Shown: piece after piece, positions 1-64,000 of the stretch | How the letters are laid out: each line of letters starts with the position of its first letter | Position numbering within the stretch: position 1 is the stretch's first letter | NCBI GenBank assembly: GCA_903892035.1 | Contig: CAITGV010000002.1 | Location: forward strand, 65,714 to 129,713 | Direction of reading: 5' to 3' | DNA: 64,000 nt | Source: an uncultured bacterium | GTDB taxonomy: Bacteria > Patescibacteriota > Minisyncoccia > Phycocordibacterales > UBA9973 | Position numbers and translations under genes: made by a program | Notes under the pieces: generated by a model | Databases searched by the model: none | Told to the model about the DNA's origin: nothing | The model's input: only the letters and a program-made list of their open reading frames with translations

Positions 1-439
1 CAATACTTTTTACCAATTCAAAACTTTCATCATTTTTATTGTAAATATTTTGCGCATAATGACCTGTCGCAATAAAATCTGCTCCCATACTTTTAGCTCT
101 TTTCCAAAATGCTCCAAATTTTACTTCGCGATTGCACATGACATCTGGATTTGGAATTCTTCCAAGCTTGTATTCACTTATCATATAGTCTGCCACACCG
201 CGTTTATAGTCATTTTCAAGGTCGAAGGTGAGAAATGGTACGTCTAATGCTGCACAGACCCGTATTGCATCCCTGCGCTCCTCTTTCCACGTACATTCAA
301 TAAAGTCGGGTTGCCACGTCTTTATAAATACCCCCGTGACATCGTAACCTTCATTTTTTAGCAATGCCAAAGCCACAGAGCTATCTACCCCACCCGAAAC
401 TCCAACAAATACTTTAATTTTATTTTTATTTTTTATCAT
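1..439 (-). CDS. mnmA: tRNA-specific 2-thiouridylase MnmA, C-terminally truncated by window edge
   Basis: Reverse-strand translation from ATG at 439-437 gives MIKNKNKIKVFVGVSGGVDSSVALALLKNEGYDVTGVFIKTWQ...CNREVKFGAFW; SGGxDS PP-loop motif and MnmA-like N-terminus. Runs off window start. Not in ORF track because truncated. Confidence 0.8.
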   Translation of the reverse strand, partial: MIKNKNKIKVFVGVSGGVDSSVALALLKNEGYDVTGVFIKTWQPDFIECTWKEERRDAIRVCAALDVPFLTFDLENDYKRGVADYMISEYKLGRIPNPDVMCNREVKFGAFWKRAKSMGADFIATGHYAQNIYNKNDESFELVKSI

Positions 440-484
440 AACTATACTTACCCTACCATAAAAACGAAAAGCGGAAAATATGAA

Positions 485-1195
485 TTATTTCACACTTTCC
501 GCTCTTTTCTTTACCTCATTTATTGAGGCAAGATTTACTACATTTCCTCTGGCGTAGTCCAGTGCCATAAATTCAATACACTTACTTAATTCCTTTATTG
601 AATACGCATTAGGAAAGTAATATATTGAAGGCACCTCAGGAAACTTAATAGCATGCTCATGTAATTTTTTTGTGTCAGATTTAATTTGTATTGGCATTAC
701 AAATTTTACCATCTTTGTATCAATTTTAGTCTCAAATGGAAACCACATATCGACACCAAGAATATCATCATTGGAATTTGATTTAATTATATCTTCATGA
801 ATGAAAATATTTTTAAACTGACAATTTTTAATATCTAGTAAAAATGTTTGCTCACAAACTAAACCGTGACTTTTTAAAATTATTTGTTGTTCAATTTTCT
901 TTTTGATTAAATCCTGTTCTACACCAGGGCCTAATACAAAATGAACCTCTCTAGCGTGTTCTCTTAAAACTGAACACTCACCTTTGAAATTCTTTGAGTG
1001 AAAAAAATAGAATTTCAATATTAAATTATTAAATAATTCAATATTGATTTGATACACACCAGTATCATTTTTTACTCTTTTAAATGACTTAATTAGAATT
1101 TGACTAACGTCACTGTTCCATCTAAGTCCTTTAAAAACCTTGTGAACCACGCCTTCGCAATGGTAATTAGGATTTTGTCTTTTCTTATTTGCCAT
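485..1195 (-). CDS. hypothetical protein (adjacent to RAYT copy 1)
   Basis: 236-aa ORF without recognisable motifs; sits between mnmA and the REP-flanked RAYT. Confidence 0.45.
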   Translation of the reverse strand: MANKKRQNPNYHCEGVVHKVFKGLRWNSDVSQILIKSFKRVKNDTGVYQINIELFNNLILKFYFFHSKNFKGECSVLREHAREVHFVLGPGVEQDLIKKKIEQQIILKSHGLVCEQTFLLDIKNCQFKNIFIHEDIIKSNSNDDILGVDMWFPFETKIDTKMVKFVMPIQIKSDTKKLHEHAIKFPEVPSIYYFPNAYSIKELSKCIEFMALDYARGNVVNLASINEVKKRAESVK

Positions 1196-1267
1196 TGCTT
1201 ATATTTTTGTTTATTAAATTATTATCGAGTCAAAAGTACCACACAAATTCAAAATATGCAAATATCA

Positions 1268-1294
1268 AAACCCAGTGGCTAAACCACTGGGTTT
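1268..1294. repeat. REP-like palindrome family P1 (aaacccagtgg-N5-ccactgggttt), copy a
   Basis: Perfect 11-bp inverted arms with 5-nt spacer; overlaps the stop codon and 3' end of the RAYT-like gene 1279..1950. Confidence 0.8.
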
Positions 1295-1950
1295 ATGGGT
1301 AAATCATCAGGATCCTCAAGAGAAATTTTTCTTCTTTCTTTGCGAATAATCGAAATAATTTCTGTGCAGTGCTTATTAAACTTCATCTTACTATCAAACA
1401 TACTTAATATCCTACGTCCCTCAGTTTGTGCTACAAAATCAAATACTTCATTATCATATTCTTTGTTACTTGAAAAAATTAGGTGTTTTTTATTTTCTGG
1501 AATATCATGTACAAGATAATTTTGATTTACATATGGAAAAATCTTATCAAAATAACTTTGATCATCAATTAGTTTGGATTTAAATGTTCCCTGAAAAAGA
1601 GATCCTGAACGTTTATGCCTATCATTAAAGTAATATGTATATCCACCTAATTTATGCATGAATTTTGCTATTCCACCGTCAATAAGTTGTTTTAAAATAA
1701 AATGATAATGATTTGGATTAAGCGTAAATGCCACAATTGCAACAATAGGTTCATTCTTTTCCAATTCCAGTGGCTTAGCCTCTGTTCTTGGTTTATCCCG
1801 CAGACTGCCAATATTTTCAAAAGTATTAAATTCTATAATACTCTCTTTAAATCGCTCAAGATCTTGGGTATCTAAAAATATGTCCCTTTTGTCTACGCCT
1901 CTATTGTAAATATGAAAATATTCTCCTGTTACTATTTTTTCTCTCCTCAT
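1279..1950 (-). CDS. IS200-like Y1 (HUH) transposase / REP-associated tyrosine transposase (RAYT)-like, copy 1
   Basis: YHIYNRGVDKR motif, HUH motif NHYHFIL, C-terminal GSLFQGTFKSK motif; paralog of 47135..47791; flanked on both sides by the P1 palindrome. Confidence 0.75.
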   Translation of the reverse strand: MRREKIVTGEYFHIYNRGVDKRDIFLDTQDLERFKESIIEFNTFENIGSLRDKPRTEAKPLELEKNEPIVAIVAFTLNPNHYHFILKQLIDGGIAKFMHKLGGYTYYFNDRHKRSGSLFQGTFKSKLIDDQSYFDKIFPYVNQNYLVHDIPENKKHLIFSSNKEYDNEVFDFVAQTEGRRILSMFDSKMKFNKHCTEIISIIRKERRKISLEDPDDLPINPVV

Positions 1951-1971
1951 ATTACTTTGTATTCTACCACA

Positions 1972-1998
1972 AAACCCAGTGGCTAAGCCACTGGGTTT
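1972..1998. repeat. REP-like palindrome family P1, copy b
   Basis: aaacccagtgg-ctaag-ccactgggttt, 22 bp upstream of the RAYT copy 1 start and immediately downstream of the dnaQ-like gene. Confidence 0.8.
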
Positions 1999-2523
1999 TT
2001 ACATCAGCATCAATTTTTTGTAAAGCTCGTAGGTGGCGCGGGCGTCTGAAAGGGCGGAGTGAGCATTTTTGTTTTCAATTTGAAATTGTTCACAAAGAGA
2101 ACGAAGAGAATATTTCTGCATATCACCCATACCGTGAAGTTTCGCATATGCAATAGATATCGTATCAAGCTTATGATAATGCATATTGTTTTTTAATCCT
2201 GTATTTAAAAAAGCATAGTCAAGAAATTGTGAATCAAATGCCACATTGTGCGCAACCATTATTGCATCATTTGAAATTTCTAACAATTTCTCCAGAGCTT
2301 CAGGTAGAGATACGGCATCTTGCCAATCTTCTTTATTATAATGATTTATTTTAAGCGATATTGGATTTGAATTTTGAATACTTATTGGATTAACCTTACA
2401 CTCAAATTCCTTAATAATTTCCCCGTCACTTACAAGCACCGCACCAATTTCAATAATTTCATTTTGTGTGAAATCCAACCCAGTCGTTTCTATATCGATA
2501 AAAATTAGTTTATGATTATTCAT
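1999..2523 (-). CDS. DnaQ-like 3'-5' exonuclease (DEDDh, DNA pol III epsilon-like)
   Basis: Exo I FIDIETTG, Exo II HNVAFD, Exo III HSALSDA motifs. Confidence 0.85.
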   Translation of the reverse strand: MNNHKLIFIDIETTGLDFTQNEIIEIGAVLVSDGEIIKEFECKVNPISIQNSNPISLKINHYNKEDWQDAVSLPEALEKLLEISNDAIMVAHNVAFDSQFLDYAFLNTGLKNNMHYHKLDTISIAYAKLHGMGDMQKYSLRSLCEQFQIENKNAHSALSDARATYELYKKLMLM

Positions 2524-3407
2524 TTTAAATATTTTTTAATATTTTGTATATGTTCTGCATAGGTAGTTGCATAGTGAATATTTCCATTTTTATCATGTAA
2601 ATAAAATAAATATATACTTGATTTTGGGTGAAGTGCACTCTCAATCGACGGAAGTCCTGGGTTGCATGTTGGGTCTGCTGGTAAGCCCAAAGTCTTATAT
2701 GTCTCTGGTGCAACGTCAACTTCAAGTGGCATTTTCATATCAATCCTTTTCCATAAAATTCCAGCAATTATTGGTCTCTCCGCATCTGTTTTTGCTTCAC
2801 CTTCAATGATTGAAGCCATAGTAACAATTTGATCTAAACTATAAGGAGACTTTTTTACGTCATTTTTAAAAGCTTGAGTTCTAAAAATAAAATCATCTTT
2901 CATCGTTGAGTATATTTCATCTGTTGTGACATACGGCGAAAAAAAGTATGTGTCTGGAAATAAATATCCTTGACTAGAATATCCAATATTTTGAAAATTT
3001 AATGAATCAATTTGTGGAATTTTCTCATGCAAAATGTCAGCGATTTTTTTATTTGTATAACCCTCAGGAATTGTAATTTTTATCGGAATATAATTGTGAT
3101 CCCCTCGAGCTATCATATACGAAATACGAATTACACTCATCGGCTTATCGAATACATAATCTCCAAAACTAATTTTTCTTGCACCACCCAATAATACAAC
3201 TAGTGTTTGAAATACAAACCTAGATCTTACTATAGATTGATCTTTGAGTTTTATCGATAGTGACGACAGTGAATCCCCTTTTGAAACTTTTATTACAGAA
3301 TTATTTGGAAAATTTGAAGGTGCTGGAATAAAAATTAAATATAGAAATAAAAAAAATGCTACAACAAAAATAGCAAAAAAATAATAAAATTTTCTTGGAA
3401 AATACAT
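2520..3407 (-). CDS. mltG: endolytic murein transglycosylase MltG/YceG family
   Basis: N-terminal TM, YceG-like body, C-terminal YLFYLHDKNGNIHYATTYAEH motif typical of MltG. Confidence 0.75.
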   Translation of the reverse strand: MYFPRKFYYFFAIFVVAFFLFLYLIFIPAPSNFPNNSVIKVSKGDSLSSLSIKLKDQSIVRSRFVFQTLVVLLGGARKISFGDYVFDKPMSVIRISYMIARGDHNYIPIKITIPEGYTNKKIADILHEKIPQIDSLNFQNIGYSSQGYLFPDTYFFSPYVTTDEIYSTMKDDFIFRTQAFKNDVKKSPYSLDQIVTMASIIEGEAKTDAERPIIAGILWKRIDMKMPLEVDVAPETYKTLGLPADPTCNPGLPSIESALHPKSSIYLFYLHDKNGNIHYATTYAEHIQNIKKYLK

Positions 3408-3408
3408 A

Positions 3409-4689
3409 TTATGTAGGAAGATTGAATGGAGGTTTTGAAGTTTTTGATTCTATACGCTTGAAGCTTGGAGTTTCTGAAACCATACCAGGGAAATGAAAAA
3501 TAGTAGCAAGCTCTTCAGTATTAAGCACAAAAGGCTTTGGATTGTGAGAATCAAAGATAACCTTAAACGGCCAGGGATACTTAAAAGATTGCCAAACGGG
3601 TGGATGAAACATCAATCGTGTCCTATAACGGAAAAGCATTCTATTTTTCATACGTTGTAAACGCCAACCCTTTGGATCTACCCAAGGCGTATCAAACTGT
3701 GTCGAGTGAATACGATTGAATTCATTTGCATAAGGAGAAGCATATTGGCGCCAAATAAGACGAAGTGCACGTCTTTGATTTTGATCAAAAATTGGAGTAG
3801 GTGCAAGATAAATACAACGTATACCAACATCAAAAGCGATCTTACTCATTTTCCCTCTAATACCCTCCACTAAATCATCAAAATGTTTTGGAGCACGAAT
3901 TTCACTAGCTTTTGTGCCGTCAGCATTTACACTTTTTTTAGTATAAGGCAAAAGTAGTTTATTCAAAAAAATCATTGCCTCTTCATTAAATTTATGGTGT
4001 TTAAAAGCCGTACCGTGAGTATGGTAATCCTTTTTTGAAGGACGAACTATTATTTGAATCCAAACTTGTTCATCTTTTTTTATTGAACCGAGGAATTCAA
4101 TTGCGGGTGTTATAGGGTCAACTTTTTCATTTTCCTCGTCTCCTGCTTTATCAAGTCCGTAGTCCACATATGTGCGAATTGGTAATGGATCTTCCTTTAA
4201 TAAATTAAACTCACAACCCCATAAATTCCATTTATCATCTGGAGCAGTTGCAGTAATATAATTTGTATAATCTTTTGCTTCAGAAATTTCTGCTTGAGGA
4301 TATTGAGCATAAACCTGCGTCTCAATCAAATCTTTAATTCTAGAGGGTGTTCGAATAAAAAAATGAACATTTCCACCGAGTGAGACTAATTCCAAAGAAA
4401 ACCAGAAGTGCACTGCACCTTGCCAATGCGTTTCCCAAAAACCTTTTCCGGATAAGTGGTAAAAGGCATTTGTAAATATAAGCTCCATCGCAAGCGGAGT
4501 TTTCGTAACCTCTCTAGGAACTTTTATTTCAAGAAGGACCCATTCTACACCTTCGATAAATTGTTCATTTACATAATGGTGCCAAAAAAATACAGCAAAA
4601 TATCCCAAAATAATTGGAATAAAATAAGGCAAAATTGTAACAATAAAATTTACAATCCAATTCAATGCATCAGCACCTACTGTGTCCAT
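3409..4689 (-). CDS. hypothetical membrane-anchored protein
   Basis: 426-aa ORF, two N-terminal TM helices, no recognised catalytic motif. Confidence 0.5.
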   Translation of the reverse strand: MDTVGADALNWIVNFIVTILPYFIPIILGYFAVFFWHHYVNEQFIEGVEWVLLEIKVPREVTKTPLAMELIFTNAFYHLSGKGFWETHWQGAVHFWFSLELVSLGGNVHFFIRTPSRIKDLIETQVYAQYPQAEISEAKDYTNYITATAPDDKWNLWGCEFNLLKEDPLPIRTYVDYGLDKAGDEENEKVDPITPAIEFLGSIKKDEQVWIQIIVRPSKKDYHTHGTAFKHHKFNEEAMIFLNKLLLPYTKKSVNADGTKASEIRAPKHFDDLVEGIRGKMSKIAFDVGIRCIYLAPTPIFDQNQRRALRLIWRQYASPYANEFNRIHSTQFDTPWVDPKGWRLQRMKNRMLFRYRTRLMFHPPVWQSFKYPWPFKVIFDSHNPKPFVLNTEELATIFHFPGMVSETPSFKRIESKTSKPPFNLPT

Positions 4690-4729
4690 GCATTTATTAT
4701 ACTAAAAAAATATTCAATATGAAAGTTAT

Positions 4730-4858
4730 TGAGAGACTGTGTATGTGGAATTTGTATTTTGAATTACAGTACGAGAAAAATACCCAATTAAAGCGGCTGC
4801 AATTATTAGACCAACTACTATCAATATCAGATTTCCAATAAATCCTTTATTCATTTTA
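4730..4858 (-). CDS. possible small single-TM membrane peptide (42 aa)
   Basis: Reverse translation MNKGFIGNLILIVVGLIIAAALIGYFSRTVIQNTNSTYTVSQ; below ORF-track size cutoff; fills the gap between 3409..4689 and 4860..5888. Confidence 0.3.
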
Positions 4859-4859
4859 T

Positions 4860-5888
4860 TTAGACTGCAGAATAGAGACCTTGTTTGTTCTTTTTAAAGT
4901 ATTTTGGACTTTGTAGGTTTACTAAAATAGTATTTTTCTTGAAGTATCTTTCTTTCATTACTCGGTCCACAACATCTTCTTTTGAAAGTGGTCCTTCTTT
5001 TTTAAGAATTTTCTTTATGACATCACGCACAACACCTGATTCATAACCCCATTCTGACAAAGCGTAAATTCCGCGTCCAACAAGCACAAATCGTTTATCT
5101 TTAATAAGCTCATTGTGGCATGTAGCAGTGTGGCATTTTTTATTGAATGTATTTGTTACAGCTTTTGCAACTTCACGGAAGTGCATTGGTGAACCGTGTT
5201 TTCGCATCATTAAGAAGGCGTAGTCTTTTACTCCACGTGTTTTTATATTTGAAGATTCTGCATTTCCCCACTCACCCAAAGGATTTTTATCAAGCTTTTT
5301 TGAAAGTGAAAGCCAACGTCGTGCAACTTCCTCGTTTTTGTATTCTTCAGAAAGACCTTTTACGTCATCGAGGAATTTCGCAATCATTTCAGATTCAGAA
5401 ACTAAATCTTCATCCTTCAAGCTTGCATAAAGATTTTTTAGTGAAATGTGCACAGAATCAGAAATAGCATCATCTACACTCCAGCGAGTTTTAAAATGAT
5501 CATCTTCTTTGAATTTTTTGAAATCATCACCAAGAACTAAATAAAGGTGGATATGATTTTGAGTCGATTTGTCTTTTGAAATTGACGAAAGTAGATCATC
5601 TTCAGCAACTATTGCACCAAGAGTTTTTATAACTTTTTTCAATTCATCAAAAGTTTTTTGTTCACTTTTGTATGCATCAGATTTTTTGATGGCAGTAAGT
5701 GCTGCATTTTCAATTTGGCGAACACGTTCACGAGTAATACCGTAATTTTGACCTATTGCTTCCAAAGTCTTTCTTTCGGCATCTGCACCCAAACCAAAAC
5801 GTCCAGTGACCACTTCAAAAGCGCGGTCCTGTAAAGGAGATAAAATTTTCTTTGTAACTTGTTTTGGTTTGAATGAAATTGTGGCCAT
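4860..5888 (-). CDS. sigma-70 region-4 HTH plus C-terminal HARE-HTH domain protein
   Basis: N-terminal TLEAIGQNYGITRERVRQIENAAL resembles sigma-70 region 4; C-terminal MHFREVAKAV...RFVLVGRGIYALSEWGY matches the HARE-HTH fold of RNAP delta subunit. Confidence 0.55.
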   Translation of the reverse strand: MATISFKPKQVTKKILSPLQDRAFEVVTGRFGLGADAERKTLEAIGQNYGITRERVRQIENAALTAIKKSDAYKSEQKTFDELKKVIKTLGAIVAEDDLLSSISKDKSTQNHIHLYLVLGDDFKKFKEDDHFKTRWSVDDAISDSVHISLKNLYASLKDEDLVSESEMIAKFLDDVKGLSEEYKNEEVARRWLSLSKKLDKNPLGEWGNAESSNIKTRGVKDYAFLMMRKHGSPMHFREVAKAVTNTFNKKCHTATCHNELIKDKRFVLVGRGIYALSEWGYESGVVRDVIKKILKKEGPLSKEDVVDRVMKERYFKKNTILVNLQSPKYFKKNKQGLYSAV

Positions 5889-6009
5889 AAATTTAATTAA
5901 AAATGATTAATTGATAAAAATATTTTTTATTACTATTTTATATTAGCATATCATATAAAATAGTCAAATTTTATAATGGGATACTAAAAAACTGTTGTAA
6001 AATAAGGGT

Positions 6010-7809
6010 TTATGACTTGCGTCCAGCACGCACACGGTCGAGTTCAGTCAAATACTTGTCACGTAAACGAACACTTTTAGGTGTAATTTCGAGGTATTCG
6101 TGGTCACTCATTACTTCCAAACCTCGTTCAATTGTAAGAGTAAATGGTGGCTTTAGATTAATAGCTTCATCTGTACCAGATGCACGCATATTTGTTAATT
6201 GTTTTCCTTTAATTGGGTTCACAGAAAGGTCGTCACCCTTTGTGACGTTTCCAATAACCATTCCTTCATATACTTCTGTACCGTGACCAATATAAAGGAC
6301 TCCACGTTCTTGTAAATTTCCAAGTGCAAAAGCAACAGCTTTTCCTGAAATCATTGATGTCATAGAACCAACATCTCTTTTTTTAATTTCTCCAGCATAA
6401 GGACGAAAACCAATAACGCGTGATGAAAGAATTCCTTCACCTTTTGTATCGATAACAAATTGTCCACGATAACCCAAAAGTCCACGAGTTGGAATTTCAA
6501 AAATCATTCTGACAATTCCATCTTTCTCACGCATATTTTGCATCATACCGCGACGCTTTGTAATTTTTTCTACAACTGCACCTGAAGTTTCTGTCGGTGT
6601 TTCGATTGTAACTTCTTCATAAGGTTCACTTTTTTCTCCGTCAACCATTTTAATAATTACTTGAGGTTGAGAAACCTGAAGTTCATATCCTTCACGACGC
6701 ATATTTTCAAGCAAAATTGCAATATGGAGTTCTCCACGTCCGTAAACGACATAACCTTCATGTGTCTCACCTTCTGGCGGTACGAAATCAACCTTAAGAC
6801 CAACGTTTATTTCAAGTTCGCGTTCTAGACGTTCACGAATTTGCCTAGCGTTAACAAACTTACCTTCTTTACCTGCAAAAGGAGAATCGTTAACTAAGAA
6901 GTTAAGGGAAATTGTCGGCTCATCGATTGCGATAGATGGAAGTGGTGGCATATCTGCATCGAGAGAAATTGACTCACCAATGAAGACGTCTGGAATTCCA
7001 GCAATAACGGCGATATCACCTACTGTAATTTCCTGTACATCTTTTCTTGTAATTCCTTCGAAAACAAAAAGTTTTGTAATTTTAGTTGAACGAGCAACAC
7101 CATTGTGATCTTTCACAAATATCTGACTCCCCATTTTTACACTTCCTCCGTATACACGAGCGATAGCTAGACGGCCAAGGAAATTGTCATAACCAAGATT
7201 AAATACTTGCGCCTGAAAAGCACCTTCTGCATTTTTTGAAGCTTCTGGAACTTCTTCGAGAACTAAATCAAGAAGTGGAGTTAAATCTTTTGATTCATCT
7301 GCTAGATTTTTCTTTGCAATTCCCTGACGTCCTATTGCATAAATAGTTTTGAAGTCAATTTGTTTATCTGTCGCTCCAAGCTCGATAAACAATTCTAAAA
7401 TTTCATCGTGCACGCGAGCTGGATCTGCGGCTGGTTTGTCAATTTTATTAATAACTACGATTGGCTGAAGTCCGAGCTCTAGAGATTTTTTCAAAACGAA
7501 ACGTGTCTGTGGCATTGGTCCTTCTTGAGCATCGACAAGTAAAAGCACAGAATCGATAGCGCGAAGCACACGCTCAACTTCAGAACCGAAGTCCGCGTGT
7601 CCCGGAGTATCCACGATATTTATCTTTGTTCCTTTGTAATTTACAGAAGTATTTTTTGAGTAAATAGTAATACCACGCTCTTGTTCAAGCGCATTTGAGT
7701 CCATTGTGACGCCCTCTTCCACCATTCCGCACTGCTTCATAAGCATATCGGTCAAAGTTGTCTTTCCGTGGTCCACGTGGGCTATAATTGCAATGTTTCG
7801 AATTTCCAT
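6010..7809 (-). CDS. typA: translational GTPase TypA/BipA
   Basis: AHVDHGKTT, DTPGHADF, NKID GTPase motifs; full-length BipA architecture. Confidence 0.9.
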   Translation of the reverse strand: MEIRNIAIIAHVDHGKTTLTDMLMKQCGMVEEGVTMDSNALEQERGITIYSKNTSVNYKGTKINIVDTPGHADFGSEVERVLRAIDSVLLLVDAQEGPMPQTRFVLKKSLELGLQPIVVINKIDKPAADPARVHDEILELFIELGATDKQIDFKTIYAIGRQGIAKKNLADESKDLTPLLDLVLEEVPEASKNAEGAFQAQVFNLGYDNFLGRLAIARVYGGSVKMGSQIFVKDHNGVARSTKITKLFVFEGITRKDVQEITVGDIAVIAGIPDVFIGESISLDADMPPLPSIAIDEPTISLNFLVNDSPFAGKEGKFVNARQIRERLERELEINVGLKVDFVPPEGETHEGYVVYGRGELHIAILLENMRREGYELQVSQPQVIIKMVDGEKSEPYEEVTIETPTETSGAVVEKITKRRGMMQNMREKDGIVRMIFEIPTRGLLGYRGQFVIDTKGEGILSSRVIGFRPYAGEIKKRDVGSMTSMISGKAVAFALGNLQERGVLYIGHGTEVYEGMVIGNVTKGDDLSVNPIKGKQLTNMRASGTDEAINLKPPFTLTIERGLEVMSDHEYLEITPKSVRLRDKYLTELDRVRAGRKS

Positions 7810-7907
7810 AAATAAAATTGTGAATATTAATAAATAAGTAAAAGTAAAACGCCCGAAGGCGAATGTACTTATACTATACCATAAAATCTTTTTTTTACCA
7901 AATCTTA

Positions 7908-9005
7908 CTATATGAGCTTTATTATATCGTGATAGGTCACGATGAGCATAAAGATGATGAGGATAGCAAAACCTATGGTGTTGATAGCGTTTGCTATTTT
8001 TGGATTTATACGCGAGCCTTTTATTTTTTCAATAATGAGGAAAAGTAATCGTCCCCCATCGAGCGCAGGAAATGGAAGTAAATTTATGATTGCTAGATTG
8101 ATTGAAATAAGTGCAGTAAATGAAAGCAAATAAATAAAACCAAAGTGATACGCGTCGCCGACTATTCCCACAATTCCGACAGGTCCTGCAATACCAGAAA
8201 GATCAGCGTGCCCGACTACAGCGTCGTGCACAAGTTTCCAAAGTGAGCCAGCTGTGTGCTTAGTCAAATCCCAAGTCAATTTCAAACCTTCCCAAACTGC
8301 AATATGAACTGGAAGTTTGAGTGTGCCTATCATATCCATCCCAATACCGATACCCGGCGTACCTGAAAGCAAATTTGCTTTTGGAGTAACTGTCGCAGAT
8401 TCTGAAACTCCAGCACGAGTATATAGAATATTTATTTCTTTTTCAGAATGCGAAGTTATGAATGATTTTAGAGTATCAGTATTTGGATTATTCAATAAAT
8501 CTTTTCCTTCCGCGAGTGAGATAATTTTATCTCCTGCTTTAAGTTTTGCAATATCTGCTGGTGATTTTGGAAGAACACTAGTAATGACAAGAGCAGTATT
8601 GTTTAAAGTGTAACCTGCGGGCTCCGCTCCAGTAGAAGTCGGAAGTCCAGACATAAAACCAATTGAAATCAAAAGCCAAGCAAGAATAAAATTAAAAAAT
8701 ACACCTGCTACGAGAACCATAGCTTTTATTCGAGCCGGCTTGTGCACAAAACTTCTATCACGCTCGGGACCATTTGTGTTTTCATCATCAGCATCTTCAC
8801 CAAAAATTTTCACAAAACCTCCAAATGGAAGCCAGTTTAGTGTGAACTCTGTCTCACCTTTTGTAAAAAGTTTACAAATGCGTGGTGGATATCCAAAACC
8901 AAATTCTGTAACTTTTATTCCAGATTTTTTTGCAGCAATATAATGCCCAAATTCGTGAGATACAACAAGCACTGCAAGTATTATTATAAAAATTATTATT
9001 GACAT
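7908..9005 (-). CDS. rseP: RseP-like site-2 protease (M50 zinc metalloprotease with PDZ)
   Basis: HEFGHYIAAK HExxH motif in TM1, PDZ region, C-terminal LDGG motif. Confidence 0.85.
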   Translation of the reverse strand: MSIIIFIIILAVLVVSHEFGHYIAAKKSGIKVTEFGFGYPPRICKLFTKGETEFTLNWLPFGGFVKIFGEDADDENTNGPERDRSFVHKPARIKAMVLVAGVFFNFILAWLLISIGFMSGLPTSTGAEPAGYTLNNTALVITSVLPKSPADIAKLKAGDKIISLAEGKDLLNNPNTDTLKSFITSHSEKEINILYTRAGVSESATVTPKANLLSGTPGIGIGMDMIGTLKLPVHIAVWEGLKLTWDLTKHTAGSLWKLVHDAVVGHADLSGIAGPVGIVGIVGDAYHFGFIYLLSFTALISINLAIINLLPFPALDGGRLLFLIIEKIKGSRINPKIANAINTIGFAILIIFMLIVTYHDIIKLI

Positions 9006-9032
9006 ATGTTTTGCGAAAGTAAGAAATGCTTT

Positions 9033-9572
9033 TTAATTCATTATTTCCTTTTCCTTCTTTTCAAAAATTGCTTCCAATTTTGCATTGGCTTCTGCGACAT
9101 GTTTTTGAAGTTCTTCCTTTGCTCGATAATCTTCATCTTCTGGTAAATCTGCAATTTTCAAATCATCAATACTTTCTTCACGAGCCTTACGGATTGAAAT
9201 TCTTGCATCTTCTAGTTTTTCTTTTAAAACTTTCACGAGCTTTGTCCTGTTTTCTGTCGTAAGCATTGGAAATATTACACGCAGACCCATATCATCGGAA
9301 GCAACAGAAAGTCCGAGGTTCGCCATATTGATAGCGCTCTCAATATCTTTAATCTGACCTTTGTCCCAAGGCACCACACGCAAACTTTTTGGATCTTCGA
9401 TAGTAATTGAAGCCAAATTTTTTATCGGTTGAAATGCTCCGTAGCTTTCCACTGAAATACCATCAAGTATAGAAGGCGCCGCACGTCCTGTATGAATACC
9501 AGAAAATTCTTTCGACAACCACTCGCAAACCTTATCAAATTCAGTTTTTGTTTTTGAAAAATTATATGACAT
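9033..9572 (-). CDS. frr: ribosome recycling factor
   Basis: Length 179 aa and RRF-family sequence throughout. Confidence 0.85.
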   Translation of the reverse strand: MSYNFSKTKTEFDKVCEWLSKEFSGIHTGRAAPSILDGISVESYGAFQPIKNLASITIEDPKSLRVVPWDKGQIKDIESAINMANLGLSVASDDMGLRVIFPMLTTENRTKLVKVLKEKLEDARISIRKAREESIDDLKIADLPEDEDYRAKEELQKHVAEANAKLEAIFEKKEKEIMN

Positions 9573-9588
9573 GTGAGTATTATATCAG

Positions 9589-10314
9589 CTAATCGATAAT
9601 TACCGCAATGTGTTCTAAAATCATTTTAACACTAGCGGAGCGGATTTGGAGGAGTTCGCGAGAGTGGGAAATTTCTTGGAAAATAAAAACATCATCTTTT
9701 GTAAATTTGTCGGGAGTTTTTTTGGAAAATAAAAATTGTTCTATTTCATTTACGAGCTCGGTGGCATTTGAGCGAAGGGGCGCGCCACTCTCGTCTTTAT
9801 CGTGAGATTTAACTATTTTTGTAATTTCCAAAAGTCTATCGGCTTTTTTTAAATTCAAAAAATTTACAGCTTGAAGAAAATTATCTTTTACAAAGGGCTC
9901 CCCTTTGTAATTTTCTTTTCTGGCAACGTTTGCACGAGAAATTATCGTATCTGCGACACTACCAAGCGAATTTACAATAAGAAAGAAATGAATATCTTGT
10001 TCTGGCTCTTCAAACATTTTCAAAAGCGCTTGTTCAGCTTCGCGAGTAAATGCTTCTGCACTAAAAATAAAAATTCTAGGATATTCTCCAAATGATTTTT
10101 GATTTTGACGTGAACGAAAAAGTTTTCCTTCATCAACGGTAAAGGACTCATAATGCTCCACAGTTAAATCTGGATTTCCAGCGGTAGGTATTCCCCTATT
10201 TTCTAAACATTTTAAAAGCTCTGGTTCAATATCCTCTTTTTTTCCTTCAATAATATAAAAATGATGCAGGGGTAATTTTTTGTCTGAAAGTGTTTTAAAA
10301 AAATTTTGCATCAA
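9589..10314 (-). CDS. holB: DNA polymerase III delta-prime-like clamp-loader subunit (degenerate P-loop)
   Basis: LLKMFEEP...FFLIVNSLGSVADTIISR matches the LLKTLEEPP...TIRSRC sensor region of HolB; no Walker A. Confidence 0.6.
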   Translation of the reverse strand: MMQNFFKTLSDKKLPLHHFYIIEGKKEDIEPELLKCLENRGIPTAGNPDLTVEHYESFTVDEGKLFRSRQNQKSFGEYPRIFIFSAEAFTREAEQALLKMFEEPEQDIHFFLIVNSLGSVADTIISRANVARKENYKGEPFVKDNFLQAVNFLNLKKADRLLEITKIVKSHDKDESGAPLRSNATELVNEIEQFLFSKKTPDKFTKDDVFIFQEISHSRELLQIRSASVKMILEHIAVIID

Positions 10315-10326
10315 AATATTATAACA

Positions 10327-11367
10327 CTAGCGCTTACTTATAATAGCTTTTTTATAGACATCGAGGTGGTTTAATGCAACTCCAGTTCCTTTTACGACAC
10401 AATATAGTGAGTCCTCGGCAAGACGAGCTTTCACACCAGTTTTACGAAAAACCAATTCTGGAAAACCACGAAGTTGTGATGTTCCGCCAGTCATCGTAAT
10501 ACCTTGATCAATAATGTCGGCAGCAAGCTCTGGTGGAGTATCTGCAAGAACGTCTTTGATAGCTTTTATCATTTGCTTCAATTCTTTATCAATTGCTTTA
10601 ACAATTTCATTTGTTGAAACTTGAGCTTGACGAGGAAGCCCTTGCACAAAGTCTCGTCCTTTTATTGTCGCCGTAATTTCTTCGTCGAGTGGAATAGCTG
10701 CGCCAATTTTCATTTTCACAAATTCTGCTGTCTTGTCACCAATTGCTAAGTTGAAAGTTTTTTTAATGTAATCTGCAATTGCTGCATCAATTTTATCTCC
10801 TGCACATTTTACAGATGTCGAAGAAACAATTCCTCCAAGGGAAATTACAGCAACGTCTGTCGTACCTCCACCGATGTCAACAATCATATGTCCATGCGGT
10901 TCCTGAATTGGAATTCCCGCACCAATAGCTGCAAGAATTGGTTCTTTGACTACGTAAGCATTACGAGCACCAGCGCGTATTGCAGCTTCAACTACAGCGC
11001 GACGCTCAGTTGAAGTGACACCTGCGGGCACCGAAACCATTACATCTGGTTTAAATAAATTCCATTTTCCCAAAGCTTTGCGGATAAAATATCGGAGCAT
11101 TGCTTCGGTGATTCTATAATCTGCAATTACACCGTCTTTCATTGGACGATAAGCAATAATACTATCAGGTGTGCGGCCAACCATTTCTTTTGCTTCAATG
11201 CCAATTGCCAATACTTTATTATCAATTTCAGAAACTGCAACGACAGATGGTTCATTTAAAACAATTCCTTTACCCGGCACAAAAACTAGCGTATTTGCTG
11301 TTCCTAGGTCGATACCCAATTTTTTCGAGAAAAAACTCATATGCGCAAATATAGCACAGAAAAACAT
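10327..11367 (-). CDS. mreB: rod shape-determining protein MreB
   Basis: LGIDLGTANTLV phosphate-1 motif and actin-fold motifs; true start may be the internal Met about 9 codons in. Confidence 0.9.
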   Translation of the reverse strand: MFFCAIFAHMSFFSKKLGIDLGTANTLVFVPGKGIVLNEPSVVAVSEIDNKVLAIGIEAKEMVGRTPDSIIAYRPMKDGVIADYRITEAMLRYFIRKALGKWNLFKPDVMVSVPAGVTSTERRAVVEAAIRAGARNAYVVKEPILAAIGAGIPIQEPHGHMIVDIGGGTTDVAVISLGGIVSSTSVKCAGDKIDAAIADYIKKTFNLAIGDKTAEFVKMKIGAAIPLDEEITATIKGRDFVQGLPRQAQVSTNEIVKAIDKELKQMIKAIKDVLADTPPELAADIIDQGITMTGGTSQLRGFPELVFRKTGVKARLAEDSLYCVVKGTGVALNHLDVYKKAIISKR

Positions 11368-11381
11368 TCAGAGGAAGTCAT

Positions 11382-11432
11382 ATAAATTTGGCGACTAAGT
11401 CCCCAAATGGTGGACTTAGTCGCCAAATTTAT
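11382..11432. repeat. perfect 21-bp inverted repeat (ataaatttggcgactaagtcc-N9-ggacttagtcgccaaatttat) in mreB/priA divergent intergenic region
   Basis: Arms are exact reverse complements, checked base by base; lies between divergent starts at 11367 and 11457. Confidence 0.85.
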
Positions 11433-11456
11433 GTGACTTTATGCTAGTCTATATAT

Positions 11457-13424
11457 ATGAAGATAGTTACAGTCCTCCCAATTACAAAATCCCCAGGTGG
11501 CGATGAGCTCACATATTTCACCTCGCTTCCCGTTGAGGTTGGAAAGCTGGTTGGAATGCCTATCGGAAAAAGAACAGAGCACGGCATCGTGATGGCTGTA
11601 GCTGATGTTGGTGATATTAAATCAGAAATCAAAGACGCAGATTTTAATTTAAGAAAAATTCAAAGTGTTCACGGTAAAGCTTTTTTTTCAAAAAGTTTCC
11701 TTATCGCTTGTGAAAAGTCTGCAAAATATTTTCTTGGAAGCACAGGCCAAGTAGTATCTGCGCTAGTACCAGCGGTATTTATGAGAAATTGTGAAAAAAT
11801 TATTGAGTTAAATGAGGATGCTGTTGAATATACAGAAAATTTAAATAAAAATAATCAAAAATTAATTATTCAAGATGCTGATGAGGATCGCTTTTCTTTT
11901 TATCGATCTCTTATTCGTGAAGGTTTTGCGCAAAAAAAATCAATTTTTGTATGCTTACCAACCATCGCAGATATAAATTATTTTTCTGAAAAACTAACTA
12001 AGGGTATTGAAGATTATTCATACATTTTTCATAGTGAAATTTCAGAAAAAGAGATCTTGAAACGCTATGCAAAATTAAAAAATGAAAATCACCCATATAT
12101 CATTATTTCTACGGGTCAATATTTCCACTTAATTACCAATAATATTTCAACAATTATTCTCGACTGTGAAAATAGCGATGAATATAAATTATTTTCTCGA
12201 CCACATATAGATGTGCGTGTTTTTGCAGAATTATTTTCAGGAGAAGCTAAAATTAAATTGATACTGGGCGACAGATTGCTTCGACCAGAAACAATTGCGC
12301 GACTCAAAAATGGAGAATTTAGCGATGCCCTTCCACCATCATTTCGTCTAACAAAACCAGACAAAGTAAAGCTTGTGGATATGAATAAGATGCCTGTGGA
12401 CGAAAAAAATTCAATATTAGATACAGATTTTATTTTTTCAACAGAATCAAAAGAAATGATTACAAAGCAAATTTTAAAAGGTGATAATGTTTTCCTTTTT
12501 ACACTTAGAAAAGGTCTAGCTCCTGTGACAGTTTGCGGTCATTGCGGAAATACTCTTAAATGTGAAAAATGTGGCCATCTCTTTGCTTTATACAATTTAA
12601 AAAAAGCTGACGGTGAACCAGCTCGACTTTTTATTTGTAATTTCTGTAAAGAAAAAAAACCTTCCGACACTTCTTGCGAAAAATGCGGAAGTTGGAATAT
12701 GCAAACATTAGGCATTGGAACAGATCTTGTCACAGAAAAAGTTAAAGAAATATTCAATTTACCTGATGAAAATATTTTTCAAATTGATAAAACAGTAGCG
12801 AAGACTTCTGTGCAAGCTCGAAAAATTGCTGAAAATTTTTATAAAACAAAAGGCTCTATTATGGTTGGAACTGAGATGGCTCTTCGATATTTAAAACAAC
12901 CAATTCAAAACTCTGTCATTCTTTCTCTTGATACATTGTTTGGAGTACCAAGTTTTGCTTCTGGAAATCAAATGCTTTGCCTTGTTTCTGATATGCTTTC
13001 AATTACGGAAAAAAATTTTATTGCTCAGACGAGAAATTCAGATTCTCTAGTTTGGGAATGTTTGCGTGGCGGAAGTGCCATGCGTTTTTATGATGAAGAG
13101 TTGAAGGAAAGGAAAATTTTCAACTATCCGCCATTTTCTACACTTATTAAAATTACGCATGCAGGGAAAAAAGATCAAGCAAATGAAGCTCGTCAGAAAC
13201 TGACTGATTTATTTAAAGATTATAATCCAGACCTCGTAAACGGTTTTATGAATATTTCTGGCGGACTTTACACTACAAAACTTATAATGAAAATAAAACG
13301 CTCCGACTGGTCCCTTCCCGAAATTCACCCTTCTGGTTCTCTTTCCCCCACCCTTTCCCAAAAACTTCGTTCCCTTACTCCAAATTTTGATATAAATATT
13401 GAACCCGTAGAAATAATCAGATAA
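11457..13424 (+). CDS. priA: primosomal protein N' (PriA)-like, helicase motifs degenerate
   Basis: PriA N-terminal 3'-binding domain and Cys-rich zinc finger CGHCGN...CEKCGH...CNFC...CEKCG. Walker A (QDADEDRFS in place of GVTGSGKT) and DExH (DCEN) lost. Confidence 0.7.
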   Translation: MKIVTVLPITKSPGGDELTYFTSLPVEVGKLVGMPIGKRTEHGIVMAVADVGDIKSEIKDADFNLRKIQSVHGKAFFSKSFLIACEKSAKYFLGSTGQVVSALVPAVFMRNCEKIIELNEDAVEYTENLNKNNQKLIIQDADEDRFSFYRSLIREGFAQKKSIFVCLPTIADINYFSEKLTKGIEDYSYIFHSEISEKEILKRYAKLKNENHPYIIISTGQYFHLITNNISTIILDCENSDEYKLFSRPHIDVRVFAELFSGEAKIKLILGDRLLRPETIARLKNGEFSDALPPSFRLTKPDKVKLVDMNKMPVDEKNSILDTDFIFSTESKEMITKQILKGDNVFLFTLRKGLAPVTVCGHCGNTLKCEKCGHLFALYNLKKADGEPARLFICNFCKEKKPSDTSCEKCGSWNMQTLGIGTDLVTEKVKEIFNLPDENIFQIDKTVAKTSVQARKIAENFYKTKGSIMVGTEMALRYLKQPIQNSVILSLDTLFGVPSFASGNQMLCLVSDMLSITEKNFIAQTRNSDSLVWECLRGGSAMRFYDEELKERKIFNYPPFSTLIKITHAGKKDQANEARQKLTDLFKDYNPDLVNGFMNISGGLYTTKLIMKIKRSDWSLPEIHPSGSLSPTLSQKLRSLTPNFDINIEPVEIIR

Positions 13425-13425
13425 T

Positions 13426-13459
13426 TCCCTCTCCTTTACAAGGAGAGGGCTAGGGAGAG
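13426..13459. repeat. GC-rich hairpin repeat family R4, copy a (ccctctcctt-tac-aaggagaggg + ctagggagagg)
   Basis: 10-bp perfect stem directly after priA stop; about 85% identical to the inverse copy inside tsaD at 38512..38544. Confidence 0.7.
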
Positions 13460-13508
13460 GTTCTCGCATTTGCGTTTCTAAAAAGAAAGTGGTATTATCT
13501 TTTTACAT

Positions 13509-13760
13509 ATGCCAAAAGTACACATTGAAGTAAAAAAGGGTCCAAATGAAAACAACGTCACATTGTTGCGTCGTTTTTCTCGCAAAGTGCAAGATACAAG
13601 AATGATTCCAAAGGTTAAAGGTGCTCGTTACAATGAACGCGCAAAATCAAAATTAACTACAAAGAAAGGTGCTCTAAAGCGTCTTGCTCGCTGGAAAGAT
13701 AACGAGAAATTACGAAAACTTGGAAAAGTAATCGAACGCAAGAAAGGCGGACGACGCTAA
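13509..13760 (+). CDS. rpsU: 30S ribosomal protein bS21
   Basis: MPKVHIEVKKGPNENNVTLLRRFSRKVQ...basic C-terminal tail; typical S21. Confidence 0.85.
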   Translation: MPKVHIEVKKGPNENNVTLLRRFSRKVQDTRMIPKVKGARYNERAKSKLTTKKGALKRLARWKDNEKLRKLGKVIERKKGGRR

Positions 13761-13782
13761 ATTAACATATGCAGAATAAGAG

Positions 13783-13833
13783 AAATCTTCGCGCTTTACC
13801 CTCTCTACGGGGGCTCCGACACGACTCTGATTT
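13783..13833. repeat. GC-rich repeat family R3, copy a (aaatcttcgcgctttaccctctctacgggggctccgacacgactc + t/a gattt)
   Basis: 45 nt identical to 54604..54648; short terminal inverted ends aaatc/gattt; intergenic between rpsU and ybeY. Confidence 0.8.
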
Positions 13834-13906
13834 ATCTCATTCTGCTCCTACTATCAGCATAATAAGAGAAACAAAAGGCGAGCTTCCTAGCTTGCCTTTT
13901 GCCTAT

Positions 13907-14224
13907 ATGAAGGACACAATATTGGGCAAAAAATACGAATTGTCAGTTGCTTTTATAGGTGAAAAAAAATCTCATGAAATAAATTTTAAACTTCGTGGAA
14001 AAGATAAACCGACAAATATTCTTTCATTTCCCCTATCAAAAAATTCTGGTGAAATTTTAATCAGTCTTTCGACTGCAAAAAAAGATGCAAAAAATTTCGA
14101 CAAAAAACCAGCAGATTTTCTCGGTTTTCTGTTTATCCACGGTTTACTGCATTTGAAAGGAATGCAACATGGTAGTACAATGGAGAAGGCAGAGAAAAAG
14201 TTTTGCAAAAAATTTGGTTTTTAA
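13907..14224 (+). CDS. ybeY: rRNA maturation endoribonuclease YbeY
   Basis: TNILSFP and HGLLHLKGMQH zinc-binding H3 motif. ORF track starts at 13769, but those 46 codons are the R3 repeat and poorly protein-like; Met at 13907 (MKDTILGKKYEL) preferred. Confidence 0.8.
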   Translation: MKDTILGKKYELSVAFIGEKKSHEINFKLRGKDKPTNILSFPLSKNSGEILISLSTAKKDAKNFDKKPADFLGFLFIHGLLHLKGMQHGSTMEKAEKKFCKKFGF

Positions 14225-14248
14225 TTTTCTCTCTAAAAAATAATTATT

Positions 14249-15409
14249 ATGATACGCAACATTTCAGTAGGAATAGATATTGGAACGCACTCGACACGTG
14301 TGGTCGTCGCTGAGTACAGCAAGGACGACACAGTACCTACTATCATCGGATCTGGTCACGCTGAATCAAAAGGCATTCACCACGGCTATGTTGTAAATAT
14401 GGTTGAGACAGTAAAGAGTTTAAAAAAGGCAATTACTGAAGCTGAAAAAGCATCTGGTATAAAAATCAAAAGAGCATTTGTTTCAATTGGTGGAATAAGT
14501 CTTTCTTCCGAAATTGGTATCGGTAGTGCAATTATTTCAAAAGCGGATGGTGAAGTTACAAATTTTGATATTGCGAAAGCTTTTACAGATAGTGAAGAAG
14601 GTTTGGAAATTATGAATCGGAAAGTTCTTCATATGATTCCTGTTGCATATAAACTTGATGGCAAAGAAATTCATGGAAAACCAGAAGGTATGCGAGGTGT
14701 AAAACTTGAAACAAAATGCCTTTTTGTCACTTGCCTTACCCAGCACCTCGACGACCTCGTAATGGCAGTCACAGAAGCTGGTATTGATGTTATCGATGTC
14801 GTCGCTTCCCCTATTGCTGTTGCAAATGTGACTCTCACTGACCGCCAAAAAAGTGCTGGCTGTGTGCTTGCTGACATTGGAGCTGAGACAGTATCGATCG
14901 GAGTATTTGAAAATGGCATGATGGTGTCGCTACGTGTATTTCCTATCGGTGGAGTAAATATTACAAACGATATTGCTCTTGGTTTAAAAATTCCCCTCGA
15001 TGAAGCAGAAGGTGTGAAGATCGGTAGTATTCTTGGAAATTATCCAAAGAAAAAACTTGACGAAGTTATCGAAGCAAGACTTTCAGATATTTTTGAATTA
15101 ATTGATAGTCATTTAAAAAAAATAAAAAGAAGCGAACTTTTACCAGCTGGAATAATTATTATTGGTGGTGGAGGAAATATTCCACTCATTGAAGAAATGG
15201 CAAAAGATTATTTACGTCTTCCAGCGCGAATTGGAAGTCCACTTCCTTTTCTTTCAGCAAAAAATAAGCCGAGAGATTTTTCTTGGTACAGCGCTTGTGG
15301 ACTTTGCATGATGAACAAAGAAGGATATACAGAAGGTAGTTCTATTTCAGAAGTTACAAAAGAAATTAAGAAATTTTTTGGCTCAATTGGCAGACAATTG
15401 CTACCATAG
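14249..15409 (+). CDS. ftsA: cell division protein FtsA
   Basis: Actin-like ATPase: GIDIGTHSTRVVV, FVSIGG, IIIGGGG motifs; next to ftsZ. Confidence 0.9.
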   Translation: MIRNISVGIDIGTHSTRVVVAEYSKDDTVPTIIGSGHAESKGIHHGYVVNMVETVKSLKKAITEAEKASGIKIKRAFVSIGGISLSSEIGIGSAIISKADGEVTNFDIAKAFTDSEEGLEIMNRKVLHMIPVAYKLDGKEIHGKPEGMRGVKLETKCLFVTCLTQHLDDLVMAVTEAGIDVIDVVASPIAVANVTLTDRQKSAGCVLADIGAETVSIGVFENGMMVSLRVFPIGGVNITNDIALGLKIPLDEAEGVKIGSILGNYPKKKLDEVIEARLSDIFELIDSHLKKIKRSELLPAGIIIIGGGGNIPLIEEMAKDYLRLPARIGSPLPFLSAKNKPRDFSWYSACGLCMMNKEGYTEGSSISEVTKEIKKFFGSIGRQLLP

Positions 15410-15481
15410 ACATTTCTTTTTATTCTGCTAGTATAGGTATATTAGTCATAATCACAATTCGCTTAAAGCGAGAACACATAT

Positions 15482-16672
15482 ATGCCAAAAGTAAATCCAG
15501 AAATCGAAACATTTGCCAGAATTAAAGTCATCGGTGTTGGTGGCTCTGGAAAAAACGCCTTAAACCATATGATTAATTCTAAGGTTAAGGGTGTTGAATT
15601 TATCAGTATGAATACTGATACTCAAGATCTTCACAACTCTCTAGCTGACAAAAAAATTCACATTGGAAAGAATCTTACAAAGGGTCTAGGTGCTGGAATG
15701 AATCCAGATGTGGGTAAACGTGCAGCTGAAGAAACTAAATCAGAAATCCAAGATATGCTAAAAGGTTCAGACATGGTCTTTATTGCTTGTGGAATGGGTG
15801 GAGGAACAGGCACAGGCGCAGCTCCAATTGTGGCTCGTGCTGCAAAAGAACAAGGTGTCCTCACAGTAGCTGTAGTTACAAAACCTTTTTCATTTGAAGG
15901 AAACCAAAGAATGCGTTTAGCAGAAAAAGGTCTTGAGGAACTCGCTGCTGAAGTTGATGCTATTTTGGTAATTCCAAACGATCGCATTCTTCTAACAGCA
16001 CCAAAAGACACGGGCTTCAAACAAGCATTCGCAATGTGTGATGAAGTTTTGCGACAAGCTGTCGAAGGAATTTCAGATTTGATTACAACTCCTGGAATCA
16101 TCAACGTCGACTTTGCTGACATAAAAGCTGTAATGGCAAATGCTGGTAGCGCACTTATGGGTGTTGGAAATGCATCTGGTGAAGCTCGCGCAGAACAAGC
16201 AGCAGTAATGGCAATCAATTCCCCACTTCTTGACCTTTCAATCAACGGTGCAAAAGGAGTTCTATTTGCAATCGCTGGTGGTGAAGATCTTACTATCCAA
16301 GAAATTGATGCTGCTTCAAAAATTATTACGGAATCAATCGACAAAGATGCAAAAGTTATTTTTGGAACAATTCGTGACGATCGTTTGAAGAAAGGTGAAA
16401 TTAAAATTACAGTTATTGCAACTGGTTTTCCTATCGATACATCAAAACGTTCACTTTTCCAGAGCCAAGCATCATCACTAAAAATTGAAGCCCCTGTATC
16501 ATCACCTAGTCCAGTTCAAGTTCGTGAAGAAAGAAAAATGCCAGAAACTCCAATGCCTTCAATGGACTTTATAAAGAAGCCTGAGATAAAAATAGACACA
16601 GAAGAAATTATTATCGATGACAACGACGACTGGAGTGCTGTTCCTGCATTTTTAAGAAGAAATAAAAAATAA
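15482..16672 (+). CDS. ftsZ: cell division protein FtsZ
   Basis: GVGGSGKNA and tubulin signature GGGTGTGAAP. Confidence 0.95.
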   Translation: MPKVNPEIETFARIKVIGVGGSGKNALNHMINSKVKGVEFISMNTDTQDLHNSLADKKIHIGKNLTKGLGAGMNPDVGKRAAEETKSEIQDMLKGSDMVFIACGMGGGTGTGAAPIVARAAKEQGVLTVAVVTKPFSFEGNQRMRLAEKGLEELAAEVDAILVIPNDRILLTAPKDTGFKQAFAMCDEVLRQAVEGISDLITTPGIINVDFADIKAVMANAGSALMGVGNASGEARAEQAAVMAINSPLLDLSINGAKGVLFAIAGGEDLTIQEIDAASKIITESIDKDAKVIFGTIRDDRLKKGEIKITVIATGFPIDTSKRSLFQSQASSLKIEAPVSSPSPVQVREERKMPETPMPSMDFIKKPEIKIDTEEIIIDDNDDWSAVPAFLRRNKK

Positions 16673-17602
16673 TTGATGTACGATTTAATTATCATTGGCG
16701 GGGGTCCCGCCGGAGTTGCTGCCTCTGTATATGCGGCAAGAAAGCGTCTAAAAACGCTTTTCTTGACTGTGGAATTTGGAGGTCAATCGACAGTATCAGA
16801 AACTATTTTCAACTGGATTGGAACTCCTGAAATTGGTGGTGCAGAACTTGGATCAAATTTAAAAAAACATGCAGAATACTACAAAGGTGAATATTTAGAT
16901 ATTCACGAAGGATATAAAGTTACAAAATTAGAAAAAGTTCGTAACACGATTAAAGCAACTACTGAAGATGGAAAAAACTGGGAAGGAAAAACTGCTCTAA
17001 TTGCAAGTGGTTCTGGACGCAGAAAACTGCAAGCTTTAAATGCCGATGTTTATGAAAATAAAGGCATCACCTACTGCGCATCCTGCGACGGTCCTCTTTT
17101 TGCTGACCAAGATGTCGTAGTTATTGGTGGTGGAAATGCTGCATTTGAAAGTGCTGCTCAACTTTTAGCGTATTGTAAAAGTGTAACATTGCTTCACAGA
17201 AGCGACTCATTTAAAGCTGATGAAATTACTGTTGAAAAAGTTTTAGCAAATTCTAAAATGAAAGCAATAAAAAATGTTGAAGTTTTAGAAGTGAAAGGTG
17301 ACAAGTTTGTAAATGCTATTGTTTACAAAGATAGAACTTCAGGAGAAATTACAGAACTTCCAACAACCGGTATTTTCGTGGAGATTGGTCAAATTCCAAA
17401 TACAGATTTTATAAAAGGTACTATCGAGCTAGATGCATTTGGCAAAATTCCCGTCGACCCTCGCACTCAAATGACAAAAATTCCTGGCATCTGGTCTGCA
17501 GGCGACTGCACTGATGGCAAATATCACCAAAACAATATCGCCACCGGCGACGCCGTCAAAGCCCTCGAAGATTTATATATCTATATTCATCAGAATAGTT
17601 AA
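16673..17602 (+). CDS. trxB: thioredoxin reductase / AhpF-like pyridine nucleotide-disulfide oxidoreductase
   Basis: FAD motif IIIGGGPAG, redox CASCDG, NAD motif VVVIGGGNAA, GDCTD. Confidence 0.8.
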   Translation: MMYDLIIIGGGPAGVAASVYAARKRLKTLFLTVEFGGQSTVSETIFNWIGTPEIGGAELGSNLKKHAEYYKGEYLDIHEGYKVTKLEKVRNTIKATTEDGKNWEGKTALIASGSGRRKLQALNADVYENKGITYCASCDGPLFADQDVVVIGGGNAAFESAAQLLAYCKSVTLLHRSDSFKADEITVEKVLANSKMKAIKNVEVLEVKGDKFVNAIVYKDRTSGEITELPTTGIFVEIGQIPNTDFIKGTIELDAFGKIPVDPRTQMTKIPGIWSAGDCTDGKYHQNNIATGDAVKALEDLYIYIHQNS

Positions 17603-17616
17603 CTTTTTTCTCAAAT

Positions 17617-18564
17617 TTACACTACTACTTCAGTAGTGTTTTTTGTTTCGTCTTTACTACGTAGATATGAAAGGCCTAGGATTGAAGCTAGGAGGACCAA
17701 CATGCCGATGATTTGAGAGAAAGTGAGAACTCCACCGATGAAGATGCGGTTGATGATGAGCGAAGCAAATACGAAGCCGAGCTCGGCGATAGTTGCAACA
17801 GAAGCTTTTGTGGTCGTAAGACCTTTGTAATAAATAAGAAGTGAGAAAAATCCAGACACCAAAGCAATAATTACTAGGAAAAGCCAATCGTGAGAAGTAA
17901 TTTTTGTGAGCTTTGGTAAATTATTTTGAAAAATATTTAAGATTAAAAGAAATATTGCGCCGACACAAAAGCGAAGTGCTGTGAGAGCTTTGAAGGTCAC
18001 TTTTGCTTTATTCAATACATATTTACCAAAGACTGTCGCCGCACCCCAAAGAATTGCTGCGATGAGAGACAAAGAAACTCCAATAAAGTTTGGATTGAAA
18101 ACTTCTCCGACATAAACTCTTGGAATCAAATCTGGGAAAGAAATTACATATGCTCCCGCAAGAGCCACACAAGCAAAAATCCAAAATTTCTTTGTAAGTT
18201 TTTCTGAAAGTAAAAAACCAGCGAGAAGAATTGCAACTATCGGCTGAAGTTTTTGAAGTAAAATTGCAACTGAAGGATTTACATAATGAAATGCTTGAGT
18301 AAAAGCAATTGAAGCAAGAGCAGAACCACCGACGCCAATCGCGACTACAGCGAGCCACTCCATTTTTGATAAAGTTTTAATATATTTCCAATTCCAAATT
18401 AAAATTGGTAGAGCAAAAAGTAAATTTATTGCATGCTCAATAAAAACTATTAAATTACTAGGTAAATCTAAAACTAATTGAGAACGAAAAGGTGCATCTG
18501 TCGCCCACAAAATCGTCGCAAAGAAAATCATCCACGTCCCATAATTTAAAAATTTATTTTTCAT
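17617..18564 (-). CDS. EamA/DMT family transporter
   Basis: 10-TM duplicated EamA-type hydrophobic profile. Confidence 0.7.
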   Translation of the reverse strand: MKNKFLNYGTWMIFFATILWATDAPFRSQLVLDLPSNLIVFIEHAINLLFALPILIWNWKYIKTLSKMEWLAVVAIGVGGSALASIAFTQAFHYVNPSVAILLQKLQPIVAILLAGFLLSEKLTKKFWIFACVALAGAYVISFPDLIPRVYVGEVFNPNFIGVSLSLIAAILWGAATVFGKYVLNKAKVTFKALTALRFCVGAIFLLILNIFQNNLPKLTKITSHDWLFLVIIALVSGFFSLLIYYKGLTTTKASVATIAELGFVFASLIINRIFIGGVLTFSQIIGMLVLLASILGLSYLRSKDETKNTTEVVV

Positions 18565-18925
18565 TAAATGATTGTATCAAATTAATATCTTTTGTAATAG
18601 CACTTATTAGATCTGCTTCATTTTTGTGTTTTTTAAATGGTCGCAGATATTTTTTAAGTGTCAAAATGATTTTTTTACCATACAAATTTCCTGAAAAATT
18701 TATCAAATGTGCTTCAATTTTCGGAAGTCCTTTATTATCAATTGGCCCCACCACAATACCCGCTTTCCACTCCCCCTTTTTACCTTCTATTTTGACCGTG
18801 CCAGCATAAATGCCAAGCTTTGTGCCTTTCGTACGAGAATATTGCTTACGATCGATATTGGCCGTCGGAAAGCCTATTTTACGCCCATATCCAACACCTT
18901 TTACGACTTTGCCTGTGATTATCAT
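18554..18925 (-). CDS. riboflavin kinase (RibF C-terminal-domain type)
   Basis: GFPTANI motif and 123-aa flavokinase fold. Confidence 0.8.
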   Translation of the reverse strand: MIITGKVVKGVGYGRKIGFPTANIDRKQYSRTKGTKLGIYAGTVKIEGKKGEWKAGIVVGPIDNKGLPKIEAHLINFSGNLYGKKIILTLKKYLRPFKKHKNEADLISAITKDINLIQSFNEK

Positions 18926-19662
18926 AGATTTTCCAATAATTCCAAATTCTCTCGTGTATTCACCCCTAGAGCTTCCTTTGGATCAATTGCAACAGAACCA
19001 ATTTTCACTCCTTCACTACATGCCGCACCAATAAGATCAGTAAGATAGTATTCGCTTTGATTATTTTCATTTCTTATTTTATGTAAATTTGGCCACAACC
19101 ATTTTGCTTTAAAAACTAAATAACAAGGATTTACTTCTGTAATATTTTTTTGTTCATCTGTGGCATCTTTTACTTCAACTGTGCGTAAAATTTTTCCACT
19201 TTCATCTCGTAATACTCTCGAAAAACCTACAAAACATTTTCTCCAGTCATTAAAATCTGGTAGTGGCACTGTCGCCATTGTCATTTCATTTCCTTCTGAT
19301 AGATGAGTTTCGGCCATTTTTTTAATTGTCTCGACAGATGTGTATGGTTGGTCGCCATAAAGAACTAAAATATTATCTGCATTATCTTTTAAAATTTTTT
19401 CTGTCGAAAGTACTGCGTGTCCTGTACCTAGTTGCTCATCTTGAATTACGTAAATATATTTTTCCCCCAAAGCCTTCATAACCATTTCTTTTTTCTGTCC
19501 AACGACGATGACTGGCGTCTCACAAACACCAGAAGCTTCGACAGATTCCAATAAATGACCAATTAGAGTTTTACCTTTTAGGGGTTGAAGTACCTTTGGA
19601 ATGTCAGATTGCATCCTTTTTCCATGCCCCGCTGCCAAAATTACTATTTGTACTTTTTCCAT
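18922..19662 (-). CDS. sugar-phosphate nucleotidyltransferase (GlmU N-terminal-like)
   Basis: ILAAGHGKRM, QDEQLGTGHA, YGDQP motifs. Confidence 0.75.
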   Translation of the reverse strand: MEKVQIVILAAGHGKRMQSDIPKVLQPLKGKTLIGHLLESVEASGVCETPVIVVGQKKEMVMKALGEKYIYVIQDEQLGTGHAVLSTEKILKDNADNILVLYGDQPYTSVETIKKMAETHLSEGNEMTMATVPLPDFNDWRKCFVGFSRVLRDESGKILRTVEVKDATDEQKNITEVNPCYLVFKAKWLWPNLHKIRNENNQSEYYLTDLIGAACSEGVKIGSVAIDPKEALGVNTRENLELLENL

Positions 19663-19801
19663 AAATAATTCCTAAATACTAGCATTTTTTGCCAAATTTT
19701 AGAAGTATTTTTCCTCAACTCTCACCTCTTTACAAATCCCCCACTTTTGTGTTATTATATCAATTCGTTAAATAAAATTCTTTCACAAAAAAACAAAAAA
19801 T

Positions 19802-20263
19802 ATGATTAAAAAATTGAAATTTATAGTCCTTGGACTATTTAGTGTGAAAACACCCGAAACCCAGATTAAAAAAAGTGTAATAAGAAATCCACTTATTATA
19901 AAAACATTAAGTGAAATTGAAACTGGTAAATTGCCAGATTCACCACTTGAAACTAGAAAATGCGTTACCGTGAAAGTATTCTGGCATGGTGATGAAAAAA
20001 TTTTCTTTAGATTAGCTGAAAATCCAATTTTCAGAGGTGACAATTCACTCACTCGTGAACAACATAGAGATATTGTTCACAGATTCATGGTGGAACTTGA
20101 AAGTTTTGGTCTCTACACTAGTGCTTACACTTTAATTGTAATTTTTGGAGGAATTATTGAAATAGATAATAATCTTAAAATTACAATTGTTGACGGAAGT
20201 GAGGGTTACCCTGATGCAGTGGACCTAAAAACAACAAAAAAACTATTGGGTATTTCTAACTAA
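19802..20263 (+). CDS. hypothetical protein
   Basis: 153-aa ORF followed by an intrinsic terminator. Confidence 0.45.
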   Translation: MIKKLKFIVLGLFSVKTPETQIKKSVIRNPLIIKTLSEIETGKLPDSPLETRKCVTVKVFWHGDEKIFFRLAENPIFRGDNSLTREQHRDIVHRFMVELESFGLYTSAYTLIVIFGGIIEIDNNLKITIVDGSEGYPDAVDLKTTKKLLGISN

Positions 20264-20284
20264 CCCAATACAATTAACAACAAG

Positions 20285-20314
20285 GGAACCCTAAGCTTGC
20301 GCGGGTTCCTTTTT
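20285..20314 (+). terminator. rho-independent terminator (ggaaccc-N11-gggttcc then TTTTT)
   Basis: 7-bp GC stem, 11-nt loop, T5 run directly after ORF 19802..20263. Confidence 0.7.
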
Positions 20315-20340
20315 GCATTTTTCTGTTAAAATGTTATAAT
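20313..20340 (+). promoter_or_regulatory. sigma-70-like promoter TTGCAT-N16-TATAAT for tRNA-Glu
   Basis: Near-consensus hexamers about 25 bp upstream of tRNA 5' end. Confidence 0.6.
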
Positions 20341-20365
20341 CCACCGAGTGTTTTTAAGCAATTTT

Positions 20366-20438
20366 GGCCCTATCGTCTAACGGTTAGGACGGATCCTTTT
20401 CAAGGATTAAATCAGAGTTCGATTCTCTGTAGGGTCAC
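20366..20438 (+). tRNA. tRNA-Glu (anticodon TTC)
   Basis: Cloverleaf: acceptor GGCCCTA/TAGGGTC, anticodon loop TTTTCAA, T-loop GTTCGATTC. Confidence 0.85.
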
Positions 20439-20498
20439 AAAATTTGACTACATTTTAAATGTATGTTAAAGTTCAAAAAAATTTAATACTACTCGAAA

Positions 20499-20972
20499 AT
20501 GAAAAAAATTATTCCGGATTATAGTGAGCTGTGGCTCATTATTTCCAAATTAAGACAAGAAGGTAAAAAAATAATTTTTACCACGGGCGTCTTCGATGCA
20601 GAATTGCACGAAGGACACCTGAAGTACCTCAAGCTTTGTAAGGAGCTAGGGGGAATACTTTTTGTTGGAATACATTCCGACAACCTTACAAAAGAAAGGA
20701 AGGGATTAAATCGTCCCCTACTTAATGAAAATATTAGGGCTAGAAATGTTTTGTCTGTGGATTGCGTTGATTATGTTTTTATCATTCCAAGTCAAGGAGA
20801 CGTTTACACGACAATTGATGATATTAAACCAGATATACTGGCAGTATCAGAGACCACAAAAGACTACGCAAATAGTCCGAAAACAATGATCAAATTGTTT
20901 GGAGAAGACATGGAAGTAATTACATTTCCTGCTCAATCAGACATTCACACTTCGGATTTATTTTCGAAGTAA
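20499..20972 (+). CDS. cytidylyltransferase-family (HIGH nucleotidyltransferase; HldE domain II / glycerol-3-P cytidylyltransferase-like)
   Basis: TTGVFDAELHEGHLKYL HxGH-type motif; about 150 aa. Confidence 0.7.
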   Translation: MKKIIPDYSELWLIISKLRQEGKKIIFTTGVFDAELHEGHLKYLKLCKELGGILFVGIHSDNLTKERKGLNRPLLNENIRARNVLSVDCVDYVFIIPSQGDVYTTIDDIKPDILAVSETTKDYANSPKTMIKLFGEDMEVITFPAQSDIHTSDLFSK

Positions 20973-21018
20973 AATTTCCACCCACAATCATTAATGGCAC
21001 CCATCCTGGGTGTCATTT

Positions 21019-21468
21019 TTATTCCTCATTTTCGTAAAGTGGATGCAGATGCGCAGAGATACCGATTGCAGCGGCGATAATAACGAGGTTTTTAATTATA
21101 TATTGGCCTTCGAGAGTTGGCACCGCAAATGCTTGCCATGTAACTTCTGGAAGAAAAATAAGAGGCATAAAGGTAGTAATCATATGAATCAATAAAAGTG
21201 GCATTACAATACGTTCAGCACCTTTTACTAAAAATAGAATACCAATAAGTATTTCATATACACCAAAAAGAATTAAGAAGGTTGGAAAATCAATAAAGTG
21301 AATAGTTTTATTGAAAAGCTCCTCAACAAGACCGCTTGCTGGTGAAAGTCCGACAACTTTTAAAATCCCAAACCAAAAGAAAACAACAAAAATTCCAAAA
21401 CGTGCAATAGGTTCTGAGACCTTTTTAAAAAAATAAATAAGCTTTAAATCAATATTTTTCAAATTCAT
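21019..21468 (-). CDS. small integral membrane protein (DoxX/DUF417-like)
   Basis: Four hydrophobic helices. Confidence 0.5.
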   Translation of the reverse strand: MNLKNIDLKLIYFFKKVSEPIARFGIFVVFFWFGILKVVGLSPASGLVEELFNKTIHFIDFPTFLILFGVYEILIGILFLVKGAERIVMPLLLIHMITTFMPLIFLPEVTWQAFAVPTLEGQYIIKNLVIIAAAIGISAHLHPLYENEE

Positions 21469-21540
21469 TCAAATATCATACCATTTTAGTTTTGAAATAA
21501 AAATGGTAATATCACGCAAGGTGACAATTTGAAGCATACT

Positions 21541-21627
21541 GGAGAGATGGCTGAGTGGTTGAAGGCACCGCTCTCGAAAAGCGGCAGGGGTGAAAGCTCC
21601 TCGAGGGTTCAAATCCCTCTCTCTCCG
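21541..21627 (+). tRNA. tRNA-Ser (anticodon CGA)
   Basis: Long variable arm, anticodon loop CTCGAAA, high similarity to canonical tRNA-Ser. Confidence 0.85.
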
Positions 21628-21659
21628 CCTTTGATTGCAGTAAATTTATTGTAGGCGAC

Positions 21660-22064
21660 TTATTTAAAGTTTATTATAAAACTATACATTCCCATTCCGC
21701 AGGTTCCATTTAAAGGTACTCCGGATTTTGGTATACCCAAATCAATGACTTCTTCACCAGTCTGTTTTAAAACCTTTCTATATCCGATTGAATTTATTGT
21801 TAGTGATGCAGAACAGTCATATGTGCCGTCGGTTTTAACAATTAATTTTGTCGGTATTCCACCTTGCGCATCGGTGACTATTGGTGAATAACCTCCTTTT
21901 GCTTCAATATTTATATATTGAACCCCATCTTTCATTGAAATATTTGGAAGAGTATTGGCAGTGTCAGCTGGATTTTTTTTATTCAACTTTGCTCCACCAA
22001 TAAAAATAATGCCTATAACTATTACCAACGCACTAGAAATTATAATTGACGTTGTTTTATTCAT
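21660..22064 (-). CDS. cupredoxin-like (Cupredoxin_1/EfeO-type) secreted copper-binding protein
   Basis: N-terminal TM/signal, then IEAKGGYSP...DCSASLTINSIGY...CGMGMY resembling cupredoxin_1 proteins of copper operons. Start taken at internal Met (MNKTTS), which abuts the upstream gene. Confidence 0.55.
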   Translation of the reverse strand: MNKTTSIIISSALVIVIGIIFIGGAKLNKKNPADTANTLPNISMKDGVQYINIEAKGGYSPIVTDAQGGIPTKLIVKTDGTYDCSASLTINSIGYRKVLKQTGEEVIDLGIPKSGVPLNGTCGMGMYSFIINFK

Positions 22065-22065
22065 A

Positions 22066-23052
22066 CTAAATATTAAATAATGGATTAATAATACCAATAC
22101 CTGCAAGACCACCGAGTAAAGCAAAAAATCCAAGACCAATTACAACTATACCTGCTGATTTAAAAAATACTGGTGCATATTTTGAATGCGCAAAGGACAT
22201 AGATCCAAATGACAACAAAGAAAGAACTGGCAATGTCCCAAAAGCAAAAGCGAGCATTATTAGAAATCCTGAAGTAAATGTTCCACTACCAAGGGCTGCG
22301 ACTTGCATTGACTGAGTAAAACCACAGGGCAAGAAAAAAGTACCAATACCAATTATTATTGGTGCAAGAGTTGCATGTTCAACTTTCCTAAAAAATCCAA
22401 AAATATTACTAGGTAATGTAACTTTATTTTTCTTGAATACTCCGACAAGATTAAGCCCAAGCATTATCATTACAATAGATGCAAGAAGTCCTAGTATTGC
22501 GGAGAAAATAAAACTTACTCCAATTGCTTTACCTATAAAACCAAGCACTCCTCCAAGGACAGCGAAACCCAAAAGTCTACCCGCATGAAATAAAACAAAT
22601 TGTCTTTTACTAGTCTTTGCATTTTCATCTTGAGAAATTTTTGTAGAAAGTGAAAGTATAAGCCCACCAACTATTGCAAGGCAACTTGAGAGCGAAGCAA
22701 TAAGTCCGATAATAAATGCGGTTACAGGAGTCGTAGTGCCACCAATGCCAAGATTTAGTATTCCTGATTTTTGTAAAAGAAAAAATAAAATAAGAAAACC
22801 AAGACCTACAGGTATAGCTGTCCAAATAGTATTGTCGTTTTCTTTTTGGATATTTTTCTTAAATGAAACAATATATCCATTATTTTTTAATTCACCATTT
22901 AGTAGTAAAAGTAATTCTTCAGCATTTTTTTCACTTTCAACTTCAATAATTTCTTTCTTCAAATCCACCTTTGAATTCGGAACTATATCCTCAATCAAAA
23001 TCTTACACGACGCACAATGTGTCCCCGAAACATTAAATGTGTATTTGTTCAT
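22066..23052 (-). CDS. HMA (heavy-metal-associated) domain fused to DsbD_2/CcdA-like membrane protein
   Basis: N-terminal GTHCASCK HMA motif; six TM helices with conserved Cys (LSSCLAIVGG, FLPCGF). Confidence 0.65.
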   Translation of the reverse strand: MNKYTFNVSGTHCASCKILIEDIVPNSKVDLKKEIIEVESEKNAEELLLLLNGELKNNGYIVSFKKNIQKENDNTIWTAIPVGLGFLILFFLLQKSGILNLGIGGTTTPVTAFIIGLIASLSSCLAIVGGLILSLSTKISQDENAKTSKRQFVLFHAGRLLGFAVLGGVLGFIGKAIGVSFIFSAILGLLASIVMIMLGLNLVGVFKKNKVTLPSNIFGFFRKVEHATLAPIIIGIGTFFLPCGFTQSMQVAALGSGTFTSGFLIMLAFAFGTLPVLSLLSFGSMSFAHSKYAPVFFKSAGIVVIGLGFFALLGGLAGIGIINPLFNI

Positions 23053-23055
23053 AAA

Positions 23056-25320
23056 TTATATTTTCACTCCTTTAATTCTAAGTGAGTTCGACACCACACT
23101 TACACTACTAAACGCCATTGCAAGTCCTGCAAATACTGGCGATAAAAGCCAACCAAATATCGGGAAGAAAAGTCCTGCGGCCAAAGGTATACCTATTATA
23201 TTATATATGAAAGCCCAGAAAAGATTTTGCTTTATACCACGCATAGTTATCTTTGAAAGCTTGATTGCTTTTACGAGCTTGGAAATATCCCCTCCTAAAA
23301 GCGTAATGCCTGCTGACTCTATTGCAACATCGGTGCCAGTGCCCATTGCTATACCCACGTCAGCTATAGCGAGCGCTGGTGCATCATTTACGCCGTCTCC
23401 TGCCATAGCAACAACATGACCTTTTGATTGTAATTCTTTAATTTTTTTCAATTTATCGGCAGGCATTACATGTGCCACGACTTCATCAATTCCAACAAGC
23501 CCTGCAATATATTTTGCATTTTTTTCATCATCACCTGTAACCATAACTACCTTAATTCCAAGCTTATGCAGATCGGTGATTGCTTGCTTTGATTCAGCTT
23601 TTATCTCATCAGCAACCATTACAAAACCCAAAACCTCCTTCTTTGTTGCAAGAATTACTGGAGTCTTACCTTCAGATGTAAATTGTTCAATTTGTTTTTT
23701 ATCAAAATTAATTCCCAAACTTTCTATCAAATTTACATTTCCTGCGAAATATTCTACGCCTTCAATAGTTCCTTTTAATCCTTTACCAGATATACTTTCA
23801 AAATTTGAAATTTCTTTTGTTTGAATATTTTCTTTTTTTGCGTAATTTAAAATTGCATGAGCTATTGGATGTTCAGATTTATTTTCAAGTGACACTAGTA
23901 TAGAAAAATATTCTTGTTGAAGTTTGACTTCAACAACAGTTGGCTTACCGATTGTAATTGTTCCTGTCTTGTCTACTATTACCGTATCTACTTTATGTAA
24001 TTTTTCCAGAGTAGAAGCATCTTTTATTAAAATTCCTTCTTTCGCACCCTTACCGACACCCACAATAATTGCGGTAGGTGTAGCAAGACCAAGAGCACAA
24101 GGACAAGCAATAACCAAAACTGCAACAAAAGAACTTAGTCCATACGATAACGCTTGAGCAAAACCCATTGAACCACTTCCAAACAATATCCACATACCCA
24201 AAGTCAAAAATGCAATTACTAAAACAACTGGCACAAAAACTGCGGAAATTTTATCAGCAAGAGCTTGTATTGGGGCTTTTGAATTTTGCGCTTCCTCAAC
24301 CATTTTTATGATATGTGCAAGCATTGTTTCGTCTCCAACTTTTGTTGCTTTGAAAATAAAACTGCCAGTTGTATTTATTGTTCCAGACACAACACTGTCG
24401 CCCACTTTTTTCTCTGCAGGCATCGGCTCGCCTGTAATCATTGATTCGTCTATATATGATGACCCTTCCACCATAATTCCATCAACAGGAATTTTTGCGC
24501 CGGGTTTTATTATTATCAAATCTCCATGAACTACTTCACTCACGGGAATTTCAATTCCTGCCCAGTAGGAAGTACTCTTTCCTTCGGGGTCTGTGCCATC
24601 TCTAACCACACGAGCGGTCTTTACTTGTAAATTTAAAAGTTTTTCTATTGCATCTCCTGTTTTTAATTTTGATCTTGTTTCAAGATATTTTCCAAGGGCA
24701 ATAAAAGTTATGACAATAATAGTTACATCAAAATATGTATTAGAAACATTTGGAAAATTTTTCAAAAGTGTTTCTTCAAAGGCACCAACTATAAAACTAT
24801 AAATATAAGCAACAGAAGTTCCTATACCAATCAATGTGTCCATATTTGCTTTTCCATATCGCAAAAATCTATAAACTCCAAGTAAATAAGGTTTCCCAAC
24901 AACAAAAAGAGTGTAAGTCGCCATTACTGGCATTAAATGATGAAAAAATTCACTCCAGAGTAGTGACATAGGAGAAACAATATTTAATTGCGCAAAAATA
25001 TCCCAACCCATAATAAAAAAACTTATTATAGCTAGTGGAATAACAGAAAAAACTTTCACTTTCTTATTTTTCAATTCTATATATTTGTCATCTTTTTTAA
25101 TATTAATTTCCGAAGACGAAAGTGAGTAACCAAGTGGATTTAATTTATTATTTAAAATTTCTATATTCACATTATTATTTGAATAAATTTTTGCATTCTC
25201 TGTCCCTGGATTAACTTCAACTTTTTCTACACCATCGATTTTTTTGACAGTTCTTTCAATAATGCTTGCACAAGAAGCACAATGCATACCTTTTACTTTA
25301 TAAATTCTTGTATTATTCAT
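23056..25320 (-). CDS. copA: copper-translocating P1B-type ATPase CopA
   Basis: [11 protein letters not shown] domain, [27 protein letters not shown]. Confidence 0.9.
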
Positions 25321-25343
25321 ATATTTATAGTGAGATTGTCGAA

Positions 25344-25607
25344 CTATTTTCTTTTCAAACGATAGACCTTTAGTATTTCTTGTTTCGCTTTTACCTCTTT
25401 GCCTTTACGTATTTGATCCACAACACAACATCCGAGATGCTCTTCCATAAGCACATCTTCTACACCAGAAAGAGCCTGCTTTACAGCAGACGTTTGTGTA
25501 ATGACGTCAATACAGTAAATATCTTTTTCAATCATTTCTTGAAGTCCTCTCACCTGCCCTTCAATAATTTTTAATCTGCGCACGAGTTTCAATTTATTTT
25601 TATCCAT
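25344..25607 (-). CDS. csoR: CsoR/RcnR-family metal-sensing transcriptional repressor
   Basis: [16 protein letters not shown] and C...H...C ligand pattern. ORF track starts at 25628 inside the operator palindrome; Met at 25607 (MDKNKLK) preferred. Confidence 0.8.
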
Positions 25608-25615
25608 ACTAAAAG

Positions 25616-25638
25616 CATATACCCCCATAGGGTATATG
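25616..25638. promoter_or_regulatory. candidate CsoR operator: catataccc-N5-gggtatatg palindrome overlapping a TTGACA -35 box
   Basis: 9-bp perfect inverted arms, GC-rich core of the TACCC-N-GGGTA type, located 9-30 bp upstream of the csoR start on the minus strand. Confidence 0.6.
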
Positions 25639-25676
25639 TCAAATAATAAAGCTGCTTTTTTATTTATATAATTAAA

Positions 25677-27119
25677 TTATTTTTCTAAAGTACAAATCTT
25701 CTTACTCAATAAATGACCGTTTTCATTTACATCATAAATTAAAATATTACAAAAAATCATTTCCACATTTTGAATTTCCTCATCTGAAATATTTTCAATA
25801 TATTTCATCAATGCTCGTATCGCATTACCGTGAGATACCATCAATACATTTTTACCGTCCTTCAGCAAAGGTAGTATTTTTTCCAAATAAAATGGAACTA
25901 CGCGATCATAAACCATTTTCAAAGTTTCTCCATTTGGTACTGGGTAGTCCCAGCCACGACGTAATTTTTCAAATTCCTCTTCACCAATTAATTTCTCTAC
26001 TTCCCATTTATTTTTCCCAGTATAATCACCGTAACTTCTTTCATTTAGTGCACTTACGTGCTCAGTAGGTACATCATACTGACAATCTTCATCTAAAATA
26101 CATGTTAGAGTTTCAATAGAGCGGACTTGCATAGAAGCAAAAGCGTAGTCAAATTTTACATCTTTAATTAATTTTCCCAATTCTTCAGAAAGCTCGAAAC
26201 CTTTTGGGGTAAGATGAATGTCTCGTGAGCCAGTCCAAAGTCCCTTTTCATTCCACTCCGATTCTTGGTGTCGTGCCACATACAATTTACCCATTTTTTT
26301 AATATTTTCACATTTATCTTCAAAACAAATCGTCAGTTTTTTATTGGGATGATTTTCACTTTCTAAGATAATTTTATTCATCATATCTACTGCTTCAACT
26401 GGATATTTCCCAATTGCCGTTTCTTCTGAAAGCATCACAGCACTTGTACCTTCGACAATAGCGTCAGCAACATCAGAAACTTCAGCTCTTTCCGGTGTAG
26501 AATTATTTGTCATTGATAACATCATCTCTGTTGCGACAATTACAGGAATTTTTGCTATATTTGTTTTTGCAACTATAGATGCTTGAATAAATGGAATTTG
26601 CTCAAGTGGTATTTCTTTACCCAAATCCCCTCTTGCGATCATTATAGCATCTGAAACCGCAATAATTTCATCTATATTATCTACAGCAATTTTTCTTTCA
26701 ATTTTTGAAATTAATTTAATTTTTCCAGCAAATTCCTTAATGGCATTTTTATATGAAATTACATCATCTGCAGAACCAACAAATGATGCAGCTACATAAT
26801 CAAAATTATTTTTTATACCAAAAGCCAAATGCTTTTTATCTTCATCATTTATAGTAGAACTTTCTGTCCTGTCGTATGTATGTGAACTATCTAACTGAAT
26901 TCGAGGACCTGGTAAATCTTGTAACAAAAATATTTTCTTATTGTATTTTTTTTCAACTTCTCGAATCATTTCAATTTGCTTCATTCGAGTCTCATCGTCT
27001 ACCCATGAAAAATTGAAGCGAACAATATCGAGCCCAGCTTCAACCATTTTCGAAAAAACCTCAATACTACTTGATGCTGGACCAATAGTAGCAATAATTT
27101 TAACTTTTTTATTTTCCAT
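25677..27119 (-). CDS. fusion protein: pyruvate kinase A-domain (no B or C domain) plus 2,3-BPG-dependent phosphoglycerate mutase (histidine phosphatase)
   Basis: N-terminal half matches the PK barrel (KIIATIGPAS, MIARGDLG, ATEMMLSM, MLSEETA) but lacks the lid and C domain. C-terminal half has dPGM motifs (ARHQESEWNEKGLWTGSRDIHLTPKG, MVSHGNAIRAL). Confidence 0.75.
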   Translation of the reverse strand: MENKKVKIIATIGPASSSIEVFSKMVEAGLDIVRFNFSWVDDETRMKQIEMIREVEKKYNKKIFLLQDLPGPRIQLDSSHTYDRTESSTINDEDKKHLAFGIKNNFDYVAASFVGSADDVISYKNAIKEFAGKIKLISKIERKIAVDNIDEIIAVSDAIMIARGDLGKEIPLEQIPFIQASIVAKTNIAKIPVIVATEMMLSMTNNSTPERAEVSDVADAIVEGTSAVMLSEETAIGKYPVEAVDMMNKIILESENHPNKKLTICFEDKCENIKKMGKLYVARHQESEWNEKGLWTGSRDIHLTPKGFELSEELGKLIKDVKFDYAFASMQVRSIETLTCILDEDCQYDVPTEHVSALNERSYGDYTGKNKWEVEKLIGEEEFEKLRRGWDYPVPNGETLKMVYDRVVPFYLEKILPLLKDGKNVLMVSHGNAIRALMKYIENISDEEIQNVEMIFCNILIYDVNENGHLLSKKICTLEK

Positions 27120-28371
27120 AATTTAAAATTATATTATTAATTTCCATTAGTCTATTGTATTTCGCTACTCGTTCACCTCTCGCAAGTGATCCAAATTTAG
27201 CTAAATCACAAGACAAACCTACTGCCAAGTCAGCAATAAATGTATCAGTAGTATCACCAGATCGGTGCGAGATAAAGGTCTTCCATCCAACCTCATTTGC
27301 AAATAAAATTGCATCTATAGTTTCAGATAGTGTTCCAATTTGATTTGGTTTTATTAAAGCAGAAGTGACTGAATTATTTTCATTTGCAATTTTCATCCTT
27401 GAAACATTTGTGACCAATAAATCATCTCCAACAATTTCTACTTTATTTAACAATTTATTTTTTAACTTTGCAAAACCTACAAAACTATCCTCTGCTAAAC
27501 CATCTTCAATGGTAATAATTGGATTTGTATTACATAGGTCCACATACCATTCAATTAATTTATCTTCATCCAAGACTTTATTTTCACCATTAATTTTAAT
27601 TTCATAATTACCATTTTTGTAAAAATTCGAGGCTGCTGCATCAATTCCAATTTTAATAAGATTTGTATTATAACCTGCATTATTAATTGCCTTTTCAATA
27701 TAGTCAAAAACTATTTCATTTGTCGCAAGTTTTGGGGCAAAACCACCTTCATCACCCAGACTTACTGCATAACCGTCTTTCTTTAATATTTTTTTTAACT
27801 CAAAAATGATTTCTGAAATTGCTTGAATTTTTTTATTAAAATCTAAAATACCTACTGCACCTATCATAAATTCTTGAATATCAATACCACTGTCAGCATG
27901 AGCACCACCATTTAAAATATTGAACATTGGTTCTGGTATTTTAAATTGATTTTTTTCAGCAAGAGAACCAAGATACTCAAATAATTCAATATTTTTATTT
28001 TTTGCAGAAGCACGAGCAAAAGCAAGGGACACACCAAGTATTGCATTGCTTCCAAGTCTTTTTTTGTTTACTGTTCCATCGAGCTCAATTAAAAATTTAT
28101 CTAAACTCCTTTGGTCAAAATCATGCCCTACAATTTTTTCTGAAATTTCTTTATTACAATTATCAACTGCATTTAGTACCCCTTTGCCACCATATCGAGT
28201 ACTATCACCATCACGAAGCTCCCAAGCCTCGTGTATTCCTGTACTTGCCCCAGAAGGCACAGACGCTGTGCCATTTACTCCATTCACACCGATATTTACC
28301 TCAATGGTCGGATTGCCACGAGAATCTATAATTTCCCTTGCATTTAAGTAGGTTATTTTTTCCATTCCCAT
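27109..28371 (-). CDS. eno: enolase
   Basis: Enolase N-terminal REIIDSRGNPTIEV and C-terminal IKPNQIGTLSET signature. Confidence 0.95.
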   Translation of the reverse strand: MGMEKITYLNAREIIDSRGNPTIEVNIGVNGVNGTASVPSGASTGIHEAWELRDGDSTRYGGKGVLNAVDNCNKEISEKIVGHDFDQRSLDKFLIELDGTVNKKRLGSNAILGVSLAFARASAKNKNIELFEYLGSLAEKNQFKIPEPMFNILNGGAHADSGIDIQEFMIGAVGILDFNKKIQAISEIIFELKKILKKDGYAVSLGDEGGFAPKLATNEIVFDYIEKAINNAGYNTNLIKIGIDAAASNFYKNGNYEIKINGENKVLDEDKLIEWYVDLCNTNPIITIEDGLAEDSFVGFAKLKNKLLNKVEIVGDDLLVTNVSRMKIANENNSVTSALIKPNQIGTLSETIDAILFANEVGWKTFISHRSGDTTDTFIADLAVGLSCDLAKFGSLARGERVAKYNRLMEINNIILNYGK

Positions 28372-28390
28372 ATTTTATCATAAAAATAAT

Positions 28391-30343
28391 TTATTTTCTC
28401 CTATAACGAAAACCAAGTACTCCACCCACTAAAGCTACCGTAAATACACTTACTGCTACTGGAATTTTTGCTCCGGTTTTAGTTACTGTGGCAATTTGAG
28501 TACTTTTAGGAATACTTTCTTCAATTGGTTTTTCTTCATTCTTACTAGCAAGGACAGTCCTTCCTAGTGGGGCAGTAATTTTCTTTTTTGCTTCTACTAC
28601 TGTTTTAATTGGAGTTACAATTGGTAATATTTGATTCATATTTGGTGTAATGACATCTTTTACTATAATTTGATCTACTGGTGGTGTGGTAATTATATTT
28701 GTTCCAGAATTAATATTTGTTGAATTAATTATTTCCCCTCCGCCACCGCCACCGCCAGTAATATTTTGTTCAATTGGTTTTGAAACTGAATGCATTATTT
28801 GTGCCCAAGTTTTTCCAAGTGCTCCAGGTATTGCATAACTTGTCGCCCAAATACGATTTGAAATAATTTCATTTGCTGGCAAAGCACCGCCATCACTCGT
28901 CTGCTGACTTGCCAAATAATCCAAACCCGTCTTTCCATTTTTACTCCAATTTACTGAAAGTGCTGATTGTGCTTGTAATGCCCAACTTGTCGAAGAAACA
29001 TTTCCCCAACCACCATCGTTTGCTTGTTGTGAATAAATATAATTTCCTGCTTTCGAGAGAGCGATCGATACTCCGGAAACATTACTAAATTGTGATAGTG
29101 CCATAATTCCAGCTCCAGTCATGTCTACACTTTCGTCCCACGAACCATCGGAATTTTGTTTTGAAATAATATATGAAATATCTTTTGAAATAATATCATC
29201 ATTAGAGTTATAACCTGCACTTGATAATGGAATTAAAGAAAAAATATCATCATTTATTAAAGATGCGCCCCCAAATTGTGTACCATCGAATGCTTTTACT
29301 ATTGGAGAAATAAAATCTGCACCGTGAAAAGAATACGGGTTTTGATTTAATGCAAGTAGTGCCATCGAATGGCGTTCATTATCTGTAAGATTTCCACTAA
29401 CAGTATTGTGAGTAGTCATATAATTTAAAATATTTGAATTTGATGAATTATTTGAAGAATAAGCAATTGCTACCCAGTCAGTATACAAATCTGCACCACC
29501 AAATGATCCATCACTTCCCTGTACGCCATTTAAATATGAAATTGCATTTGGTACAGAAAAAATTGGTGGTGGATTTCCGCCACCACTTCCACCCCCACTA
29601 CCCGAAACAGGAGCAATTAGAGAATGAATATTTAATGTGACTTGGTCACCAATATTATTATCAGAAAAATCATGAAGTTGTATCACAATACTGTCACCTG
29701 TATTTACTGGCAGCATTACAATACCCAATTGCGCAGAATTTCCATTTTGTAAAATCGTCCAATATTGGCTATTTGGATCAGCTGTAACATTATTGATTTG
29801 AGTAATAAATAAACCCATACTTGGATATTGATTTGAAAGTTTTACGCTGGAAATCGCTCCATTTGCAATTGCTGTTTCAAGGGCACAAATTGCAAAATAT
29901 GTGCCATCTTCAGAATAATTGTGTACTACTCCGTCATTATCTGTGGCACTACAACTTGTTGGTACATCCACATCTGCAGAAATATTTAAATGTGTCACAA
30001 TTGCATTTACATTCACTGTATATGTGGTTGTCTGCGTTCCATCTGTAATAGTTAGAACTTGATTCGTTGCGGGTGCAGAACTATCAAAACCAGTTATGTT
30101 TGTGGCGGTAATTGTTTCAACTTTAGTACTTGCATCACTGTATGTTCCTGTCACAACAAGTCCAGTGATGTCCAAAGTGTCTCCGACACTATATGTTAAT
30201 TTATTTTCAGGAGTTGTAATAGTGATACTTGAGAGAGTTGGGTCTAGTGGAGGGACAATGTCGTCAGCAAAAACCTTAAAACCAAAACTAAATATAACAA
30301 TTAATAAAAATACTTTTAACTTTTTCATTATTCTAATTTCCAC
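28391..30343 (-). CDS. secreted, C-terminally membrane-anchored protein: Ig-like domain, DUF4430 (transcobalamin-like), prenyltransferase/terpenoid-cyclase-like repeats
   Basis: Signal peptide, DUF4430-like segment (GTYFAICALE...WTILQNG), repeated SDGSFGG/SDGSW/NDGGWG alpha-toroid repeat motifs, Gly-rich linkers, C-terminal TM plus RYRRK. Confidence 0.6.
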   Translation of the reverse strand: MEIRIMKKLKVFLLIVIFSFGFKVFADDIVPPLDPTLSSITITTPENKLTYSVGDTLDITGLVVTGTYSDASTKVETITATNITGFDSSAPATNQVLTITDGTQTTTYTVNVNAIVTHLNISADVDVPTSCSATDNDGVVHNYSEDGTYFAICALETAIANGAISSVKLSNQYPSMGLFITQINNVTADPNSQYWTILQNGNSAQLGIVMLPVNTGDSIVIQLHDFSDNNIGDQVTLNIHSLIAPVSGSGGGSGGGNPPPIFSVPNAISYLNGVQGSDGSFGGADLYTDWVAIAYSSNNSSNSNILNYMTTHNTVSGNLTDNERHSMALLALNQNPYSFHGADFISPIVKAFDGTQFGGASLINDDIFSLIPLSSAGYNSNDDIISKDISYIISKQNSDGSWDESVDMTGAGIMALSQFSNVSGVSIALSKAGNYIYSQQANDGGWGNVSSTSWALQAQSALSVNWSKNGKTGLDYLASQQTSDGGALPANEIISNRIWATSYAIPGALGKTWAQIMHSVSKPIEQNITGGGGGGGEIINSTNINSGTNIITTPPVDQIIVKDVITPNMNQILPIVTPIKTVVEAKKKITAPLGRTVLASKNEEKPIEESIPKSTQIATVTKTGAKIPVAVSVFTVALVGGVLGFRYRRK

Positions 30344-30894
30344 TCGATGATATCACCAATATGAGGAATATATGAAGAGATGCCGACAGACGCCTCTTTG
30401 CCATTAATATAGTAAATAATATTTTTTCCATTTCCTTGATGAATATCACCAATATCTGTAACAAAAAATCCTAGTCCTGAATATTCTTTTCCCTTAAAAT
30501 TTAATAAATTATTTTTCTGTCCATTTAGCATTGTTTTATATAAATTGTCCCCAGAAATAAAAGGTAGATTTATGTTTTTATTTTCAATTTTAAAAGTAAT
30601 ATTTTCAGGGATAGTATTAATACCTGTTGAAATCACTTGTGCTAAATTTATATTATTTAATATTTTTTGATTTGGAATATTTACAGATAGATTTTCTGTT
30701 GGAGTACTTTTAATTACTGTTTCTTTTTTATTTCTTGCAGACAAAAATACAATAATTCCTGCTGAAATTATAAGTAAAATTGTTAATATAATAATTTTTT
30801 TTAAAAATTTTGACATAAATAAATGGTACAAAATATAACTAAATACAATATTTCGTCTTCGACTCGAACGATGTGAAAAAGAATACTCTTTCAC
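30328..30894 (-). CDS. membrane-anchored DUF4430 (transcobalamin-like) domain protein
   Basis: N-terminal TM then GFFVTDIGDI...YYINGKEASVGISSY...GDIIEWK, typical DUF4430. Preceded by the cobalamin-riboswitch-like leader. Start may be the internal Met at about 30817. Confidence 0.6.
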   Translation of the reverse strand: MKEYSFSHRSSRRRNIVFSYILYHLFMSKFLKKIIILTILLIISAGIIVFLSARNKKETVIKSTPTENLSVNIPNQKILNNINLAQVISTGINTIPENITFKIENKNINLPFISGDNLYKTMLNGQKNNLLNFKGKEYSGLGFFVTDIGDIHQGNGKNIIYYINGKEASVGISSYIPHIGDIIEWKLE

Positions 30895-30913
30895 TCGATT
30901 CTCGCTTGCCGAA

Positions 30914-31080
30914 ATAAAAAAATTCCTTCGGAGAGGAATTTTTGCGCATGCTAATGCAATACGTTTCCTGCTCGGGACTTACATCATATTAGTAATCGGA
31001 CTTTTCCATTTTATTGGAATCACCGTAGCGGCACTGTGCAGGATTCACACCTGCTTCCCTAATATGAATATTATTTTTTT
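30914..31080 (-). promoter_or_regulatory. cobalamin (B12) riboswitch-like leader with intrinsic terminator expression platform
   Basis: Minus-strand RNA contains AGGGAAGCAGGUGUGAAUCCUGCACAGUGCCGCUACGGUGA, matching the cobalamin aptamer core GGGAA..GGUG..AAUCC..GC.G.CCCGC.AC.GU. Followed by hairpin AAUUCCU-cuccga-AGGAAUU plus U7 at 30914..30943. Confidence 0.7.
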
Positions 31081-31092
31081 AAATGCTTCAAC

Positions 31093-31120
31093 ATTATACA
31101 CCTATAAAACTTTCATGCAA
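31093..31120 (-). promoter_or_regulatory. sigma-70-like promoter TTGCAT-N16-TATAAT driving the riboswitch leader
   Basis: Consensus hexamers on the minus strand just downstream of the pduO stop. Confidence 0.55.
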
Positions 31121-31130
31121 TGCCCCTAAA

Positions 31131-31688
31131 TTAATCATACCTTGGAGCTTCCTCGGTAATACCAGCTACATGGTTAAAACCTCGTGCAAAGGCGTACAAG
31201 ACACTAGAAAGGCGGTTGAGGTACGCAAGAGTATCTTTACCTATTTGAGTGTTATTTTCTTGAGCTACACCGACTACTCGCCTCTCCGCACGGCGAGCGA
31301 TAGTACGGGCAATGTCGGAGAGTGAAGCGAGTTCTGTGCCACCTGAGACAAAAAAGCTTTTTATTGGTGGGAGCATTTTTTCAATATCATCTACAATAGC
31401 TTCCAGCCATTTTACTTTTTCTTCGGTAATTTTTTTATCTGCTCCTGCAAGTTCGGCTTGAATAATAAAAAGGTCTTGTTGAATACGATCAATGGTTTCG
31501 GAAATATTCAATTCCCTATCGTGTAAAACAAATTTTACATCCTTAGCTTTTACTTTTACTAAACCAAGAAATGAATTTATTTCATCCATTGACCCTAAAG
31601 AATCAGCAATTGCCGAGCTCTTGGATATTCTTTGATCACAAGAAAAAGTTTTTGTTGTTCCATTGTCGCCTTTTCTAGTGTAGAGCAT
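31131..31688 (-). CDS. pduO: PduO-type ATP:cob(I)alamin adenosyltransferase
   Basis: MLYTRKGDNGTT N-terminus and PduO/MMAB family length (185 aa). Confidence 0.8.
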   Translation of the reverse strand: MLYTRKGDNGTTKTFSCDQRISKSSAIADSLGSMDEINSFLGLVKVKAKDVKFVLHDRELNISETIDRIQQDLFIIQAELAGADKKITEEKVKWLEAIVDDIEKMLPPIKSFFVSGGTELASLSDIARTIARRAERRVVGVAQENNTQIGKDTLAYLNRLSSVLYAFARGFNHVAGITEEAPRYD

Positions 31689-31693
31689 ATTTT

Positions 31694-33970
31694 TTAGACT
31701 TCACAAAGACCTGCGACGCAAGCCAACTCTTTTTTAACCTCTGTTTCGTCTTCTTTTTCGTAAGTAACTATCTTTGAGAAATCTAAATCACCAAGACGAG
31801 CCTTCATTTCTTCATAGCGCTCTTTTGAAATAGTTTCATATGGAGCAAGTTGGTACACATGATTTGAACGAGGAAGGAAAGAAAGTCCACCGACAAGTTC
31901 CCAGTTTTCATACAACCAATGAGCAACTTTTAGCCATTCATCGTCACCAACAGAAATAGTAACTGAAGGATTGTGTTCTGTATAATGTTTTTTTACAACT
32001 TTCCAATGTTCAAGTTGTGCAATTGCATTTATGTCATTGCTACAAATTGCACCCTCTGGAGCTTTCACTGGAAATTCCAAAACATATGTTGTTGCAGATT
32101 CCAATGTTTGACCTACTTCTGGATAATAAGGAACTCCTTGATCTTTCAACATTTTGAAAAGTGCATCTGTGGATGAGATACGAATACGACGAATGTAATA
32201 TGGAGCGTGGCGAGGGTGCATTCCAGAAGCACAGTCTACGGTTTGAGATACTGTTCCAGATGGCTTCACACAAGTGACACAAGTTGAAGCACTAACTCCC
32301 AATTTTTTTGCATATTTTTTATTTGTTTCAACAGCAAGAATTCTCATCTTTTCTAAAATTTTTGGGTCTCTAGCTAGACTTGAGTCCCACTGACCAGTGA
32401 CAGAAACTCCGAGCAATCTTTCTTGTTCACAATTCTTTTTCCATTCTTTTGAAAGATAAGGGAAATATGTAAGTGATGATTGATATGTTCCTAAAATTGT
32501 AGCTACACGAATTTTTCGCATAAGTGTCTCTTCTGTATCTTCGGCACGTGCAATTACTTCTGAAAGATTACAAAATTGTTTTGATTGCAAAATAATTTCT
32601 CCACAAGGATTTGTTCCCCATGATGGATAATTTTTATCTGGCCATTGTTCGAGACGACGTTTTGGCAAAGTGTCGGCAAGACCACCACGATTAAATATTC
32701 CACGTTCGCCCGAACCACTTTTAATAAGAGCAATCCACTCATCGAGGAACTCTGTTGTACCAGGTTTTGTGTGGTAAACAGCAGAGTTATTTGCAAGCAT
32801 TCTCTGACCTTCGTTCATATAAAATTGTCCTTTTTTGGAATCACGAATTGCTTCATCGTCTAGATCTGAAAGTGAAATCATTGCACTTCGGCGAACTCCT
32901 CCAGCGACAACACATTCACCTATCTTACAAATGATATCGTGTGCATCTAGGTTTGAAAGATGGCGTCCTTGTCTGCGGAAAATTCTTTCACGAGTAAATT
33001 CAAGAAGAGATTGAAGTGGAGCAGGACCAGAACTTTTTCCTCCCATTGTTTTCAGTCTTGATCCAGCTGGACGAATTGCTCCGTAGTCAAAAGAAACATC
33101 ATCACCATCAAACCAAGTCTTCATGCCATATGCCAATGCATCTGCCCAACCTTCTTTACTATCTGGCACCATATATACTGGAAGTTTTTTACCAGATTGT
33201 TTTTGAATTTGTGGAAGTGCTTGAATATTTTCACTTTCAACTGACCAGCCCACACCAGTTCCACACATTGATATATACATTATTTCTGCAAAATCTTGAA
33301 AACATTTTGGCGCAATAAATGAACAATTGTAAGCGCAAACATTTGTACGTCGTGCCGACTTACCAGCAAATTGCAATAAACGCATTGAAGGCATCGCTTC
33401 TTGTTTTAAAATTGCCTGGCGAACTTCTTCATATTCAACATTTGTTAATTTTGTACCGACATTGTCACGCATAAAATCCATGTAGCGATCGACTGTCTCG
33501 ATCCATGTCTCACGGCGACCTTCTTCGGGAATCCATTTTGCATAACTACGATAATACACAAGCTCAGCTAAAGGATTGCGGAAATATTGTTTACTTTCTG
33601 CAACAAGTGCTTTGACTTTCTCTGGCACAAAACCAACTTTCTGACGAACCATTGAACGTTCTTTTCGGTAAAGAATGTATGCTTTTGCTGTCTGATGAAA
33701 ACCAGTATCAATGAGTGCATTTTCTACTGTGTCCTGAATTGTTTCCACATGAGGAATATATGCCTTCAATTTTTTAATTTTTTTAACTTCCAAAAGAATA
33801 TCCAAAACTTTAAGCATGACTGTCTCTGCACTTTCTTCATTACCTTCACCGACAGATTGCATTGCGCGAAAAATAGCGCGAGTAATGCGCTTTTCATCGA
33901 GTGGTACTACTGTACTGTCTCTTTTTTGTATGCTTTGTAATGCAGAATACTTTTTGTTGTTTTTTTTCAT
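31694..33970 (-). CDS. nrdJ: adenosylcobalamin-dependent (class II) ribonucleotide reductase NrdJ with N-terminal ATP-cone
   Basis: ATP-cone VVPLDEKRITRAI, active-site NPCGEI and redox Cys pairs; length 758 aa. Confidence 0.8.
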   Translation of the reverse strand: MKKNNKKYSALQSIQKRDSTVVPLDEKRITRAIFRAMQSVGEGNEESAETVMLKVLDILLEVKKIKKLKAYIPHVETIQDTVENALIDTGFHQTAKAYILYRKERSMVRQKVGFVPEKVKALVAESKQYFRNPLAELVYYRSYAKWIPEEGRRETWIETVDRYMDFMRDNVGTKLTNVEYEEVRQAILKQEAMPSMRLLQFAGKSARRTNVCAYNCSFIAPKCFQDFAEIMYISMCGTGVGWSVESENIQALPQIQKQSGKKLPVYMVPDSKEGWADALAYGMKTWFDGDDVSFDYGAIRPAGSRLKTMGGKSSGPAPLQSLLEFTRERIFRRQGRHLSNLDAHDIICKIGECVVAGGVRRSAMISLSDLDDEAIRDSKKGQFYMNEGQRMLANNSAVYHTKPGTTEFLDEWIALIKSGSGERGIFNRGGLADTLPKRRLEQWPDKNYPSWGTNPCGEIILQSKQFCNLSEVIARAEDTEETLMRKIRVATILGTYQSSLTYFPYLSKEWKKNCEQERLLGVSVTGQWDSSLARDPKILEKMRILAVETNKKYAKKLGVSASTCVTCVKPSGTVSQTVDCASGMHPRHAPYYIRRIRISSTDALFKMLKDQGVPYYPEVGQTLESATTYVLEFPVKAPEGAICSNDINAIAQLEHWKVVKKHYTEHNPSVTISVGDDEWLKVAHWLYENWELVGGLSFLPRSNHVYQLAPYETISKERYEEMKARLGDLDFSKIVTYEKEDETEVKKELACVAGLCEV

Positions 33971-34512
33971 GCTTTTTGTGGATTAAAAATATTAATAATA
34001 GAAAAATTTTCAAATTTTTTGTTAAGAATTACATAACGATAAATAACTGGGGATAACATTATCGCAAATATAAGATTTCCTAGCAAGTGTGCAAGCGTAA
34101 ATGGAATTTGTCCGACTAAAGAAACTTCAAAACTTTGATGAAAAAACAATGGACCGATAGTCAAACCCGTAACTGCGTCGTAAGCGATGGTACCCATAAT
34201 TGCAAATTTTGCGTAATTCCATGCATTGCTCTCTTTATTTTGGAAATAAAATGCTGACCAGAGTCCCAAAAGGCCGTAAGAGAGTGCTGTAATCCAAGTC
34301 CATACTCCTACGTGTCCTGTAATGATGTCGTACAAAATCATACTAATAAAAGCAAAAGAAAATCCTGCGAACTTTCCAAATGCTTTTGAAAATGGCATTT
34401 GAGTCGCGAGGATTGGCTCGATATTTGGTGGACGAAATGGTATAAGACGAATTAAAAGACAAGAAATAAATCCGACAATATATTTAAGATAATTTTTTTG
34501 ATTCGTTTTCAT
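33967..34512 (-). CDS. small 5-6 TM membrane protein, ECF-S-component/BtuM-like (candidate vitamin transporter)
   Basis: 181 aa, hydrophobic helices typical of ECF substrate-binding components; stop overlaps the nrdJ start (33967-33970). Confidence 0.4.
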   Translation of the reverse strand: MKTNQKNYLKYIVGFISCLLIRLIPFRPPNIEPILATQMPFSKAFGKFAGFSFAFISMILYDIITGHVGVWTWITALSYGLLGLWSAFYFQNKESNAWNYAKFAIMGTIAYDAVTGLTIGPLFFHQSFEVSLVGQIPFTLAHLLGNLIFAIMLSPVIYRYVILNKKFENFSIINIFNPQKA

Positions 34513-34706
34513 ATTTAGGGGTCAAAATAAACGCTTGCAAGGTTTTCAAGCACAGTGGTATAATATTTGCAGTTAAGAATTTACAAAACTACTAATCAAG
34601 TATAACAAAAAAAATTCCACTAAACATTGTGGATAACCCAAAAAATTAGTGGTAAGAAAACTTTTTGAAGACAGTGTCAAAACATTATTAGTTAATAGAT
34701 ATAATT

Positions 34707-35261
34707 ATGAAGCATCATATTATTGAGGACTCACCGTTTGCAAAGTTTTTCTTTACTAGTTCTAAGGCCAGCTGGTTTTGGCTTATTGTACGTATATATG
34801 TGGGCTGGCAATGGCTCGAAGCTGGTTGGGGTAAAATCCACCAAAGCGTATGGGTAGGACCCGATGCTGGTGGAGCAATTTCTGGTTTTGTGAATGGAGC
34901 AATTGCTAAAACTGGTGGAGCTCACCCAGATGTACAAGGTTGGTATGGATGGTTTTTACAAAATGTAGTACTACCTCATCCAAATCTTTGGTCACACGCA
35001 GTTGCATATGGAGAAGTACTTGTTGGTGTAGCTCTTATAATAGGAGCATTTACTGGTATCGCAGCATTTTTTGGACTCTTTATGAATTTAAATTACCTAT
35101 TGGCTGGCACAGTAAGTGTGAACCCAATTTTATTTACATTAAGTATTGGTTTGATTCTTGCTTGGAAAGTTGCAGGACTTTTGGGAGTTGATCACTATTT
35201 ATTGCCACTACTTGGAACTCCGTGGAAAAATAATGGCACGGGAGAACAAGCGAAAGTTTAA
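34707..35261 (+). CDS. DoxX-family membrane protein
   Basis: RIYVGWQWLEAGWGKI motif typical of DoxX/TQO small subunit. Confidence 0.7.
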   Translation: MKHHIIEDSPFAKFFFTSSKASWFWLIVRIYVGWQWLEAGWGKIHQSVWVGPDAGGAISGFVNGAIAKTGGAHPDVQGWYGWFLQNVVLPHPNLWSHAVAYGEVLVGVALIIGAFTGIAAFFGLFMNLNYLLAGTVSVNPILFTLSIGLILAWKVAGLLGVDHYLLPLLGTPWKNNGTGEQAKV

Positions 35262-35282
35262 TATATAGAATTCGTCACGTAA

Positions 35283-35312
35283 AAATGGTACCTTTAAAAG
35301 GTGCCATTTTTT
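35283..35312 (+). terminator. intrinsic terminator (aaatggtacc-N7-ggtgccattt then T-run) after the DoxX gene
   Basis: 10-bp stem with one mismatch followed by T6; overlaps the GTG start of truB. Confidence 0.55.
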
Positions 35313-36032
35313 GTTATACATAAAAAATTAGGGGAAACGCCACTTCAAGCGCTTGAAGGAGTGCGGGCGAAAAACAATATTGGAAAAGAGATTCCAATGA
35401 CTTACGCTGGGCGCTTGGACCCAGCAGCAGAAGGATTTCTCATAATCCTATCGGGCGACGATGTACACAAAAAAGATGAATATAAAAATTTAGAAAAAAT
35501 TTACGAAGTTGATTTAATTTTTGGACTTTCGACAGATACAGGAGACTTACTTGGTGTACTAAAAAGTGCACAAGTCAGATGTGTAACAAAAATTACAGAA
35601 GAAGATTTAAATAGTGTACTTGCAAAACTTTCTGGCACGCGCGAACAAAAATTTCATTCCTTTTCTTCAAAACCTGTCGATGGCCTTCCCCTTTGGTCGC
35701 ATATGCGAGAAAATAATAATGTAGAAATTCCTTCACACACAATTACGATAAATAAAATTTCAATATTGAAAGATGAAAATATTTCCTCTTCTGAAATATT
35801 TAAACAAGTTGAAAATATCACCACTCTTGTCACTGGCGACTTTCGACAAAAAGAAATTCTCGACTCATGGCAAAAAATTCCCAAAAATGAAACTTTTCAA
35901 AAATTCACCATAAAAGTCTCCTGCTCTTCCGGCACTTACATGCGCGTCCTCGCCGAAGAAATCGGCTCGCTCCTAAACTCCCCCACTCTCGCTTCACGAA
36001 TTTTTAGAAAAAGTGTCGGGGAATTTAAATAA
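35301..36032 (+). CDS. truB: tRNA pseudouridine(55) synthase TruB
   Basis: GRLDPAAEGFL catalytic Asp motif and TruB N-terminal alignment; GTG start. Confidence 0.8.
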   Translation: MPFFVIHKKLGETPLQALEGVRAKNNIGKEIPMTYAGRLDPAAEGFLIILSGDDVHKKDEYKNLEKIYEVDLIFGLSTDTGDLLGVLKSAQVRCVTKITEEDLNSVLAKLSGTREQKFHSFSSKPVDGLPLWSHMRENNNVEIPSHTITINKISILKDENISSSEIFKQVENITTLVTGDFRQKEILDSWQKIPKNETFQKFTIKVSCSSGTYMRVLAEEIGSLLNSPTLASRIFRKSVGEFK

Positions 36033-36047
36033 TTCAAAAAAAAGAGA

Positions 36048-36075
36048 CCCCCTACTTTCGTAAAGGGTCTCAATG
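36048..36075 (-). terminator. intrinsic terminator (gagaccc-N14-gggtctc, flanked by A8 on the plus strand) for gene 36096..36650
   Basis: Hairpin followed by U8 on the minus strand. Confidence 0.5.
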
Positions 36076-36095
36076 TGCTGATAATACAATCTGCA

Positions 36096-36650
36096 CTAAT
36101 TTAAAATTGGATCGACTGGAATTTGCCAATCCTTAATTTGCGAGCGTAAAACAATAGCTTCAGTTTCATTTATGACATCATTTTCTAAAAAAATATCAAC
36201 AAATTCTTCTGCTTGTGTATTATTTTCCAACTCGCCTGTTACACTACCGCTCTTGGTAACAATTCTGGCGCAATGACAATGTTTACAAACAACAAGAACT
36301 GATTCTTCAACTGGAAAGTTCGGCATAATATGACCTTTAGTCATTGATAGAATTTCTTCACTTGTTACAGAAATTCTATCAATTTTATCAGCAACATATC
36401 GAATAATTTTATTAATAGTATCCTCTCTTTCTTCTTCATTGAAATAAACAGGCATTTCTTTGTTTTTTGCTAAACTTGCAAATTTTTTTGTAATAGATTC
36501 TAGTTCTGATTCGGGAATATTTCCCATTTCCATTTGATGAGCAATCTCTTTACTCATACTTATTAAGGACTTAAACCCACCAATAACTTTGTTATTAGAG
36601 AGAATGATGGTGCCTTCACCATTTTTGGCTCGAATTACTGTTTTTCTCAC
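36096..36650 (-). CDS. hypothetical protein with Cys/His cluster (CKHCHC)
   Basis: 184-aa ORF; no recognised family. Confidence 0.45.
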   Translation of the reverse strand: MRKTVIRAKNGEGTIILSNNKVIGGFKSLISMSKEIAHQMEMGNIPESELESITKKFASLAKNKEMPVYFNEEEREDTINKIIRYVADKIDRISVTSEEILSMTKGHIMPNFPVEESVLVVCKHCHCARIVTKSGSVTGELENNTQAEEFVDIFLENDVINETEAIVLRSQIKDWQIPVDPILN

Positions 36651-36743
36651 TTTTTTATTTTTTAATGTTTAACAATTACTTTATGAATTTCACAATAAAA
36701 TTATCACAAATAGTCTTTTGTGTCAATAGATATATTTTTTTTG

Positions 36744-36816
36744 TGCGCGATAGAGGATTCGAACCTCTGACCTACCCCACGTCAAGGGGTCGCTCTACCA
36801 ACTGAGCTAACCGCGC
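36744..36816 (-). tRNA. tRNA-Val (anticodon GAC)
   Basis: Reverse complement GCGCGGTTAGCTCAGTTGGTAGAGCGACCCCTTGACGTGGGGT...TTCGAATCC...ATCGCGCA folds as a cloverleaf. Confidence 0.85.
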
Positions 36817-36890
36817 AAACTCCATCGATACCTACCAAAACAGCATAACCGTTCAAACACCATCGATACATACCAAAACAGCATAACCGT
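36817..36890. repeat. two tandem copies of a 38-bp unit (aaacNccatcgatacNtaccaaaacagcataaccgt) immediately 5' of tRNA-Val
   Basis: Units at 36817-36852 and 36855-36890 differ at 3 positions. Confidence 0.8.
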
Positions 36891-36960
36891 GTATATAGTC
36901 AATAAATATAAAGATACAACATTTACAGTCTTTTTTCAATCTCAAAAGTTAAAAATACTA

Positions 36961-37479
36961 TAAATCCTTCTCCATCCAATAATATTCAATATCACCATTT
37001 TTTCCCTCACTTGTAACTTTAAAACCCATTCTGTCATATGTATTTTTAGCCTTATTTCCTTTTATTACATTCAGTATTGCTTTCTTTGCATATTTATTTT
37101 TTACTTCTTGCAATACTTGAGCCATAAGTTTTTCTCAAATTCCCTTTCCCTGTAATTCTTCTTTTAAATAAACAGCTCGTATCAGCCACGTATCTTTTAT
37201 TTTTTTATCTAATTCTGCTGCAGCCATACCGACGGTTTCATTTCCCTCTTTTACTAGATAAACAAAACCATTTTTATTTTTTAGATCTTCCAACCATTCT
37301 CCATCTTTGCGTTCATTTATTTTTTTAGCTTTTTCTTCAGTAATATTATAAGCTTTTGGCTCCTTATCTACTGCCTCGAGACGAATTTTTTTATAATCTT
37401 CAACATCGCTCTCTTCAGCTAAGCGAATAGCAATATTTAGATTTTCTTGTTTAGGCATAAAATTTCCTTGATTTTCCAT
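36961..37479 (-). pseudogene. GNAT acetyltransferase split by a frameshift (37135..37479 N-terminal part; 36961..37128 C-terminal part in another frame)
   Basis: First ORF ends LQGKGI* inside the Q/RxxGxG CoA-binding motif. Next frame continues MAQVLQEVKNKYAKKAILNVIKGNKAKNTYDRMGFK..., a typical GNAT C-terminus. Break at a T-homopolymer. Confidence 0.5.
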
Positions 37480-37557
37480 TTATCAATTATACCAACAATA
37501 ATGGCAAAGAGAAAATGACTTGCAAAATAAGCATTTAATGGTAATCTGTAATACATA

Positions 37558-38853
37558 ATGAGAATATTATCTATTGAAACAAGTTGCGACGAGACATCTA
37601 TCGCAATTGTCGACGCAAAAGGTGGAATTAAAAATCCAGTATTTAAGGTGCTCGCGCACGAGACTGCTTCACAGATAGAACTTCATACACAATACGGAGG
37701 AGTTTTTCCAATGATGGCTAAGCGCGAGCATAGTAAAAATATTGTTCCGCTTTTTATTAAAGCATTGAAGAAAGCAAAAATGTTGTCGTATTCTTCCTCT
37801 CCTTTGGGGAGGTTAGGAGGGGTTCTTGAAAAAGCCCTCGTCCGTGAACCCGAAATGCTTGAAATATTTTTGCGTGAAATTCCTAAAATTAAAATTCCAA
37901 AAATTGATTTAATTGCCGTAACTGCCGGTCCAGGACTTGAGCCTGCACTTTGGGTTGGAATTAATTTTGCTCAAGCACTTGGCAAAGTTTGGAAAATACC
38001 AGTGAGACCAATAAATCACATGGAAGGACACGTCATGTCGGTTTTGATACAAAAACCGACAAAAATGTCTAAATCAGAATTTCTAATTTCTAAAAAAAAT
38101 ACTCAAAAGGTGGATGTGAAATTTCCTGCGATATCACTGCTTGTTTCTGGAGGACACACAGAAATTGTTTTAGTAAAAAATTGGATGGAATACAAAATGC
38201 TCGGTGCTACTCGCGACGACGCTGCAGGAGAAGCTTTTGATAAAGTGGCACGAATGCTTGACCTTCCCTATCCTGGAGGGCCTGAGATTTCGAGGTTAGC
38301 ACAAATCTACAGAAAAATGCTTGACTCGACCACACATAAAATCGTGCTCGATTTTTGCTCTGCTCAAGCCGTCGCTTTGCGCAAGGGTCTCCCTAAGCAT
38401 TTTTCTTCCGATATTCATTTCCCTCGACCGATGATCAATAGTAAAGATTTTGATTTTTCATTTTCAGGACTTAAAACTGCGGTTTTATATTACATACGAG
38501 ACAAATACAACCCCACCCTAGCCCTCTCCTTATCAAGGGAGGGAAAAATGCAAATAGCAAAAGAATTTGAAGATGCAGTTGTAGAAGTACTTGTTACAAA
38601 AACTTTACGTGCAGTTGAAAAATATGAAGCCAAAAGTTTAATTGTTGGTGGTGGAGTTTCCGCAAACAATGAACTACAAAATCAGTTAAAAAAACAAATA
38701 AAAAATAAAAAACTTTCCACAAAACTTTATTTGCCAATAAAAAACCTTTCCACCGACAATGCCCTTATGATAGCCCTCGCTGGATATTTTCGCTCAGTTC
38801 AAGGAAAAAAATATACTAAAAAAATCAAAGCCTCTGGAAACCTTGGTTTATAA
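37558..38853 (+). CDS. tsaD: tRNA N6-adenosine threonylcarbamoyltransferase TsaD (Kae1/Gcp family) with GC-rich insertions
   Basis: MRILSIETSCDETSIAIV, HMEGH, SGGHTE, GGGVSAN motifs; 431 aa versus about 340 typical, with three insert segments. Confidence 0.85.
   Translation: MRILSIETSCDETSIAIVDAKGGIKNPVFKVLAHETASQIELHTQYGGVFPMMAKREHSKNIVPLFIKALKKAKMLSYSSSPLGRLGGVLEKALVREPEMLEIFLREIPKIKIPKIDLIAVTAGPGLEPALWVGINFAQALGKVWKIPVRPINHMEGHVMSVLIQKPTKMSKSEFLISKKNTQKVDVKFPAISLLVSGGHTEIVLVKNWMEYKMLGATRDDAAGEAFDKVARMLDLPYPGGPEISRLAQIYRKMLDSTTHKIVLDFCSAQAVALRKGLPKHFSSDIHFPRPMINSKDFDFSFSGLKTAVLYYIRDKYNPTLALSLSREGKMQIAKEFEDAVVEVLVTKTLRAVEKYEAKSLIVGGGVSANNELQNQLKKQIKNKKLSTKLYLPIKNLSTDNALMIALAGYFRSVQGKKYTKKIKASGNLGL
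38512..38544. repeat. repeat family R4, copy b (inverse orientation), in-frame inside tsaD
   Basis: Reverse complement ccctcccttgataaggagagggctagggtgggg matches 13426..13459; encodes NPTLALSLSREGK, an insertion relative to other TsaD sequences. Confidence 0.7.
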
Positions 38854-38897
38854 GCTTTTAACTTCCAAAAATTCAATAAAAATGTTATATTTTTTCT

Positions 38898-41666
38898 ATG
38901 CCTCCACACAAAGAAATACCAGAAATACTACTGAAACCATACGACCCAAAAGCGACTGAATCTCGAATATATAAGCTCTGGGAAGAGAGTGGTTTTTTTA
39001 ACCCAGAAAATTGCATCGAAGCCGGAATAATAAAAGAGGATGCAAAGCCATTTACAATAATGATGCCACCACCAAATGTCACTGGAGTACTTCATATGGG
39101 ACACGCAATGATGATTACACTCGAAGACATTATGATTCGTTATAAAAGAATGCAAGGCTACCGCACTCTCTGGCTCCCTGGTACAGATCACGCAGCAATT
39201 GCTACTCAATCAAAAGTTGAAAAAGAAATTTGGAAAAAAGAAGGTTTAAGTAGGCACGATTTAGGTCGCGATGAACTTTTTCGTCGAACGTCTGAATTTG
39301 CACAAAAAAGTCACGATACAATTGTCTCCCAAATAAAAGTAATGGGCGCTTCTTGTGATTGGAGTCGTGAAGCATTTACTCTCGACAATAGCCGAAATTT
39401 GGCCGTAAATACAATGTTTAAAAAAATGTATGATGATGGGCTAATTTATCGCGGACATAGAGCTGTAAACTGGGATCCAAAAGGTCAGACGACAATTGCC
39501 GATGATGAAATAGTTTACGAAGAACGTAAAGCAAAAATTTATACTTTTAAATACTCAAAAGATTTTCCAATTTCAATTTCTACAACTCGCCCCGAAACAA
39601 AAGTTGGTGATACCGCAGTTGCAGTGCACCCCGAAGACGAACGCTATGCTAAATACATCGGTCAAACTTTTCATATTGATGATTTTTGTGGAGTTGCTCT
39701 TGATATAGTAATCATTGCAGATAAAATTGTTGAAAAGGATTTTGGTACAGGAGCTCTCGGTGTGACTCCCGCACATAGTATGACTGACTGGGAAATTGCC
39801 GACAGACACAACTTACCTCGACCACAAGTAATAAATGAATATGCAAAAATGATGGTGGGCGACGATCGTATAAAAGGTAAAAAAACCACCGATGCACGAG
39901 AAGTCATTGTCGAGTGGTTGAGAAATGAGGGACTTTTAGAAGCAGAAGAAGAGGTCTCGCAAAATGTCGGTACAGCAGAAAGAACTGGTGGCATCATCGA
40001 GCCACTTCCAAAACTTCAATGGTTCATCGCTGTAAATAAAGAATTTACTATTCCCTATTCTGAAATTCCTGGAATAAAATCTGGAGATAAAACCACATTA
40101 AAAGAAATTATGCGTAAAGCGGTTGAAAACGAATCGATAAAAATTTTACCAGACTATTTTAATAAAACATATTTTCATTGGATAGAAAATCTTCGTGATT
40201 GGTGTATTTCAAGACAAATCTGGTATGGCCACAGAGTGCCTGTATGGTACGACGGTGTGGGCACTGAAATAATGCCAAAGGAACGTTCAATTTATCTTGC
40301 TAGACATGGTCAATGCGAAGCAAATGTTAGTAATATTATTCCGACACAAAACGATGCAGACACTTCTCCATTAACTGACCTAGGAAAAGAACAAGCAAAA
40401 GCTCTCGGTGAATCCTTAAAAGATAAAAATATTACTCGTATCATTTGTTCTAAAATGAAACGTTCACAAGACACAGCAAAAATAGTGGCAGAAGTTTTGG
40501 GGCATTCTGATGAAATAATTGAAACATGGAACGATTTGCATGAAGTATGTTTCCCAGATGAGCTTGCGGGAAAAGAAAAATCAAAAAATTATAATCCCCT
40601 CGATGAATCTGTATCGCACGGAATGGGAGAGAGCTTAACCGAACTTGAAGATAGAGCTCGAGGTGTAATTGAAAAAATTATAAATTTAGGTAACCCAGGT
40701 GAAGTATTAATTGTGGGTCACGGAGGTTTTAATTCAATACTTAAAGCTGTGCATGATGGACTTCCAAAAGAAAAATTTGTTGAACATAGAAATGTGATGG
40801 GCGCAATGAAAAATGGTTCATGTTTATCACTGCATTTCATGCGTCTTCCTGATCAAGAAAAAGAGGGGCTTTTTCAAGATGAAGATACTCTTGATACTTG
40901 GTTTTCAGCTGGTATGTGGACGTTTTCAACTCTTGGTTGGCCAAACAAAACAGAAGATTTAAAAATTTACCATCCGACAGATGTGCTTGAAACTGGTTAC
41001 GAAATTCTCTTCTTCTGGGTTGCTAGAATGATTCTTATGTCTGGATATGCCTTGGGCACAATTCCATTTAAAAATGTTTACCTACACGGTACAGTTCGCG
41101 ATGGACAAGGTAGGAAAATGAGTAAATCACTTGGAAATGGTATAGACCCACTCGATATTGCAGATAAATACGGAGCAGATGCAGGACGAATGGCGATAAT
41201 AGTAGGAACAGCCGCTGGAACTGATAGCAAAATTTCAGAAGATAAAATTAAAGGCTACAAACATTTTGCAAATAAAATTTGGAATATTACACGTTTTGTA
41301 CTTTCAAATTCTGATATTAAAAATATTCACGCAACTCTAAATGAAAAGGATGGAGCTCTAACGCTCGCTCGTGACACAATATTTAGAGAAATTACAAATG
41401 AACTTGATGAATATAAATTTCACATTGCAACTGAAAAAATTTATCAATACATTTGGCATGAGTTTGCAGATAAAATACTCGAAGATAGTAAAATTATTTT
41501 TACAGATGGTAGTGAAAATGATAAAATTTCAAGAGAAGCTTTCCTACAAGAAACACTTCAGAAATGCTTAGTAGTATTGCATCCATTTATGCCTTACGTT
41601 ACAGAAGAAATTTGGAAAGTTACTGGAAACAACAGTTTGCTAATGATTGAAAAATGGCCTTCCTAA
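38898..41666 (+). CDS. valS: valyl-tRNA synthetase with an inserted histidine-phosphatase (PGM-family) domain
   Basis: PPPNVTGVLHMGH and KMSKSLGN class I motifs, ValRS editing and anticodon domains. Between GHRVPVWYDG and TLDTWFSAGMW (normally about 35 aa) lie about 200 aa with LARHGQCEAN, SKMKRSQDTA and LIVGHGGFNSIL motifs (about 40257..40888). Confidence 0.85.
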   Translation: MPPHKEIPEILLKPYDPKATESRIYKLWEESGFFNPENCIEAGIIKEDAKPFTIMMPPPNVTGVLHMGHAMMITLEDIMIRYKRMQGYRTLWLPGTDHAAIATQSKVEKEIWKKEGLSRHDLGRDELFRRTSEFAQKSHDTIVSQIKVMGASCDWSREAFTLDNSRNLAVNTMFKKMYDDGLIYRGHRAVNWDPKGQTTIADDEIVYEERKAKIYTFKYSKDFPISISTTRPETKVGDTAVAVHPEDERYAKYIGQTFHIDDFCGVALDIVIIADKIVEKDFGTGALGVTPAHSMTDWEIADRHNLPRPQVINEYAKMMVGDDRIKGKKTTDAREVIVEWLRNEGLLEAEEEVSQNVGTAERTGGIIEPLPKLQWFIAVNKEFTIPYSEIPGIKSGDKTTLKEIMRKAVENESIKILPDYFNKTYFHWIENLRDWCISRQIWYGHRVPVWYDGVGTEIMPKERSIYLARHGQCEANVSNIIPTQNDADTSPLTDLGKEQAKALGESLKDKNITRIICSKMKRSQDTAKIVAEVLGHSDEIIETWNDLHEVCFPDELAGKEKSKNYNPLDESVSHGMGESLTELEDRARGVIEKIINLGNPGEVLIVGHGGFNSILKAVHDGLPKEKFVEHRNVMGAMKNGSCLSLHFMRLPDQEKEGLFQDEDTLDTWFSAGMWTFSTLGWPNKTEDLKIYHPTDVLETGYEILFFWVARMILMSGYALGTIPFKNVYLHGTVRDGQGRKMSKSLGNGIDPLDIADKYGADAGRMAIIVGTAAGTDSKISEDKIKGYKHFANKIWNITRFVLSNSDIKNIHATLNEKDGALTLARDTIFREITNELDEYKFHIATEKIYQYIWHEFADKILEDSKIIFTDGSENDKISREAFLQETLQKCLVVLHPFMPYVTEEIWKVTGNNSLLMIEKWPS

Positions 41667-42367
41667 ACAATCAATTTGTTATAGCTCTTTTACTTGGTAT
41701 TGTACCTTCGCTTTTATGGTTACGTTTTTGGATGCGTGAAGATGATATAAATCCCCCACCCTCAAAACTTATTTTTATCACTTTTTTTATCGGTATGGCA
41801 ATGGTAATAGTTGTATTGCCGATGGAAAAATTTTTTCATGACCATATTTCAAATGCTCAGTACCTTACCGTTATTTGGGCTGGACTTGAAGAATTGGTAA
41901 AATTAGCTGCAGTGTTGCTTATTACACTTGGATCAAACGATATCGATGAGCCCGTAGACTTTCCAATTTTCTTTATGGCTTCTGCTTTAGGTTTTGCTGC
42001 ATTGGAAAATACACTTTTTATTCTTCACCCAGTTACAAGTCACAGCACAACAGTGTCACTACTAACAGGAAATTTGCGTTTTTTGGGTGCGACATTGCTT
42101 CATGCTACAGCTAGTGCGGTAATTGGAATTTCTCTTGGTTTAGTTTTCTTTAAAGATAAAATTTCAAAATTTTTTGCTGTAATTGTGGGAATTATTATCG
42201 CTACAGCCTTGCATAGTGTCTTTAATTTTTTTATAATAGATAGTAACGGAAAAGATTTTTTCAAAATTTTTGGTTTTCTTTGGATAATCACAATTATTAT
42301 AATGTTGCTTTTCGAAAAATTAAGAAGAATGAGTACAGCGATGTATGAAACCGAAACAGTTTCGTAA
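41654..42367 (+). CDS. PrsW-family intramembrane protease-like protein
   Basis: EELVKLAAV (EExxK), FAALEN, HATASA motifs in TM helices. Confidence 0.6.
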   Translation: MAFLNNQFVIALLLGIVPSLLWLRFWMREDDINPPPSKLIFITFFIGMAMVIVVLPMEKFFHDHISNAQYLTVIWAGLEELVKLAAVLLITLGSNDIDEPVDFPIFFMASALGFAALENTLFILHPVTSHSTTVSLLTGNLRFLGATLLHATASAVIGISLGLVFFKDKISKFFAVIVGIIIATALHSVFNFFIIDSNGKDFFKIFGFLWIITIIIMLLFEKLRRMSTAMYETETVS

Positions 42368-42392
42368 ATTTGCTTAAGCTTAAAATAAAATT

Positions 42393-42863
42393 ATGTCACA
42401 AAAACAATCTTTTTTTAAAAGAATGCTTGGCCAAGCAAAACTAGATGAAGATACAGAAGCTGTCGTATTAAACGGTAAGCAAATTCTTGATAAAGAAAAA
42501 GATAAAACTTCTTGGGCTGAAGAAGAGCAAGAAGAGGGTGAGCTCACAGTCGATGTGTACCAAACTGCCGGTGAAATTGTAGTTTCTACAATGGTTGCAG
42601 GAGTTCGCCCCGAAGACCTTCAGGTTACAATTACTCGCGACATGATCACCATAAAAGGCAAAAGAGAAGAAAATAAAACCATCAATCAAGAAAACTATTT
42701 TACAAAAGAATTGTACTGGGGATCATTTTCTAGAACAATATTACTTCCTCAAGAAATTGATCCTGAAGAAGCTGAAGCAATAGAAAAACACGGACTGCTT
42801 GTCATAAAGCTTCCAAAAGTGGATAAAGAGAAAAAGACAAATATTAAAGTTAAATCTGTTTAG
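42393..42863 (+). CDS. Hsp20/alpha-crystallin small heat-shock protein
   Basis: Alpha-crystallin domain: TVDVYQTAGEIVV...ITIKG...GSFSRTILLP...GLLVIKLPK. Confidence 0.85.
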   Translation: MSQKQSFFKRMLGQAKLDEDTEAVVLNGKQILDKEKDKTSWAEEEQEEGELTVDVYQTAGEIVVSTMVAGVRPEDLQVTITRDMITIKGKREENKTINQENYFTKELYWGSFSRTILLPQEIDPEEAEAIEKHGLLVIKLPKVDKEKKTNIKVKSV

Positions 42864-43720
42864 TTTACTACTTCTACAACTTCAATAATTTCGACAACTG
42901 ACGCAAGATTCTCATCTTGCGCTTTTGTTGCGTCAAAAGTCAAAAATGTTTTTAGATTTACTATCATTGCAAATGAATAACAAAGTGCAGCAAAGATTCC
43001 AGTAACAGTGATACCGATGAATGTGCCTTTTAGTAATACAGAAATAATTAATTGACCTACAAAAATCGCTACAAAAATTATAAATCCTAAAGCCAATTGA
43101 TACCAAACAGTCTTCCACCATCGTCCTTTAACGATACTTTTGCTGTAAGCCAATGCTTTTTTGTTACGTTCTGTTTTATTTAAAAAGACAGCAGAAGCTG
43201 CAAATTTCCAATAAACTGAGTATATAGTTGCAGGAATTAAATATAAAACTATAAATAACATGAGGGTTGATTTTAATGAACGTAAGTCACTTCCAGAATT
43301 TTTTGCACCAGCTAATACAATACCAGTGACAAAACCAAGTATAAAAATAAAAATTGTCTGCAAAAAAGCAGTAGTAAAAACTTTATTTAAAAAATTTACT
43401 GTATTACGATAATTATTTTTTAGACTGTACTCAGATTTTTCTTTATTTTCGTATTTAGCCTTAAAAAGAAAAGCTATGTATATCATTGGTCCATATGCAA
43501 GTACTATTATCAATATTGAAATAATTACATTTATGATTGCTGACATTAAATCAGATGGGTCTTGTGTAGTAAAAAATGCCATTACAATAAAACTAGCGAC
43601 GAGTAGTGGCAACATCAATTTTATTACCATTGATGAAATCTTATTTAGATTTTCTTTATAAAATGCCCATGAGTCAACTAAAATTTTTTTAATAGAATCG
43701 ATTTTTATATTTGTTTCCAT
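42860..43720 (-). CDS. hypothetical polytopic membrane protein
   Basis: 6-7 TM helices, no motif recognised. Confidence 0.45.
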   Translation of the reverse strand: METNIKIDSIKKILVDSWAFYKENLNKISSMVIKLMLPLLVASFIVMAFFTTQDPSDLMSAIINVIISILIIVLAYGPMIYIAFLFKAKYENKEKSEYSLKNNYRNTVNFLNKVFTTAFLQTIFIFILGFVTGIVLAGAKNSGSDLRSLKSTLMLFIVLYLIPATIYSVYWKFAASAVFLNKTERNKKALAYSKSIVKGRWWKTVWYQLALGFIIFVAIFVGQLIISVLLKGTFIGITVTGIFAALCYSFAMIVNLKTFLTFDATKAQDENLASVVEIIEVVEVVN

Positions 43721-43757
43721 AATAAATAATTAGATAATAATTAACACACAAAACTAT

Positions 43758-43830
43758 GTGCCTAGACCCAGGCTCGAACTGGGGACCTATCCCTCTTCAG
43801 GGGAGCGCTCTACCAACTGAGCTATCTAGG
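43758..43830 (-). tRNA. tRNA-Phe (anticodon GAA)
   Basis: Reverse complement GCCTAGATAGCTCAGTTGGTAGAGCGCTCCCCTGAAGAGGGAT...GTTCGAGCCTGGGTCTAGGCA; anticodon loop CTGAAGA. Confidence 0.85.
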
Positions 43831-43863
43831 CATTTAAAACTTTTTTTAATTTTTTGAAAAAAA

Positions 43864-44196
43864 TTATTTAACTGTATTTATCAGATCTTTTAGATGATTT
43901 ACATCAGGCAAAGAATTTGCTGAATTACTCAATTTATCCAGTGCATCTATCCCCCCACCTCCATAAATTGCAGTCAATTTACCTAGAGAAGGTGCTATAA
44001 GGTAATACGAACCCAAAGAAAGAGCGATAATCACTCCCCAATAGAAAATTCGAAACCATTTAGCCCTTTCCTGTGATCGACGAATTAAATGAAGCATCTT
44101 GTTATTTTCTTGTGTTAAAGCAAGATTTTCCTCAACAAGCTTTTTTAATTCAGGATCCATGTTGCCCAGTATAGCAAAAGACAAGGTTTTTTTCAA
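43864..44196 (-). CDS. hypothetical small membrane protein
   Basis: 110-aa ORF with one TM helix. Confidence 0.4.
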   Translation of the reverse strand: MKKTLSFAILGNMDPELKKLVEENLALTQENNKMLHLIRRSQERAKWFRIFYWGVIIALSLGSYYLIAPSLGKLTAIYGGGGIDALDKLSNSANSLPDVNHLKDLINTVK

Positions 44197-44198
44197 TG

Positions 44199-44270
44199 TG
44201 CCCTCAGTACGAATCGAACGTGCATCTATTCCTTAGGACGGAACTGTTCTATCCATTGAACTATGAGGGC
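44199..44270 (-). tRNA. tRNA-Arg (anticodon CCT)
   Basis: Reverse complement GCCCTCATAGTTCAATGGATAGAACAGTTCCGTCCTAAGGAAT...GTTCGATTCG...TGAGGGCA; anticodon loop GTCCTAA. Confidence 0.75.
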
Positions 44271-44284
44271 AAGCCCAGAGAGGC

Positions 44285-44524
44285 TTACATTTCAACTCCA
44301 AGGAGTTCAGCAACACGTGGTTTATTGAAACCAATAATAACTTCATCATCAATTTTTATTACTGGTACTCCCATTTGTCCCGTCATATCAATCATTTCTT
44401 TCCTTTTTGTCATATCATTTGAAACATTGAATTCTTTGAACTCAATTCCCTTTTCTTGAAAAAAATCCTTCGCCATATGGCAAAAATGGCATGTATTTGT
44501 AGTATATATTGAAACGTTTTTCAT
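44285..44524 (-). CDS. glutaredoxin/NrdH-like redoxin
   Basis: CHFC active site in IYTTNTCHFCHMAK, GVPVIKIDDEVIIGF; 79 aa. Confidence 0.8.
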   Translation of the reverse strand: MKNVSIYTTNTCHFCHMAKDFFQEKGIEFKEFNVSNDMTKRKEMIDMTGQMGVPVIKIDDEVIIGFNKPRVAELLGVEM

Positions 44525-44603
44525 ATTATTTTTCGCCCGAAGGCATTAATTAATAATTTATTGGACTATCATTATAGCACACAAAACATATGCGCAAAAT
44601 CTG

Positions 44604-44674
44604 TGCGGAATAGGAGAATCGAACTCCTGTCTCAACCTTGGGAAGGTCACATTTTGCCACTAAACTAATTCCGC
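44604..44674 (-). tRNA. tRNA-Gly (anticodon CCC)
   Basis: Reverse complement GCGGAATTAGTTTAGTGGCAAAATGTGACCTTCCCAAGGTTG...GTTCGATTCTCCTATTCCGCA; anticodon loop TTCCCAA. Confidence 0.75.
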
Positions 44675-44694
44675 ATTATTTTTAAATTATAATC

Positions 44695-45087
44695 TTAAAA
44701 TCCAAAAAAACTTTTTATAGACTGCCAGAATGTTTTTTGTGGTAGAGCATTTGAGGCAGTTGCTGTATTGTCTGTCTTTGGGTCATTATCAACAATGACC
44801 ACCAATCCCTCACCATCTTTCACAACTCTATATTTATCTCGAATATTTTCTTCAATACCTGCATTTGTACTTAATTTGTTTAAGTTATTGGTCAATGAAT
44901 TTTTATGATCAACCAATGCAGAAAGTGTGGCTTCGTCATTTTTTTTATCATTATTTAAAACATGATCTTTTTTTGCAATTGAATATACGCTTTTTACAAA
45001 AAAAATCAAAGCAACAATAAAAAACACCAAAACAAATCTGGAGTAAAATATCTTTTCAAAGCTTTTTTTGTGATTTAATTGAGCCAT
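44695..45087 (-). CDS. septum formation initiator FtsB/DivIC-like
   Basis: N-terminal TM, coiled-coil, C-terminal IEENIRDKYRVVKDGEGLVVI motif. Confidence 0.55.
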   Translation of the reverse strand: MAQLNHKKSFEKIFYSRFVLVFFIVALIFFVKSVYSIAKKDHVLNNDKKNDEATLSALVDHKNSLTNNLNKLSTNAGIEENIRDKYRVVKDGEGLVVIVDNDPKTDNTATASNALPQKTFWQSIKSFFGF

Positions 45088-45248
45088 TTTATAATTTCAG
45101 TTTATATGTTATAGTATAGCCTATATAATAATGTAACAAAAATATGCTTTTCAACAGAAAACACCAGAAAAAAATACAAATCTTTTGGACCATTTTATGT
45201 GGTCTTGTAATAGTATCAATGATTTTGCTTTACGCACTTCCAAGATAG

Positions 45249-47075
45249 CTATTCATTTCCCCCACTTCTCATCATTTTCAAAAACACTTCGTGAGGTATG
45301 TTTACCTTGCCACTTTCACGCATACGTTTTTTGCCTTTTTTCTGTTTTTCCAAGAGTTTCTTTTTTCGAGAAATATCTCCACCTCCGACAACCTTACTAC
45401 CGTGCATAAGCACGTCTTTTCTAAATGCTGAAAGAGTTCGTGATGAAAGAATTCTTCCTAAAGCATAGCCTTGGATTTTTGTAGAAAATTGTTGTCTTGG
45501 TAGAACACCGTGTAGTTTTTCTACAGCTTGCTCGGCTTCTTCATTGGCTTTCCTGCGTGACACGACACGAGTAAATGCTGGAACAACTTCGTCGGCAATT
45601 AAAATATCTAAACGTGTCACATCAGCTTTTCGAAGTTCTGCCATTTCATAAGAAATCGAAGCGAAACCTGCGGTAGTACTTTTCATTTCATCAAAAAAGT
45701 TTCGCATAAGCTCACGAAGTGGCATTGCAACGTGTATCTGTGAACGGTCTGCTCCAAAGTTTTCAGTCTCTCCAATTTCTGCTTCATGCTCGTAGAAAAG
45801 TTGCATCATGCTACCCAAATATTTTATTGGAGTGATAACCGTAATAGAAACCCAAGGTTCCAATACTTCTTCCATTTCTCCATCGTTTGGAAAAAGATGA
45901 GGCGAATAAACTGTAAGTAATTTTCCATTTCGAAGTTTTACAAAATATGTAATAGATGGAGTTGTAACAACTAACTCAAGATTGAATTCTCGGCGCAAAC
46001 GCTCTGTGACAATTTCCAAGTGAAGCATTCCAAGAAAACCAGCACGAAAACCGCGACCCAAAGAGCCTGAGGATTCTTCTTCAAAAGAAAAAGCTGAATC
46101 AGAAAGTTTCAAGCGAGACAAAGCCATTTTCAATTGATTGAAATCATCTTGACTTTCAGGATAAATTGAGGCCCAAACAACTGGTGTAGGTGTAAAATAT
46201 CCAGGAAATGCGGGCAGGTCACTTTTCCAACCTGTAATTGTATCTCCGACAGATGCAATACCTGGACGTTTGATTCCAGTGACTATGTAACCAATTTCCC
46301 CAGATGATAAAAGTGGTTGAGGTGATTCGTCTGGTGCAAAAGTTCCAACTTCTAGAGAAATAAATTTTTCACCTGCAACTTTAAACATCAATTCTTGATT
46401 TCGTGCCACAGAACCATCCAGAATTCTCACGTAAACAATAACACCCTTATGGTCAGAATATTTAAAATCAAAAACCAAAGCGCGAACATCATTTTTTCCT
46501 GTATAAGTTTCTGTTGGAGGTGGAACTCTTTTTATAACTTCAGATAAAAGTTCTGGAACACCTTCACCAGTTTTTCCTGAAACTAAAAGAATTTCATCAA
46601 GTGAACAATTTAAAAGTGACGCAACTTCAATACGTACTTCATCTACACGCGAAAGCGGTGAGTCGATTTTTGACAATACTGGAATTATCACAAGCCCAGA
46701 TTCGCGCGCCATTGCAAGAGTAGTAAGTGTTTGTGCTTGAACACCTTGAGTTGAATCCACAAGAAGAATTGAACCTTCGACAGCTTTCAGTGCTCGCGAA
46801 ACTTCATAAGAAAAATCAATATGCCCAGGAGTATCGATAAGATTTAATTCATAATCAATACCATCAAATTTATGGCTCATACGCACAGGTTGCATTTTTA
46901 TTGTGATACCGCGTTCACGTTCGAGTTCCATGTTATCTAGCACCTGAGCGCGCATTTTGCGCTTCTCAATGGTATTTGTAACCTCAAGCATTCTATCTGC
47001 CAAAGTACTCTTTCCGTGGTCTATATGAGCAATAATGCTGAAATTGCGTATATTCTGGAGTTCCATAAGCCTCAC
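45249..47075 (-). CDS. lepA: elongation factor 4 (LepA)
   Basis: IIAHIDHGKSTL, DTPGHIDF, LSKID; LepA-specific C-terminal domain. Confidence 0.9.
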   Translation of the reverse strand: MRLMELQNIRNFSIIAHIDHGKSTLADRMLEVTNTIEKRKMRAQVLDNMELERERGITIKMQPVRMSHKFDGIDYELNLIDTPGHIDFSYEVSRALKAVEGSILLVDSTQGVQAQTLTTLAMARESGLVIIPVLSKIDSPLSRVDEVRIEVASLLNCSLDEILLVSGKTGEGVPELLSEVIKRVPPPTETYTGKNDVRALVFDFKYSDHKGVIVYVRILDGSVARNQELMFKVAGEKFISLEVGTFAPDESPQPLLSSGEIGYIVTGIKRPGIASVGDTITGWKSDLPAFPGYFTPTPVVWASIYPESQDDFNQLKMALSRLKLSDSAFSFEEESSGSLGRGFRAGFLGMLHLEIVTERLRREFNLELVVTTPSITYFVKLRNGKLLTVYSPHLFPNDGEMEEVLEPWVSITVITPIKYLGSMMQLFYEHEAEIGETENFGADRSQIHVAMPLRELMRNFFDEMKSTTAGFASISYEMAELRKADVTRLDILIADEVVPAFTRVVSRRKANEEAEQAVEKLHGVLPRQQFSTKIQGYALGRILSSRTLSAFRKDVLMHGSKVVGGGDISRKKKLLEKQKKGKKRMRESGKVNIPHEVFLKMMRSGGNE

Positions 47076-47111
47076 TATAGCAAAAAATGCCTTAAATTAA
47101 AAGCTAACTTT

Positions 47112-47132
47112 TTTGGGAGCTTAGCTCCCAAA
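47112..47132. repeat. REP-like palindrome family P2 (tttgggagc-tta-gctcccaaa), copy a
   Basis: Perfect 9-bp arms, 3 bp after the RAYT copy 2 stop. Confidence 0.8.
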
Positions 47133-47134
47133 TG

Positions 47135-47791
47135 TTAGTCGATGCACACTGATTTAAAATCACTTAAATCTTCCTTTCTTTTTCGAATTAAGGGTAATGT
47201 GTCTTTGGAATATTTAATAAAATCAGAAGAACTTTTAAATTGATCTAGAATAATATCTTTCTTACATATTCCATTTTTTTGCTCACCACTATATTCTGCA
47301 AAACTAGAAAATGGCAACTCCCTCATCCACAACTTGTTCATTCCTTCATGAACCATATTGTTCAAATTCACATAAACACCGAGATACAGTAAATACTCGT
47401 TTGAAGAAATATGCTTGGCTTTGTATGTTCCTTGAAAAAGCGAACCGGAACGGTCATTTTTTTCATTGAAATAATTCGTATACCCGGTAGAAATCCTGTG
47501 CATAAATTTCTGTACACCATTTTCAACCAAAGGCTCAAGAATAAAATGAAAATGATTTTGATTTAGACAGTACGCAATAATATTCACCAACTTTTTGGGA
47601 GCTAAGCTCCCAAATTTGTCATCTTCTCTTGATTTTTCATAAATACTTCCAATTATATCTACTGTATTAAACATCTCCATGCTATTAAGAAATCGTTGAA
47701 GGTCTTCCTTGTCTTCAAAAATATTTCTTTTATCAACACCACGATTATATATATGATAAAACTCACCTTCTTCAAATACTGTGTATCTCAT
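47135..47791 (-). CDS. IS200-like Y1 transposase / RAYT-like, copy 2 (contains an in-frame P2 palindrome)
   Basis: YHIYNRGVDKR, NHFHFIL (HUH), GSLFQGTYKAK motifs; about 45% identical to copy 1. P2 copy at 47594..47614 lies in-frame (encodes KFGSLAPK). Confidence 0.75.
   Translation of the reverse strand: MRYTVFEEGEFYHIYNRGVDKRNIFEDKEDLQRFLNSMEMFNTVDIIGSIYEKSREDDKFGSLAPKKLVNIIAYCLNQNHFHFILEPLVENGVQKFMHRISTGYTNYFNEKNDRSGSLFQGTYKAKHISSNEYLLYLGVYVNLNNMVHEGMNKLWMRELPFSSFAEYSGEQKNGICKKDIILDQFKSSSDFIKYSKDTLPLIRKRKEDLSDFKSVCID
47594..47614. repeat. P2 palindrome copy b (inverse orientation, spacer taa) inside RAYT copy 2 coding sequence
   Basis: tttgggagc-taa-gctcccaaa. Confidence 0.8.
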
Positions 47792-47806
47792 AACAATATT
47801 GTACCA

Positions 47807-47827
47807 TTTGGGAGCTTAGCTCCCAAA
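47807..47827. repeat. P2 palindrome copy c
   Basis: 16 bp upstream of the RAYT copy 2 start, directly after the LysE stop. Confidence 0.8.
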
Positions 47828-47828
47828 T

Positions 47829-48449
47829 TTATTTGAGAAAATAAATTATCTCTGTATATAGTATTTTTAAGGCGAGCAAAAATACTAAAATAGCTAGGGC
47901 CACAAATACTTTTCTAATAACTCTTTCATTCAGCAAAAATTTCCTTAGTGCATTAAAACCAAAAAAGATAATAGTTATCACCACAACCATTGAAATTTCA
48001 AATATTGCTACAAATAGATACTCCCCGTAATGAATACTGCTACCCATACTAAACGCAATAGGAAGACATACGGAAGTCCAATACAACCATAGTGGGCCAT
48101 TAAAAATCATTAACAGAAAAATATGTTTTATGCCAACTTTCTTTTGTTCTTTCGTATAATCAATTTTTCTAATTTTATAAAGCTGTAGTGCAATATACGC
48201 AAGCATCACCACACCAACAAAAGCAAAAATATGAAAAACAACATGCGGAATTTTTAACCAAGAAGAAGTCGCGACAAGTAAAAGGCCGATAAAAAACTCT
48301 GTCAGCCCTGCCACAATAATGTACATTCCCCCATTCACAAGACCCTTTTTAGGTGATCTTAATATTTCAGATAGAGCAATCAAAAGTATCGGACCAGGAG
48401 TAAGCCCACCTATAAATCCTAAAATTATTGTTGTAATGATATCTTTCAT
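47829..48449 (-). CDS. LysE/RhtB-family amino-acid exporter
   Basis: N-terminal GFIGGLTPGPILL motif characteristic of the LysE family; 6 TM. Confidence 0.7.
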   Translation of the reverse strand: MKDIITTIILGFIGGLTPGPILLIALSEILRSPKKGLVNGGMYIIVAGLTEFFIGLLLVATSSWLKIPHVVFHIFAFVGVVMLAYIALQLYKIRKIDYTKEQKKVGIKHIFLLMIFNGPLWLYWTSVCLPIAFSMGSSIHYGEYLFVAIFEISMVVVITIIFFGFNALRKFLLNERVIRKVFVALAILVFLLALKILYTEIIYFLK

Positions 48450-48456
48450 ATTCCTT

Positions 48457-48477
48457 TTGGGAGCTTAGCTCCCAAAT
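48457..48477. repeat. P2 palindrome copy d
   Basis: 8 bp upstream of the LysE start, abutting the ABC transporter stop. Confidence 0.8.
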
Positions 48478-50250
48478 TTATTCGATAAATCCCCCACTTT
48501 GGTGCGCCCAAAGGTCGGCATAAACTCCTTTCTTTTTTAGTAGTTGTTTGTGATTGCCGTCTTCGACAATAGTTCCATTTTCAAGAACAATTATTCTATC
48601 CATTTTTTGAATTGTTGAAAGTCGGTGTGCGATAACAATAACAGTCTTATCTTTCATTAATTCAACTAATGCTTCTTGGATATATGATTCACTTACACTA
48701 TCTAGTGCACTTGTTGCTTCATCAAGCAAAAGTATCGGAGCATTTTTGAGCATTGCACGCGCAATTGCTACACGCTGACGTTCACCACCTGAAAGTTTTA
48801 CACCTCTTTCACCTACAAAAGTTTCATAACCTTTTGGTAATTTAGAAATAAAATCATGAGCATGAGCTTTTTTTGCAACTTCAATAATTTCTTCTTCTGT
48901 CGCATCTGGTTTTCCATATGCAATGTTCTCACGAATTGTACGATGAAATAAAACTGATTCTTGTGGTACATACGAAATCATACTCCTTAAGTCATCCTGC
49001 AATACATTACGAATATCCTGATCATCTATAGTTATGCTTCCTTTGGTCACATCCATAAAACGCAAAATTAAATTTGTAATTGTAGATTTTCCAGCACCGG
49101 AGTGCCCAACAATTCCAATTCGCTGTCCGTGCGGTATATCTAAAGTAAAATTTGAAAATATTTCAGTATTATTTCCATAATCAAAAGATACATCACTAAA
49201 TTGCAAATTACCTTTTTGCATTTTTAATACTTCCGGATTTATTGGGTCCTCAATATCAGACTTAATTTCAAAAATATCAATCATTTCTTTCATATCTGCA
49301 CCAGCTTTCATAAATTTTGTAAGAGAGTTACCAAAATCCCAAAGTTTATCAAAAATAACAACAATAAAACCCTGTACCAATACAATAGTTCCTGTAGTAA
49401 TTTTATTATTTAGCCAAAGATGAACCATTACATATAAAAGTGAACCTTGAACAATAAATGCTAGAACTGCCTGAATGACTTCAATTTTCCCGGCAAGAAA
49501 CCAAGCTTTTCTACTTTTAATTGAAGCATCCTCAGTAATTTCTTTAAATGAATTGGTTTCAGATTTGGTTGCAGAAAATATTTTAACAGCAAGAATATTT
49601 CCAAATATATCAGCAAGGCGTCCGCTTATACTCGAATCAGATGCTGCTTCAATCACATCATATTTAATTTTTCTACGTAAAAAGAAAGCAATGATACTAA
49701 AATAAATTAATACCCATATTAAAAAGAAAAAGGATATTATTACTGAAGTCTTACCTAAAACAATAAAAACACCAACTAAAACTATAAATGTTGACCAGAA
49801 ATTAAAAAGCAAAATATCAAACATTGTTTCAAATGACCCAACAAATCGACGTGACTTTGTCACCAAAGAACCAGAAAAAGTATTTGCAAAAAAAGTTTGT
49901 GAGTGATATTGAATTTTTTTTAATGAAAAATTACGTAATTCTTTTATTACATTTATCTCAAAGGCGAAAAAAATAAACTTACAGACTCTAGCAGTAATTG
50001 TAGTTAGCAAACTTATAAAAATAATAGTCACAACCAAAATTAGTAGCCCATGAGATAAGTCAGCTTTATTTGTAACATTTTCAGACAATGTATCTATAAT
50101 TTTCTTAAAATAAAAGGGTCTTATTATATATTCAAGTGTAGTTCTAATTCCAAATATTATAAATATTGCATAAAAAGAGCCACGATATTTTCGCATTTGT
50201 GGCCATATGTATTTATATATTTTTTTAAACATTACAAAATTATAACACAA
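48478..50250 (-). CDS. ABC exporter, fused permease/ATPase (MsbA-like)
   Basis: 6-TM domain plus GHSGAGKST Walker A, LSGGERQRVAIARA signature, LLLDEATSALD Walker B. Confidence 0.85.
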   Translation of the reverse strand: MCYNFVMFKKIYKYIWPQMRKYRGSFYAIFIIFGIRTTLEYIIRPFYFKKIIDTLSENVTNKADLSHGLLILVVTIIFISLLTTITARVCKFIFFAFEINVIKELRNFSLKKIQYHSQTFFANTFSGSLVTKSRRFVGSFETMFDILLFNFWSTFIVLVGVFIVLGKTSVIISFFFLIWVLIYFSIIAFFLRRKIKYDVIEAASDSSISGRLADIFGNILAVKIFSATKSETNSFKEITEDASIKSRKAWFLAGKIEVIQAVLAFIVQGSLLYVMVHLWLNNKITTGTIVLVQGFIVVIFDKLWDFGNSLTKFMKAGADMKEMIDIFEIKSDIEDPINPEVLKMQKGNLQFSDVSFDYGNNTEIFSNFTLDIPHGQRIGIVGHSGAGKSTITNLILRFMDVTKGSITIDDQDIRNVLQDDLRSMISYVPQESVLFHRTIRENIAYGKPDATEEEIIEVAKKAHAHDFISKLPKGYETFVGERGVKLSGGERQRVAIARAMLKNAPILLLDEATSALDSVSESYIQEALVELMKDKTVIVIAHRLSTIQKMDRIIVLENGTIVEDGNHKQLLKKKGVYADLWAHQSGGFIE

Positions 50251-50290
50251 AATACCTTAAAATCAAAGGCTTATTTGAATTTATTAAATA

Positions 50291-51973
50291 TTAAATTCCC
50301 TCCCCTGTTGCAGAAATTGGGCTTGTTTTCCAAAATTTGGTTTTGAAAGTTTCTTGAATCATTAGCATTTCTTTATTTTTCATAAGTGACAAAACAATAC
50401 CACCAGCAATAATTCCTATTATTCCGGCAATAAGTCCTTGCAATAAAAAATCTATAAATTTATCTAAATCAAATATCTTTGCTAGTGGCCCTAAAGCAAT
50501 GTATGTGACCATACCTATAACGATTGATGCGAAGATTGATTGAAAAAATGCAGTGCGAAGGAATGGTTGATTATTTTCAAAATCCTTTTTGAAATGTACC
50601 CAGTGCAAAATAAAATTCACTATTGTACCTATTGAATAAGCGAGTGGGAGCATGAGCACGGCAGTACCAGGAATTCCTTGAACGCGTAGAAGTGTTTCAA
50701 TTAAATTTTTCAAAGGAGCTAATTGATTGAAAAAATGAACTAGAACATAAGCAAGAATTACAATTCCAAACGAGCAAATAAAATTCATAATTAGCGGTTT
50801 TCTAGTATTGCCTGCTGCATAATATGCTCGTGCAAAAAGTAAAATCATGCTTTGTGCAACAACTGATAGAGCAAATATAGCAAGCGATGCAGCAACGAGC
50901 CTTGTATCTTGCCATGTAAAATGCCCTGAACCCAGAATAACTCTTACAATCTGCGCACGCAATACAATAAATAGTACTGTTACTGGCATTGACCAGAAAA
51001 TAACTTGTCTTGCAGAAAGAGTTACTTGGTCAATAAATTTATCACGTTGATTTTCTGATATGTATTTTGTTAAATTTGAAAATGTTGCGACAGCATAAGA
51101 AACTCCGATTATTGCAAGTGGTACAGCTTGTAAATTTGAAGATAATTTAAAAACTGAAATTGCTCCCTCACCCACCAGTGATGCAAAAGCAATAATAATT
51201 ATGATTGCCATATTATTAAATGCCAAACCTGCAGTTCTAGGAAGAGAAATCGCAAGCACTCGCAATACTTCATTCCAATTTATAACTTTTGAAATTTTAG
51301 GAACAAATTTATATTTCACCATTACCACAAGCTGAACAAACATATGTAGCATTGCCCCAAGTGCGACACCCCACGCAAGACCCACCACACCCATACTAGG
51401 ATAAAATAAAAATATTCCTAAAATAATACCAACATTATACAGAACTGGTGAAAGTGAATATAAAAAAAATCTTCGATAAAATTGAGTGACACTTCCAAAT
51501 AAATTTGATAGTCCTAAAAATATTGGTGAAAGTAACATTAACCTTGATATTTTAATTGTTAGCAAAGTTGCTTCTGGGGAAAATCCAGGAGTAATTGATT
51601 TTGCAATATAAGGCATAATTATATAAAGAATTACTGATATAGCAATCATCGCATATAAAAAAACTGTAAACATGTCATTTAAAAATCTGTGAGCTTCAGC
51701 ATGATCACCGTCACCTTTCATTTTCTCTGTCAAAAAAGGCATGAGTGCTGTAATTGAAACAAGACATGCAACAGAAACATAAATAAAATCTGGAATTCTA
51801 AAAGCAGCATAATATATATCGAGATTTGAAGAAAGACCAATATGACTTGCGAGAAGTCTATCTCGAAGTAAACCTAAAACTTGCGAAAATAGTGCGAAAA
51901 AGCCCAACAAAAAAGCAGCTTGGTGTATAGAGCTAAATTCTTTATTTAGTATAGTAAGGATTTTTTTTACCAT
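50291..51973 (-). CDS. murJ: lipid II flippase MurJ
   Basis: 14-TM MOP-family profile, N-terminal FLLGFFALFSQVLGLLRDRLLA motif. Confidence 0.8.
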   Translation of the reverse strand: MVKKILTILNKEFSSIHQAAFLLGFFALFSQVLGLLRDRLLASHIGLSSNLDIYYAAFRIPDFIYVSVACLVSITALMPFLTEKMKGDGDHAEAHRFLNDMFTVFLYAMIAISVILYIIMPYIAKSITPGFSPEATLLTIKISRLMLLSPIFLGLSNLFGSVTQFYRRFFLYSLSPVLYNVGIILGIFLFYPSMGVVGLAWGVALGAMLHMFVQLVVMVKYKFVPKISKVINWNEVLRVLAISLPRTAGLAFNNMAIIIIIAFASLVGEGAISVFKLSSNLQAVPLAIIGVSYAVATFSNLTKYISENQRDKFIDQVTLSARQVIFWSMPVTVLFIVLRAQIVRVILGSGHFTWQDTRLVAASLAIFALSVVAQSMILLFARAYYAAGNTRKPLIMNFICSFGIVILAYVLVHFFNQLAPLKNLIETLLRVQGIPGTAVLMLPLAYSIGTIVNFILHWVHFKKDFENNQPFLRTAFFQSIFASIVIGMVTYIALGPLAKIFDLDKFIDFLLQGLIAGIIGIIAGGIVLSLMKNKEMLMIQETFKTKFWKTSPISATGEGI

Positions 51974-51986
51974 TTTTTGGTATAAA

Positions 51987-54107
51987 TTATTTCTTGTTTA
52001 TTACCTTACCTTTTTTAATATCTGGAGTTGGGGGTGGTGGTGGAGTATTTGCGATATTGTTCTGACTTTGAACCAAACTAATCATATGTAAAATATCTGG
52101 ATCATTTGGGCTATACGATTTCAAAGCATTCAATTTAGTAAGTGCGTCACTATATTTTCCTTGACTATAATCAATCAAACTTTCTAAAAAGAATGCTTGG
52201 GCATAATCATTTTTTAAATTTAGAGCTTTTTCTGCATTATTTCGAGCTTCGACATAGTTTTTTTGTTTATATTGAAGATTTGCGATCGAAAGATAGACAC
52301 TAGGATTATTTGGAGCTAGCATAAGTGCTTTTTGATATGCACCAAGTGAATTCGTAAAATCGTTTGGAATATTGAATGGCATAAGTGAAGCATAATAATC
52401 ACCAAGTGCTACCCAGTTTGTATAATTTGTATTGTCCCAAGCAACAGCATCTCGAGCAAATTTTTCTCCAAGAGTTACGTCTCTACTAAATTCAGCTTTC
52501 GTTGCTTCGTCTGGGTTATTTCCAGAAGAAGCAATATTTTGAATACGAACTCCATAAACCTGCGACAAAGCTTTCAAGTATTGATCATTTGGATGTAATG
52601 CAACAGCTTTACTAGTATATGAAAGTGCTTTTTCAATCCCATCTGGAGAATTTAATGCCAATGTCCCTTTTTCATAGTAAACAACAGAGGTAAATCGAGC
52701 AACAAATAAATACATACTTCCAGCTGTTAGAAGCATTACGATAACCAAGATTACAATTAAAAATAAACTTTTTTTAGATTTATTTAGTAATGATACTTCT
52801 TTGTATTTTAGTGAATCACCATAATAAGTCACCATAAATGCTCCAAGCAAAACAAAAGTTAAAGATAAAATTACAAAACTAGAAAAAGTTAGTAGTAAAA
52901 ATAATATAAGAAATAGTGATGAAATAATTACAATAAAATCTACAGCTGAATGTTCAACATCTTTGCGAATCAAACTTTTAAATGATGCTTTAAGATATAC
53001 AAAATAAAACCATAACCAGCATATTAAACCAAGTAAACCTGTAGTAACTAGGAAAGTTTCTATAACTCCAAAACCAACATTAAATGGTACATTGAAAAAC
53101 TGAGTGCTATTTACAGCATTATCCTTAAATAAAGACCAACTATGTTCAAAACGATTTGGAGCTGAACCCATAATAGGACTTTTAATCAAAGTGTTTTTTA
53201 CTAAGTTTATATTTGAAATAAAAGATGGACGTACATCATTTGAGGCAATACCTAGTTTCGACGCTGGAATACCAGCAAAAGAAGATTGACCTATTGTGAA
53301 AAACAAACAAATTAATAATACAGTAAAAGAAGCTACTGGAAATTTCTTTTTGGAAATTTCATTATGTATACCATTTCTTCTATATAGAGAGTAAATAAAA
53401 ATAATCAATGAAAACAAAGCGAGCATTACCCAAAGGATTACAAAATTTACAACAATGGCAACAAACAGAGAAAGCGCAAGTAAAATTGAAGCAAATATTT
53501 TTCTTTTTAAAAAACCAAAATCCATTACAGAAATCAAAGACAAAATAAGAATTCCTGAAAGGATTCCCAAATCATTTAAATTACCGATTATATTTTGATC
53601 AAAAATACTAGAGAAAAATTTTGGGAAATGAGTGCCAAGATGTAAACAAAAAAATATTACTTGAAACGTTAAAACAGTAGCTAGAGAAATAAATATACCT
53701 TTTAATAAATACTTAAACTTGTGCTCGTCAGTGAAAAAGTCAGAGGCTAAAAAGAAAGTAAAATATAATACAAGAATGGAAATAAAACTTCCAACGTCAA
53801 AAGCAAGACCAAGAAATGATTTTATAAATACTGGGGAAAATATTGCGGTTATTAAAAAAACTAATGGAATTAAAGATATTCCTATGAATAATTTATTTTT
53901 AGGAATTCGAATATTTCCTTCAAAAAGCCTTGCAACTACCCACATAAGTAAGGATATTGAAATTCCAAGTGAAAGAATAAAACCTTTTACCACCCCAAGA
54001 CCTATTTGAGTAAAAGGAATAAAAAATATTGGTAAAAGAAAAATAGTAAAAGAAAAAATATAGAAAGAAATTTTATCTGGCATTGAACTTTTTATTCGTG
54101 AATTCAT
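51987..54107 (-). CDS. O-antigen ligase (Wzy_C)-like polytopic membrane protein with C-terminal TPR repeats
   Basis: At least 10 TM helices, then TPR-like repeats (YTSKAVALHPNDQY, ALMLAPNNPSVYLSIANLQYKQKNY, KALNLKNDYAQAFF). Confidence 0.6.
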   Translation of the reverse strand: MNSRIKSSMPDKISFYIFSFTIFLLPIFFIPFTQIGLGVVKGFILSLGISISLLMWVVARLFEGNIRIPKNKLFIGISLIPLVFLITAIFSPVFIKSFLGLAFDVGSFISILVLYFTFFLASDFFTDEHKFKYLLKGIFISLATVLTFQVIFFCLHLGTHFPKFFSSIFDQNIIGNLNDLGILSGILILSLISVMDFGFLKRKIFASILLALSLFVAIVVNFVILWVMLALFSLIIFIYSLYRRNGIHNEISKKKFPVASFTVLLICLFFTIGQSSFAGIPASKLGIASNDVRPSFISNINLVKNTLIKSPIMGSAPNRFEHSWSLFKDNAVNSTQFFNVPFNVGFGVIETFLVTTGLLGLICWLWFYFVYLKASFKSLIRKDVEHSAVDFIVIISSLFLILFLLLTFSSFVILSLTFVLLGAFMVTYYGDSLKYKEVSLLNKSKKSLFLIVILVIVMLLTAGSMYLFVARFTSVVYYEKGTLALNSPDGIEKALSYTSKAVALHPNDQYLKALSQVYGVRIQNIASSGNNPDEATKAEFSRDVTLGEKFARDAVAWDNTNYTNWVALGDYYASLMPFNIPNDFTNSLGAYQKALMLAPNNPSVYLSIANLQYKQKNYVEARNNAEKALNLKNDYAQAFFLESLIDYSQGKYSDALTKLNALKSYSPNDPDILHMISLVQSQNNIANTPPPPPTPDIKKGKVINKK

Positions 54108-54122
54108 TTATCTATTATATAC

Positions 54123-56588
54123 TTAAAATACGATATTAACCAAACGCCCCTTTACGTAAATAACCTTTTTAATTTCTTTACCTTCTATCCAGTTCACCAC
54201 GGCATGATCTTTCATTGCCATTGCTTTTACTTCTTCTTCATTCATTTCATTTGAAATTTTTATTTCTGCTCGTACTTTTCCATTTACAGATACAGCAATA
54301 GTAATTTCATTGTCGATAACTTTTTTAGGGTCAAATTTAGGCCAAAGAGAAAGGTGTATTGATTTTTTTTCGCCCAATTCACTCCAAAGTTGTTCTGTGA
54401 TATGTGGCGCAAAAGGTGCGAGAATTTGCAGAAACATTTTAAAATCCTTCTCGTCTACAGATTCAGCTTTTTCCATTTCATTTAAACAAATCATCATAGC
54501 TGAAACTGCAGTATTAAAACTCGTCGTCTCAATATCTTCTGTAACTTTTTTTATAGTTTTGTGCAGTGTAGCTTGCAGCGTTAGGTATGCTGAAGAATAA
54601 ATAAAATCTTCGCGCTTTACCCTCTCTACGGGGGCTCCGACACGACTCAGATTTTTTTTATTCTTCAGCATATTCTGCGCAACGATTTTATTATAAATTT
54701 TCCAAACGCGCTCTAGAAATCTTCTAGGGCCCACCATCGAATCTGTACTCCACGATACATGCTGATCAAATGGACCCATAAACATTTCATATACTCGCAA
54801 AGTATCTGCCCCAAAAGTTTTCACAATTGCATCAGGATTTATAACATTGCCTTTTGATTTTGACATTTTCTCTCCACCGTCAGCCAAAATTAAACCGTGA
54901 GATGTTCTTTTTTGATATGGCTCTTTTGTTGGAACCAATTTTAAATCATAAAGAAATTTATGCCAGAATCTTGAATACAATAAGTGAAGAGTTGTGTGCT
55001 CCATACCACCATTGTACCAATCGACGGGTGTAAAATATTTTAAATTCTTTTTCGAAGCAAATTCTTTTTTATTTTTTGGATCTGTATATCGTAAATAATA
55101 CCAAGAGCTTCCTGCCCAGTTTGGCATTGTGTCGGTTTCTCTTTTTGCTTTACCTTTACATTTTGGACATTTTACATTTACCCATTTTGTAATTTCAGCC
55201 AAAGGACTTTCACCATTATCAGTCGGCTCATATTTTTTTACTTTTGGAAGTACTACTGGTAAATCTTTTTCAGGCACAGGTACTACTCCACATTTTTCAC
55301 AATGAATCATTGGTATCGGTTCACCCCAATATCTTTGTCTTGAAAAAACCCAATCACGAAGTTTGTATTTTGTAACAATTCTTCCACCGACAAAATCTGT
55401 AATTTCCTTTCGGGCATATTCACTAGTCATTCCATCAAATTTTCCAGAATTTGTCAGTATTCCATCTCCAGTAAAACATTCGGATTCAATTCCTTGTGGG
55501 TTATTTAAAACCTGCTTCATTGGCAAATTGTATTTTTTTGCAAAAGCAAAATCCCGCTCATCATGCATATCTGCAAATATTGCTCCTGTGCCATATTGCG
55601 CAAGCACAAAATCTGCAATATAAATTGGAATCTCTTCACCATTTACTGGATTTATAGCTTTTACTCCTTTTAACTCAACACCGGTCTTATCCTTATCCTC
55701 AGAAGTACGTTCTATATCTGTTTTCTTTTTTGTATCATTAATATATTTTTCAATTTCACTTAAATTTAAAATTTGTGATTTAATTTTCAAAATCATCGGA
55801 TGTTCTGGGGCCAAAGTTAACGCAAAAGCACCAAATAAAGTATCGGCTCTTGTTGTGAAAGTGGTAATTTTTTCATCACTATTTTTAATTTTAAAATCAA
55901 TTTCACTTCCCTCGCTTTTTCCTATCCAATTCCTTTGTTGAATTTTAATTTTTTCCAAATAGTCCACAGTGTCGAGATCTTTATCGAGCCTGTCTGCATA
56001 TTTTGTTATTGCAAGCATCCACTGCTCTTTGTCGCGCTTTTCTACAGGTGTGCCACATCTTTCACAACAACCAGCAATTACCTCTTCGTTTGCAAGGCCA
56101 ATTTTGTCTTTCGGACACCAGTTGATAGCAATGCGAGCTTTATATGCCAAACCTTTTTTATAGAATTGCAAAAATATCCATTGCGTCCATTTATAGTACG
56201 CTGGATCTGTGGTATTTATTTCTCTATCCCAATCAAAACCAAAACCAAGTTCTTTTAATTGTCGGCGAAAAGTGTCAGTATTTTTCTTTGTAATTGCTTC
56301 GGGTTGTTTACCTGTTTTAATTGCATAATTTTCTGTAGGCAAACCAAAAGCATCCCAACCAATTGGATAAAGAGTATTGTAACCCTGCATGCGTCGTTTG
56401 CGAGTGATGATATCCATCGCAGTATTGCTTCTGATGTGGCCCACGTGCAAACCATCTCCAGATGGATATGGAAATTCAATGAGGCCAAAAAACTTTTTAC
56501 CTTTTGTATTTTTTACAGAATAAATTTTTTTCTTATCCCATTCCTTCTGCCACTTTTTTTCAATTTTTTTATGATCGTAAATTTTCAT
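54123..56588 (-). CDS. leuS: leucyl-tRNA synthetase
   Basis: HVGHIRSNTAMDI HIGH region, KMSKSKGN, LeuRS CP1 and anticodon-binding domains. Confidence 0.95.
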   Translation of the reverse strand: MKIYDHKKIEKKWQKEWDKKKIYSVKNTKGKKFFGLIEFPYPSGDGLHVGHIRSNTAMDIITRKRRMQGYNTLYPIGWDAFGLPTENYAIKTGKQPEAITKKNTDTFRRQLKELGFGFDWDREINTTDPAYYKWTQWIFLQFYKKGLAYKARIAINWCPKDKIGLANEEVIAGCCERCGTPVEKRDKEQWMLAITKYADRLDKDLDTVDYLEKIKIQQRNWIGKSEGSEIDFKIKNSDEKITTFTTRADTLFGAFALTLAPEHPMILKIKSQILNLSEIEKYINDTKKKTDIERTSEDKDKTGVELKGVKAINPVNGEEIPIYIADFVLAQYGTGAIFADMHDERDFAFAKKYNLPMKQVLNNPQGIESECFTGDGILTNSGKFDGMTSEYARKEITDFVGGRIVTKYKLRDWVFSRQRYWGEPIPMIHCEKCGVVPVPEKDLPVVLPKVKKYEPTDNGESPLAEITKWVNVKCPKCKGKAKRETDTMPNWAGSSWYYLRYTDPKNKKEFASKKNLKYFTPVDWYNGGMEHTTLHLLYSRFWHKFLYDLKLVPTKEPYQKRTSHGLILADGGEKMSKSKGNVINPDAIVKTFGADTLRVYEMFMGPFDQHVSWSTDSMVGPRRFLERVWKIYNKIVAQNMLKNKKNLSRVGAPVERVKREDFIYSSAYLTLQATLHKTIKKVTEDIETTSFNTAVSAMMICLNEMEKAESVDEKDFKMFLQILAPFAPHITEQLWSELGEKKSIHLSLWPKFDPKKVIDNEITIAVSVNGKVRAEIKISNEMNEEEVKAMAMKDHAVVNWIEGKEIKKVIYVKGRLVNIVF
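54604..54654. repeat. repeat family R3, copy b, in-frame inside leuS
   Basis: 45 nt identical to 13783..13827; translated on the minus strand as NLSRVGAPVERVKREDF in a variable linker. Confidence 0.8.
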
Positions 56589-57172
56589 TATTTATCATTA
56601 AATTTTTTTACTGCAAGCCAGACTAAAATCGCAAGCGCCAGACCAAGAACAACAACTCTCAAAATATCATTCATATCACTCCAATATCGTATTGAACCAA
56701 TAAATAATGATATGACTCCACCAAATGAAAAGCCGAGTGAGATAACACTTATACCCGAAAGGTAAACTGCGATGACTAGAGCAAGAATTCCAAATATTAC
56801 TAAAATAATAAATACATTTCTGTTATATAAACTCTCTGCAGTATTAAATGCTTTTCCACAAGTGTATGTAGGGTTGCAGTAACCAGAAACTACAGGTTGT
56901 GCAGGTACTGGCTTTGAATATTGATTGTCTGGTACTGGAGGTACTGTATTTTCTGTCCACATTCCCCCATCAGCGACGCAAGCTGTTTTGTCTACATATT
57001 GTTTATTATATTTTTCAGTTGGACAAAAAGCATCATACTGAGGTTGCTTGTAAACCAAAGAAATTGAGTAATTTACAAATAAATTGAAAACAATGACAAT
57101 GCCCAATATTAATGCCCATTTTAATACCCTTTTGTCTTTTTTTATGACTGGTACTTCTTGTGGATTATTCAT
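56588..57172 (-). CDS. hypothetical membrane protein with Cys-rich extracytoplasmic segment
   Basis: Two-plus TM helices, 6 Cys in the central region. Confidence 0.45.
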   Translation of the reverse strand: MNNPQEVPVIKKDKRVLKWALILGIVIVFNLFVNYSISLVYKQPQYDAFCPTEKYNKQYVDKTACVADGGMWTENTVPPVPDNQYSKPVPAQPVVSGYCNPTYTCGKAFNTAESLYNRNVFIILVIFGILALVIAVYLSGISVISLGFSFGGVISLFIGSIRYWSDMNDILRVVVLGLALAILVWLAVKKFNDK

Positions 57173-57750
57173 ACTACAATAATAGCAAATATATGCTATT
57201 ATTTAAAGACTTATATTTTAATACAATGTCCCCTAAAAAACGTACAGAAAAAATAGAGAAATTTTCAAGCAGAGCCACAAAATGGATCGGGTCTTCAAAC
57301 TCGCTTATTTTCCATACAATATTTTTTGCAATAATGGCAGTACTCTCAATAGTTGGCGTAGATATGGATAAAGTTCTCCTAGTATTGACAACAATTGTAT
57401 CCTTGGAGGCAATTTATCTTTCAATTTTTATCCAAATGACAGTAAATAAAAATACTGCCGATATCGAAGACATCGCGGAAGATGTGGAAGAAATTGCAGA
57501 AGATGTCGAAGACATTGCGGAAGATGTGGAAGGTATTGAAAAAGACGTTGATGAAATTCAGCAAGACGTGGACGAGATTCAAAAAGATGTGGACGAAATT
57601 CAAGAAGACGTCGAAGACATAGAGGAAGTGCACGACCAAAAATCTCCTAAAGGTGAAAAAAATAACCACCCAGAAATACTAGAAAAAATTCAACATGTTC
57701 TCGAAGCGCTTGCAAAAGACGTCGAAGCTCTAAAAAACAAAGAGAAATAA
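57160..57750 (+). CDS. DUF1003-family membrane protein with acidic coiled-coil repeat tail
   Basis: KWIGSSNSLIFHTIFFAIM matches DUF1003; true start possibly Met at 57226 (MSPKKRT). Confidence 0.6.
   Translation: MDYSYYNNSKYMLLFKDLYFNTMSPKKRTEKIEKFSSRATKWIGSSNSLIFHTIFFAIMAVLSIVGVDMDKVLLVLTTIVSLEAIYLSIFIQMTVNKNTADIEDIAEDVEEIAEDVEDIAEDVEGIEKDVDEIQQDVDEIQKDVDEIQEDVEDIEEVHDQKSPKGEKNNHPEILEKIQHVLEALAKDVEALKNKEK
57462..57629. repeat. seven tandem 24-nt (8-codon) in-frame repeats encoding (D/E)V(E/D)(E/D)I(A/Q)(E/K)
   Basis: gaagatgtggaagaaattgcagaa-like units repeated back to back. Confidence 0.75.
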
Positions 57751-58299
57751 TTATTTTCTTAAAACTTCTATTCTTCCGTTTTCATTTATACGGATGAGTT
57801 TTGATGGTTTACCTAAAAGCCTGCCTCCTGCGATATATAAATCTACTTCATCTCCAAAATACTTTTTTGCTTGATCAATACTTTCAGCAGGTTTTAACCC
57901 TTCAATATTTGCAGATGGTGCAATGAGTGGACCAGTTTTTTTAAGAATATCATTTAATGATTTTTTATTTGGTAAACGAAATGCTAAAGAATTTGTGCCA
58001 CGATGTAAATATGTAAATTTTTTCGAAGTGCAAGGCAAAATAATACTCACCTTCCCTGGCCAATACGTATTTAGGGTTAATCCATTTGTACGAATAAATT
58101 TTTCACTAATACCAAATTTTTTTAAATCAGTAATTTTTGAAATTAATATAATACAAGGTTTATCAGGATTTCTTTTTCGTATTTCATATACCCTCTCAAC
58201 ACTTTTTTTATTCAGAGCATCAGCACAAATACCATATATAGTATCCGTCGGCATCACCACCACTCCTCCCTTTTTTATAATTTGTATAATGTCAAACAT
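57751..58299 (-). CDS. tsaC: L-threonylcarbamoyladenylate synthase TsaC/YrdC
   Basis: VMPTDTIYGI motif and YrdC-fold length. Confidence 0.8.
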   Translation of the reverse strand: MFDIIQIIKKGGVVVMPTDTIYGICADALNKKSVERVYEIRKRNPDKPCIILISKITDLKKFGISEKFIRTNGLTLNTYWPGKVSIILPCTSKKFTYLHRGTNSLAFRLPNKKSLNDILKKTGPLIAPSANIEGLKPAESIDQAKKYFGDEVDLYIAGGRLLGKPSKLIRINENGRIEVLRK

Positions 58300-59170
58300 T
58301 TTTTAATTTTAAATTATCTGTAAGTAATAGCACTCCAAAGGTCATTGGTATAAGTGATGTTATCTGCCACCAAGTTGGTGCTTGATGAAGAATTACAAAC
58401 GCAACAACAAGAGTTAGTAACGGTGCAATACTATTGAGTGCTAGTGCTTTTGTTACTGAAATACGATTAATAGCTTCAAGCCAAAGTATCTTATCAAGAC
58501 CAAAAATAATTACCCCGCTTACTAGTAAGTAGGGTAATGAAAGTATAACTTGATGAAATGCAACATGACTACCCATTATAAATGCAATAGCAAAGATAAT
58601 TGGTACAGAAAGAATACTTCGCAAAAAAAGAATAGACTCGGTACTAGCAATATTCTTTGCTTTTTGCTGAAACATATTACCAATTGGAGGAAAAAAAGTA
58701 GCTAAAAGAATTATAAAATCACCTGCTTGTATTCCATGAAAATTTGGCGCTAAAACTATGACTGCTCCCACAATCATGCAGAATACTCCTATTGAGTGTG
58801 TTCTCGATATATGATCTTTTTTTATTATGTGAAAAAATAGAAAAGAAGTAAGTATTTCAAAAAGCGCAATTATGCCTGCATTACCTGCTGTAGTTTTAGT
58901 TAATCCAATATAATATAGTGCGTAATAAAATATTCCAATAAAAACTACTACCCCAGATACATATTTCCAAAGTAAAATATTTTTAAAGTCATTCCAAGTT
59001 TTTTTATAAATTACTATCGCCAAGAAAAAAATTGAAGCAATGATAGTTGTCCATGCAAGCGAAAGTAGGCTTGGTAATCTTCCGTATGACAAAATTGTAA
59101 TGACAGGAAAAAAGGACCAAATCGATGCCGCAATATACATTATTATTTCACCTTTTCTTTCTTCTTTCAT
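58292..59170 (-). CDS. EamA/DMT family transporter
   Basis: 10-TM duplicated EamA profile. Confidence 0.65.
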   Translation of the reverse strand: MKEERKGEIIMYIAASIWSFFPVITILSYGRLPSLLSLAWTTIIASIFFLAIVIYKKTWNDFKNILLWKYVSGVVVFIGIFYYALYYIGLTKTTAGNAGIIALFEILTSFLFFHIIKKDHISRTHSIGVFCMIVGAVIVLAPNFHGIQAGDFIILLATFFPPIGNMFQQKAKNIASTESILFLRSILSVPIIFAIAFIMGSHVAFHQVILSLPYLLVSGVIIFGLDKILWLEAINRISVTKALALNSIAPLLTLVVAFVILHQAPTWWQITSLIPMTFGVLLLTDNLKLKNV

Positions 59171-59172
59171 AA

Positions 59173-59634
59173 CTATAATTTTAATTCATAGTCCATTCGT
59201 CCATCATCGTTTAATTTATCTTTTTTGATAAAATTAAATGATTCGTAGAGTGAAGCTGCAATTGGATTTCTAGTTGAAAGTCTAACCAATTTAAAATGCT
59301 TTTTTGCTTCATCTAATACCATATTAACTAAAACTTTCGATAAACCAAGTCCTCTGTATTTTTTTGCAACATATATATGCCTTACTCTTCCAACACTTCC
59401 ATCATTTCCTTCTAAATATGGATCAATATTTAATCCACCAATTGCAATGCATTCACTTCCAATAAATAAACCCCAAAATTTTTCACCTTGCTTGGAAAAT
59501 TTATTTGTTCCATCTTTCCACTCTCTTATACCTTTTTGAACAAGCTTATATCCATCTGGCAAAGCTTCCTCATTTAAAGGTTCCAATGAAAAAATATTTT
59601 CATCATTTATTTCAAGTATTTTATAGTCCAACAT
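59173..59634 (-). CDS. GNAT family N-acetyltransferase
   Basis: VAKKYRGLGLSKVLV acetyl-CoA-binding motif. Confidence 0.75.
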   Translation of the reverse strand: MLDYKILEINDENIFSLEPLNEEALPDGYKLVQKGIREWKDGTNKFSKQGEKFWGLFIGSECIAIGGLNIDPYLEGNDGSVGRVRHIYVAKKYRGLGLSKVLVNMVLDEAKKHFKLVRLSTRNPIAASLYESFNFIKKDKLNDDGRMDYELKL

Positions 59635-59635
59635 A

Positions 59636-60745
59636 TTAAATCTTAAATTCTATGACATCGCCATCTTTTACAATATATTCTTTTCCTTCAGTTCTTACTT
59701 TTCCTTTTGCGCGAGCCTCTCCATATGAACCAGCATCGAGGAGATCTATCCAAAATACAACTTCGGCACGGATAAATTTTTCTTTAAAATCTGTATGAAT
59801 TGCTTGACCTGCGACTGGTGCAGTAGAGCCAATTTTTACAGTCCAGGCGCGTGTTTCGTCTTCACCAGTTGTGAAATAACTCATTAAACCGAGAAGTTTA
59901 TATCCTTCAGAAATAAGAGCGTTGATGCCATCATTCTCACCGCCCATTTCACTTCTAAACATTTCTTTTTCTTCACCTTCAAAATCCTTCAATTCATCTT
60001 CAATTTTTGCATCGATAACAATCCAGCGTGAACCTGTACTTTCTATATAGTCAGTGAGCTCTTTGAAAACTTCTGGACTTGTCTCATCCAAATTTTTTGA
60101 ACCAGATCTTTTATTTAATCCATATAAAAATGGTTTCATTGTAAGAAAATTTAAATGCTTCATCATTGGAATTTCTTTTTCATCAAGCACAGTTGCATAT
60201 GCCATTTTTTCAGATTCGAGAGTTGCAATAACTTTTGCAAGTGCACCATCTTCAATAATTGCTTCTTTATCACCACGACGAACATCTTTTGAAATAGTGT
60301 TTTTATGTTTCAATGCCATTTCCAAATCAGACAAAATGAGTTCAAGATTTATAACAGTAATATCGCGAAGCGGATCAATGTCACCATATACGTGCATCAC
60401 ATCATTTGTTCCTCCGGCTTTCAACGGAAAAATTCGCACCATTTCTAATATGGCATCTGTCTCGCGAATATTTGAAAGAAATTTATTTCCAAGTCCTTCA
60501 CCTTTTGCTGCTCCAGCAACTAGACCTGCAATATCCACAAATTCAATTGCGGCTGGAATTGTTTTTGCTGATTTTGAAAAAGTAGATAGTTTTCCAACCC
60601 TCTCATCAGGCACAGGAACTATACCCACCGAAGGATCGATAGTACAAAAAGGGTAATTTTCAGCGGGTACACCTTTTTTAGTAAGTGCATTAAAGAGTGT
60701 CGATTTTCCGACATTTGGTAATCCAACAATTCCTATTTTTAACAT
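59636..60745 (-). CDS. ychF: ribosome-binding ATPase YchF
   Basis: GIVGLPNVGKSTLFNALT P-loop, TGS C-terminal domain. Confidence 0.9.
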   Translation of the reverse strand: MLKIGIVGLPNVGKSTLFNALTKKGVPAENYPFCTIDPSVGIVPVPDERVGKLSTFSKSAKTIPAAIEFVDIAGLVAGAAKGEGLGNKFLSNIRETDAILEMVRIFPLKAGGTNDVMHVYGDIDPLRDITVINLELILSDLEMALKHKNTISKDVRRGDKEAIIEDGALAKVIATLESEKMAYATVLDEKEIPMMKHLNFLTMKPFLYGLNKRSGSKNLDETSPEVFKELTDYIESTGSRWIVIDAKIEDELKDFEGEEKEMFRSEMGGENDGINALISEGYKLLGLMSYFTTGEDETRAWTVKIGSTAPVAGQAIHTDFKEKFIRAEVVFWIDLLDAGSYGEARAKGKVRTEGKEYIVKDGDVIEFKI

Positions 60746-60785
60746 GAAGTCAATATAGCAAAATATTGATAATAAGTCATTTATC

Positions 60786-63700
60786 TTACTTCCCCATCAA
60801 CATTTTCTTAATCAATGCTCTAGTAAGAGGTCCAAGTGCACCAGTCTGTTGAAGATGATTTGCTTTTTGGAATTTCTTTATAGCTGCCACAGTTTTTAGT
60901 CCGAGATAGTTAGTTTCCTTGCCTGGAGAACCTGAACCTGAACTAGAGATAACGAAGCCATTTGCATTTAGAAATTCTTGTAGTGCCTTTACTGTGAGAT
61001 TTGAGTTTCCAAAAGAAAGTGGATTTGTCAGTGATGTGAGAGGGTTTGCATTTATTCCACTAGTTATTTGATTTTGAATATTCAACGTGGGTGGAGTAAT
61101 TTTAGGTGGTGATATGAATACGAATCCTCCTCCATGAGGACATGATTGCGTTGTAAATGAAGAACCACTAGATGTTCCTGTTCCTGCTGTACTTGTAGCA
61201 TAGCTTCTGAAGTAATATGTAGTGCCACAAGAAAGTCCTGTGATGTTTGATGAGAAAGAATCTGCTCCAAAGTCTGCTGTTATTGTTGTGTTTGTATCAT
61301 AGAAGCCCGTTGTTCCGTAATTGAAACCGTGAACTGTAGAGTTTGCTCCGCCGGTTGAAGACACAGAACCATTTAAGGTGGCTGAGGTTTGGGTGATGTT
61401 TGTGGTGGTAGAAGTGGTGAGGGTTGGGGCGGTGGTTGAACTACCATATGCTGTGGACACATAATCACCATATAAAACATTCGCACTCACTTGATCACCC
61501 GTACCACTTGGATTTGTGTCTACTTCAAGCGGTCCACTGGCATTTCCCCACCAGTTTTCAGTAGCATCGACATCAATACCTGTATCGTTATAAGCTCCAT
61601 ATGCATTTCTAGAAATATTATTAAGATGAATTGCATGCCCAGTACCCCTATACACATATATTCCATAGCCAATATTTCCGTTATAAACAATATCATTTAT
61701 AATTGCAGAGCCAATAGTATTTCCCGTTATAGTTACATTATCTGAATCAAAATCTCCACCACCGATTTTTACTCCTGTCCATTTATTATACGCAACTATA
61801 TTATTTGTAACTTGAGTATAATCAGCACCTGCATCTATTCCTGCTGGCCCAGGACCTCCGGTATTAGAAATGAGACCGTTGTTGTATACAGTATTACCAT
61901 CTATGATATTTCCGTGACCCTCAGCAATAGTACTGTTAATATGAATAGTTATTCCATTTCGATAGTTATCATGAACAATATTTGAAGAGAATGTATTATC
62001 TTTTCCACGATCCTCAAAAACTCCATTGCTATCGTTATTATAAATTATATTTTCTAAAATTGTGTTGTTATCTGGATTCCCATCACAAAAATAATAATCA
62101 CACCCTCCATCTGAAATATTAATACCATCACCATCTGTGTCGTGAATATAATTTCCTGACACAGTATTATGCTTTGAACTTGCTATAAATATTCCATCAC
62201 CACTATTGTGCATATTGTTATTCGTAACTATATTTGACCCAGAATCTCCTCGAAGTACTATACTACGTCCTCCACCTACGATTTCATTATCGGTAATTGT
62301 TACATTACTTATAGAGGTGTGTGGACCATCATCACCAGAAGAATTACTTGCAACTCGGACCGCGGGACCACTCGTACAAATCTCATCGCCGTTTTGCTGT
62401 TTGATTATCATTCCAGATAATGTCGTATCGCTCGCTTGAACACTAAATACATAACCACAACTATTGTTAATAATTATTGCTGGATTTTCATTGTCTTTTC
62501 CTGGACCATTAATAATCACCGGAATATTGATGGCTATTATACCACCCGAAGTATACGTTCCTCCTGCCACAGTGATAGTACCTGCTGACGTAATATTTAT
62601 AAGCGCACTAGAAATATCTGCATATGCGTCCACTCCCCATATGTGACCATCGTTTTCACCTTCTGACGTGTAGGTACTATCAACATAAAAATGGCTAGTT
62701 AAAACTTCGGAAGAAAGATACGGATTATATATTATATTTGTACTTACTTGATCACCCGTACCGCCTGAGTTTGTATCTACTTCAAGTGGTCCACTAGCAT
62801 TTCCCCACCAGTTTGATGCAGCATCTACTTCAAAACCACTATTATTCAAAACACCATAGTCGATATTCCCGGAAATAATATTGTTATGAATTTGATGGCC
62901 ACTTCCAGAAAGAACATATATTCCTCTCTCTGTATTTCCTTCATAGGATGTTTCTCCAATTGTTGCTGTGCCGATCGTATTACCACTAACTATCACATAA
63001 TCAGTAGAACCATCACCACCAACTTGAATTCCATTTCTTCTATTGTGAGTAACAATGTTATTTAAAACTTGAGTATAACTTGTCATTACCTCAATACCAG
63101 ATGGGCCATATGGACCAGAATCAGCATATAAACCATTGTCGTAAATAGTATTACCTCTAATTATATTTTCATGTCCCGGACTTTGACTATTACTTTTTAT
63201 AGCAATTCCATGTTTGTAGTTTGCATAAATTGTATTGCCACTAAAAATATTATCTGAATCATTAGCTTCAATCAGAATACCGTCAAATCCATTATCATGA
63301 ATTATATTGCTCGAAACCGTATTGTCACTTGAATTTCCATCAAAACCATCTCCCCACCAAAAATGAACACCTGATTCACTGTTATTATATATAGTGTTGC
63401 CTGTAATTGTATTGTGCTTTGAACTTGTGAGCGAAACTCCGTCAGTATTGTCATGAACTATATTGTTTGAAATTGTTGAAGTATCAGAATTTCCGCGAAG
63501 TTGGATTCCTCTTTTCCCACCAGAAATATCATTCGCAGTAATTGTTGTATGTGTCGCATTGCCACCATCTCCAGCAACACGAATAACTGGTTTTCCCATA
63601 CAATATGTCTCATTATCGCCAGTAGTTTCCCTTATAAACAATCCAGAAATTGTCGAATAGCTAGCTTCAATGGAAAAAACATAATTACAATTATCATTAT

Positions 63701-64000
63701 TTATAACAATTGCGGGAGTACCACTTTCTATTCCAGGACCTATGATATTTATTGCCCTACTAATAGTTAGGGTATTTGAATCTACATATGTACCACCCGC
63801 TACGTGTACAGTTCCTCCAGTACCTACACCTGCAATTCCACTCGCTACGTTATCAAAAGCATCTACACCCCAAGTGTGACCATCATTTGCCCCTTCTGAA
63901 GTATATGTGCTATCAACGTAAACGTCAGTCAAAGTACTTTGATATGCATACACGACAGAAAGACTCGCATAGCCTCCATTTTCATAATATTCAACAACAA
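60786..64000 (-). CDS. large secreted protein with two tandem parallel beta-helix (pectin-lyase-fold) modules, Ser/Thr-rich linker, FN3-like segment and C-terminal peptidoglycan-binding domain; N-terminus beyond window
   Basis: Recurrent NNIxHDNGxDGI / GNTIYxN beta-helix rungs in two modules of about 420 aa. C-terminal LTVKALQEFLNANGF...LGLKTVAAIKKFQ is PG_binding_1-like. Reading frame stays open to the window edge. Confidence 0.6.
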   Translation of the reverse strand, partial: VVEYYENGGYASLSVVYAYQSTLTDVYVDSTYTSEGANDGHTWGVDAFDNVASGIAGVGTGGTVHVAGGTYVDSNTLTISRAINIIGPGIESGTPAIVINNDNCNYVFSIEASYSTISGLFIRETTGDNETYCMGKPVIRVAGDGGNATHTTITANDISGGKRGIQLRGNSDTSTISNNIVHDNTDGVSLTSSKHNTITGNTIYNNSESGVHFWWGDGFDGNSSDNTVSSNIIHDNGFDGILIEANDSDNIFSGNTIYANYKHGIAIKSNSQSPGHENIIRGNTIYDNGLYADSGPYGPSGIEVMTSYTQVLNNIVTHNRRNGIQVGGDGSTDYVIVSGNTIGTATIGETSYEGNTERGIYVLSGSGHQIHNNIISGNIDYGVLNNSGFEVDAASNWWGNASGPLEVDTNSGGTGDQVSTNIIYNPYLSSEVLTSHFYVDSTYTSEGENDGHIWGVDAYADISSALINITSAGTITVAGGTYTSGGIIAINIPVIINGPGKDNENPAIIINNSCGYVFSVQASDTTLSGMIIKQQNGDEICTSGPAVRVASNSSGDDGPHTSISNVTITDNEIVGGGRSIVLRGDSGSNIVTNNNMHNSGDGIFIASSKHNTVSGNYIHDTDGDGINISDGGCDYYFCDGNPDNNTILENIIYNNDSNGVFEDRGKDNTFSSNIVHDNYRNGITIHINSTIAEGHGNIIDGNTVYNNGLISNTGGPGPAGIDAGADYTQVTNNIVAYNKWTGVKIGGGDFDSDNVTITGNTIGSAIINDIVYNGNIGYGIYVYRGTGHAIHLNNISRNAYGAYNDTGIDVDATENWWGNASGPLEVDTNPSGTGDQVSANVLYGDYVSTAYGSSTTAPTLTTSTTTNITQTSATLNGSVSSTGGANSTVHGFNYGTTGFYDTNTTITADFGADSFSSNITGLSCGTTYYFRSYATSTAGTGTSSGSSFTTQSCPHGGGFVFISPPKITPPTLNIQNQITSGINANPLTSLTNPLSFGNSNLTVKALQEFLNANGFVISSSGSGSPGKETNYLGLKTVAAIKKFQKANHLQQTGALGPLTRALIKKMLMGK

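Follow-up and report, generated by a model that had tools for sequence, protein, structure and literature searches.

The 64-kb window, by which we mean the whole stretch of Patescibacteria DNA analysed here, carries two genes for RAYT-like Y1/HUH enzymes, and we regard the arrangement as probably that of a minimal gene-bound REPtron, i.e., a resident RAYT-like Y1/HUH nuclease gene accompanied by three copies of its own cognate hairpin. The enzyme has the Y1/HUH fold and intact catalytic motifs, the hairpins follow a triad layout, their palindromes are specific to paralog and lineage, and the three sites change in concert. Dozens of related genomes share this layout, which makes the gene look like a self-contained version of the known REP/RAYT system and not like a source of genome-wide repeats. 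What is new is a variant that differs in layout, in-gene REPs being already on record for RAYT subclass 2.4.

Two Y1/HUH genes with different palindromes

As the preliminary description had reported, a 27-nt palindrome, P1 (AAACCCAGTGG-N5-CCACTGGGTTT), lies at positions 1268-1294, overlapping the stop codon of a Y1 gene, and at positions 1972-1998, upstream of its start. These are its only two occurrences in the 64-kb window, and none of 100 dinucleotide shuffles contained a match, even with up to three mismatches tolerated. The two copies are identical except for the loop (CTAAA versus CTAAG) and bracket a unit of about 730 bp with a single Y1/HUH RAYT-like gene, copy 1, which is located on the reverse strand (1279..1950) and encodes a protein of 223 aa with the HUH motif at H81/H83 and the catalytic tyrosine at Y140 (YVNQN).

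The downstream hairpin (D; 1268..1294, reverse strand) has a loop that contains the copy 1 stop codon TAG (1279-1281), and TTTTGATATTT comes directly after the hairpin on the gene strand. It was found to be terminator-like by a consensus scan and folds as single-stranded DNA with a dG of -12.2 kcal/mol (z -6.9); a secondary role of D as a terminator is likely. The upstream hairpin (U; 1971..1999, with the 27-nt core at 1972-1998, reverse strand) consists of a 13-bp stem and a 3-nt loop (dG -14.9 kcal/mol, z -6.3) with a T run of TTTT only, and is found directly 3' of the stop codon of the upstream exonuclease gene and 21 nt upstream of the copy 1 ATG. Between U and the ATG, which it precedes by 10 nt, lies TGGTAGAAT (1961..1969, reverse strand), a candidate extended -10 element that, judged by its sequence, may be the promoter element of copy 1; a Shine-Dalgarno sequence is absent. 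The third site (I) is a decayed in-frame copy of P1 within the gene (1768..1784, reverse strand; CAGAGGC-TAA-GCCACTG, with one A-A mismatch; dG -5.8 kcal/mol, z -3.1). It encodes part of TEAKPLELE, residues about 56-61 of copy 1. At gathering thresholds, Rfam models identified six tRNAs and an AdoCbl riboswitch over the whole window, with no match at the hairpins. Other strong hairpins are few in the window.

Copy 2 (47135..47791, reverse strand; 218 aa) shares 43% identity with copy 1 and is flanked on both sides by a different palindrome, P2 (TTTGGGAGC-TWA-GCTCCCAAA). Its downstream hairpin (47112..47132, reverse strand) lies 3 nt past the stop codon, and its upstream hairpin (47806..47828, reverse strand) overlaps by one base with the candidate extended -10 element of copy 2, TGGTACAAT (47798-47806, reverse strand). 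A perfect in-frame P2 copy within the gene (47594..47614, reverse strand) encodes FGSLAPK, its loop being flipped relative to the flanking copies. The in-gene palindromes of both paralogs are absent from the preliminary description. A third Y1 copy was not found in the 64-kb window.

The encoded enzyme and its catalytic residues

Copy 1 and copy 2 match Pfam Y1_Tnp with 25.2 bits (cut-off 23) and 32.5 bits, respectively, and a weak match was obtained for NCBIfam REP_Tyr_transpos. When the AlphaFold model of copy 1 (pLDDT 80, pTM 0.80) was compared with the PDB by fold search, the best match was 4er8_A (E 4e-5), the E. coli TnpA-REP in complex with a REP hairpin, followed by the TnpA structures of IS608 and ISDra2. 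The kinship with 4er8 is seen by fold search only, PDB searches by sequence alone, with copy 2 or with a 16-sequence profile, having returned nothing relevant. In the hhalign alignment to 4er8, the HUH motif falls opposite H59/H61, FQ opposite W94-Q95, Y140 opposite Y115 and the FSS tail opposite PFST; this alignment is weak alone (E 0.047), and the residue assignment also rests on the fold match and on invariance, H81, H83 and Y140 being invariant in 68 sequences. In the E. coli enzyme, Y115F is a catalytic mutant (PMC8266576). The Y motif reads Y140-V-N-Q-N144-Y in copy 1 and YVNLNN in copy 2, with Y and N144 invariant, and it departs from the class-2 signature Y-x3-N-P (PMC6006769) in that the Pro is absent throughout the family.

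As judged from the structural model and the sequence, the copy 1 protein is a RAYT-like Y1/HUH enzyme with intact catalytic motifs, which bears out its earlier assignment to the RAYT-like Y1 transposases. The preliminary description had also raised the possibility that copy 1 is catalytically impaired, having F where copy 2 has Y in GSLFQGT[F/Y]K. The difference is present; the counterpart of this site in the active E. coli enzyme is F98, and the residue there varies freely from homolog to homolog. Impairment of copy 1 was thus rejected, the F/Y site being ordinary variation and not the catalytic Tyr.

The I site of copy 1 falls in a predicted disordered surface loop (pLDDT <50, residues 48-64) between helix alpha-A and the strand preceding the HUH motif, and the peptide that I encodes is variable among homologs. 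The disorder of this loop together with the variability of the peptide places the conservation of I at the nucleic-acid level.

A hairpin triad in related loci

The triad of hairpins at the promoter, in the ORF and at the stop codon recurs in about 80 Patescibacteria loci. Among the 75 loci with full gene and flanks, D was present in 74, U in 63 and I in 52. The sequence of the palindrome is lineage-specific, yet matching within the locus: the 8-nt arm of I matches U or D in 41/75 loci versus 3.4% of cross-locus pairs, and U matches D in 36/75 loci by the strict 8-nt arm criterion. The order hairpin, TGnTAnnAT, ATG was found in many loci, of 80 loci, 28 have the stop codon in the loop of D and 13 in its stem, and the I stems inside the coding sequence reach 20 bp. 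In L028, compared with its close relatives, GATAG/CTATC has become GACAG/CTGTC at U, I and D alike. For the I hairpins, two-sided changes were observed at 9/10 stem pairs (177 cells). Both this set and the one behind the counts for the 75 loci consist of hairpins chosen as such, a choice that in itself raises the percentage of paired positions. Genomes with two to three paralogs have similarly divergent ones, each with its own palindrome. The earlier statement that every paralog is paired with a palindrome family of its own therefore holds for P1 and P2 in the window, for the roughly 80 related loci and for the multi-paralog genomes.

The centre of I is located at a median codon of 62 (IQR 60-63), and this fixed position is common to two subfamilies that are 43% identical, so that I looks ancestral and subject to decay by point mutation. 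That I has decayed in copy 1, as in roughly one third of the loci, indicates that it is not indispensable. The loop measures 35 aa in loci with a clean I hairpin and 36 aa in loci without one; such equal lengths imply that the latter carry decayed versions, and they speak against the repeated fresh insertion of I, which was rejected as a general explanation. The recombination breakpoint of L026 does not coincide with the I hairpin. Only L073 and L080 have a palindrome past the Y motif (Y140) and before the stop codon (+439 to +445 nt). As for orientation, U is inverted relative to D in most loci, and the commonest pattern, U inverted with I and D alike, accounts for 22/40; other patterns occur, and U, I and D follow no fixed rule of orientation, the loop flips differing between close relatives.

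A model for the gene-bound hairpins

In the arrangement that we favour, the nuclease gene would be resident and not actively transposing, with U adjoining the putative extended -10 promoter on its upstream side, just after the upstream gene, I in frame at about codon 62 within the predicted disordered loop, and D at or over the stop codon. By analogy with E. coli TnpA-REP on REP, the encoded protein may bind the hairpins in single-stranded DNA. U would insulate the gene from read-through and repress the promoter, D would terminate transcription, and the two together would keep the expression of a potentially dangerous nuclease low in cis; the hairpins probably act as promoter operator/insulator and terminator besides being cognate cis sites. 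The three sites could be kept identical by the need for recognition by the co-evolving protein, or homogenised by its cleave-and-rejoin chemistry, and occasional copies, such as the one at 48456-48476 and the doublet at 11375-11439, may escape to nearby intergenic DNA without large-scale proliferation.

We advance more tentatively, as a possibility short of a probable one, that the three matched hairpins make up a conserved self-addressed circuit. In this circuit a domesticated HUH nuclease would recognise three points in the gene that encodes it, and might also cut and rejoin the DNA there, with the ORF site under selection at the level of the DNA and not of the peptide. If so, the gene would be under its own control, or parts of it (the U-I, I-D or U-D segments) would be reversibly edited or excised, in the course of replication. 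It would also reveal how a RAYT-type enzyme behaves with essentially no REP population, and it would represent a Patescibacteria-wide new TnpA-Y1 subclass with thousands of members.

Dispersal of the palindromes and comparison with REP/RAYT systems

The low dispersal described here applies to the DNA sampled, i.e., 72.7 kb for P1 and P2 and 298 kb of flanks for the related loci. No extra copy of P1 was found in the 72.7 kb. For P2, the same DNA contains one extra intergenic copy (48456..48476), which fills the 28-nt gap between an ABC-transporter gene and a LysE-like gene, and one degenerate, REPIN-like imperfect inverted doublet (11375..11439; dG -28.8 kcal/mol, z -13.6) in the divergent intergenic region between an actin/MreB-like and a PriA-like gene. 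The 298 kb of flanks hold 18 extra copies, 17 of them intergenic, which are confined to 9 of 60 loci and are mostly less than 1.5 kb from the gene; extra copies were absent within up to 10 kb on either side in L083, L086 and L088. When JGI metagenomes were scanned once for P1, the one contig retrieved was GC-rich and unrelated, and it matched by way of a coincidental terminator. P1 had been described as a REP class, and this label does not apply, since "repetitive extragenic" presupposes dispersed copies and P1 has none off the gene in the 72.7 kb; the canonical GT[AG]G foot is also absent. The equivalent position is CCAG in P1 and TTGG in P2, and across 52 hairpins the conservation of the foot is limited to the final G, which is invariant and pairs with C, and the preceding A/G. 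A true GTAG is restricted to a few lineages, among them L045 and L067-L071.

These data bear directly on the possibility of a canonical REP/RAYT system, in which P1 and P2 would be genome-wide REPs that their RAYTs have spread, with the copies next to the gene as just the nearest members. The fold and the motifs are RAYT-like, the gene is flanked by cognate palindromes with U mostly inverted versus D, as in REPtrons, and some intergenic copies and REPIN-like doublets are dispersed (48456-48476 and 11375-11439 in the window, 18 in related loci). The lack of any further P1 copy and of copies around L083, L086 and L088, the restriction of the others to a few loci and to the vicinity of the gene, the reduction of the foot to its last two bases [AG]G and the outcome of the metagenome scan all argue in the opposite direction, making a canonical system unlikely.

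The enzyme has its best structural match in E. coli TnpA-REP (RAYT subclass 2.2, 4ER8), and the two systems share the Y1/HUH fold, the aligned HUH motif, catalytic Tyr, PFS(S/T)F tail and Q of the W/F-Q motif, the bracketing of the gene by cognate, often inverted palindromes, a low copy number and divergent paralogs. Unlike in E. coli, the Patescibacteria palindromes are short and nearly perfect, without GTAG foot or bulge, the gene contains a conserved in-frame copy, the stop codon is often in a hairpin loop, and hardly any copies are dispersed. The Patescibacteria protein is about 55 aa longer and has the Y motif Y-V-N-x-N-[YN], with no Pro.

In subclass 2.4 (Bertels group 4), cognate REPs flank tnpA-REP and sit in frame inside it (Quentin et al., 2018, PMC6006769), and an in-frame cognate palindrome within the gene was likewise found here (47594-47614 in copy 2; I in 52/75 loci). 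In both, the in-gene copy keeps the frame and corresponds to a peripheral loop, and the REPs are "double-foot," fully palindromic. However, the Patescibacteria copy is N-terminal to HuH (81-83) at a fixed codon (~62), the motifs are FQ and YVNxN where subclass 2.4 has WQ and YIxNNP, and subclass 2.4 belongs to Cyanobacteria and Bacteroidetes, unlike the Patescibacteria host. Compared by motif strings only, the best published match is subclass 2.1 (Bertels group 1; TIRYT), with NH[YF]H, FQ, Y[IV]xLN, an SS tail and a median of 238 aa (Table 1, PMC6006769). This subclass reportedly has no associated REP-like hairpins and has HTH/DnaA_C-like C-terminal domains.

A possible role of the hairpins at the RNA level

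Alternatively, the hairpins could be transcript structures that attenuate translation, attract RNase III or terminate transcription, their identity being a by-product of gene conversion among neighbouring repeats and not the result of recognition by the Y1 protein. Such a role would fit with the terminator-like D and with the long perfect stems within the ORF, which would hinder ribosomes, and IS200 is repressed by RNA hairpins. On the other hand, a promoter at the extended -10 element would leave U outside the gene's own mRNA, and the imperfect stems have no strand bias (sense G-T versus A-C: U 16/16, I 12/13, D 21/18). Moreover, structure alone requires neither a shared sequence at three sites nor a paralog-specific one, and homologous conversion would have only short repeats, of 21-27 nt, to act on. 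On this evidence an explanation at the RNA level appears quite improbable.

Genomic context and insertion sequences

The neighbours on both sides are co-directional in six independent contexts. UvrD-Y1-PheS synteny is kept in three genomes with proteins that share 65-68% identity with copy 2, and several other genomes have the order ABC-Y1-LepA. The chromosomal slot between the ABC transporter and LepA is occupied by different Y1 subfamilies in different genomes.

The last observation would be expected of an active insertion sequence of the IS200 type whose left and right end hairpins would be U and D, as would the fold matches to IS608 and ISDra2 TnpA and the size of the unit, about 730 bp, given that IS200 (IS200/IS605, tnpA only) is also a unit of ~700 bp with one Y1 gene between hairpins. 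In both, the upstream hairpin could act as a read-through terminator, and the expected effect of the structures is low expression. In contrast to IS200, however, which is characterized by several near-identical copies in patchy locations, the Patescibacteria gene is not multi-copy, the two paralogs being just 43% identical with no further copies in the window, and its UvrD-Y1-PheS and ABC-Y1-LepA synteny is conserved. Its Y motif is of the class-2 type, Y-x3-N, and not the Y-x3-Q of IS200; the protein of 220 aa has a C-terminal tail beyond the core-only TnpA of ~150 aa, and tnpB is absent. The unit contains three identical hairpins where IS200 has distinct left and right ends. Furthermore, a phage collection gave 0 matches and a plasmid collection two distant matches only, and we consider an active insertion sequence very unlikely.

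Ordinary bidirectional intrinsic terminators present by chance at both gene ends, the alternative named in the preliminary description, would explain AAA-stem-TTT palindromes between co-directional genes and a D that passes the terminator scan, but can be practically dismissed in view of the same 27-nt sequence at both ends, the matching in-frame copy within the ORF, a triad whose sequence differs among the dozens of genomes that have it and whose sites all show compensatory changes, and the scarcity of other strong hairpins in the window.

Significance of the gene-bound hairpins

Whether RAYTs serve REP dissemination or a host function is still debated, and the Patescibacteria family, with cognate hairpins that, in the DNA sampled, hardly occur outside their own gene and whose fixed three-site arrangement co-evolves with the protein, is a useful test case. 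A gene-bound REPtron would mean that hairpin recognition is separable from REP proliferation, and P1 and P2 offer short, perfectly defined substrates for biochemistry; two natural paralog/hairpin pairs in one genome make specificity-swap experiments possible. It would also mean that a coding sequence can be held as a palindrome matching the likely binding site of its own product, and would add a class of selfish or domesticated DNA elements to genomes usually called streamlined. Our literature search found no paper linking Patescibacteria with REP or Y1 systems. Homologs within Patescibacteria number in the thousands, with 2149 and at least 3508 matches.

Each Y1 paralog is bracketed by its own palindrome

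Two places in the window, 1268-1294 and 1972-1998, and no others match the 27-nt palindrome pattern P1, AAACCCAGTGG-N5-CCACTGGGTTT, which gave no match across 100 shuffles even with three mismatches tolerated; this bears out the pair that the preliminary description had reported around a Y1 gene (copy 1). The two P1 copies differ solely in the loop (CTAAA versus CTAAG) and fold as single-stranded DNA with -12.2 and -14.9 kcal/mol (z-scores about -6.5). Copy 1 (1279-1950, minus strand, 223 aa) is the single ORF between them; its stop codon (1279-1281) lies inside the loop of the P1 at 1268-1294, the overlap already described, and its ATG is 21 nt away from the P1 at 1972-1998. The second gene, copy 2, is also on the minus strand (47135-47791; 218 aa) and shares 43% identity with copy 1; it is bracketed at 47112-47132 and 47806-47828 by a distinct palindrome, P2 (TTTGGGAGC-TWA-GCTCCCAAA). 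The G+C content of the window is 34.7%, and six of its about a dozen perfect GC-containing hairpins with a stem of at least 8 bp belong to the P1 or P2 family. No third Y1 paralog was found in the window.

Both genes also contain an in-gene palindrome that had been overlooked. In copy 2 the P2 21-mer lies in frame at 47594-47614 and codes FGSLAPK, while at the homologous place copy 1 has a decayed P1 (1768-1784, CAGAGGC-TAA-GCCACTG) that codes part of TEAKPLELE. The pairing of each paralog with its own palindrome family, as first described, holds here and in related genomes with two or three paralogs, where a different palindrome is found at each (e.g. loci L021, L070 and L076 of MFTQ01).

Copy 1 encodes an apparently active RAYT-type enzyme

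The copy 1 ORF matches Pfam Y1_Tnp at 25.2 bits (gathering score 23) and, weakly, NCBIfam REP_Tyr_transpos; sequence searches of the PDB gave no matches. The AlphaFold model of the protein (68 homologs) was confident (pLDDT 80, pTM 0.80) and had as its top PDB match (E 4e-5) 4er8_A, in which E. coli TnpA-REP is in complex with a REP hairpin, followed by the IS608 and ISDra2 TnpA structures. In a profile alignment with the E. coli reference, checked as the 4er8 chain, NPNHYHF (the HUH motif) pairs with LPEHMHC, SLFQGTFK with NIWQPRFW, PYVNQN with DYIYIN and LIFS with WPFS; H81, H83, Y140 and N144 (copy 1 numbering) are invariant across 68 family members. In the E. coli enzyme Y115 is the catalytic residue and Y115F the catalytic mutant (PMC8266576). 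The Pfam match, the fold match, the aligned motifs and the invariant residues together mark the protein as a Y1/HUH enzyme of RAYT (class 2) type, apparently active. The F of copy 1 where copy 2 has Y, which is present in their comparison, had been taken as a possible catalytic impairment; however, this position is not the catalytic one, its counterpart in the E. coli enzyme, which is active, is F98, and both residues alternate among close homologs, so that we see no sign of impairment.

Three hairpins at fixed positions across Patescibacteria

One scan of species-representative genomes yielded 80 related loci (designated L with a number), all from Patescibacteria MAGs, e.g. Nomurabacteria, Paceibacterota, Staskawiczbacteria, Giovannonibacteria and Moranbacteria. 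A mechanical hairpin scan, with detection thresholds set by us, placed a lineage-specific palindrome at three fixed positions in these loci: upstream (U), within the gene (I) and at its 3′ end (D). Among the 75 loci with full gene and flanks, D was detected in 74, U in 63 and I in 52, the loci being one per species yet phylogenetically related, so that counts do not equal independent events. The 3′ end of U lies at a median of 25 nt ahead of the ATG, the centre of I at a median of codon 62 (IQR 60-63), and the stop codon falls in the D loop (28/80), in the D stem (13/80) or directly ahead of the hairpin (31/80). The arm of I equals the U or D arm of its own locus in 41/75 loci, against 3.4% for cross-locus pairs. 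Seven more loci around close homologs of copies 1 and 2 have the same layout yet other palindrome sequences; examples of palindromes are ACTTGGGAGC-TCA-GCTCCCAAGT in L083 and TAGGGCT-TAA-AGCCCTA in L088.

In five loci (L004, L010, L014, L035 and L050) D lies 24-45 nt ahead of the stop and the proteins have 228-242 aa instead of about 220, so the reading frame runs on through the hairpin; in L004 the D loop is flipped, with TTA, read as Leu, in place of the stop TAA. The C-terminus therefore varies with the hairpin state. Some copy-2-like genes have internal palindromes elsewhere, between the Y motif and the stop, as in L073 (+445, matching the palindromes that flank its gene), L080 (+439) and L075 (+233, +520), so in-gene copies arose at more than one place.

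The hairpins covary and the internal copy appears to be old

Between close relatives, compensatory differences are repeated at all three sites: GACAG...CTGTC in L028 is GATAG...CTATC in L034 and L036 at U, I and D, and GAC/GTC versus TGC/GCA distinguishes both arms of L026 and L034. When the 52 internal hairpins were aligned on their loops, two-sided changes were seen in 9/10 stem pairs (177 cells). Because the set was preselected as hairpins, part of the 93% pairing follows from that choice; the variety of pair types found at a single homologous site of the gene does not. A G-C pair located five pairs from the loop (columns 8 and 20) is invariant in all 52 and in both subfamilies. The base ahead of the invariant G is A or G; the two might be what is left of the [AG]G in the canonical GT[AG]G REP foot, and a candidate determinant of recognition or cleavage.

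The peptide encoded by I is variable and falls within the sole long low-confidence segment of the model (48-64, pLDDT <50), and some I stems reach 16-20 bp, past the core common to U and D; the constraint on I is thus one of nucleic acid rather than of protein. The coding loop has the same length with or without a clean I (35 versus 36 aa), loci without one carry decayed versions (e.g. KTQIESKPLS versus KTQIAPKALS), and the site is common to both subfamilies, which are 43% identical. I therefore appears to be an old copy that has stayed matched to the flanking copies in most lineages and has decayed in others, copy 1 of the window among them. In L026 U and I share a hairpin type that differs from that of D, L034 shows the reverse arrangement, and over its 3′ third the L026 gene does not differ from L036, which indicates that recombination between related strains reshuffles hairpin types.

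Dispersal, strand symmetry and gene neighbors

P1 has no copy beyond the gene triad (U, I and D) in the 72.7 kb examined (window plus 8.7 kb of extra contig), where P2 has one extra copy (48456-48476) and a degenerate doublet (11375-11439). In related loci 18 extra copies were found, in 9/60 loci and 298 kb of flanks, 17 of them intergenic and most <1.5 kb from the gene; none was found around L083, L086 and L088, up to 10 kb each side. The sole hit of a JGI metagenome scan for P1 was a terminator of a GC-rich organism that resembled it by coincidence. With so few copies beyond the gene triads, the repetitive extragenic property that defines a REP is lacking in the DNA examined, so that, of the preliminary description, the association with the paralogs stands and the label of a REP class does not; despite the extra copies, a canonical genome-wide REP system is unlikely.

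We give slightly less credence to RNA-level hairpins homogenised by conversion. In imperfect stems, sense-strand G-T and A-C are balanced (16/16 in U, 12/13 in I, 21/18 in D), and the missing G-T excess makes a structure at the RNA level alone less likely. The hairpin loops have no single relative orientation: U is inverted with I and D alike in 22/40 informative loci, all three are alike in only 3/40, and orientation flips between close relatives (e.g. L053 and L054), which would fit palindromes that are processed or copied as hairpins of DNA.

An active IS200-like element is improbable: the paralogs are only 43% identical, tnpB is absent, the Y motif differs from the IS200 type, and the family was not found in a phage collection and is nearly absent from plasmids. 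Furthermore, three genomes share the order UvrD-like helicase - Y1 - PheS, with proteins 65-68% identical to copy 2, and LepA lies downstream of Y1 in five loci, three of which (L017, L022, L030) also have the ABC transporter upstream. On the other side, the ABC transporter-lepA slot, which holds copy 2 in the window (45249-50250), is occupied in these three by genes 54-59% identical to copy 1 and about 41% to copy 2, a hint that these genes are sometimes replaced or move. The genes most closely related to copy 2 are placed between the UvrD-like helicase and pheS, not in this slot. That the hairpins are plain terminators is very hard to credit.

U directly follows the stop codon of a co-directional upstream gene, and both neighbors are co-directional with the Y1 gene in each of the six independent contexts for which genes were called. 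An extended -10-like element (TGnTAnnAT, or TATACT/TATAAT) is present in most loci between U and ATG, 7-12 nt ahead of the ATG, with no Shine-Dalgarno sequence there; the candidates are TGGTAGAAT (1961-1969) for copy 1 and TGGTACAAT (47798-47806) for copy 2. If this element were the promoter, the mRNA would be nearly leaderless and U would fill the -35/spacer region, outside the gene's own transcript. At the other end of the gene, D of copy 1 is scored as a terminator in a consensus scan.

A proposed self-limiting gene and its relation to known systems

The analysis establishes an intact RAYT-like enzyme with three paralog-specific, co-varying hairpins at fixed positions and few copies elsewhere. 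E. coli TnpA-REP binds and cleaves its REP as ssDNA (PMC8266576; also the 4er8 description), and by analogy the hairpins would be cognate sites of the encoded enzyme. We propose second roles for two of them, U as promoter operator and insulator against read-through and D as terminator, which would make the gene self-limiting; as a whole, we regard this reading as rather probable. The three sites might stay identical since the co-evolving protein has to fit every one of them, or through homogenisation by its cut-and-rejoin chemistry; rare escapes could account for the solo copies and doublets nearby.

Among experimentally characterised systems the E. coli REPtron comes nearest, and the closest described phenomenon is subclass 2.4, in which REPs flank tnpA-REP and also sit in frame within it (Quentin et al., 2018, PMC6006769); here, in contrast, the internal copy is N-terminal to HuH, and its position is fixed and apparently ancestral. 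By published motif strings only (NH[FY]H, FQ, YVNxN, FSS tail, about 220 aa) the best resemblance is to subclass 2.1, reported without REP-like hairpins (PMC6006769). The class-2 signature Y-x3-N-P lacks its Pro in the Patescibacteria family, and the canonical GT[AG]G foot is cut down to [AG]G. The literature searched holds no mention of these elements in Patescibacteria or CPR organisms. On this comparison, with placement from motif strings, the family is probably a new subclass with a distinctive gene-bound three-hairpin architecture.

Neighboring P2 copies and other features of the window

The extra P2 at 48456-48476 fills a 28-nt gap between two genes. With the hairpin at 47806-47828, alike in loop orientation, it brackets a LysE-like gene (47829-48449; Pfam LysE E 1e-4, under the cut-off) that had no tblastn match in the 80 related loci, including those with the ABC transporter ... 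Y1 ... LepA order; this gene may be a hairpin-flanked passenger cassette inserted beside the Y1 gene. The inverted doublet at 11375-11439, a 65-nt near-perfect palindrome of two imperfect P2-like units (TTTGGCGAC-TAA-GTCCCCAAA), resembles a REPIN and lies in the divergent intergenic region between an actin/MreB-like and a PriA-like gene; its arm is closer to the L073 hairpin (CTTGGCGGC) than to P2.

A 74-nt direct repeat (13770-13843 and 54591-54664, 89% identical, core TTCGCGCTTTACCCTCTCTACGGGGGCTCCGACACGACTC, 40.8 kb apart) overlaps ORFs at both copies, and at the first copy nothing came up in a permissive Rfam search, run over 13300-14000. At 13427-13462 and 38509-38538 the window has a further small repeat family with no relation to P1 or P2, made up of the hairpin CCCTCTCC-TTTACAA-GGAGAGGG and a 30-nt segment with 87% complementarity to a site at a distance of 25 kb. 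The window also contains a run of 21-nt periodic repeats at 57437-57718 (e.g. AAGATGTGGAAGAAATTGCAG) and, in this reduced Patescibacteria genome, an AdoCbl (cobalamin) riboswitch match at 30958-31084 (minus strand) whose 53 bits are barely over the gathering score of 50.

Follow-up and report, generated by a model that had tools for sequence, protein, structure and literature searches.

The pyruvate kinases (PKs) closest to the protein described here are the K+-independent enzymes of the PykA type, including PK from M. tuberculosis (NF004491/TIGR01064), which share with it the A-domain barrel, the catalytic and metal-binding residues, Leu113 and a basic residue at position 117. In descriptions of PK the lid (B) domain belongs to the catalytic machinery, and standard accounts place the allosteric effector site in the C domain. 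A signature separates the K+-dependent (T113/K114/E117) from the K+-independent (L113/Q114/K117) enzymes (PMC8835810, PMC4284704). The lid residues R119, K206 and D177 touch the nucleotide in canonical PK, and the B domain of the K+-independent M. tuberculosis enzyme is reported not to move on substrate-effector binding (PMC8835810). A PK deprived of its lid is represented by the 5SC8 series (447 aa), a human liver PK engineered by B-domain deletion for crystallography, which aligns with the present protein in one stretch (5-255 versus 58-302), uniquely among the PDB chains listed, as follows from the removal of the lid in that construct. The construct is man-made and keeps its C domain, whereas the natural PK half, hereafter mini-PK, has lost the C domain too and displays a conserved hairpin in place of the lid.

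Fusions of glycolytic enzymes include PGK-TPI of Thermotoga. The TPI-GAPDH of stramenopiles also comprises same-pathway enzymes in one chain (PMC3527533). Both join consecutive steps, whereas the fusion described here joins steps 8 and 10, with step 9, enolase, encoded by a separate overlapping gene, and the family displays both domain orders. A PK paired with a mutase of the 2,3-BPG-dependent phosphoglycerate mutase (dPGM) family is known from PKM2/PGAM1, in which the non-tetrameric PK is the active form (PMC11183095); that pairing is regulated and non-covalent and occurs in human tumour cells, whereas the bacterial one is covalent and phosphotransfer within it would be by analogy only. Enzyme I, PPDK and PEP synthase likewise tie a PEP-binding barrel to a phospho-His domain, a likeness that is functional only; neither the PEP-utilizers barrel PF02896 nor the phosphohistidine domain PF00391 matches the fusion protein at E <= 0.01. 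As judged from conserved residues and gene context, the gene product is probably a bifunctional lower-glycolysis enzyme, an unregulated, K+-independent minimal PK and a dPGM flanking enolase.

Architecture of the PK-dPGM gene and its two halves

The host is a tiny uncultured Parcubacteria-type bacterium. The whole stretch of DNA analysed, 64,000 nucleotides and referred to as the window, contains the following features:

27109..28371, minus strand: enolase gene, 420 aa, directly upstream of PK-PGM (Enolase_N E 7e-51, Enolase_C E 5e-90)
27109..27119, minus strand: 11-nt overlap ATGGAAAATAA between the end of eno and the start of PK-PGM (read from the sequence)
25677..27119, minus strand: PK(A-domain)-dPGM fusion gene, stop codon included (ORF list; Pfam PF00224 and PF00300; same 480-aa gene called in ENA, NCBI and Logan assemblies)
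26352..27119, minus strand: PK A-domain (beta/alpha)8 barrel, aa 1-256 (PF00224, TIGR01064, PDB alignments, AF2, Foldseek)
26871..26915, minus strand: mini-lid beta-hairpin, motif D68-L-P-G-P-R73-I-Q-x3-S-H80-T-Y82-D (gap in PDB alignments, AF2 strands, column conservation)
26289..26351, minus strand: interdomain linker, aa 257-277 (pLDDT dip; length differing among homologues)
25680..26288, minus strand: short-form 2,3-BPG-dependent phosphoglycerate mutase domain, aa 278-480 (PF00300, TIGR01258, 1FZT and 1E58 alignments)
26268..26270, minus strand: codon of the dPGM nucleophile H284
25614..25642, minus strand: promoter-like site and palindrome CATATACCC-TAT-GGGGGTATATG, downstream limit of the unit (pattern scan)

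The fusion ORF of the first-pass annotation is present. It encodes 480 aa on the minus strand and starts with ATG, and reading the junction bears out the overlap claimed at first pass with the eno gene directly upstream: the PK-PGM ATG at 27119 falls within the final enolase codons, a layout typical of translational coupling. At the other end of the unit the palindrome precedes csoR-copA, the genes there matching Trns_repr_metal and HMA/E1-E2 ATPase, and is read as a putative operator.

The PK half matches PF00224 (E 9.6e-73) in two stretches, one of which places aa 88-244 on profile positions 172-328, and aligns with E. coli PykF also in two (query 4-75 versus 2-73 and 90-263 versus 170-344), so that 14 residues (76-89) replace the B domain of about 96 residues (PykF 74-169). 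No Pfam match to PK_C (PF02887) occurs in the 480-aa protein; the A domain stops near aa 256, and the dPGM comes next. The PDB matches of the PK half are pyruvate kinases, down to E 2.5e-57 and including PykF and 2E28. The AF2 model displays a mean pLDDT of 90.7, with values above 90 across the PK barrel, and its top Foldseek matches are all PKs (E 1e-25). Among NCBIfam subfamily models the PykA-like NF004491 scores best for the PK half, and TIGR01064 gives 307.7 bits against a cut-off of 306.4, which relatives straddle (294.6-332.8). This confirms the architecture, a PK barrel domain (A) that has neither B nor C domain and is fused to a dPGM, and the sequence motifs quoted for it at first pass all occur, at aa 8-16, 160-167, 197-203, 229-235, 282-290, 296-307 and 430-437.

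The mutase half matches PF00300 (His_Phos_1) over aa 279-470 (E 3.1e-34) and scores 157.5 bits with TIGR01258 against a cut-off of 81.7, while the ribazole and phosphoserine phosphatase models reach at most 71 bits, far under their own cut-offs. A dPGM is recognised by a histidine-phosphatase fold with an RH(G)xxxWN nucleophile motif, a second His (HGN), a Glu as general acid/base and Arg residues that bind phosphate, and the mutase half has these features. Every one of the 121 mutase sequences compared contains N290, R333, E360, R388, H430 and N432, and 120 contain R283 and H284; R387 is present in the mutase half and falls outside the list of columns at least 95% identical across the same 121. 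The S. pombe dPGM (1FZT, 211 aa) aligns with the mutase half in one unbroken stretch (4-200 versus 10-208, E 4e-34), and E. coli 1E58 aligns in two; S. pombe dPGM and the mutase half both lack the insertion of about 25 residues found in the E. coli and yeast enzymes, with all catalytic residues present. Unlike S. pombe dPGM, to which identity is about 40% at best, the mutase half forms part of a polypeptide with two enzymes. The ValRS insert that the first-pass annotation counted as another histidine-phosphatase fusion in the window is likewise real: the class I aminoacyl-tRNA synthetase encoded at 38898..41666 (plus strand) carries His_Phos_1 at aa 465-628. A common origin of this insert and the dPGM domain was considered and rejected, the two being 25% identical and the insert lying outside the dPGM subfamily.

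The linker between the two halves is flexible, with a pLDDT of 74-79 that falls below 50 at aa 269-271, and its length varies among homologues. The model has a pTM of 0.65 and therefore gives no support for a fixed PK-PGM interface.

Catalytic residues and the hairpin in place of the lid

The PK residues R34, N36, D68, K139, E141, D165, T197, S231 and E233 are invariant in both a 63-sequence and a 124-sequence set, the latter comprising family members with an overall identity of only about 50%. We take them to be the counterparts of rabbit R72, N74, D112, K269, E271, D295, T327, S361 and E363, from the established numbering and the PykF and 2E28 alignments. In addition, both sequence sets retain the nucleotide-pocket residues P14, R34 and N36 and an aromatic residue at position 39. 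The mini-PK family can accordingly serve as a definition of the minimal PK, in which both accessory domains are gone and all A-domain catalytic residues are kept.

The lid is replaced by a hairpin whose strands are modelled at aa 73-75 and 80-82 (pLDDT about 79). Its columns are strongly conserved across the 124 sequences, with R73 in 123, H80 in all, Y82 in 113 and, at the entry, L69 in 115. In alignment, R73 falls on K117 and L69 on L113 of the K+-independent-type PKs, whose motif is DLQGPKIR. Signature comparison further gives Pro at rabbit position 114, a variable position 120 and Arg, not Lys, at 117. Trp39 stands at rabbit position 77, where canonical PK has His77, and S38, the counterpart of the K+ ligand Ser76, is not conserved in the 124 sequences. 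Compared with the K+-independent PKs, the mini-PK thus comprises (i) a 14-aa hairpin with R73 and H80 for the lid, (ii) Arg at 117, (iii) Trp at 77, and (iv) the fusion to dPGM.

These features suggest that the mini-PK is K+ independent and that R73, H80 and W39 have catalytic roles. Arg73, at position 117, probably gives the charge that K+ gives elsewhere, and we propose that the nucleotide contacts of lid R119 and K206 are taken over by His80, Tyr82 and Trp39, the last at the His77 position. Homology between H80 and lid K206 found no support: when 10 mini-PKs and 14 canonical PKs were aligned with MAFFT L-INS-i, the hairpin fell only beside the entry strand. As the B domain of M. tuberculosis PK does not move, loss of the lid would be easier to tolerate in the K+-independent branch. 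On the other hand, since R119, K206 and D177 contact the nucleotide, ADP-dependent catalysis by the mini-PK may be weak or altered. We know of no enzymology of any lidless PK.

The first-pass annotation also raised a scaffold role for the PK half, which is disfavoured because the A-domain catalytic residues and the hairpin are conserved across the 124 sequences. The fuller form of this idea, which we regard as very unlikely, is that the PK half is dead or crippled and kept as an oligomerisation or scaffold partner of dPGM and enolase, PEP being handled by a canonical PK, PPDK or PEP synthase. Pseudoenzymes normally shed catalytic residues, whereas here the nine catalytic and metal residues of the A domain persist, as do the Arg and His of the hairpin, at the low overall identity given above, and the mini-PK also exists as a free-standing protein of 260 aa. 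No second pyk lies between 57.7 and 136.5 kb of the contig record (157.8 kb in all), about 79 kb; outside this interval a second PK is possible, and a canonical PK or PPDK/PEP synthase could sit in the rest of the genome. Consistent with a dead PK are the absence of the lid residues that contact the nucleotide in canonical PK (PMC8835810) and the proposal of Jaffe et al. that PEP synthetase acts instead in CPR genomes without pyruvate kinase (PMC7304191).

Homologues, fusion permutations and gene neighbourhoods

The identical 480-aa protein is found on 5-6 contigs of up to 158 kb in NCBI, ENA and Logan assemblies, and the best relative among the listed GTDB-representative matches is 65% identical. 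Both domains are present in all of the 120 best homologue clusters, 24 in the PK-PGM order and 96 in the PGM-PK order. That a pyk fragment and gpmA were wrongly joined by misassembly or a frameshift, a possibility that the first-pass annotation had named, could appeal to the relatives L001 and L004, in which dPGM and mini-PK are separate genes. The reading frame is, however, unbroken and the linker is modelled, and the artefact is refuted by the identical copies in independent assemblies together with the clusters of the same and of the reversed order; its probability is practically nil.

The mini-PK also occurs (i) free-standing, at about 265 aa; (ii) in split genes beside each other, dPGM|miniPK|eno; (iii) fused to enolase, or as a glycerate-2-kinase-enolase-miniPK fusion; (iv) fused to glycerate 2-kinase, on at least 24 contigs; and (v) as a 262-aa gene following a glycerate-2-kinase-enolase fusion. 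The fusions P0125 and P0150 are singletons and may be gene-calling read-throughs. A full-length PK is present in some Parcubacteria (L037). The view that a lidless PK is unusual therefore stands against textbook PKs and fails within Parcubacteria/Paceibacteria, where mini-PKs with neither lid nor C domain are widespread and the standard form. On a single origin of the PK-PGM order the neighbour-joining trees, which have no support values, disagree: the order forms one clade for dPGM, with the split dPGM of L004 nested in it, and is scattered over three groups for PK.

In each of the seven related loci examined, a 2-hydroxyacid dehydrogenase gene adjoins the mini-PK, and enolase, dPGM or both belong to the cluster or lie close to it. 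The cassettes seen include eno|PK-PGM|2-Hacid_dh and 2-Hacid_dh|PGM-PK|eno; enolase adjoins the fusion in L090 and L091 and is either adjacent or close by in L001 and L083, while the mini-PK cassette of L087 has no dPGM within 6 kb. The window itself contains the enolase and no 2-hydroxyacid dehydrogenase gene. The same contig also encodes, just outside the window, a TPP enzyme and an aldehyde dehydrogenase. Taken together, the fusion permutations and synteny are evidence that would put the mini-PK last in the route 2PG->PEP->pyruvate.

A further explanation, in our view unlikely, is that the lidless, non-tetrameric PK barrel passes the PEP phosphoryl group to His284 of the dPGM, or to 3PG with formation of 2,3-BPG, the mutase being self-primed with no need of 2,3-BPG from outside, and ATP synthesis secondary or absent. 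Human PKM2 is reported to be a PEP-dependent histidine kinase on PGAM1 H11, active as monomer or dimer and inactive as tetramer (PMC11183095), and the fusion is without the C domain that, according to the legend of Figure 6 in PMC10099687, makes the small C-C tetramer interface. The absence of a lid to block a protein substrate, the flexible linker, and the listing of the PEP- and metal-binding residues and H284 (120/121) as invariant agree with such a transfer, as does the fusion, in both orders, of two non-consecutive steps. The mini-PK with the same R/H hairpin is, however, also found alone, fused to enolase or to glycerate 2-kinase, and in the L087 cassette, so its core job appears independent of dPGM. 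The retained nucleotide-pocket residues also argue against it, and loss of the PK-derived ATP would presumably be costly for a fermentative organism. The corresponding assignment by analogy, that the PK barrel might be an intramolecular PEP-dependent histidine kinase of His284 or a 2,3-BPG synthase, an ancient bacterial counterpart of the PKM2->PGAM1 H11 transfer and a convergent analogue of the Enzyme I/PPDK design, is quite unlikely.

Proposed function and significance

Under the preferred reading of a working lower-glycolysis enzyme, both PK and mutase activities would be retained. The mutase half would convert 3-phosphoglycerate to 2-phosphoglycerate via phospho-His284, the coupled enolase would yield PEP, and the kinase half, its A-domain active site whole, would convert PEP and ADP to pyruvate and ATP. 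With the allosteric, tetramerising C domain lost, the mini-PK has neither an allosteric site nor the C-C interface of the tetramer and should be unregulated. The fusion to dPGM and the coupling to enolase would hold the three enzymes stoichiometric and possibly associated, and channelling among them is conceivable. The TPP enzyme and aldehyde dehydrogenase are read as a pyruvate-consuming pair, which we counted in favour of a working mini-PK.

A search of titles and abstracts, combining pyruvate kinase with Parcubacteria, CPR, B domain and fusion, found no description of a natural lidless PK or of a PK-PGM fusion, and fusions are not mentioned in the CPR survey of Jaffe et al. (PMC7304191). 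The PK-PGM design, conserved in this bacterial group, is thus apparently previously undescribed. The mini-PK family offers a direct way to test what purpose the lid serves, particularly in the K+-independent branch, and the covalent PK-dPGM pair provides an independent evolutionary hint on the phosphotransfer from PK to PGAM that is debated for human cells. In addition, the fusion permutations of the cassette of 2-hydroxyacid dehydrogenase, glycerate 2-kinase, dPGM, enolase and mini-PK act as a natural Rosetta stone that points to a module leading from glycerate/3PG to pyruvate. In the largest survey of CPR genomes only about one third had a PK, and it was left open whether divergent enzymes had been missed (PMC7304191). 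As mini-PKs score at the trusted cut-off of TIGR01064, the reported patchiness of PK in CPR may be partly a detection artefact, in which case estimates of the ATP yield of Parcubacteria would change.

Domain architecture and reality of the fusion

The gene encoding the fusion of a PK A-domain (aa 1-256) with dPGM (aa 278-480) lies directly behind enolase:
25677..27119, minus strand: PK-PGM open reading frame, 480 aa, ATG start
27109..28371, minus strand: enolase open reading frame, overlapping the PK-PGM start

Read directly, the enolase end (...AAT TAT GGA AAA TAA) contains the PK-PGM ATG (ATGGAAAATAA), so that the open reading frame and 11-nt overlap described in the first-pass annotation are borne out by both the list of open reading frames and the junction sequence. 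The Pfam matches comprise (i) two stretches of the PF00224 PK barrel (E 9.6e-73), of which the one listed pairs aa 88-244 with profile positions 172-328, and (ii) PF00300 His_Phos_1 (E 3.1e-34, aa 279-470), with no Pfam match to PK_C in the 480-aa protein. In NCBIfam, the protein scores 307.7 bits against the pyruvate kinase model TIGR01064 (cut-off 306.4), the PykA-like NF004491 being the top-scoring subfamily for the PK half, and 157.5 bits against the dPGM model TIGR01258 (cut-off 81.7). Alignment to the solved structure of E. coli PykF pairs residues 4-75 with 2-73 and 90-263 with 170-344, leaving 14 residues (76-89) in place of ca. 96 residues of the B/lid domain; among the PDB chains listed, only the engineered lid-deleted human PKL (5SC8 series) aligns to the PK half in one piece. 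The C-terminal half matches the 211-aa S. pombe dPGM (1FZT) in a single stretch (E 4e-34), whereas against the longer dPGMs of E. coli and yeast it aligns in two pieces, which identifies it as a short-form dPGM; judged from its sequence, it is consistent with dPGM in every respect examined. Pfam, NCBIfam and the PykF alignment thus agree with the earlier proposal of a PK barrel devoid of B and C domains, as do PF00300, TIGR01258 and 1FZT with that of a C-terminal dPGM.

NCBI, ENA and Logan assemblies carry the identical 480-aa protein on 5-6 contigs of up to 157,814 bp, the window corresponding to about 65,767-129,766 of ENA ERZ27313596 k141_432308. Both Pfam domains are present in 120/120 of the best homologue clusters, 464-533 aa in length with one exception of 434 aa, and identity to the window protein ranges from 44 to 73% among 62 aligned homologues. 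A frameshift or assembly error separating the halves, a concern of the first-pass annotation, is excluded by these identical independent copies and two-domain clusters; an artefact, refuted on the same grounds, retains a negligible probability. Source names include Zambryskibacteria, Nomurabacteria, Paceibacteria, Parcubacteria and Minisyncoccia, and database labels read 'pyruvate kinase' or 'dPGM'.

The survey of related genomes proposed earlier reveals that the fusion recurs in two domain orders, PK-PGM, as in the window, in 24 clusters and PGM-PK in 96, as cut by BLAST. Whichever the order, the PK match of each cluster spans ca. 255 residues without a break, and all 120 therefore lack the B and C domains. 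In neighbour-joining trees, the dPGM domains of the PK-PGM order form one clade, with a split dPGM (locus L004) nested within, and the PK domains of that order are spread over three groups; since the two trees disagree, they do not fix the number of order-swap events.

Active sites and the lid-replacing hairpin

The PK residues R34, N36, D68, K139, E141, D165, T197, S231 and E233 are invariant in 124 PK-domain sequences, corresponding to rabbit R72, N74, D112, K269, E271, D295, T327, S361 and E363, as mapped through structure alignments and established numbering. The dPGM residues N290, R333, E360, R388, H430 and N432 are found in 121/121 dPGM-domain sequences, and R283 and the nucleophile H284 in 120/121. 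Architecture and catalytic residues are thus conserved under ca. 50% overall divergence. The reading of the PK half as a dead scaffold clashes with these invariant residues and with the existence of free-standing mini-PKs, and we regard it as quite improbable.

The structure prediction of the PK portion, suggested at first pass, returned a confident barrel. The AlphaFold2 model of the fusion (mean pLDDT 90.7, pTM 0.65) shows the lid-replacing segment as a β-hairpin (strands 73-75 and 80-82, pLDDT about 79) within an otherwise very confident PK barrel, followed by a floppy interdomain linker (pLDDT <50 at 269-271); the top Foldseek matches are PKs only. The protein fits PK by sequence, fold and catalytic residues and lacks the textbook B and C domains, and is therefore named a minimal PK-family enzyme, not a standard PK.

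The lid-replacing segment is strongly conserved in the 124 sequences as D68-L-P-G-P-R73-(V/I)-Q-x3-(G/S)-H80-T-Y82-D (L69 115/124, R73 123/124, H80 124/124, Y82 113/124). In an alignment with canonical relatives, R73 and L69 pair with K117 and L113, respectively, of the DLQGPKIR motif; L113/Q114/K117 is the signature of K+-independent PKs, versus T113/K114/E117 in K+-dependent ones (PMC8835810, PMC4284704). The position of the K+ ligand S76 varies (S 86, F 24, A 9 among the 124). In rabbit PK, the nucleotide is contacted by the lid residues R119, K206 and D177, which weakens the reading of a lidless PK as active, and the adenine pocket is edged by His77 (PMC8835810). The latter position is occupied here by Trp39, a Trp in 117/124 sequences. 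In the K+-independent PK of M. tuberculosis, the B domain is reported not to move when substrate and effector bind (PMC8835810). Conceivably, a lineage already without need for K+ and lid closure could reduce the lid to a hairpin, whose Arg (R73) and His (H80) would, together with Trp39, make up for the lost lid contacts. To our knowledge, enzyme assays have never been reported for a lidless PK, the chief weakness of the reading as a working PK.

Relatives and gene neighbourhoods

An exhaustive search with the PK half against 50%-identity representatives returned, among the best 150, ca. 13 clusters of free-standing mini-PKs (251-269 aa), along with several longer proteins. Many PKs of ca. 340-355 aa align in two stretches, a size that suggests a retained B domain and no C domain. 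Pfam identifies among the longer proteins (i) a mini-PK-enolase (P0125, 679 aa), (ii) a glycerate 2-kinase-mini-PK (P0133, 690 aa), and (iii) a glycerate 2-kinase-enolase-mini-PK triple (P0150, 1092 aa); P0125 and P0150 are singletons and could be read-through calls. A further glycerate 2-kinase-mini-PK (P0319, 703 aa; 6001..8112 in loci L088/L089) is found on 24+ contigs, and a glycerate 2-kinase (DUF4147+MOFRL)-enolase fusion of ca. 825 aa in at least 45 clusters (P0274-P0318), one named Kaiserbacteria. In locus L087, this last fusion (6001..8487) is preceded by a 2-hydroxyacid dehydrogenase and followed by a 262-aa mini-PK, all overlapping, an arrangement that points to a module running from hydroxypyruvate/glycerate → 2PG → PEP → pyruvate.

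GTDB genomes hold free-standing mini-PKs of ca. 265 aa in Yanofskybacteria, Paceibacteria and Saccharibacteria that keep the GPR...GH motif, as well as split versions in the order 2-hydroxyacid dehydrogenase / dPGM (209 aa) / mini-PK (267 aa, 4-nt overlap) / enolase (L001) or 2-hydroxyacid dehydrogenase / mini-PK / DHODH / dPGM (L004). The mini-PK is thus repeatedly fused or adjacent to pathway neighbours. The R/H hairpin also occurs in free-standing, enolase-fused and glycerate-kinase-fused forms and is hence a feature of the mini-PK, not of the PGM fusion. Independent losses of the lid are seen elsewhere (L007 142..1284, L029 2661..4010, L012 3308..4093 and L062 6001..7347): lidless PKs retaining the C domain occur in one Dehalococcoidales and one Solirubrobacterales MAG, a CPR3 protein has 261 aa, and in L062 a hairpin-less Parcubacteria mini-PK is fused to a LOG/SLOG (lysine-decarboxylase-like) domain by Pfam. 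Even shorter deletions are present in a CPR3 and a Parcubacteria protein. One Parcubacterium encodes a full-length PK of 547 aa.

Among fusion loci, L090 (Zambryskibacteria, 3790..7434) reads eno / PK-PGM / 2-Hacid_dh and L091 (4028..7710) 2-Hacid_dh / PGM-PK / eno. Gene order is mirrored along with domain order, yet all genes are co-stranded, a pattern for which neither a simple inversion nor a circular permutation by tandem duplication accounts. The Nomurabacteria locus L083 has the order of L091, its otherwise tight cassette broken by a RelB/YafQ toxin-antitoxin pair (11509..12049) between PGM-PK and eno. For the cassette dehydrogenase, the top model, under cut-offs, is the archaeal-type glyoxylate/hydroxypyruvate reductase, or PGDH in L087.

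In the window, eno / PK-PGM is followed by a separate csoR-copA unit and preceded by a riboswitch-headed run:
30958..31084, minus strand: AdoCbl riboswitch, 53 bits against a gathering score of 50
30328..30894, minus strand: DUF4430 protein gene, first of the run behind the riboswitch
28391..30343, minus strand: gene for a 650-aa Big_3/DUF4430/squalene-cyclase-like surface protein
25614..25642, minus strand: perfect palindrome CATATACCC-TAT-GGGGGTATATG, overlapping a TTGACA/TATGCT promoter-like site
25344..25628: CsoR-family repressor gene, directly behind the palindrome/promoter-like site
23056..25320: copper P-type ATPase gene, behind the promoter-like site with csoR
38898..41666, plus strand: class I aminoacyl-tRNA synthetase, ValRS-like, 922 aa, His_Phos_1 insert at aa 465-628

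The palindrome looks like a putative CsoR operator, and with it the eno-PK-PGM unit comes to its end. The riboswitch heads a co-stranded run of the DUF4430 protein, the surface protein, enolase and PK-PGM; given the single strand and the gap of only 19 nt between the 650-aa gene and eno, the last two may be co-transcribed with the B12-binding/uptake-like unit. A short distance upstream, this run is preceded by a B12-dependent class II RNR and Cob_adeno_trans. The synthetase insert, recognized at first pass as the window's second histidine-phosphatase fusion, retains the RHG motif; at only 25% identity to the dPGM domain, it represents an independent fusion, whose architecture recurs in a Nomurabacteria genome (L083 542..4072, 1176 aa). 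A little past the right edge of the window, a 551-aa TPP-dependent enzyme of pyruvate-decarboxylase/acetolactate-synthase type stands beside an aldehyde dehydrogenase (L086 1..2105), a possible pyruvate → acetaldehyde → acetate route in this organism. The ca. 79 kb of contig examined showed neither another pyk nor a PPDK or PEP synthase.

Function and significance

The fusion is probably a bifunctional lower-glycolysis enzyme, in which a dPGM and a minimal PK of predicted activity flank the coupled enolase in the pathway: the short dPGM would convert 3PG to 2PG through phospho-His284, the enolase would be the source of PEP, and the minimal, non-allosteric, probably K+-independent PK would yield pyruvate and ATP. 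We infer the retention of both activities, as well as any channelling between the fused or coupled enzymes.

Alternatively, the lidless PK could prime the tethered mutase from PEP. For human PKM2, phosphorylation of PGAM1 His11 with PEP as donor has been reported, by monomers and dimers and not by tetramers (PMC11183095), a picture matched by a PK without C domain or lid covalently joined to dPGM. The same mini-PK occurs without dPGM in other cassettes, so that priming, which we deem unlikely, would be an added function at most. By Pfam, the fusion falls outside the Enzyme I/PPDK family, although its barrel-plus-phospho-His layout is analogous.

The literature search found no published description of the PK-PGM architecture. 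The largest CPR metabolic survey is silent on fusions, detected PK in just one third or so of the genomes, lists PGM as absent from some Parcubacteria clades, and allows for divergent enzymes below its HMM thresholds (PMC7304191). Mini-PK scores of 294.6-332.8 bits, either side of the TIGR01064 cut-off, are consistent with under-detection of these enzymes. Biochemical proof, above all of PEP-to-His transfer, would make the finding weightier; the PK-PGM fusion itself is real and conserved, a new form of known enzymes.

Follow-up and report, generated by a model that had tools for sequence, protein, structure and literature searches.

The question raised by this locus is what kind of element places GC-rich segments inside tsaD (37558-38853) and a related, inversely oriented segment behind priA. 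The window, meaning the whole 64,000-nucleotide stretch that was analysed, is Patescibacteria/CPR DNA of low GC content (~35%). The original prediction described a small GC-rich hairpin repeat, here called R4, with one copy after priA, an inverse in-frame copy in tsaD and a degenerate relative in another tsaD insertion. The analysis below locates these copies (A, B and C), defines their architecture, and places R4 among known bacterial repeats.

R4 copies in the window and beyond its ends

An intact R4 unit is present just downstream of priA, where it had been predicted with a start one base off, and two further units lie within the tsaD reading frame. The features are as follows.

11457-13424, plus strand: priA, the gene upstream of copy A (ORF; Pfam PF17764 PriA_3primeBD)
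13427-13462, plus strand: copy A, an intact 36-nt R4 unit with the form of a class II triplex motif; intergenic, 3 nt past the priA stop
13427-13436, plus strand: Y arm of copy A, CCCTCTCCTT
13437-13439, plus strand: loop 1 of copy A, TAC
13440-13449, plus strand: R arm of copy A, AAGGAGAGGG
13450-13452, plus strand: loop 2 of copy A, CTA
13453-13462, plus strand: mirror (reverse-Hoogsteen) arm of copy A, GGGAGAGGTT
13509-13760: next ORF after copy A
37558-38853, plus strand: tsaD, 431 aa, host of copies B and C
37796-37824, plus strand: copy C, a short 7-triplet relative of R4, in-frame in tsaD
37796-37802, plus strand: Y arm of copy C, CCTCTCC, followed by loop TTT
37806-37812, plus strand: R arm of copy C, GGGGAGG, followed by loop TTA
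37816-37822, plus strand: mirror arm of copy C, GGAGGGG, followed by TT
38509-38545, minus strand (G-rich strand): copy B, a degenerate R4 unit, in-frame in tsaD at codons 318-330
38509-38518, read on the plus strand: reverse complement of the copy B mirror arm, AACCCCACCC
38519-38521, read on the plus strand: TAG of copy B
38522-38531, read on the plus strand: reverse complement of the copy B R arm, CCCTCTCCTT
38532-38534, read on the plus strand: loop ATC of copy B
38535-38543, read on the plus strand: reverse complement of the copy B Y arm, AAGGGAGGG, one base short

The inverse relationship of copies A and B was recovered by an inverted-repeat search of the window, which paired 13433-13462 with 38509-38538 over 30 nt at 87% complementarity (pair I18), and the two copies have an exact 16-mer in common. 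Alignment of copies A, B and C shows that each is preceded by T and terminates in GGTT. A covariance model of R4 was used to score the copies and gave 65.8 bits for copy A and 51.2 bits for copy B. Copy C, the predicted degenerate relative, scored 10.8 bits (E = 0.28) and is a weak relative of R4 that falls below significance by sequence, yet it has the same three-block architecture. The membership of copies B and C in R4 rests partly on this architecture. A 10-mer shuffle test, which is a weak one, gave five matches compared to 1.5 expected.

Approximately 16 kb of the contig past the window ends (ENA ERZ27313596 k141_432308) was also examined, for a total of ~80 kb of this 157.8-kb contig. 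A lack of further copies would have spoken against the original prediction, but a fourth R4 unit is located in-frame in alaS, ~2.8 kb before the window start. Its translation, EPLPSPLLVNERG, lies near the C-terminal editing domain. The alaS unit and copy A agree at 37 of 38 bases and have in common a TAC loop that occurs in only 1 of 118 R4 copies from other genomes, which argues that this genome moved or copied the unit internally. Of the four copies in the ~80 kb, three are inside genes, two in tsaD and one in alaS. Rfam contains no family at any R4 copy, either in the window at the gathering threshold or at eight loci at an E-value threshold, and the sole match to the exact R4 sequence in a full-text literature search was an unrelated paper on human STAT3.

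Three-arm architecture of R4

The R4 unit is composed of a Y arm, a Watson-Crick-complementary R arm and a purine tail that mirrors R, connected by two 3-nt loops. In copy A the mirror pair consists of AAGGAGAGGG (purine arm) and GGGAGAGGTT (tail), and the hairpin has 10 bp and a calculated energy of -21.2 kcal/mol. On direct reading, all positions of the two hairpin arms of copy A pair in Watson-Crick fashion (10/10) and all third-strand contacts are of an allowed kind (10/10), which gives six C.G*G, two T.A*A and two T.A*T triplets with zero mismatch. This triplet reading would explain the conserved terminal TT and the inner TT/AA. The arm and loop lengths are 10/3/10/3/10 nt in copy A and 7/3/7/3/7 nt in copy C, and copy B has the identical domain order on the minus strand.

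These properties are those of the class II PIT/ITxF motifs. The three domains occur in order with loops of 1-6 nt, and the homopurine R arm is Watson-Crick complementary to the Y arm (10/10 in copy A, 6/7 plus one G.T in copy C, and nine pairs with a 1-nt bulge in copy B). The third arm mirrors R using only G*G, A*A and T*A contacts, with direct readings of 10/10 for copy A, 9/10 for copy B and 7/7 for copy C. Stems of at least 8 triplets with no more than one mismatch are the range that Holder et al. treat as non-random (PMC4666352); copy A alone falls within it (n = 10-11), and copy C has n = 7.

A Holder-style scan of the window for class II motifs (stem of at least 7, at most one mismatch, loops of 1-6 nt, GC at least 50%) returned exactly two motifs, copies A and C, the latter with n = 7, one mismatch and a GC fraction of 0.81. 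The mean number of class II motifs in 300 simulated windows with matched dinucleotide statistics was 0.007, with every stem shorter than 8. Copy B does not appear in this gap-free scan; its Y arm has lost one base and one G faces A in the mirror arm. The base loss and the mirror-arm mismatch suggest that copy B is a decaying copy.

Perfect 8-bp G/C-rich Y/R hairpins in 119 R4-bearing loci were used as anchors to determine how often a mirrored tail accompanies a hairpin, leaving out canonical-core and self-mirror purine arms. A perfect 8/8 mirrored purine tail was located 1-6 nt downstream in 41 of 134 hairpin strands (31%), compared to a rate of 0.16% at random positions, and a direct-repeat rule fits only 8 of the 134. 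The 41 mirrored cases comprise 22 different R sequences, with T occurring only opposite A; examples are AGGGGGAG/GAGGGGGT, GGAGAAGG/GGATGAGG and AAAGGGGG/GGGGGATT. The pattern is one of three-way covariation of the class II design over many sequence families and points to a constrained third arm. Covariation at the variant cells of an nhmmer alignment was an underpowered measure that did not separate the mirror from the shifted mapping. The GC-rich repeat of the original prediction stands, and its description as a plain hairpin is replaced by that of a three-block motif: R4 is a Y-R-R(mirror) intrastrand-triplex motif. By analogy with the E. coli TM-ECO motif, an R4 single strand would fold into a triplex.

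Distribution of R4 and its relation to known repeats

The 23-nt pattern common to copies A and B, AAGGAGAGGGCTAGGGNGNGGTT (21 specified bases), was scanned over one genome per species (596 Gb), where ~0.3 chance matches are expected. At least 117 stretches matched, in more than 100 species and at least 8 phyla. R4 extends well beyond this genome, with one and the same core in many phyla. Among the matches listed, the record titles name 42 Patescibacteria, 17 Cyanobacteria and Melainabacteria, 16 Bacteroidota, 3 Ignavibacteria, 20 Gammaproteobacteria, 9 Armatimonadota, 4 delta-proteobacteria, 1 Chloroflexota, 1 Cloacimonadota and 4 unclassified bacteria. The 118 copies from other genomes have sharp boundaries, with an abrupt start at T(T/C)CCCTCTCC and an end at GGTT. 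Their loop 1 varies in sequence and in length (1-4 nt), and their flanks are without signal. Lineage-specific flavours are evident: Pedobacter units have a GGGAGAGG tail and a T-rich loop, Rivularia units have a GGGTGAGG tail, Gracilibacteria units have a 1-nt loop and Armatimonadota units have a 4-nt loop. These flavours suggest that R4 was amplified inside individual lineages and was not constantly exchanged among them in recent times. Phages gave no R4 matches, viral contigs in IMG/VR gave two, and the plasmid matches were from Photobacterium only; a carrier of R4 is not apparent from these searches.

BoxC/PIT elements have been known since the 1990s. The BoxC element of E. coli is the PIT element of Hoyne, Edwards, Viari and Maher (2000) and the TM-ECO motif of Holder et al. 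(2015, PMC4666352). The TM-ECO consensus is CCCTCNCCC N3-6 GGGNGAGGG N3 GGGNGAGGG, with TTA as loop 2 in type A, and 3610 copies were counted in 262 proteobacterial genomes (PMC4666352). The single strand forms a stable triplex by CD and NMR with a Tm of 70-82 °C, NMR excluded a G-quadruplex, and DMS footprinting did not reveal a stable triplex in vivo (PMC4666352). TM-ECO has neither promoter nor terminator activity, no bias in the classes of neighbouring genes, and no transposon, phage or plasmid link; it is exclusively intergenic in E. coli K-12 (PMC4666352). Local genome variability is raised at its loci, which are hypervariable among E. coli strains (PMC4666352). The same study reports many G/C-rich triplex motifs in cyanobacteria and states that purine-motif triplexes are not formed in RNA (PMC4666352).

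R4 and BoxC are alike in length (~36-37 nt) and in the class II order of Y arm, loop, R arm, 3-nt loop (TTA/CTA) and mirrored purine arm. Their 8-triplet core (CCCTCTCC / GGAGAGGG / GGGTGAGG) is identical, as is loop 2. Both occur as dispersed single units, at times as inverted pairs or full palindromes, and no transposase, phage or plasmid is linked to either of them. Copy A agrees with the TM-ECO consensus at 8 of 9 triplets; the remaining one is T.A*T in place of C.G*G, a substitution that is consistent over all three arms and would thus count as the one mismatch that the TM-ECO pattern allows. The R4 stem ends in T.A*T (..CCTT / AAGG.. / ..GGTT) where BoxC has C.G*G. R4 also differs in its hosts (CPR, Cyanobacteria, Bacteroidota and others, whereas the TM-ECO census covers proteobacterial genomes only) and in its location. 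E. coli BoxC is reported to be always intergenic, the rule for strict BoxC/TM-ECO, and three of the four R4 copies found in this genome are in-frame within genes. R4 appears to belong to the known BoxC/PIT/TM class as a new member. Its notable features are its presence in CPR, a near-identical core over many phyla, and in-frame persistence in tsaD and alaS; what is new is the in-frame copies in essential CPR genes.

The connection extends to E. coli itself, where the 19-nt core GGAGAGGGCTAGGGTGAGG is found exactly in 1502 of 5426 complete genomes. One flgG-flgH spacer contains TCCCCTCTCCC-TCGA-GGGAGAGGG-CTA-GGGTGAGGGGG beside type A and type B BoxC units. This spacer is highly variable among the strains compared. 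An empty/filled comparison at flgG-flgH gave no clean insertion footprint, and the strain difference is a REP-type sequence replaced wholesale by a BoxC cluster.

Other small repeats were compared with R4. The Rickettsia palindromic elements (RPEs) described by Ogata et al. in 2000 are reportedly selfish palindromic repeats that lie in-frame in essential Rickettsia genes and add surface peptides. R4 resembles them in its in-frame persistence inside essential genes of a reduced genome. RPEs are ~100-150 bp and restricted to Rickettsia, whereas R4 is 36 nt, occurs in CPR and is unrelated in sequence, and R4 was rejected as an RPE on size and lineage. RPEs are not known to have a triplex architecture. 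The cyanobacterial SDR elements described by Elhai et al. in 2008 are reportedly mobile-looking repeats of 21-27 nt found between and within genes of Nostoc-type cyanobacteria; R4 is likewise very small, and Nostoc-type cyanobacteria also carry it. R4 was rejected as a MITE because the unit is asymmetric, has no terminal inverted repeats and has flanks without a conserved target duplication; the flanks share only a T-rich 5' base or two. A terminator reading of copy A was ruled out by the absence of a T-run.

Persistence of R4 in genes and candidate explanations

Comparison of the window TsaD with solved TsaDs reveals four insert regions, at residues ~76-108, 166-184, 255-287 and 318-330. The three GC-rich insert segments predicted in tsaD are present within these inserts as patches of at least 60% GC over 30 nt (37793-37825, 38356-38399 and 38510-38543), and the middle one is not R4-like. 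Copy B is translated as N318-PTLALSLSREGK-330, and the N318-K330 peptide derived from it is NPTLALSLSREGK. Copy C is translated as residues 80-89 (SSPLGRLGGV). The copy B peptide was predicted to be extra relative to E. coli TsaD, and the E. coli and Salmonella structures have a 7-residue gap at this site; the gap in 8iey is 9 residues. At copy B the loop has grown by 6-9 residues net, short of the 12 of a full unit, which suggests that the site did not arise by a simple 36-nt insertion and has also lost sequence.

A search of 5.8 billion proteins gave no TsaD homolog closer than 56-58% identity. All CPR TsaDs in a 25-sequence alignment have variable-length loops at the same four places, and the copy B and C peptides are found in the window TsaD alone. 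The insert peptides are thus not conserved among homologs, the outcome on which the repeat interpretation of the original prediction depended. Peptides typical of the motif occur in only 5 of 120 TsaD homologs and in different loops. Homolog P0004 has a canonical minus-strand unit at residues 291-302 (KPHPNPLLKGED), located in copy B's loop and read in another frame, and a second unit at residues 245-257 (RTSPQPSPYKGEG). A third unit, on the plus strand, occupies copy C's loop and has an enlarged loop 2. Homolog P0016 has only tail remnants (AACCTCACCCC..) in two loops. The units in P0004 and P0016 appear to be independent hits followed by decay. An AlphaFold2 model of the window TsaD (mean pLDDT 84) places copy B residues 318-330 in the loop between helices 303-317 and 327-355 (pLDDT ~78-80) and copy C residues 80-89 in the loop between helices 51-72 and 87-93 (pLDDT ~75). 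Both tsaD copies are thus predicted to sit in inter-helix loops. Judged from these distant homologs, the tsaD copies are probably insertions; an empty-site/filled-site pair was found for none of the R4 copies.

R4 copies in other genomes are mostly intergenic. In-frame copies are found there inside the Pfam-confirmed domains of a class V aminotransferase (NifS-like) an RNA pseudouridine synthase (RluB-like), RsmA (two copies), a Rivularia Ser/Thr kinase with tandem partial R4 units, a Wzy_C protein and a DUF6580 protein; the rsmA, nifS-like and rluB-like genes are in other CPR genomes. Overall, R4 occurs in either orientation, in intergenic DNA and in unrelated genes. Of the reading frames of R4, two are open on the C-rich strand (NLTLALSL..RRG and PHPSPLL..KER) and one is open on the G-rich strand when the tail is TGAGG (..KERARVR..). 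Genic copies mostly use the C-rich strand, and the frames used follow from the stop-codon map of the unit.

R4 is best explained as a selfish BoxC/PIT-class repeat, non-autonomous and structure-forming, with copies that persist in tolerant loops and decay thereafter; this reading is probably correct. Replication forks, transcription bubbles and repair would expose the G-rich strand as a single strand, in which Y and R would pair as a hairpin and the mirror arm would enter the major groove to form G*G.C, A*A.T and T*A.T triplets, that is, a class II purine-motif intrastrand triplex. R4 encodes nothing itself and would multiply within the genome; a transposase, terminal inverted repeats or a target duplication were not evident for it. 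Most landing sites in a gene-dense CPR genome would fall in genes. The survivors would be those that keep the frame (36 nt = 12 codons), avoid the TAG/TGA frames and land in tolerant inter-helix loops. They would decay through point mutations and small indels, like copies B and C, and leave TsaD, AlaRS and other proteins with extended loops that are specific to a lineage. The selfish or neutral status of R4, the selection filter and the decay series are all inferred. A repeat that is purely selfish would not usually keep a 23-nt core so nearly identical from phylum to phylum, and this conservation could instead reflect a conserved host factor or a function.

Two Y1 transposase genes in the window bear on the mobility of R4.

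1279-1950, minus strand: Y1_Tnp gene, with its own palindromes (D13 or D4) at the flanks
47135-47791, minus strand: Y1_Tnp gene, with its own palindromes (D13 or D4) at the flanks

These genes suggest that REP/RAYT systems are active in this lineage, and a RAYT (Y1/HUH transposase), perhaps one of these two, could mobilise R4 as an element of the REP type. R4 and REP/REPIN both consist of short GC-rich palindromic units with an asymmetric extension, and both have many copies, lineage-specific subfamilies and occasional in-frame genic copies. CTAG adjoins the palindrome on the C-rich strand of R4 and recalls the GTAG head of REPs. However, neither Y1 gene has flanking palindromes with any sequence relationship to R4, and the sole tblastn match of the two Y1 proteins in the 119 R4-bearing loci (L109) is flanked by yet another palindrome. 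A cognate Y1 gene flanking R4 was not found in the ~80 kb of this genome or in the 8-kb pieces of others. The tetranucleotide adjoining the R4 palindrome is CTAG (variants TTAA/CTAA) followed by the conserved 10-nt arm, and not the GTAG or CGTC head of REPs, which have no mirrored third arm. E. coli BoxC is also without an associated transposase (PMC4666352), and a literature search found nothing that links REP/RAYT to CPR. RAYT mobilisation is considered quite unlikely. A functional cis element under selection, acting as a pause or recombination site, a host-protein binding site or an mRNA hairpin, would account for a core that is nearly invariant over at least 8 phyla while the flanks and loop 1 vary, and for an architecture that co-varies. 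The hypervariability of TM-ECO loci in E. coli strains (PMC4666352), and of the flgG-flgH spacer, also counts in favour of a cis element. Against such a function are the occurrence of copies in both orientations, between genes and inside unrelated genes, and the visible decay of in-gene copies (B, C and the P0016 remnants). The missing T-run in copy A and the published assays, which detected no promoter or terminator activity and no neighbour-class bias, argue in the same direction (PMC4666352). The finding that purine-motif triplexes do not form in RNA (PMC4666352) counts against it as well. Selection on R4 as a cis element is judged unlikely.

TsaD is an essential enzyme whose inserts occupy loops and keep the frame, and the tsaD segments might therefore be adaptive protein modules whose DNA likeness to copy A is secondary. 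This is contradicted by the reading of one DNA unit in at least three frames across genes (NLTLALSL.., PHPSPLL.. and ..KERARVR). The rarity of such peptides among TsaD homologs and their placement in different loops also count against it, and copy A is intergenic. An adaptive protein module is very improbable. The selfish BoxC/PIT-class repeat remains the preferred explanation. BoxC-type motifs might constitute one ancient transposase-free repeat class and a regular source of loop insertions in CPR essential genes, a speculative proposal that is possible without being likely. Such a class would spread via its own structure, for example by fold-back-induced template switching or repair at single-stranded DNA, and its core would be held near-constant in at least 8 phyla by the spread mechanism or by a universal host factor. 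The essential translation genes tsaD, alaS and rsmA would in this way gain lineage-specific loops in ultra-compact CPR genomes.

The R4 results carry the BoxC core into CPR and many other phyla. In-frame persistence in essential genes represents a second, protein-level footprint of the BoxC/PIT family, and R4 insertions may partly account for the odd, variable loop insertions in CPR orthologs. Gene-embedded copies are dated and constrained by their host genes and could make insertion and decay rates and target sites measurable in population metagenomes.

Y1 transposase genes and their palindromes

The window encodes two IS200-like, RAYT-like Y1 transposases (Y1_Tnp):

1279-1950, minus strand, Y1_Tnp gene within the region 1266-1998
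47135-47791, minus strand, Y1_Tnp gene within the region 47101-47840

Each gene is bracketed by perfect palindromes. The sequence AAACCCAGTGGCTAAGCCACTGGGTTT occurs at 1266 and 1970 on both sides of the first gene, and TTTGGGAGCTTAGCTCCCAAA occurs at 47101 and 47804 on both sides of the second, with an extra copy at 48453 (48453-48489). The palindrome families differ between the two genes, one family per gene, and a related palindrome lies in the mreB-priA spacer (11375-11439). With their own palindromes, the two Y1_Tnp genes of this CPR genome look like a pair of REP/RAYT-type systems.

Arrangement of R4-type motifs at other loci

R4 is the 36-nt BoxC/PIT-type triplex-motif repeat of the window, and copies of it occur in other genomes. 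In Rivularia Ser/Thr kinase genes (L041, 3619-3763; L004, ORF residues about 240-268), the motif is accompanied by tandem partial units that lack the pyrimidine arm, have only the purine arm, the loop and the mirror arm, and encode repeated KPH(S/P)(N/S)PLL peptides. Some copies at L052, L028, L044 and L072 are full palindromes or carry the reverse complement of the tail upstream, with the pattern AACCTC(A/T)CCC ... GGG(T/A)GAGGTT. These copies match the inverted-pair arrangement reported for BoxC, the E. coli relative of R4. The flgG-flgH spacer varies in length between about 70 and about 330 nt among E. coli strains (L127-L130); one strain has a four-unit BoxC cluster at the place where the others have REP-type sequence.

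The rsmA/ksgA gene of locus L109 (1058-1969, minus strand) contains two triplex motifs, both in-frame. The first is canonical (KPHPSPLLSKERG) and the second is a variant, CCCCCTCCTT-ACT-AAAGAAGGGG-TTA-GGGGGAGGTC (DLPLTPSLVRRGK). L109 is low-GC DNA, although its record title says Gammaproteobacteria, and the adjoining Y1 gene has 39-42% identity to the Y1 genes of the window.

The third GC-rich patch of tsaD

The third GC-rich patch in tsaD, GCTCTGCTCAAGCCGTCGCTTTGCGCAAGGGTCTCCC, spans 38356-38399 (residues about 267-281) and is not R4-like. The patch may belong to another repeat family, since loosely similar peptides (LDF.RS...L.R..) occupy the same loop in several homologs.

Other elements of the window

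A 74-nt direct repeat (13770-13843 versus 54591-54664, 89% identity) includes ACCCTCTCTACGGGGGCTCCGACACGACTC and has no matching Rfam family. Its first copy spans the beginning of the long ybeY ORF, in which the YbeY domain starts only at residue 51. A run of 21-nt periodic repeats (57437-57628) codes for acidic (E/D)(D/E)(V/I)-type peptide repeats. Precomputed Pfam matches for the source contig place a His_Phos_1 (histidine-phosphatase) domain between the tRNA-synt_1 halves of valyl-tRNA synthetase (38898-41666, 922 aa). An AdoCbl riboswitch (30958-31084, minus strand, 53 bits) precedes a block that has an ECF-type transporter component, a class II ribonucleotide reductase and a cobalamin adenosyltransferase among its members.
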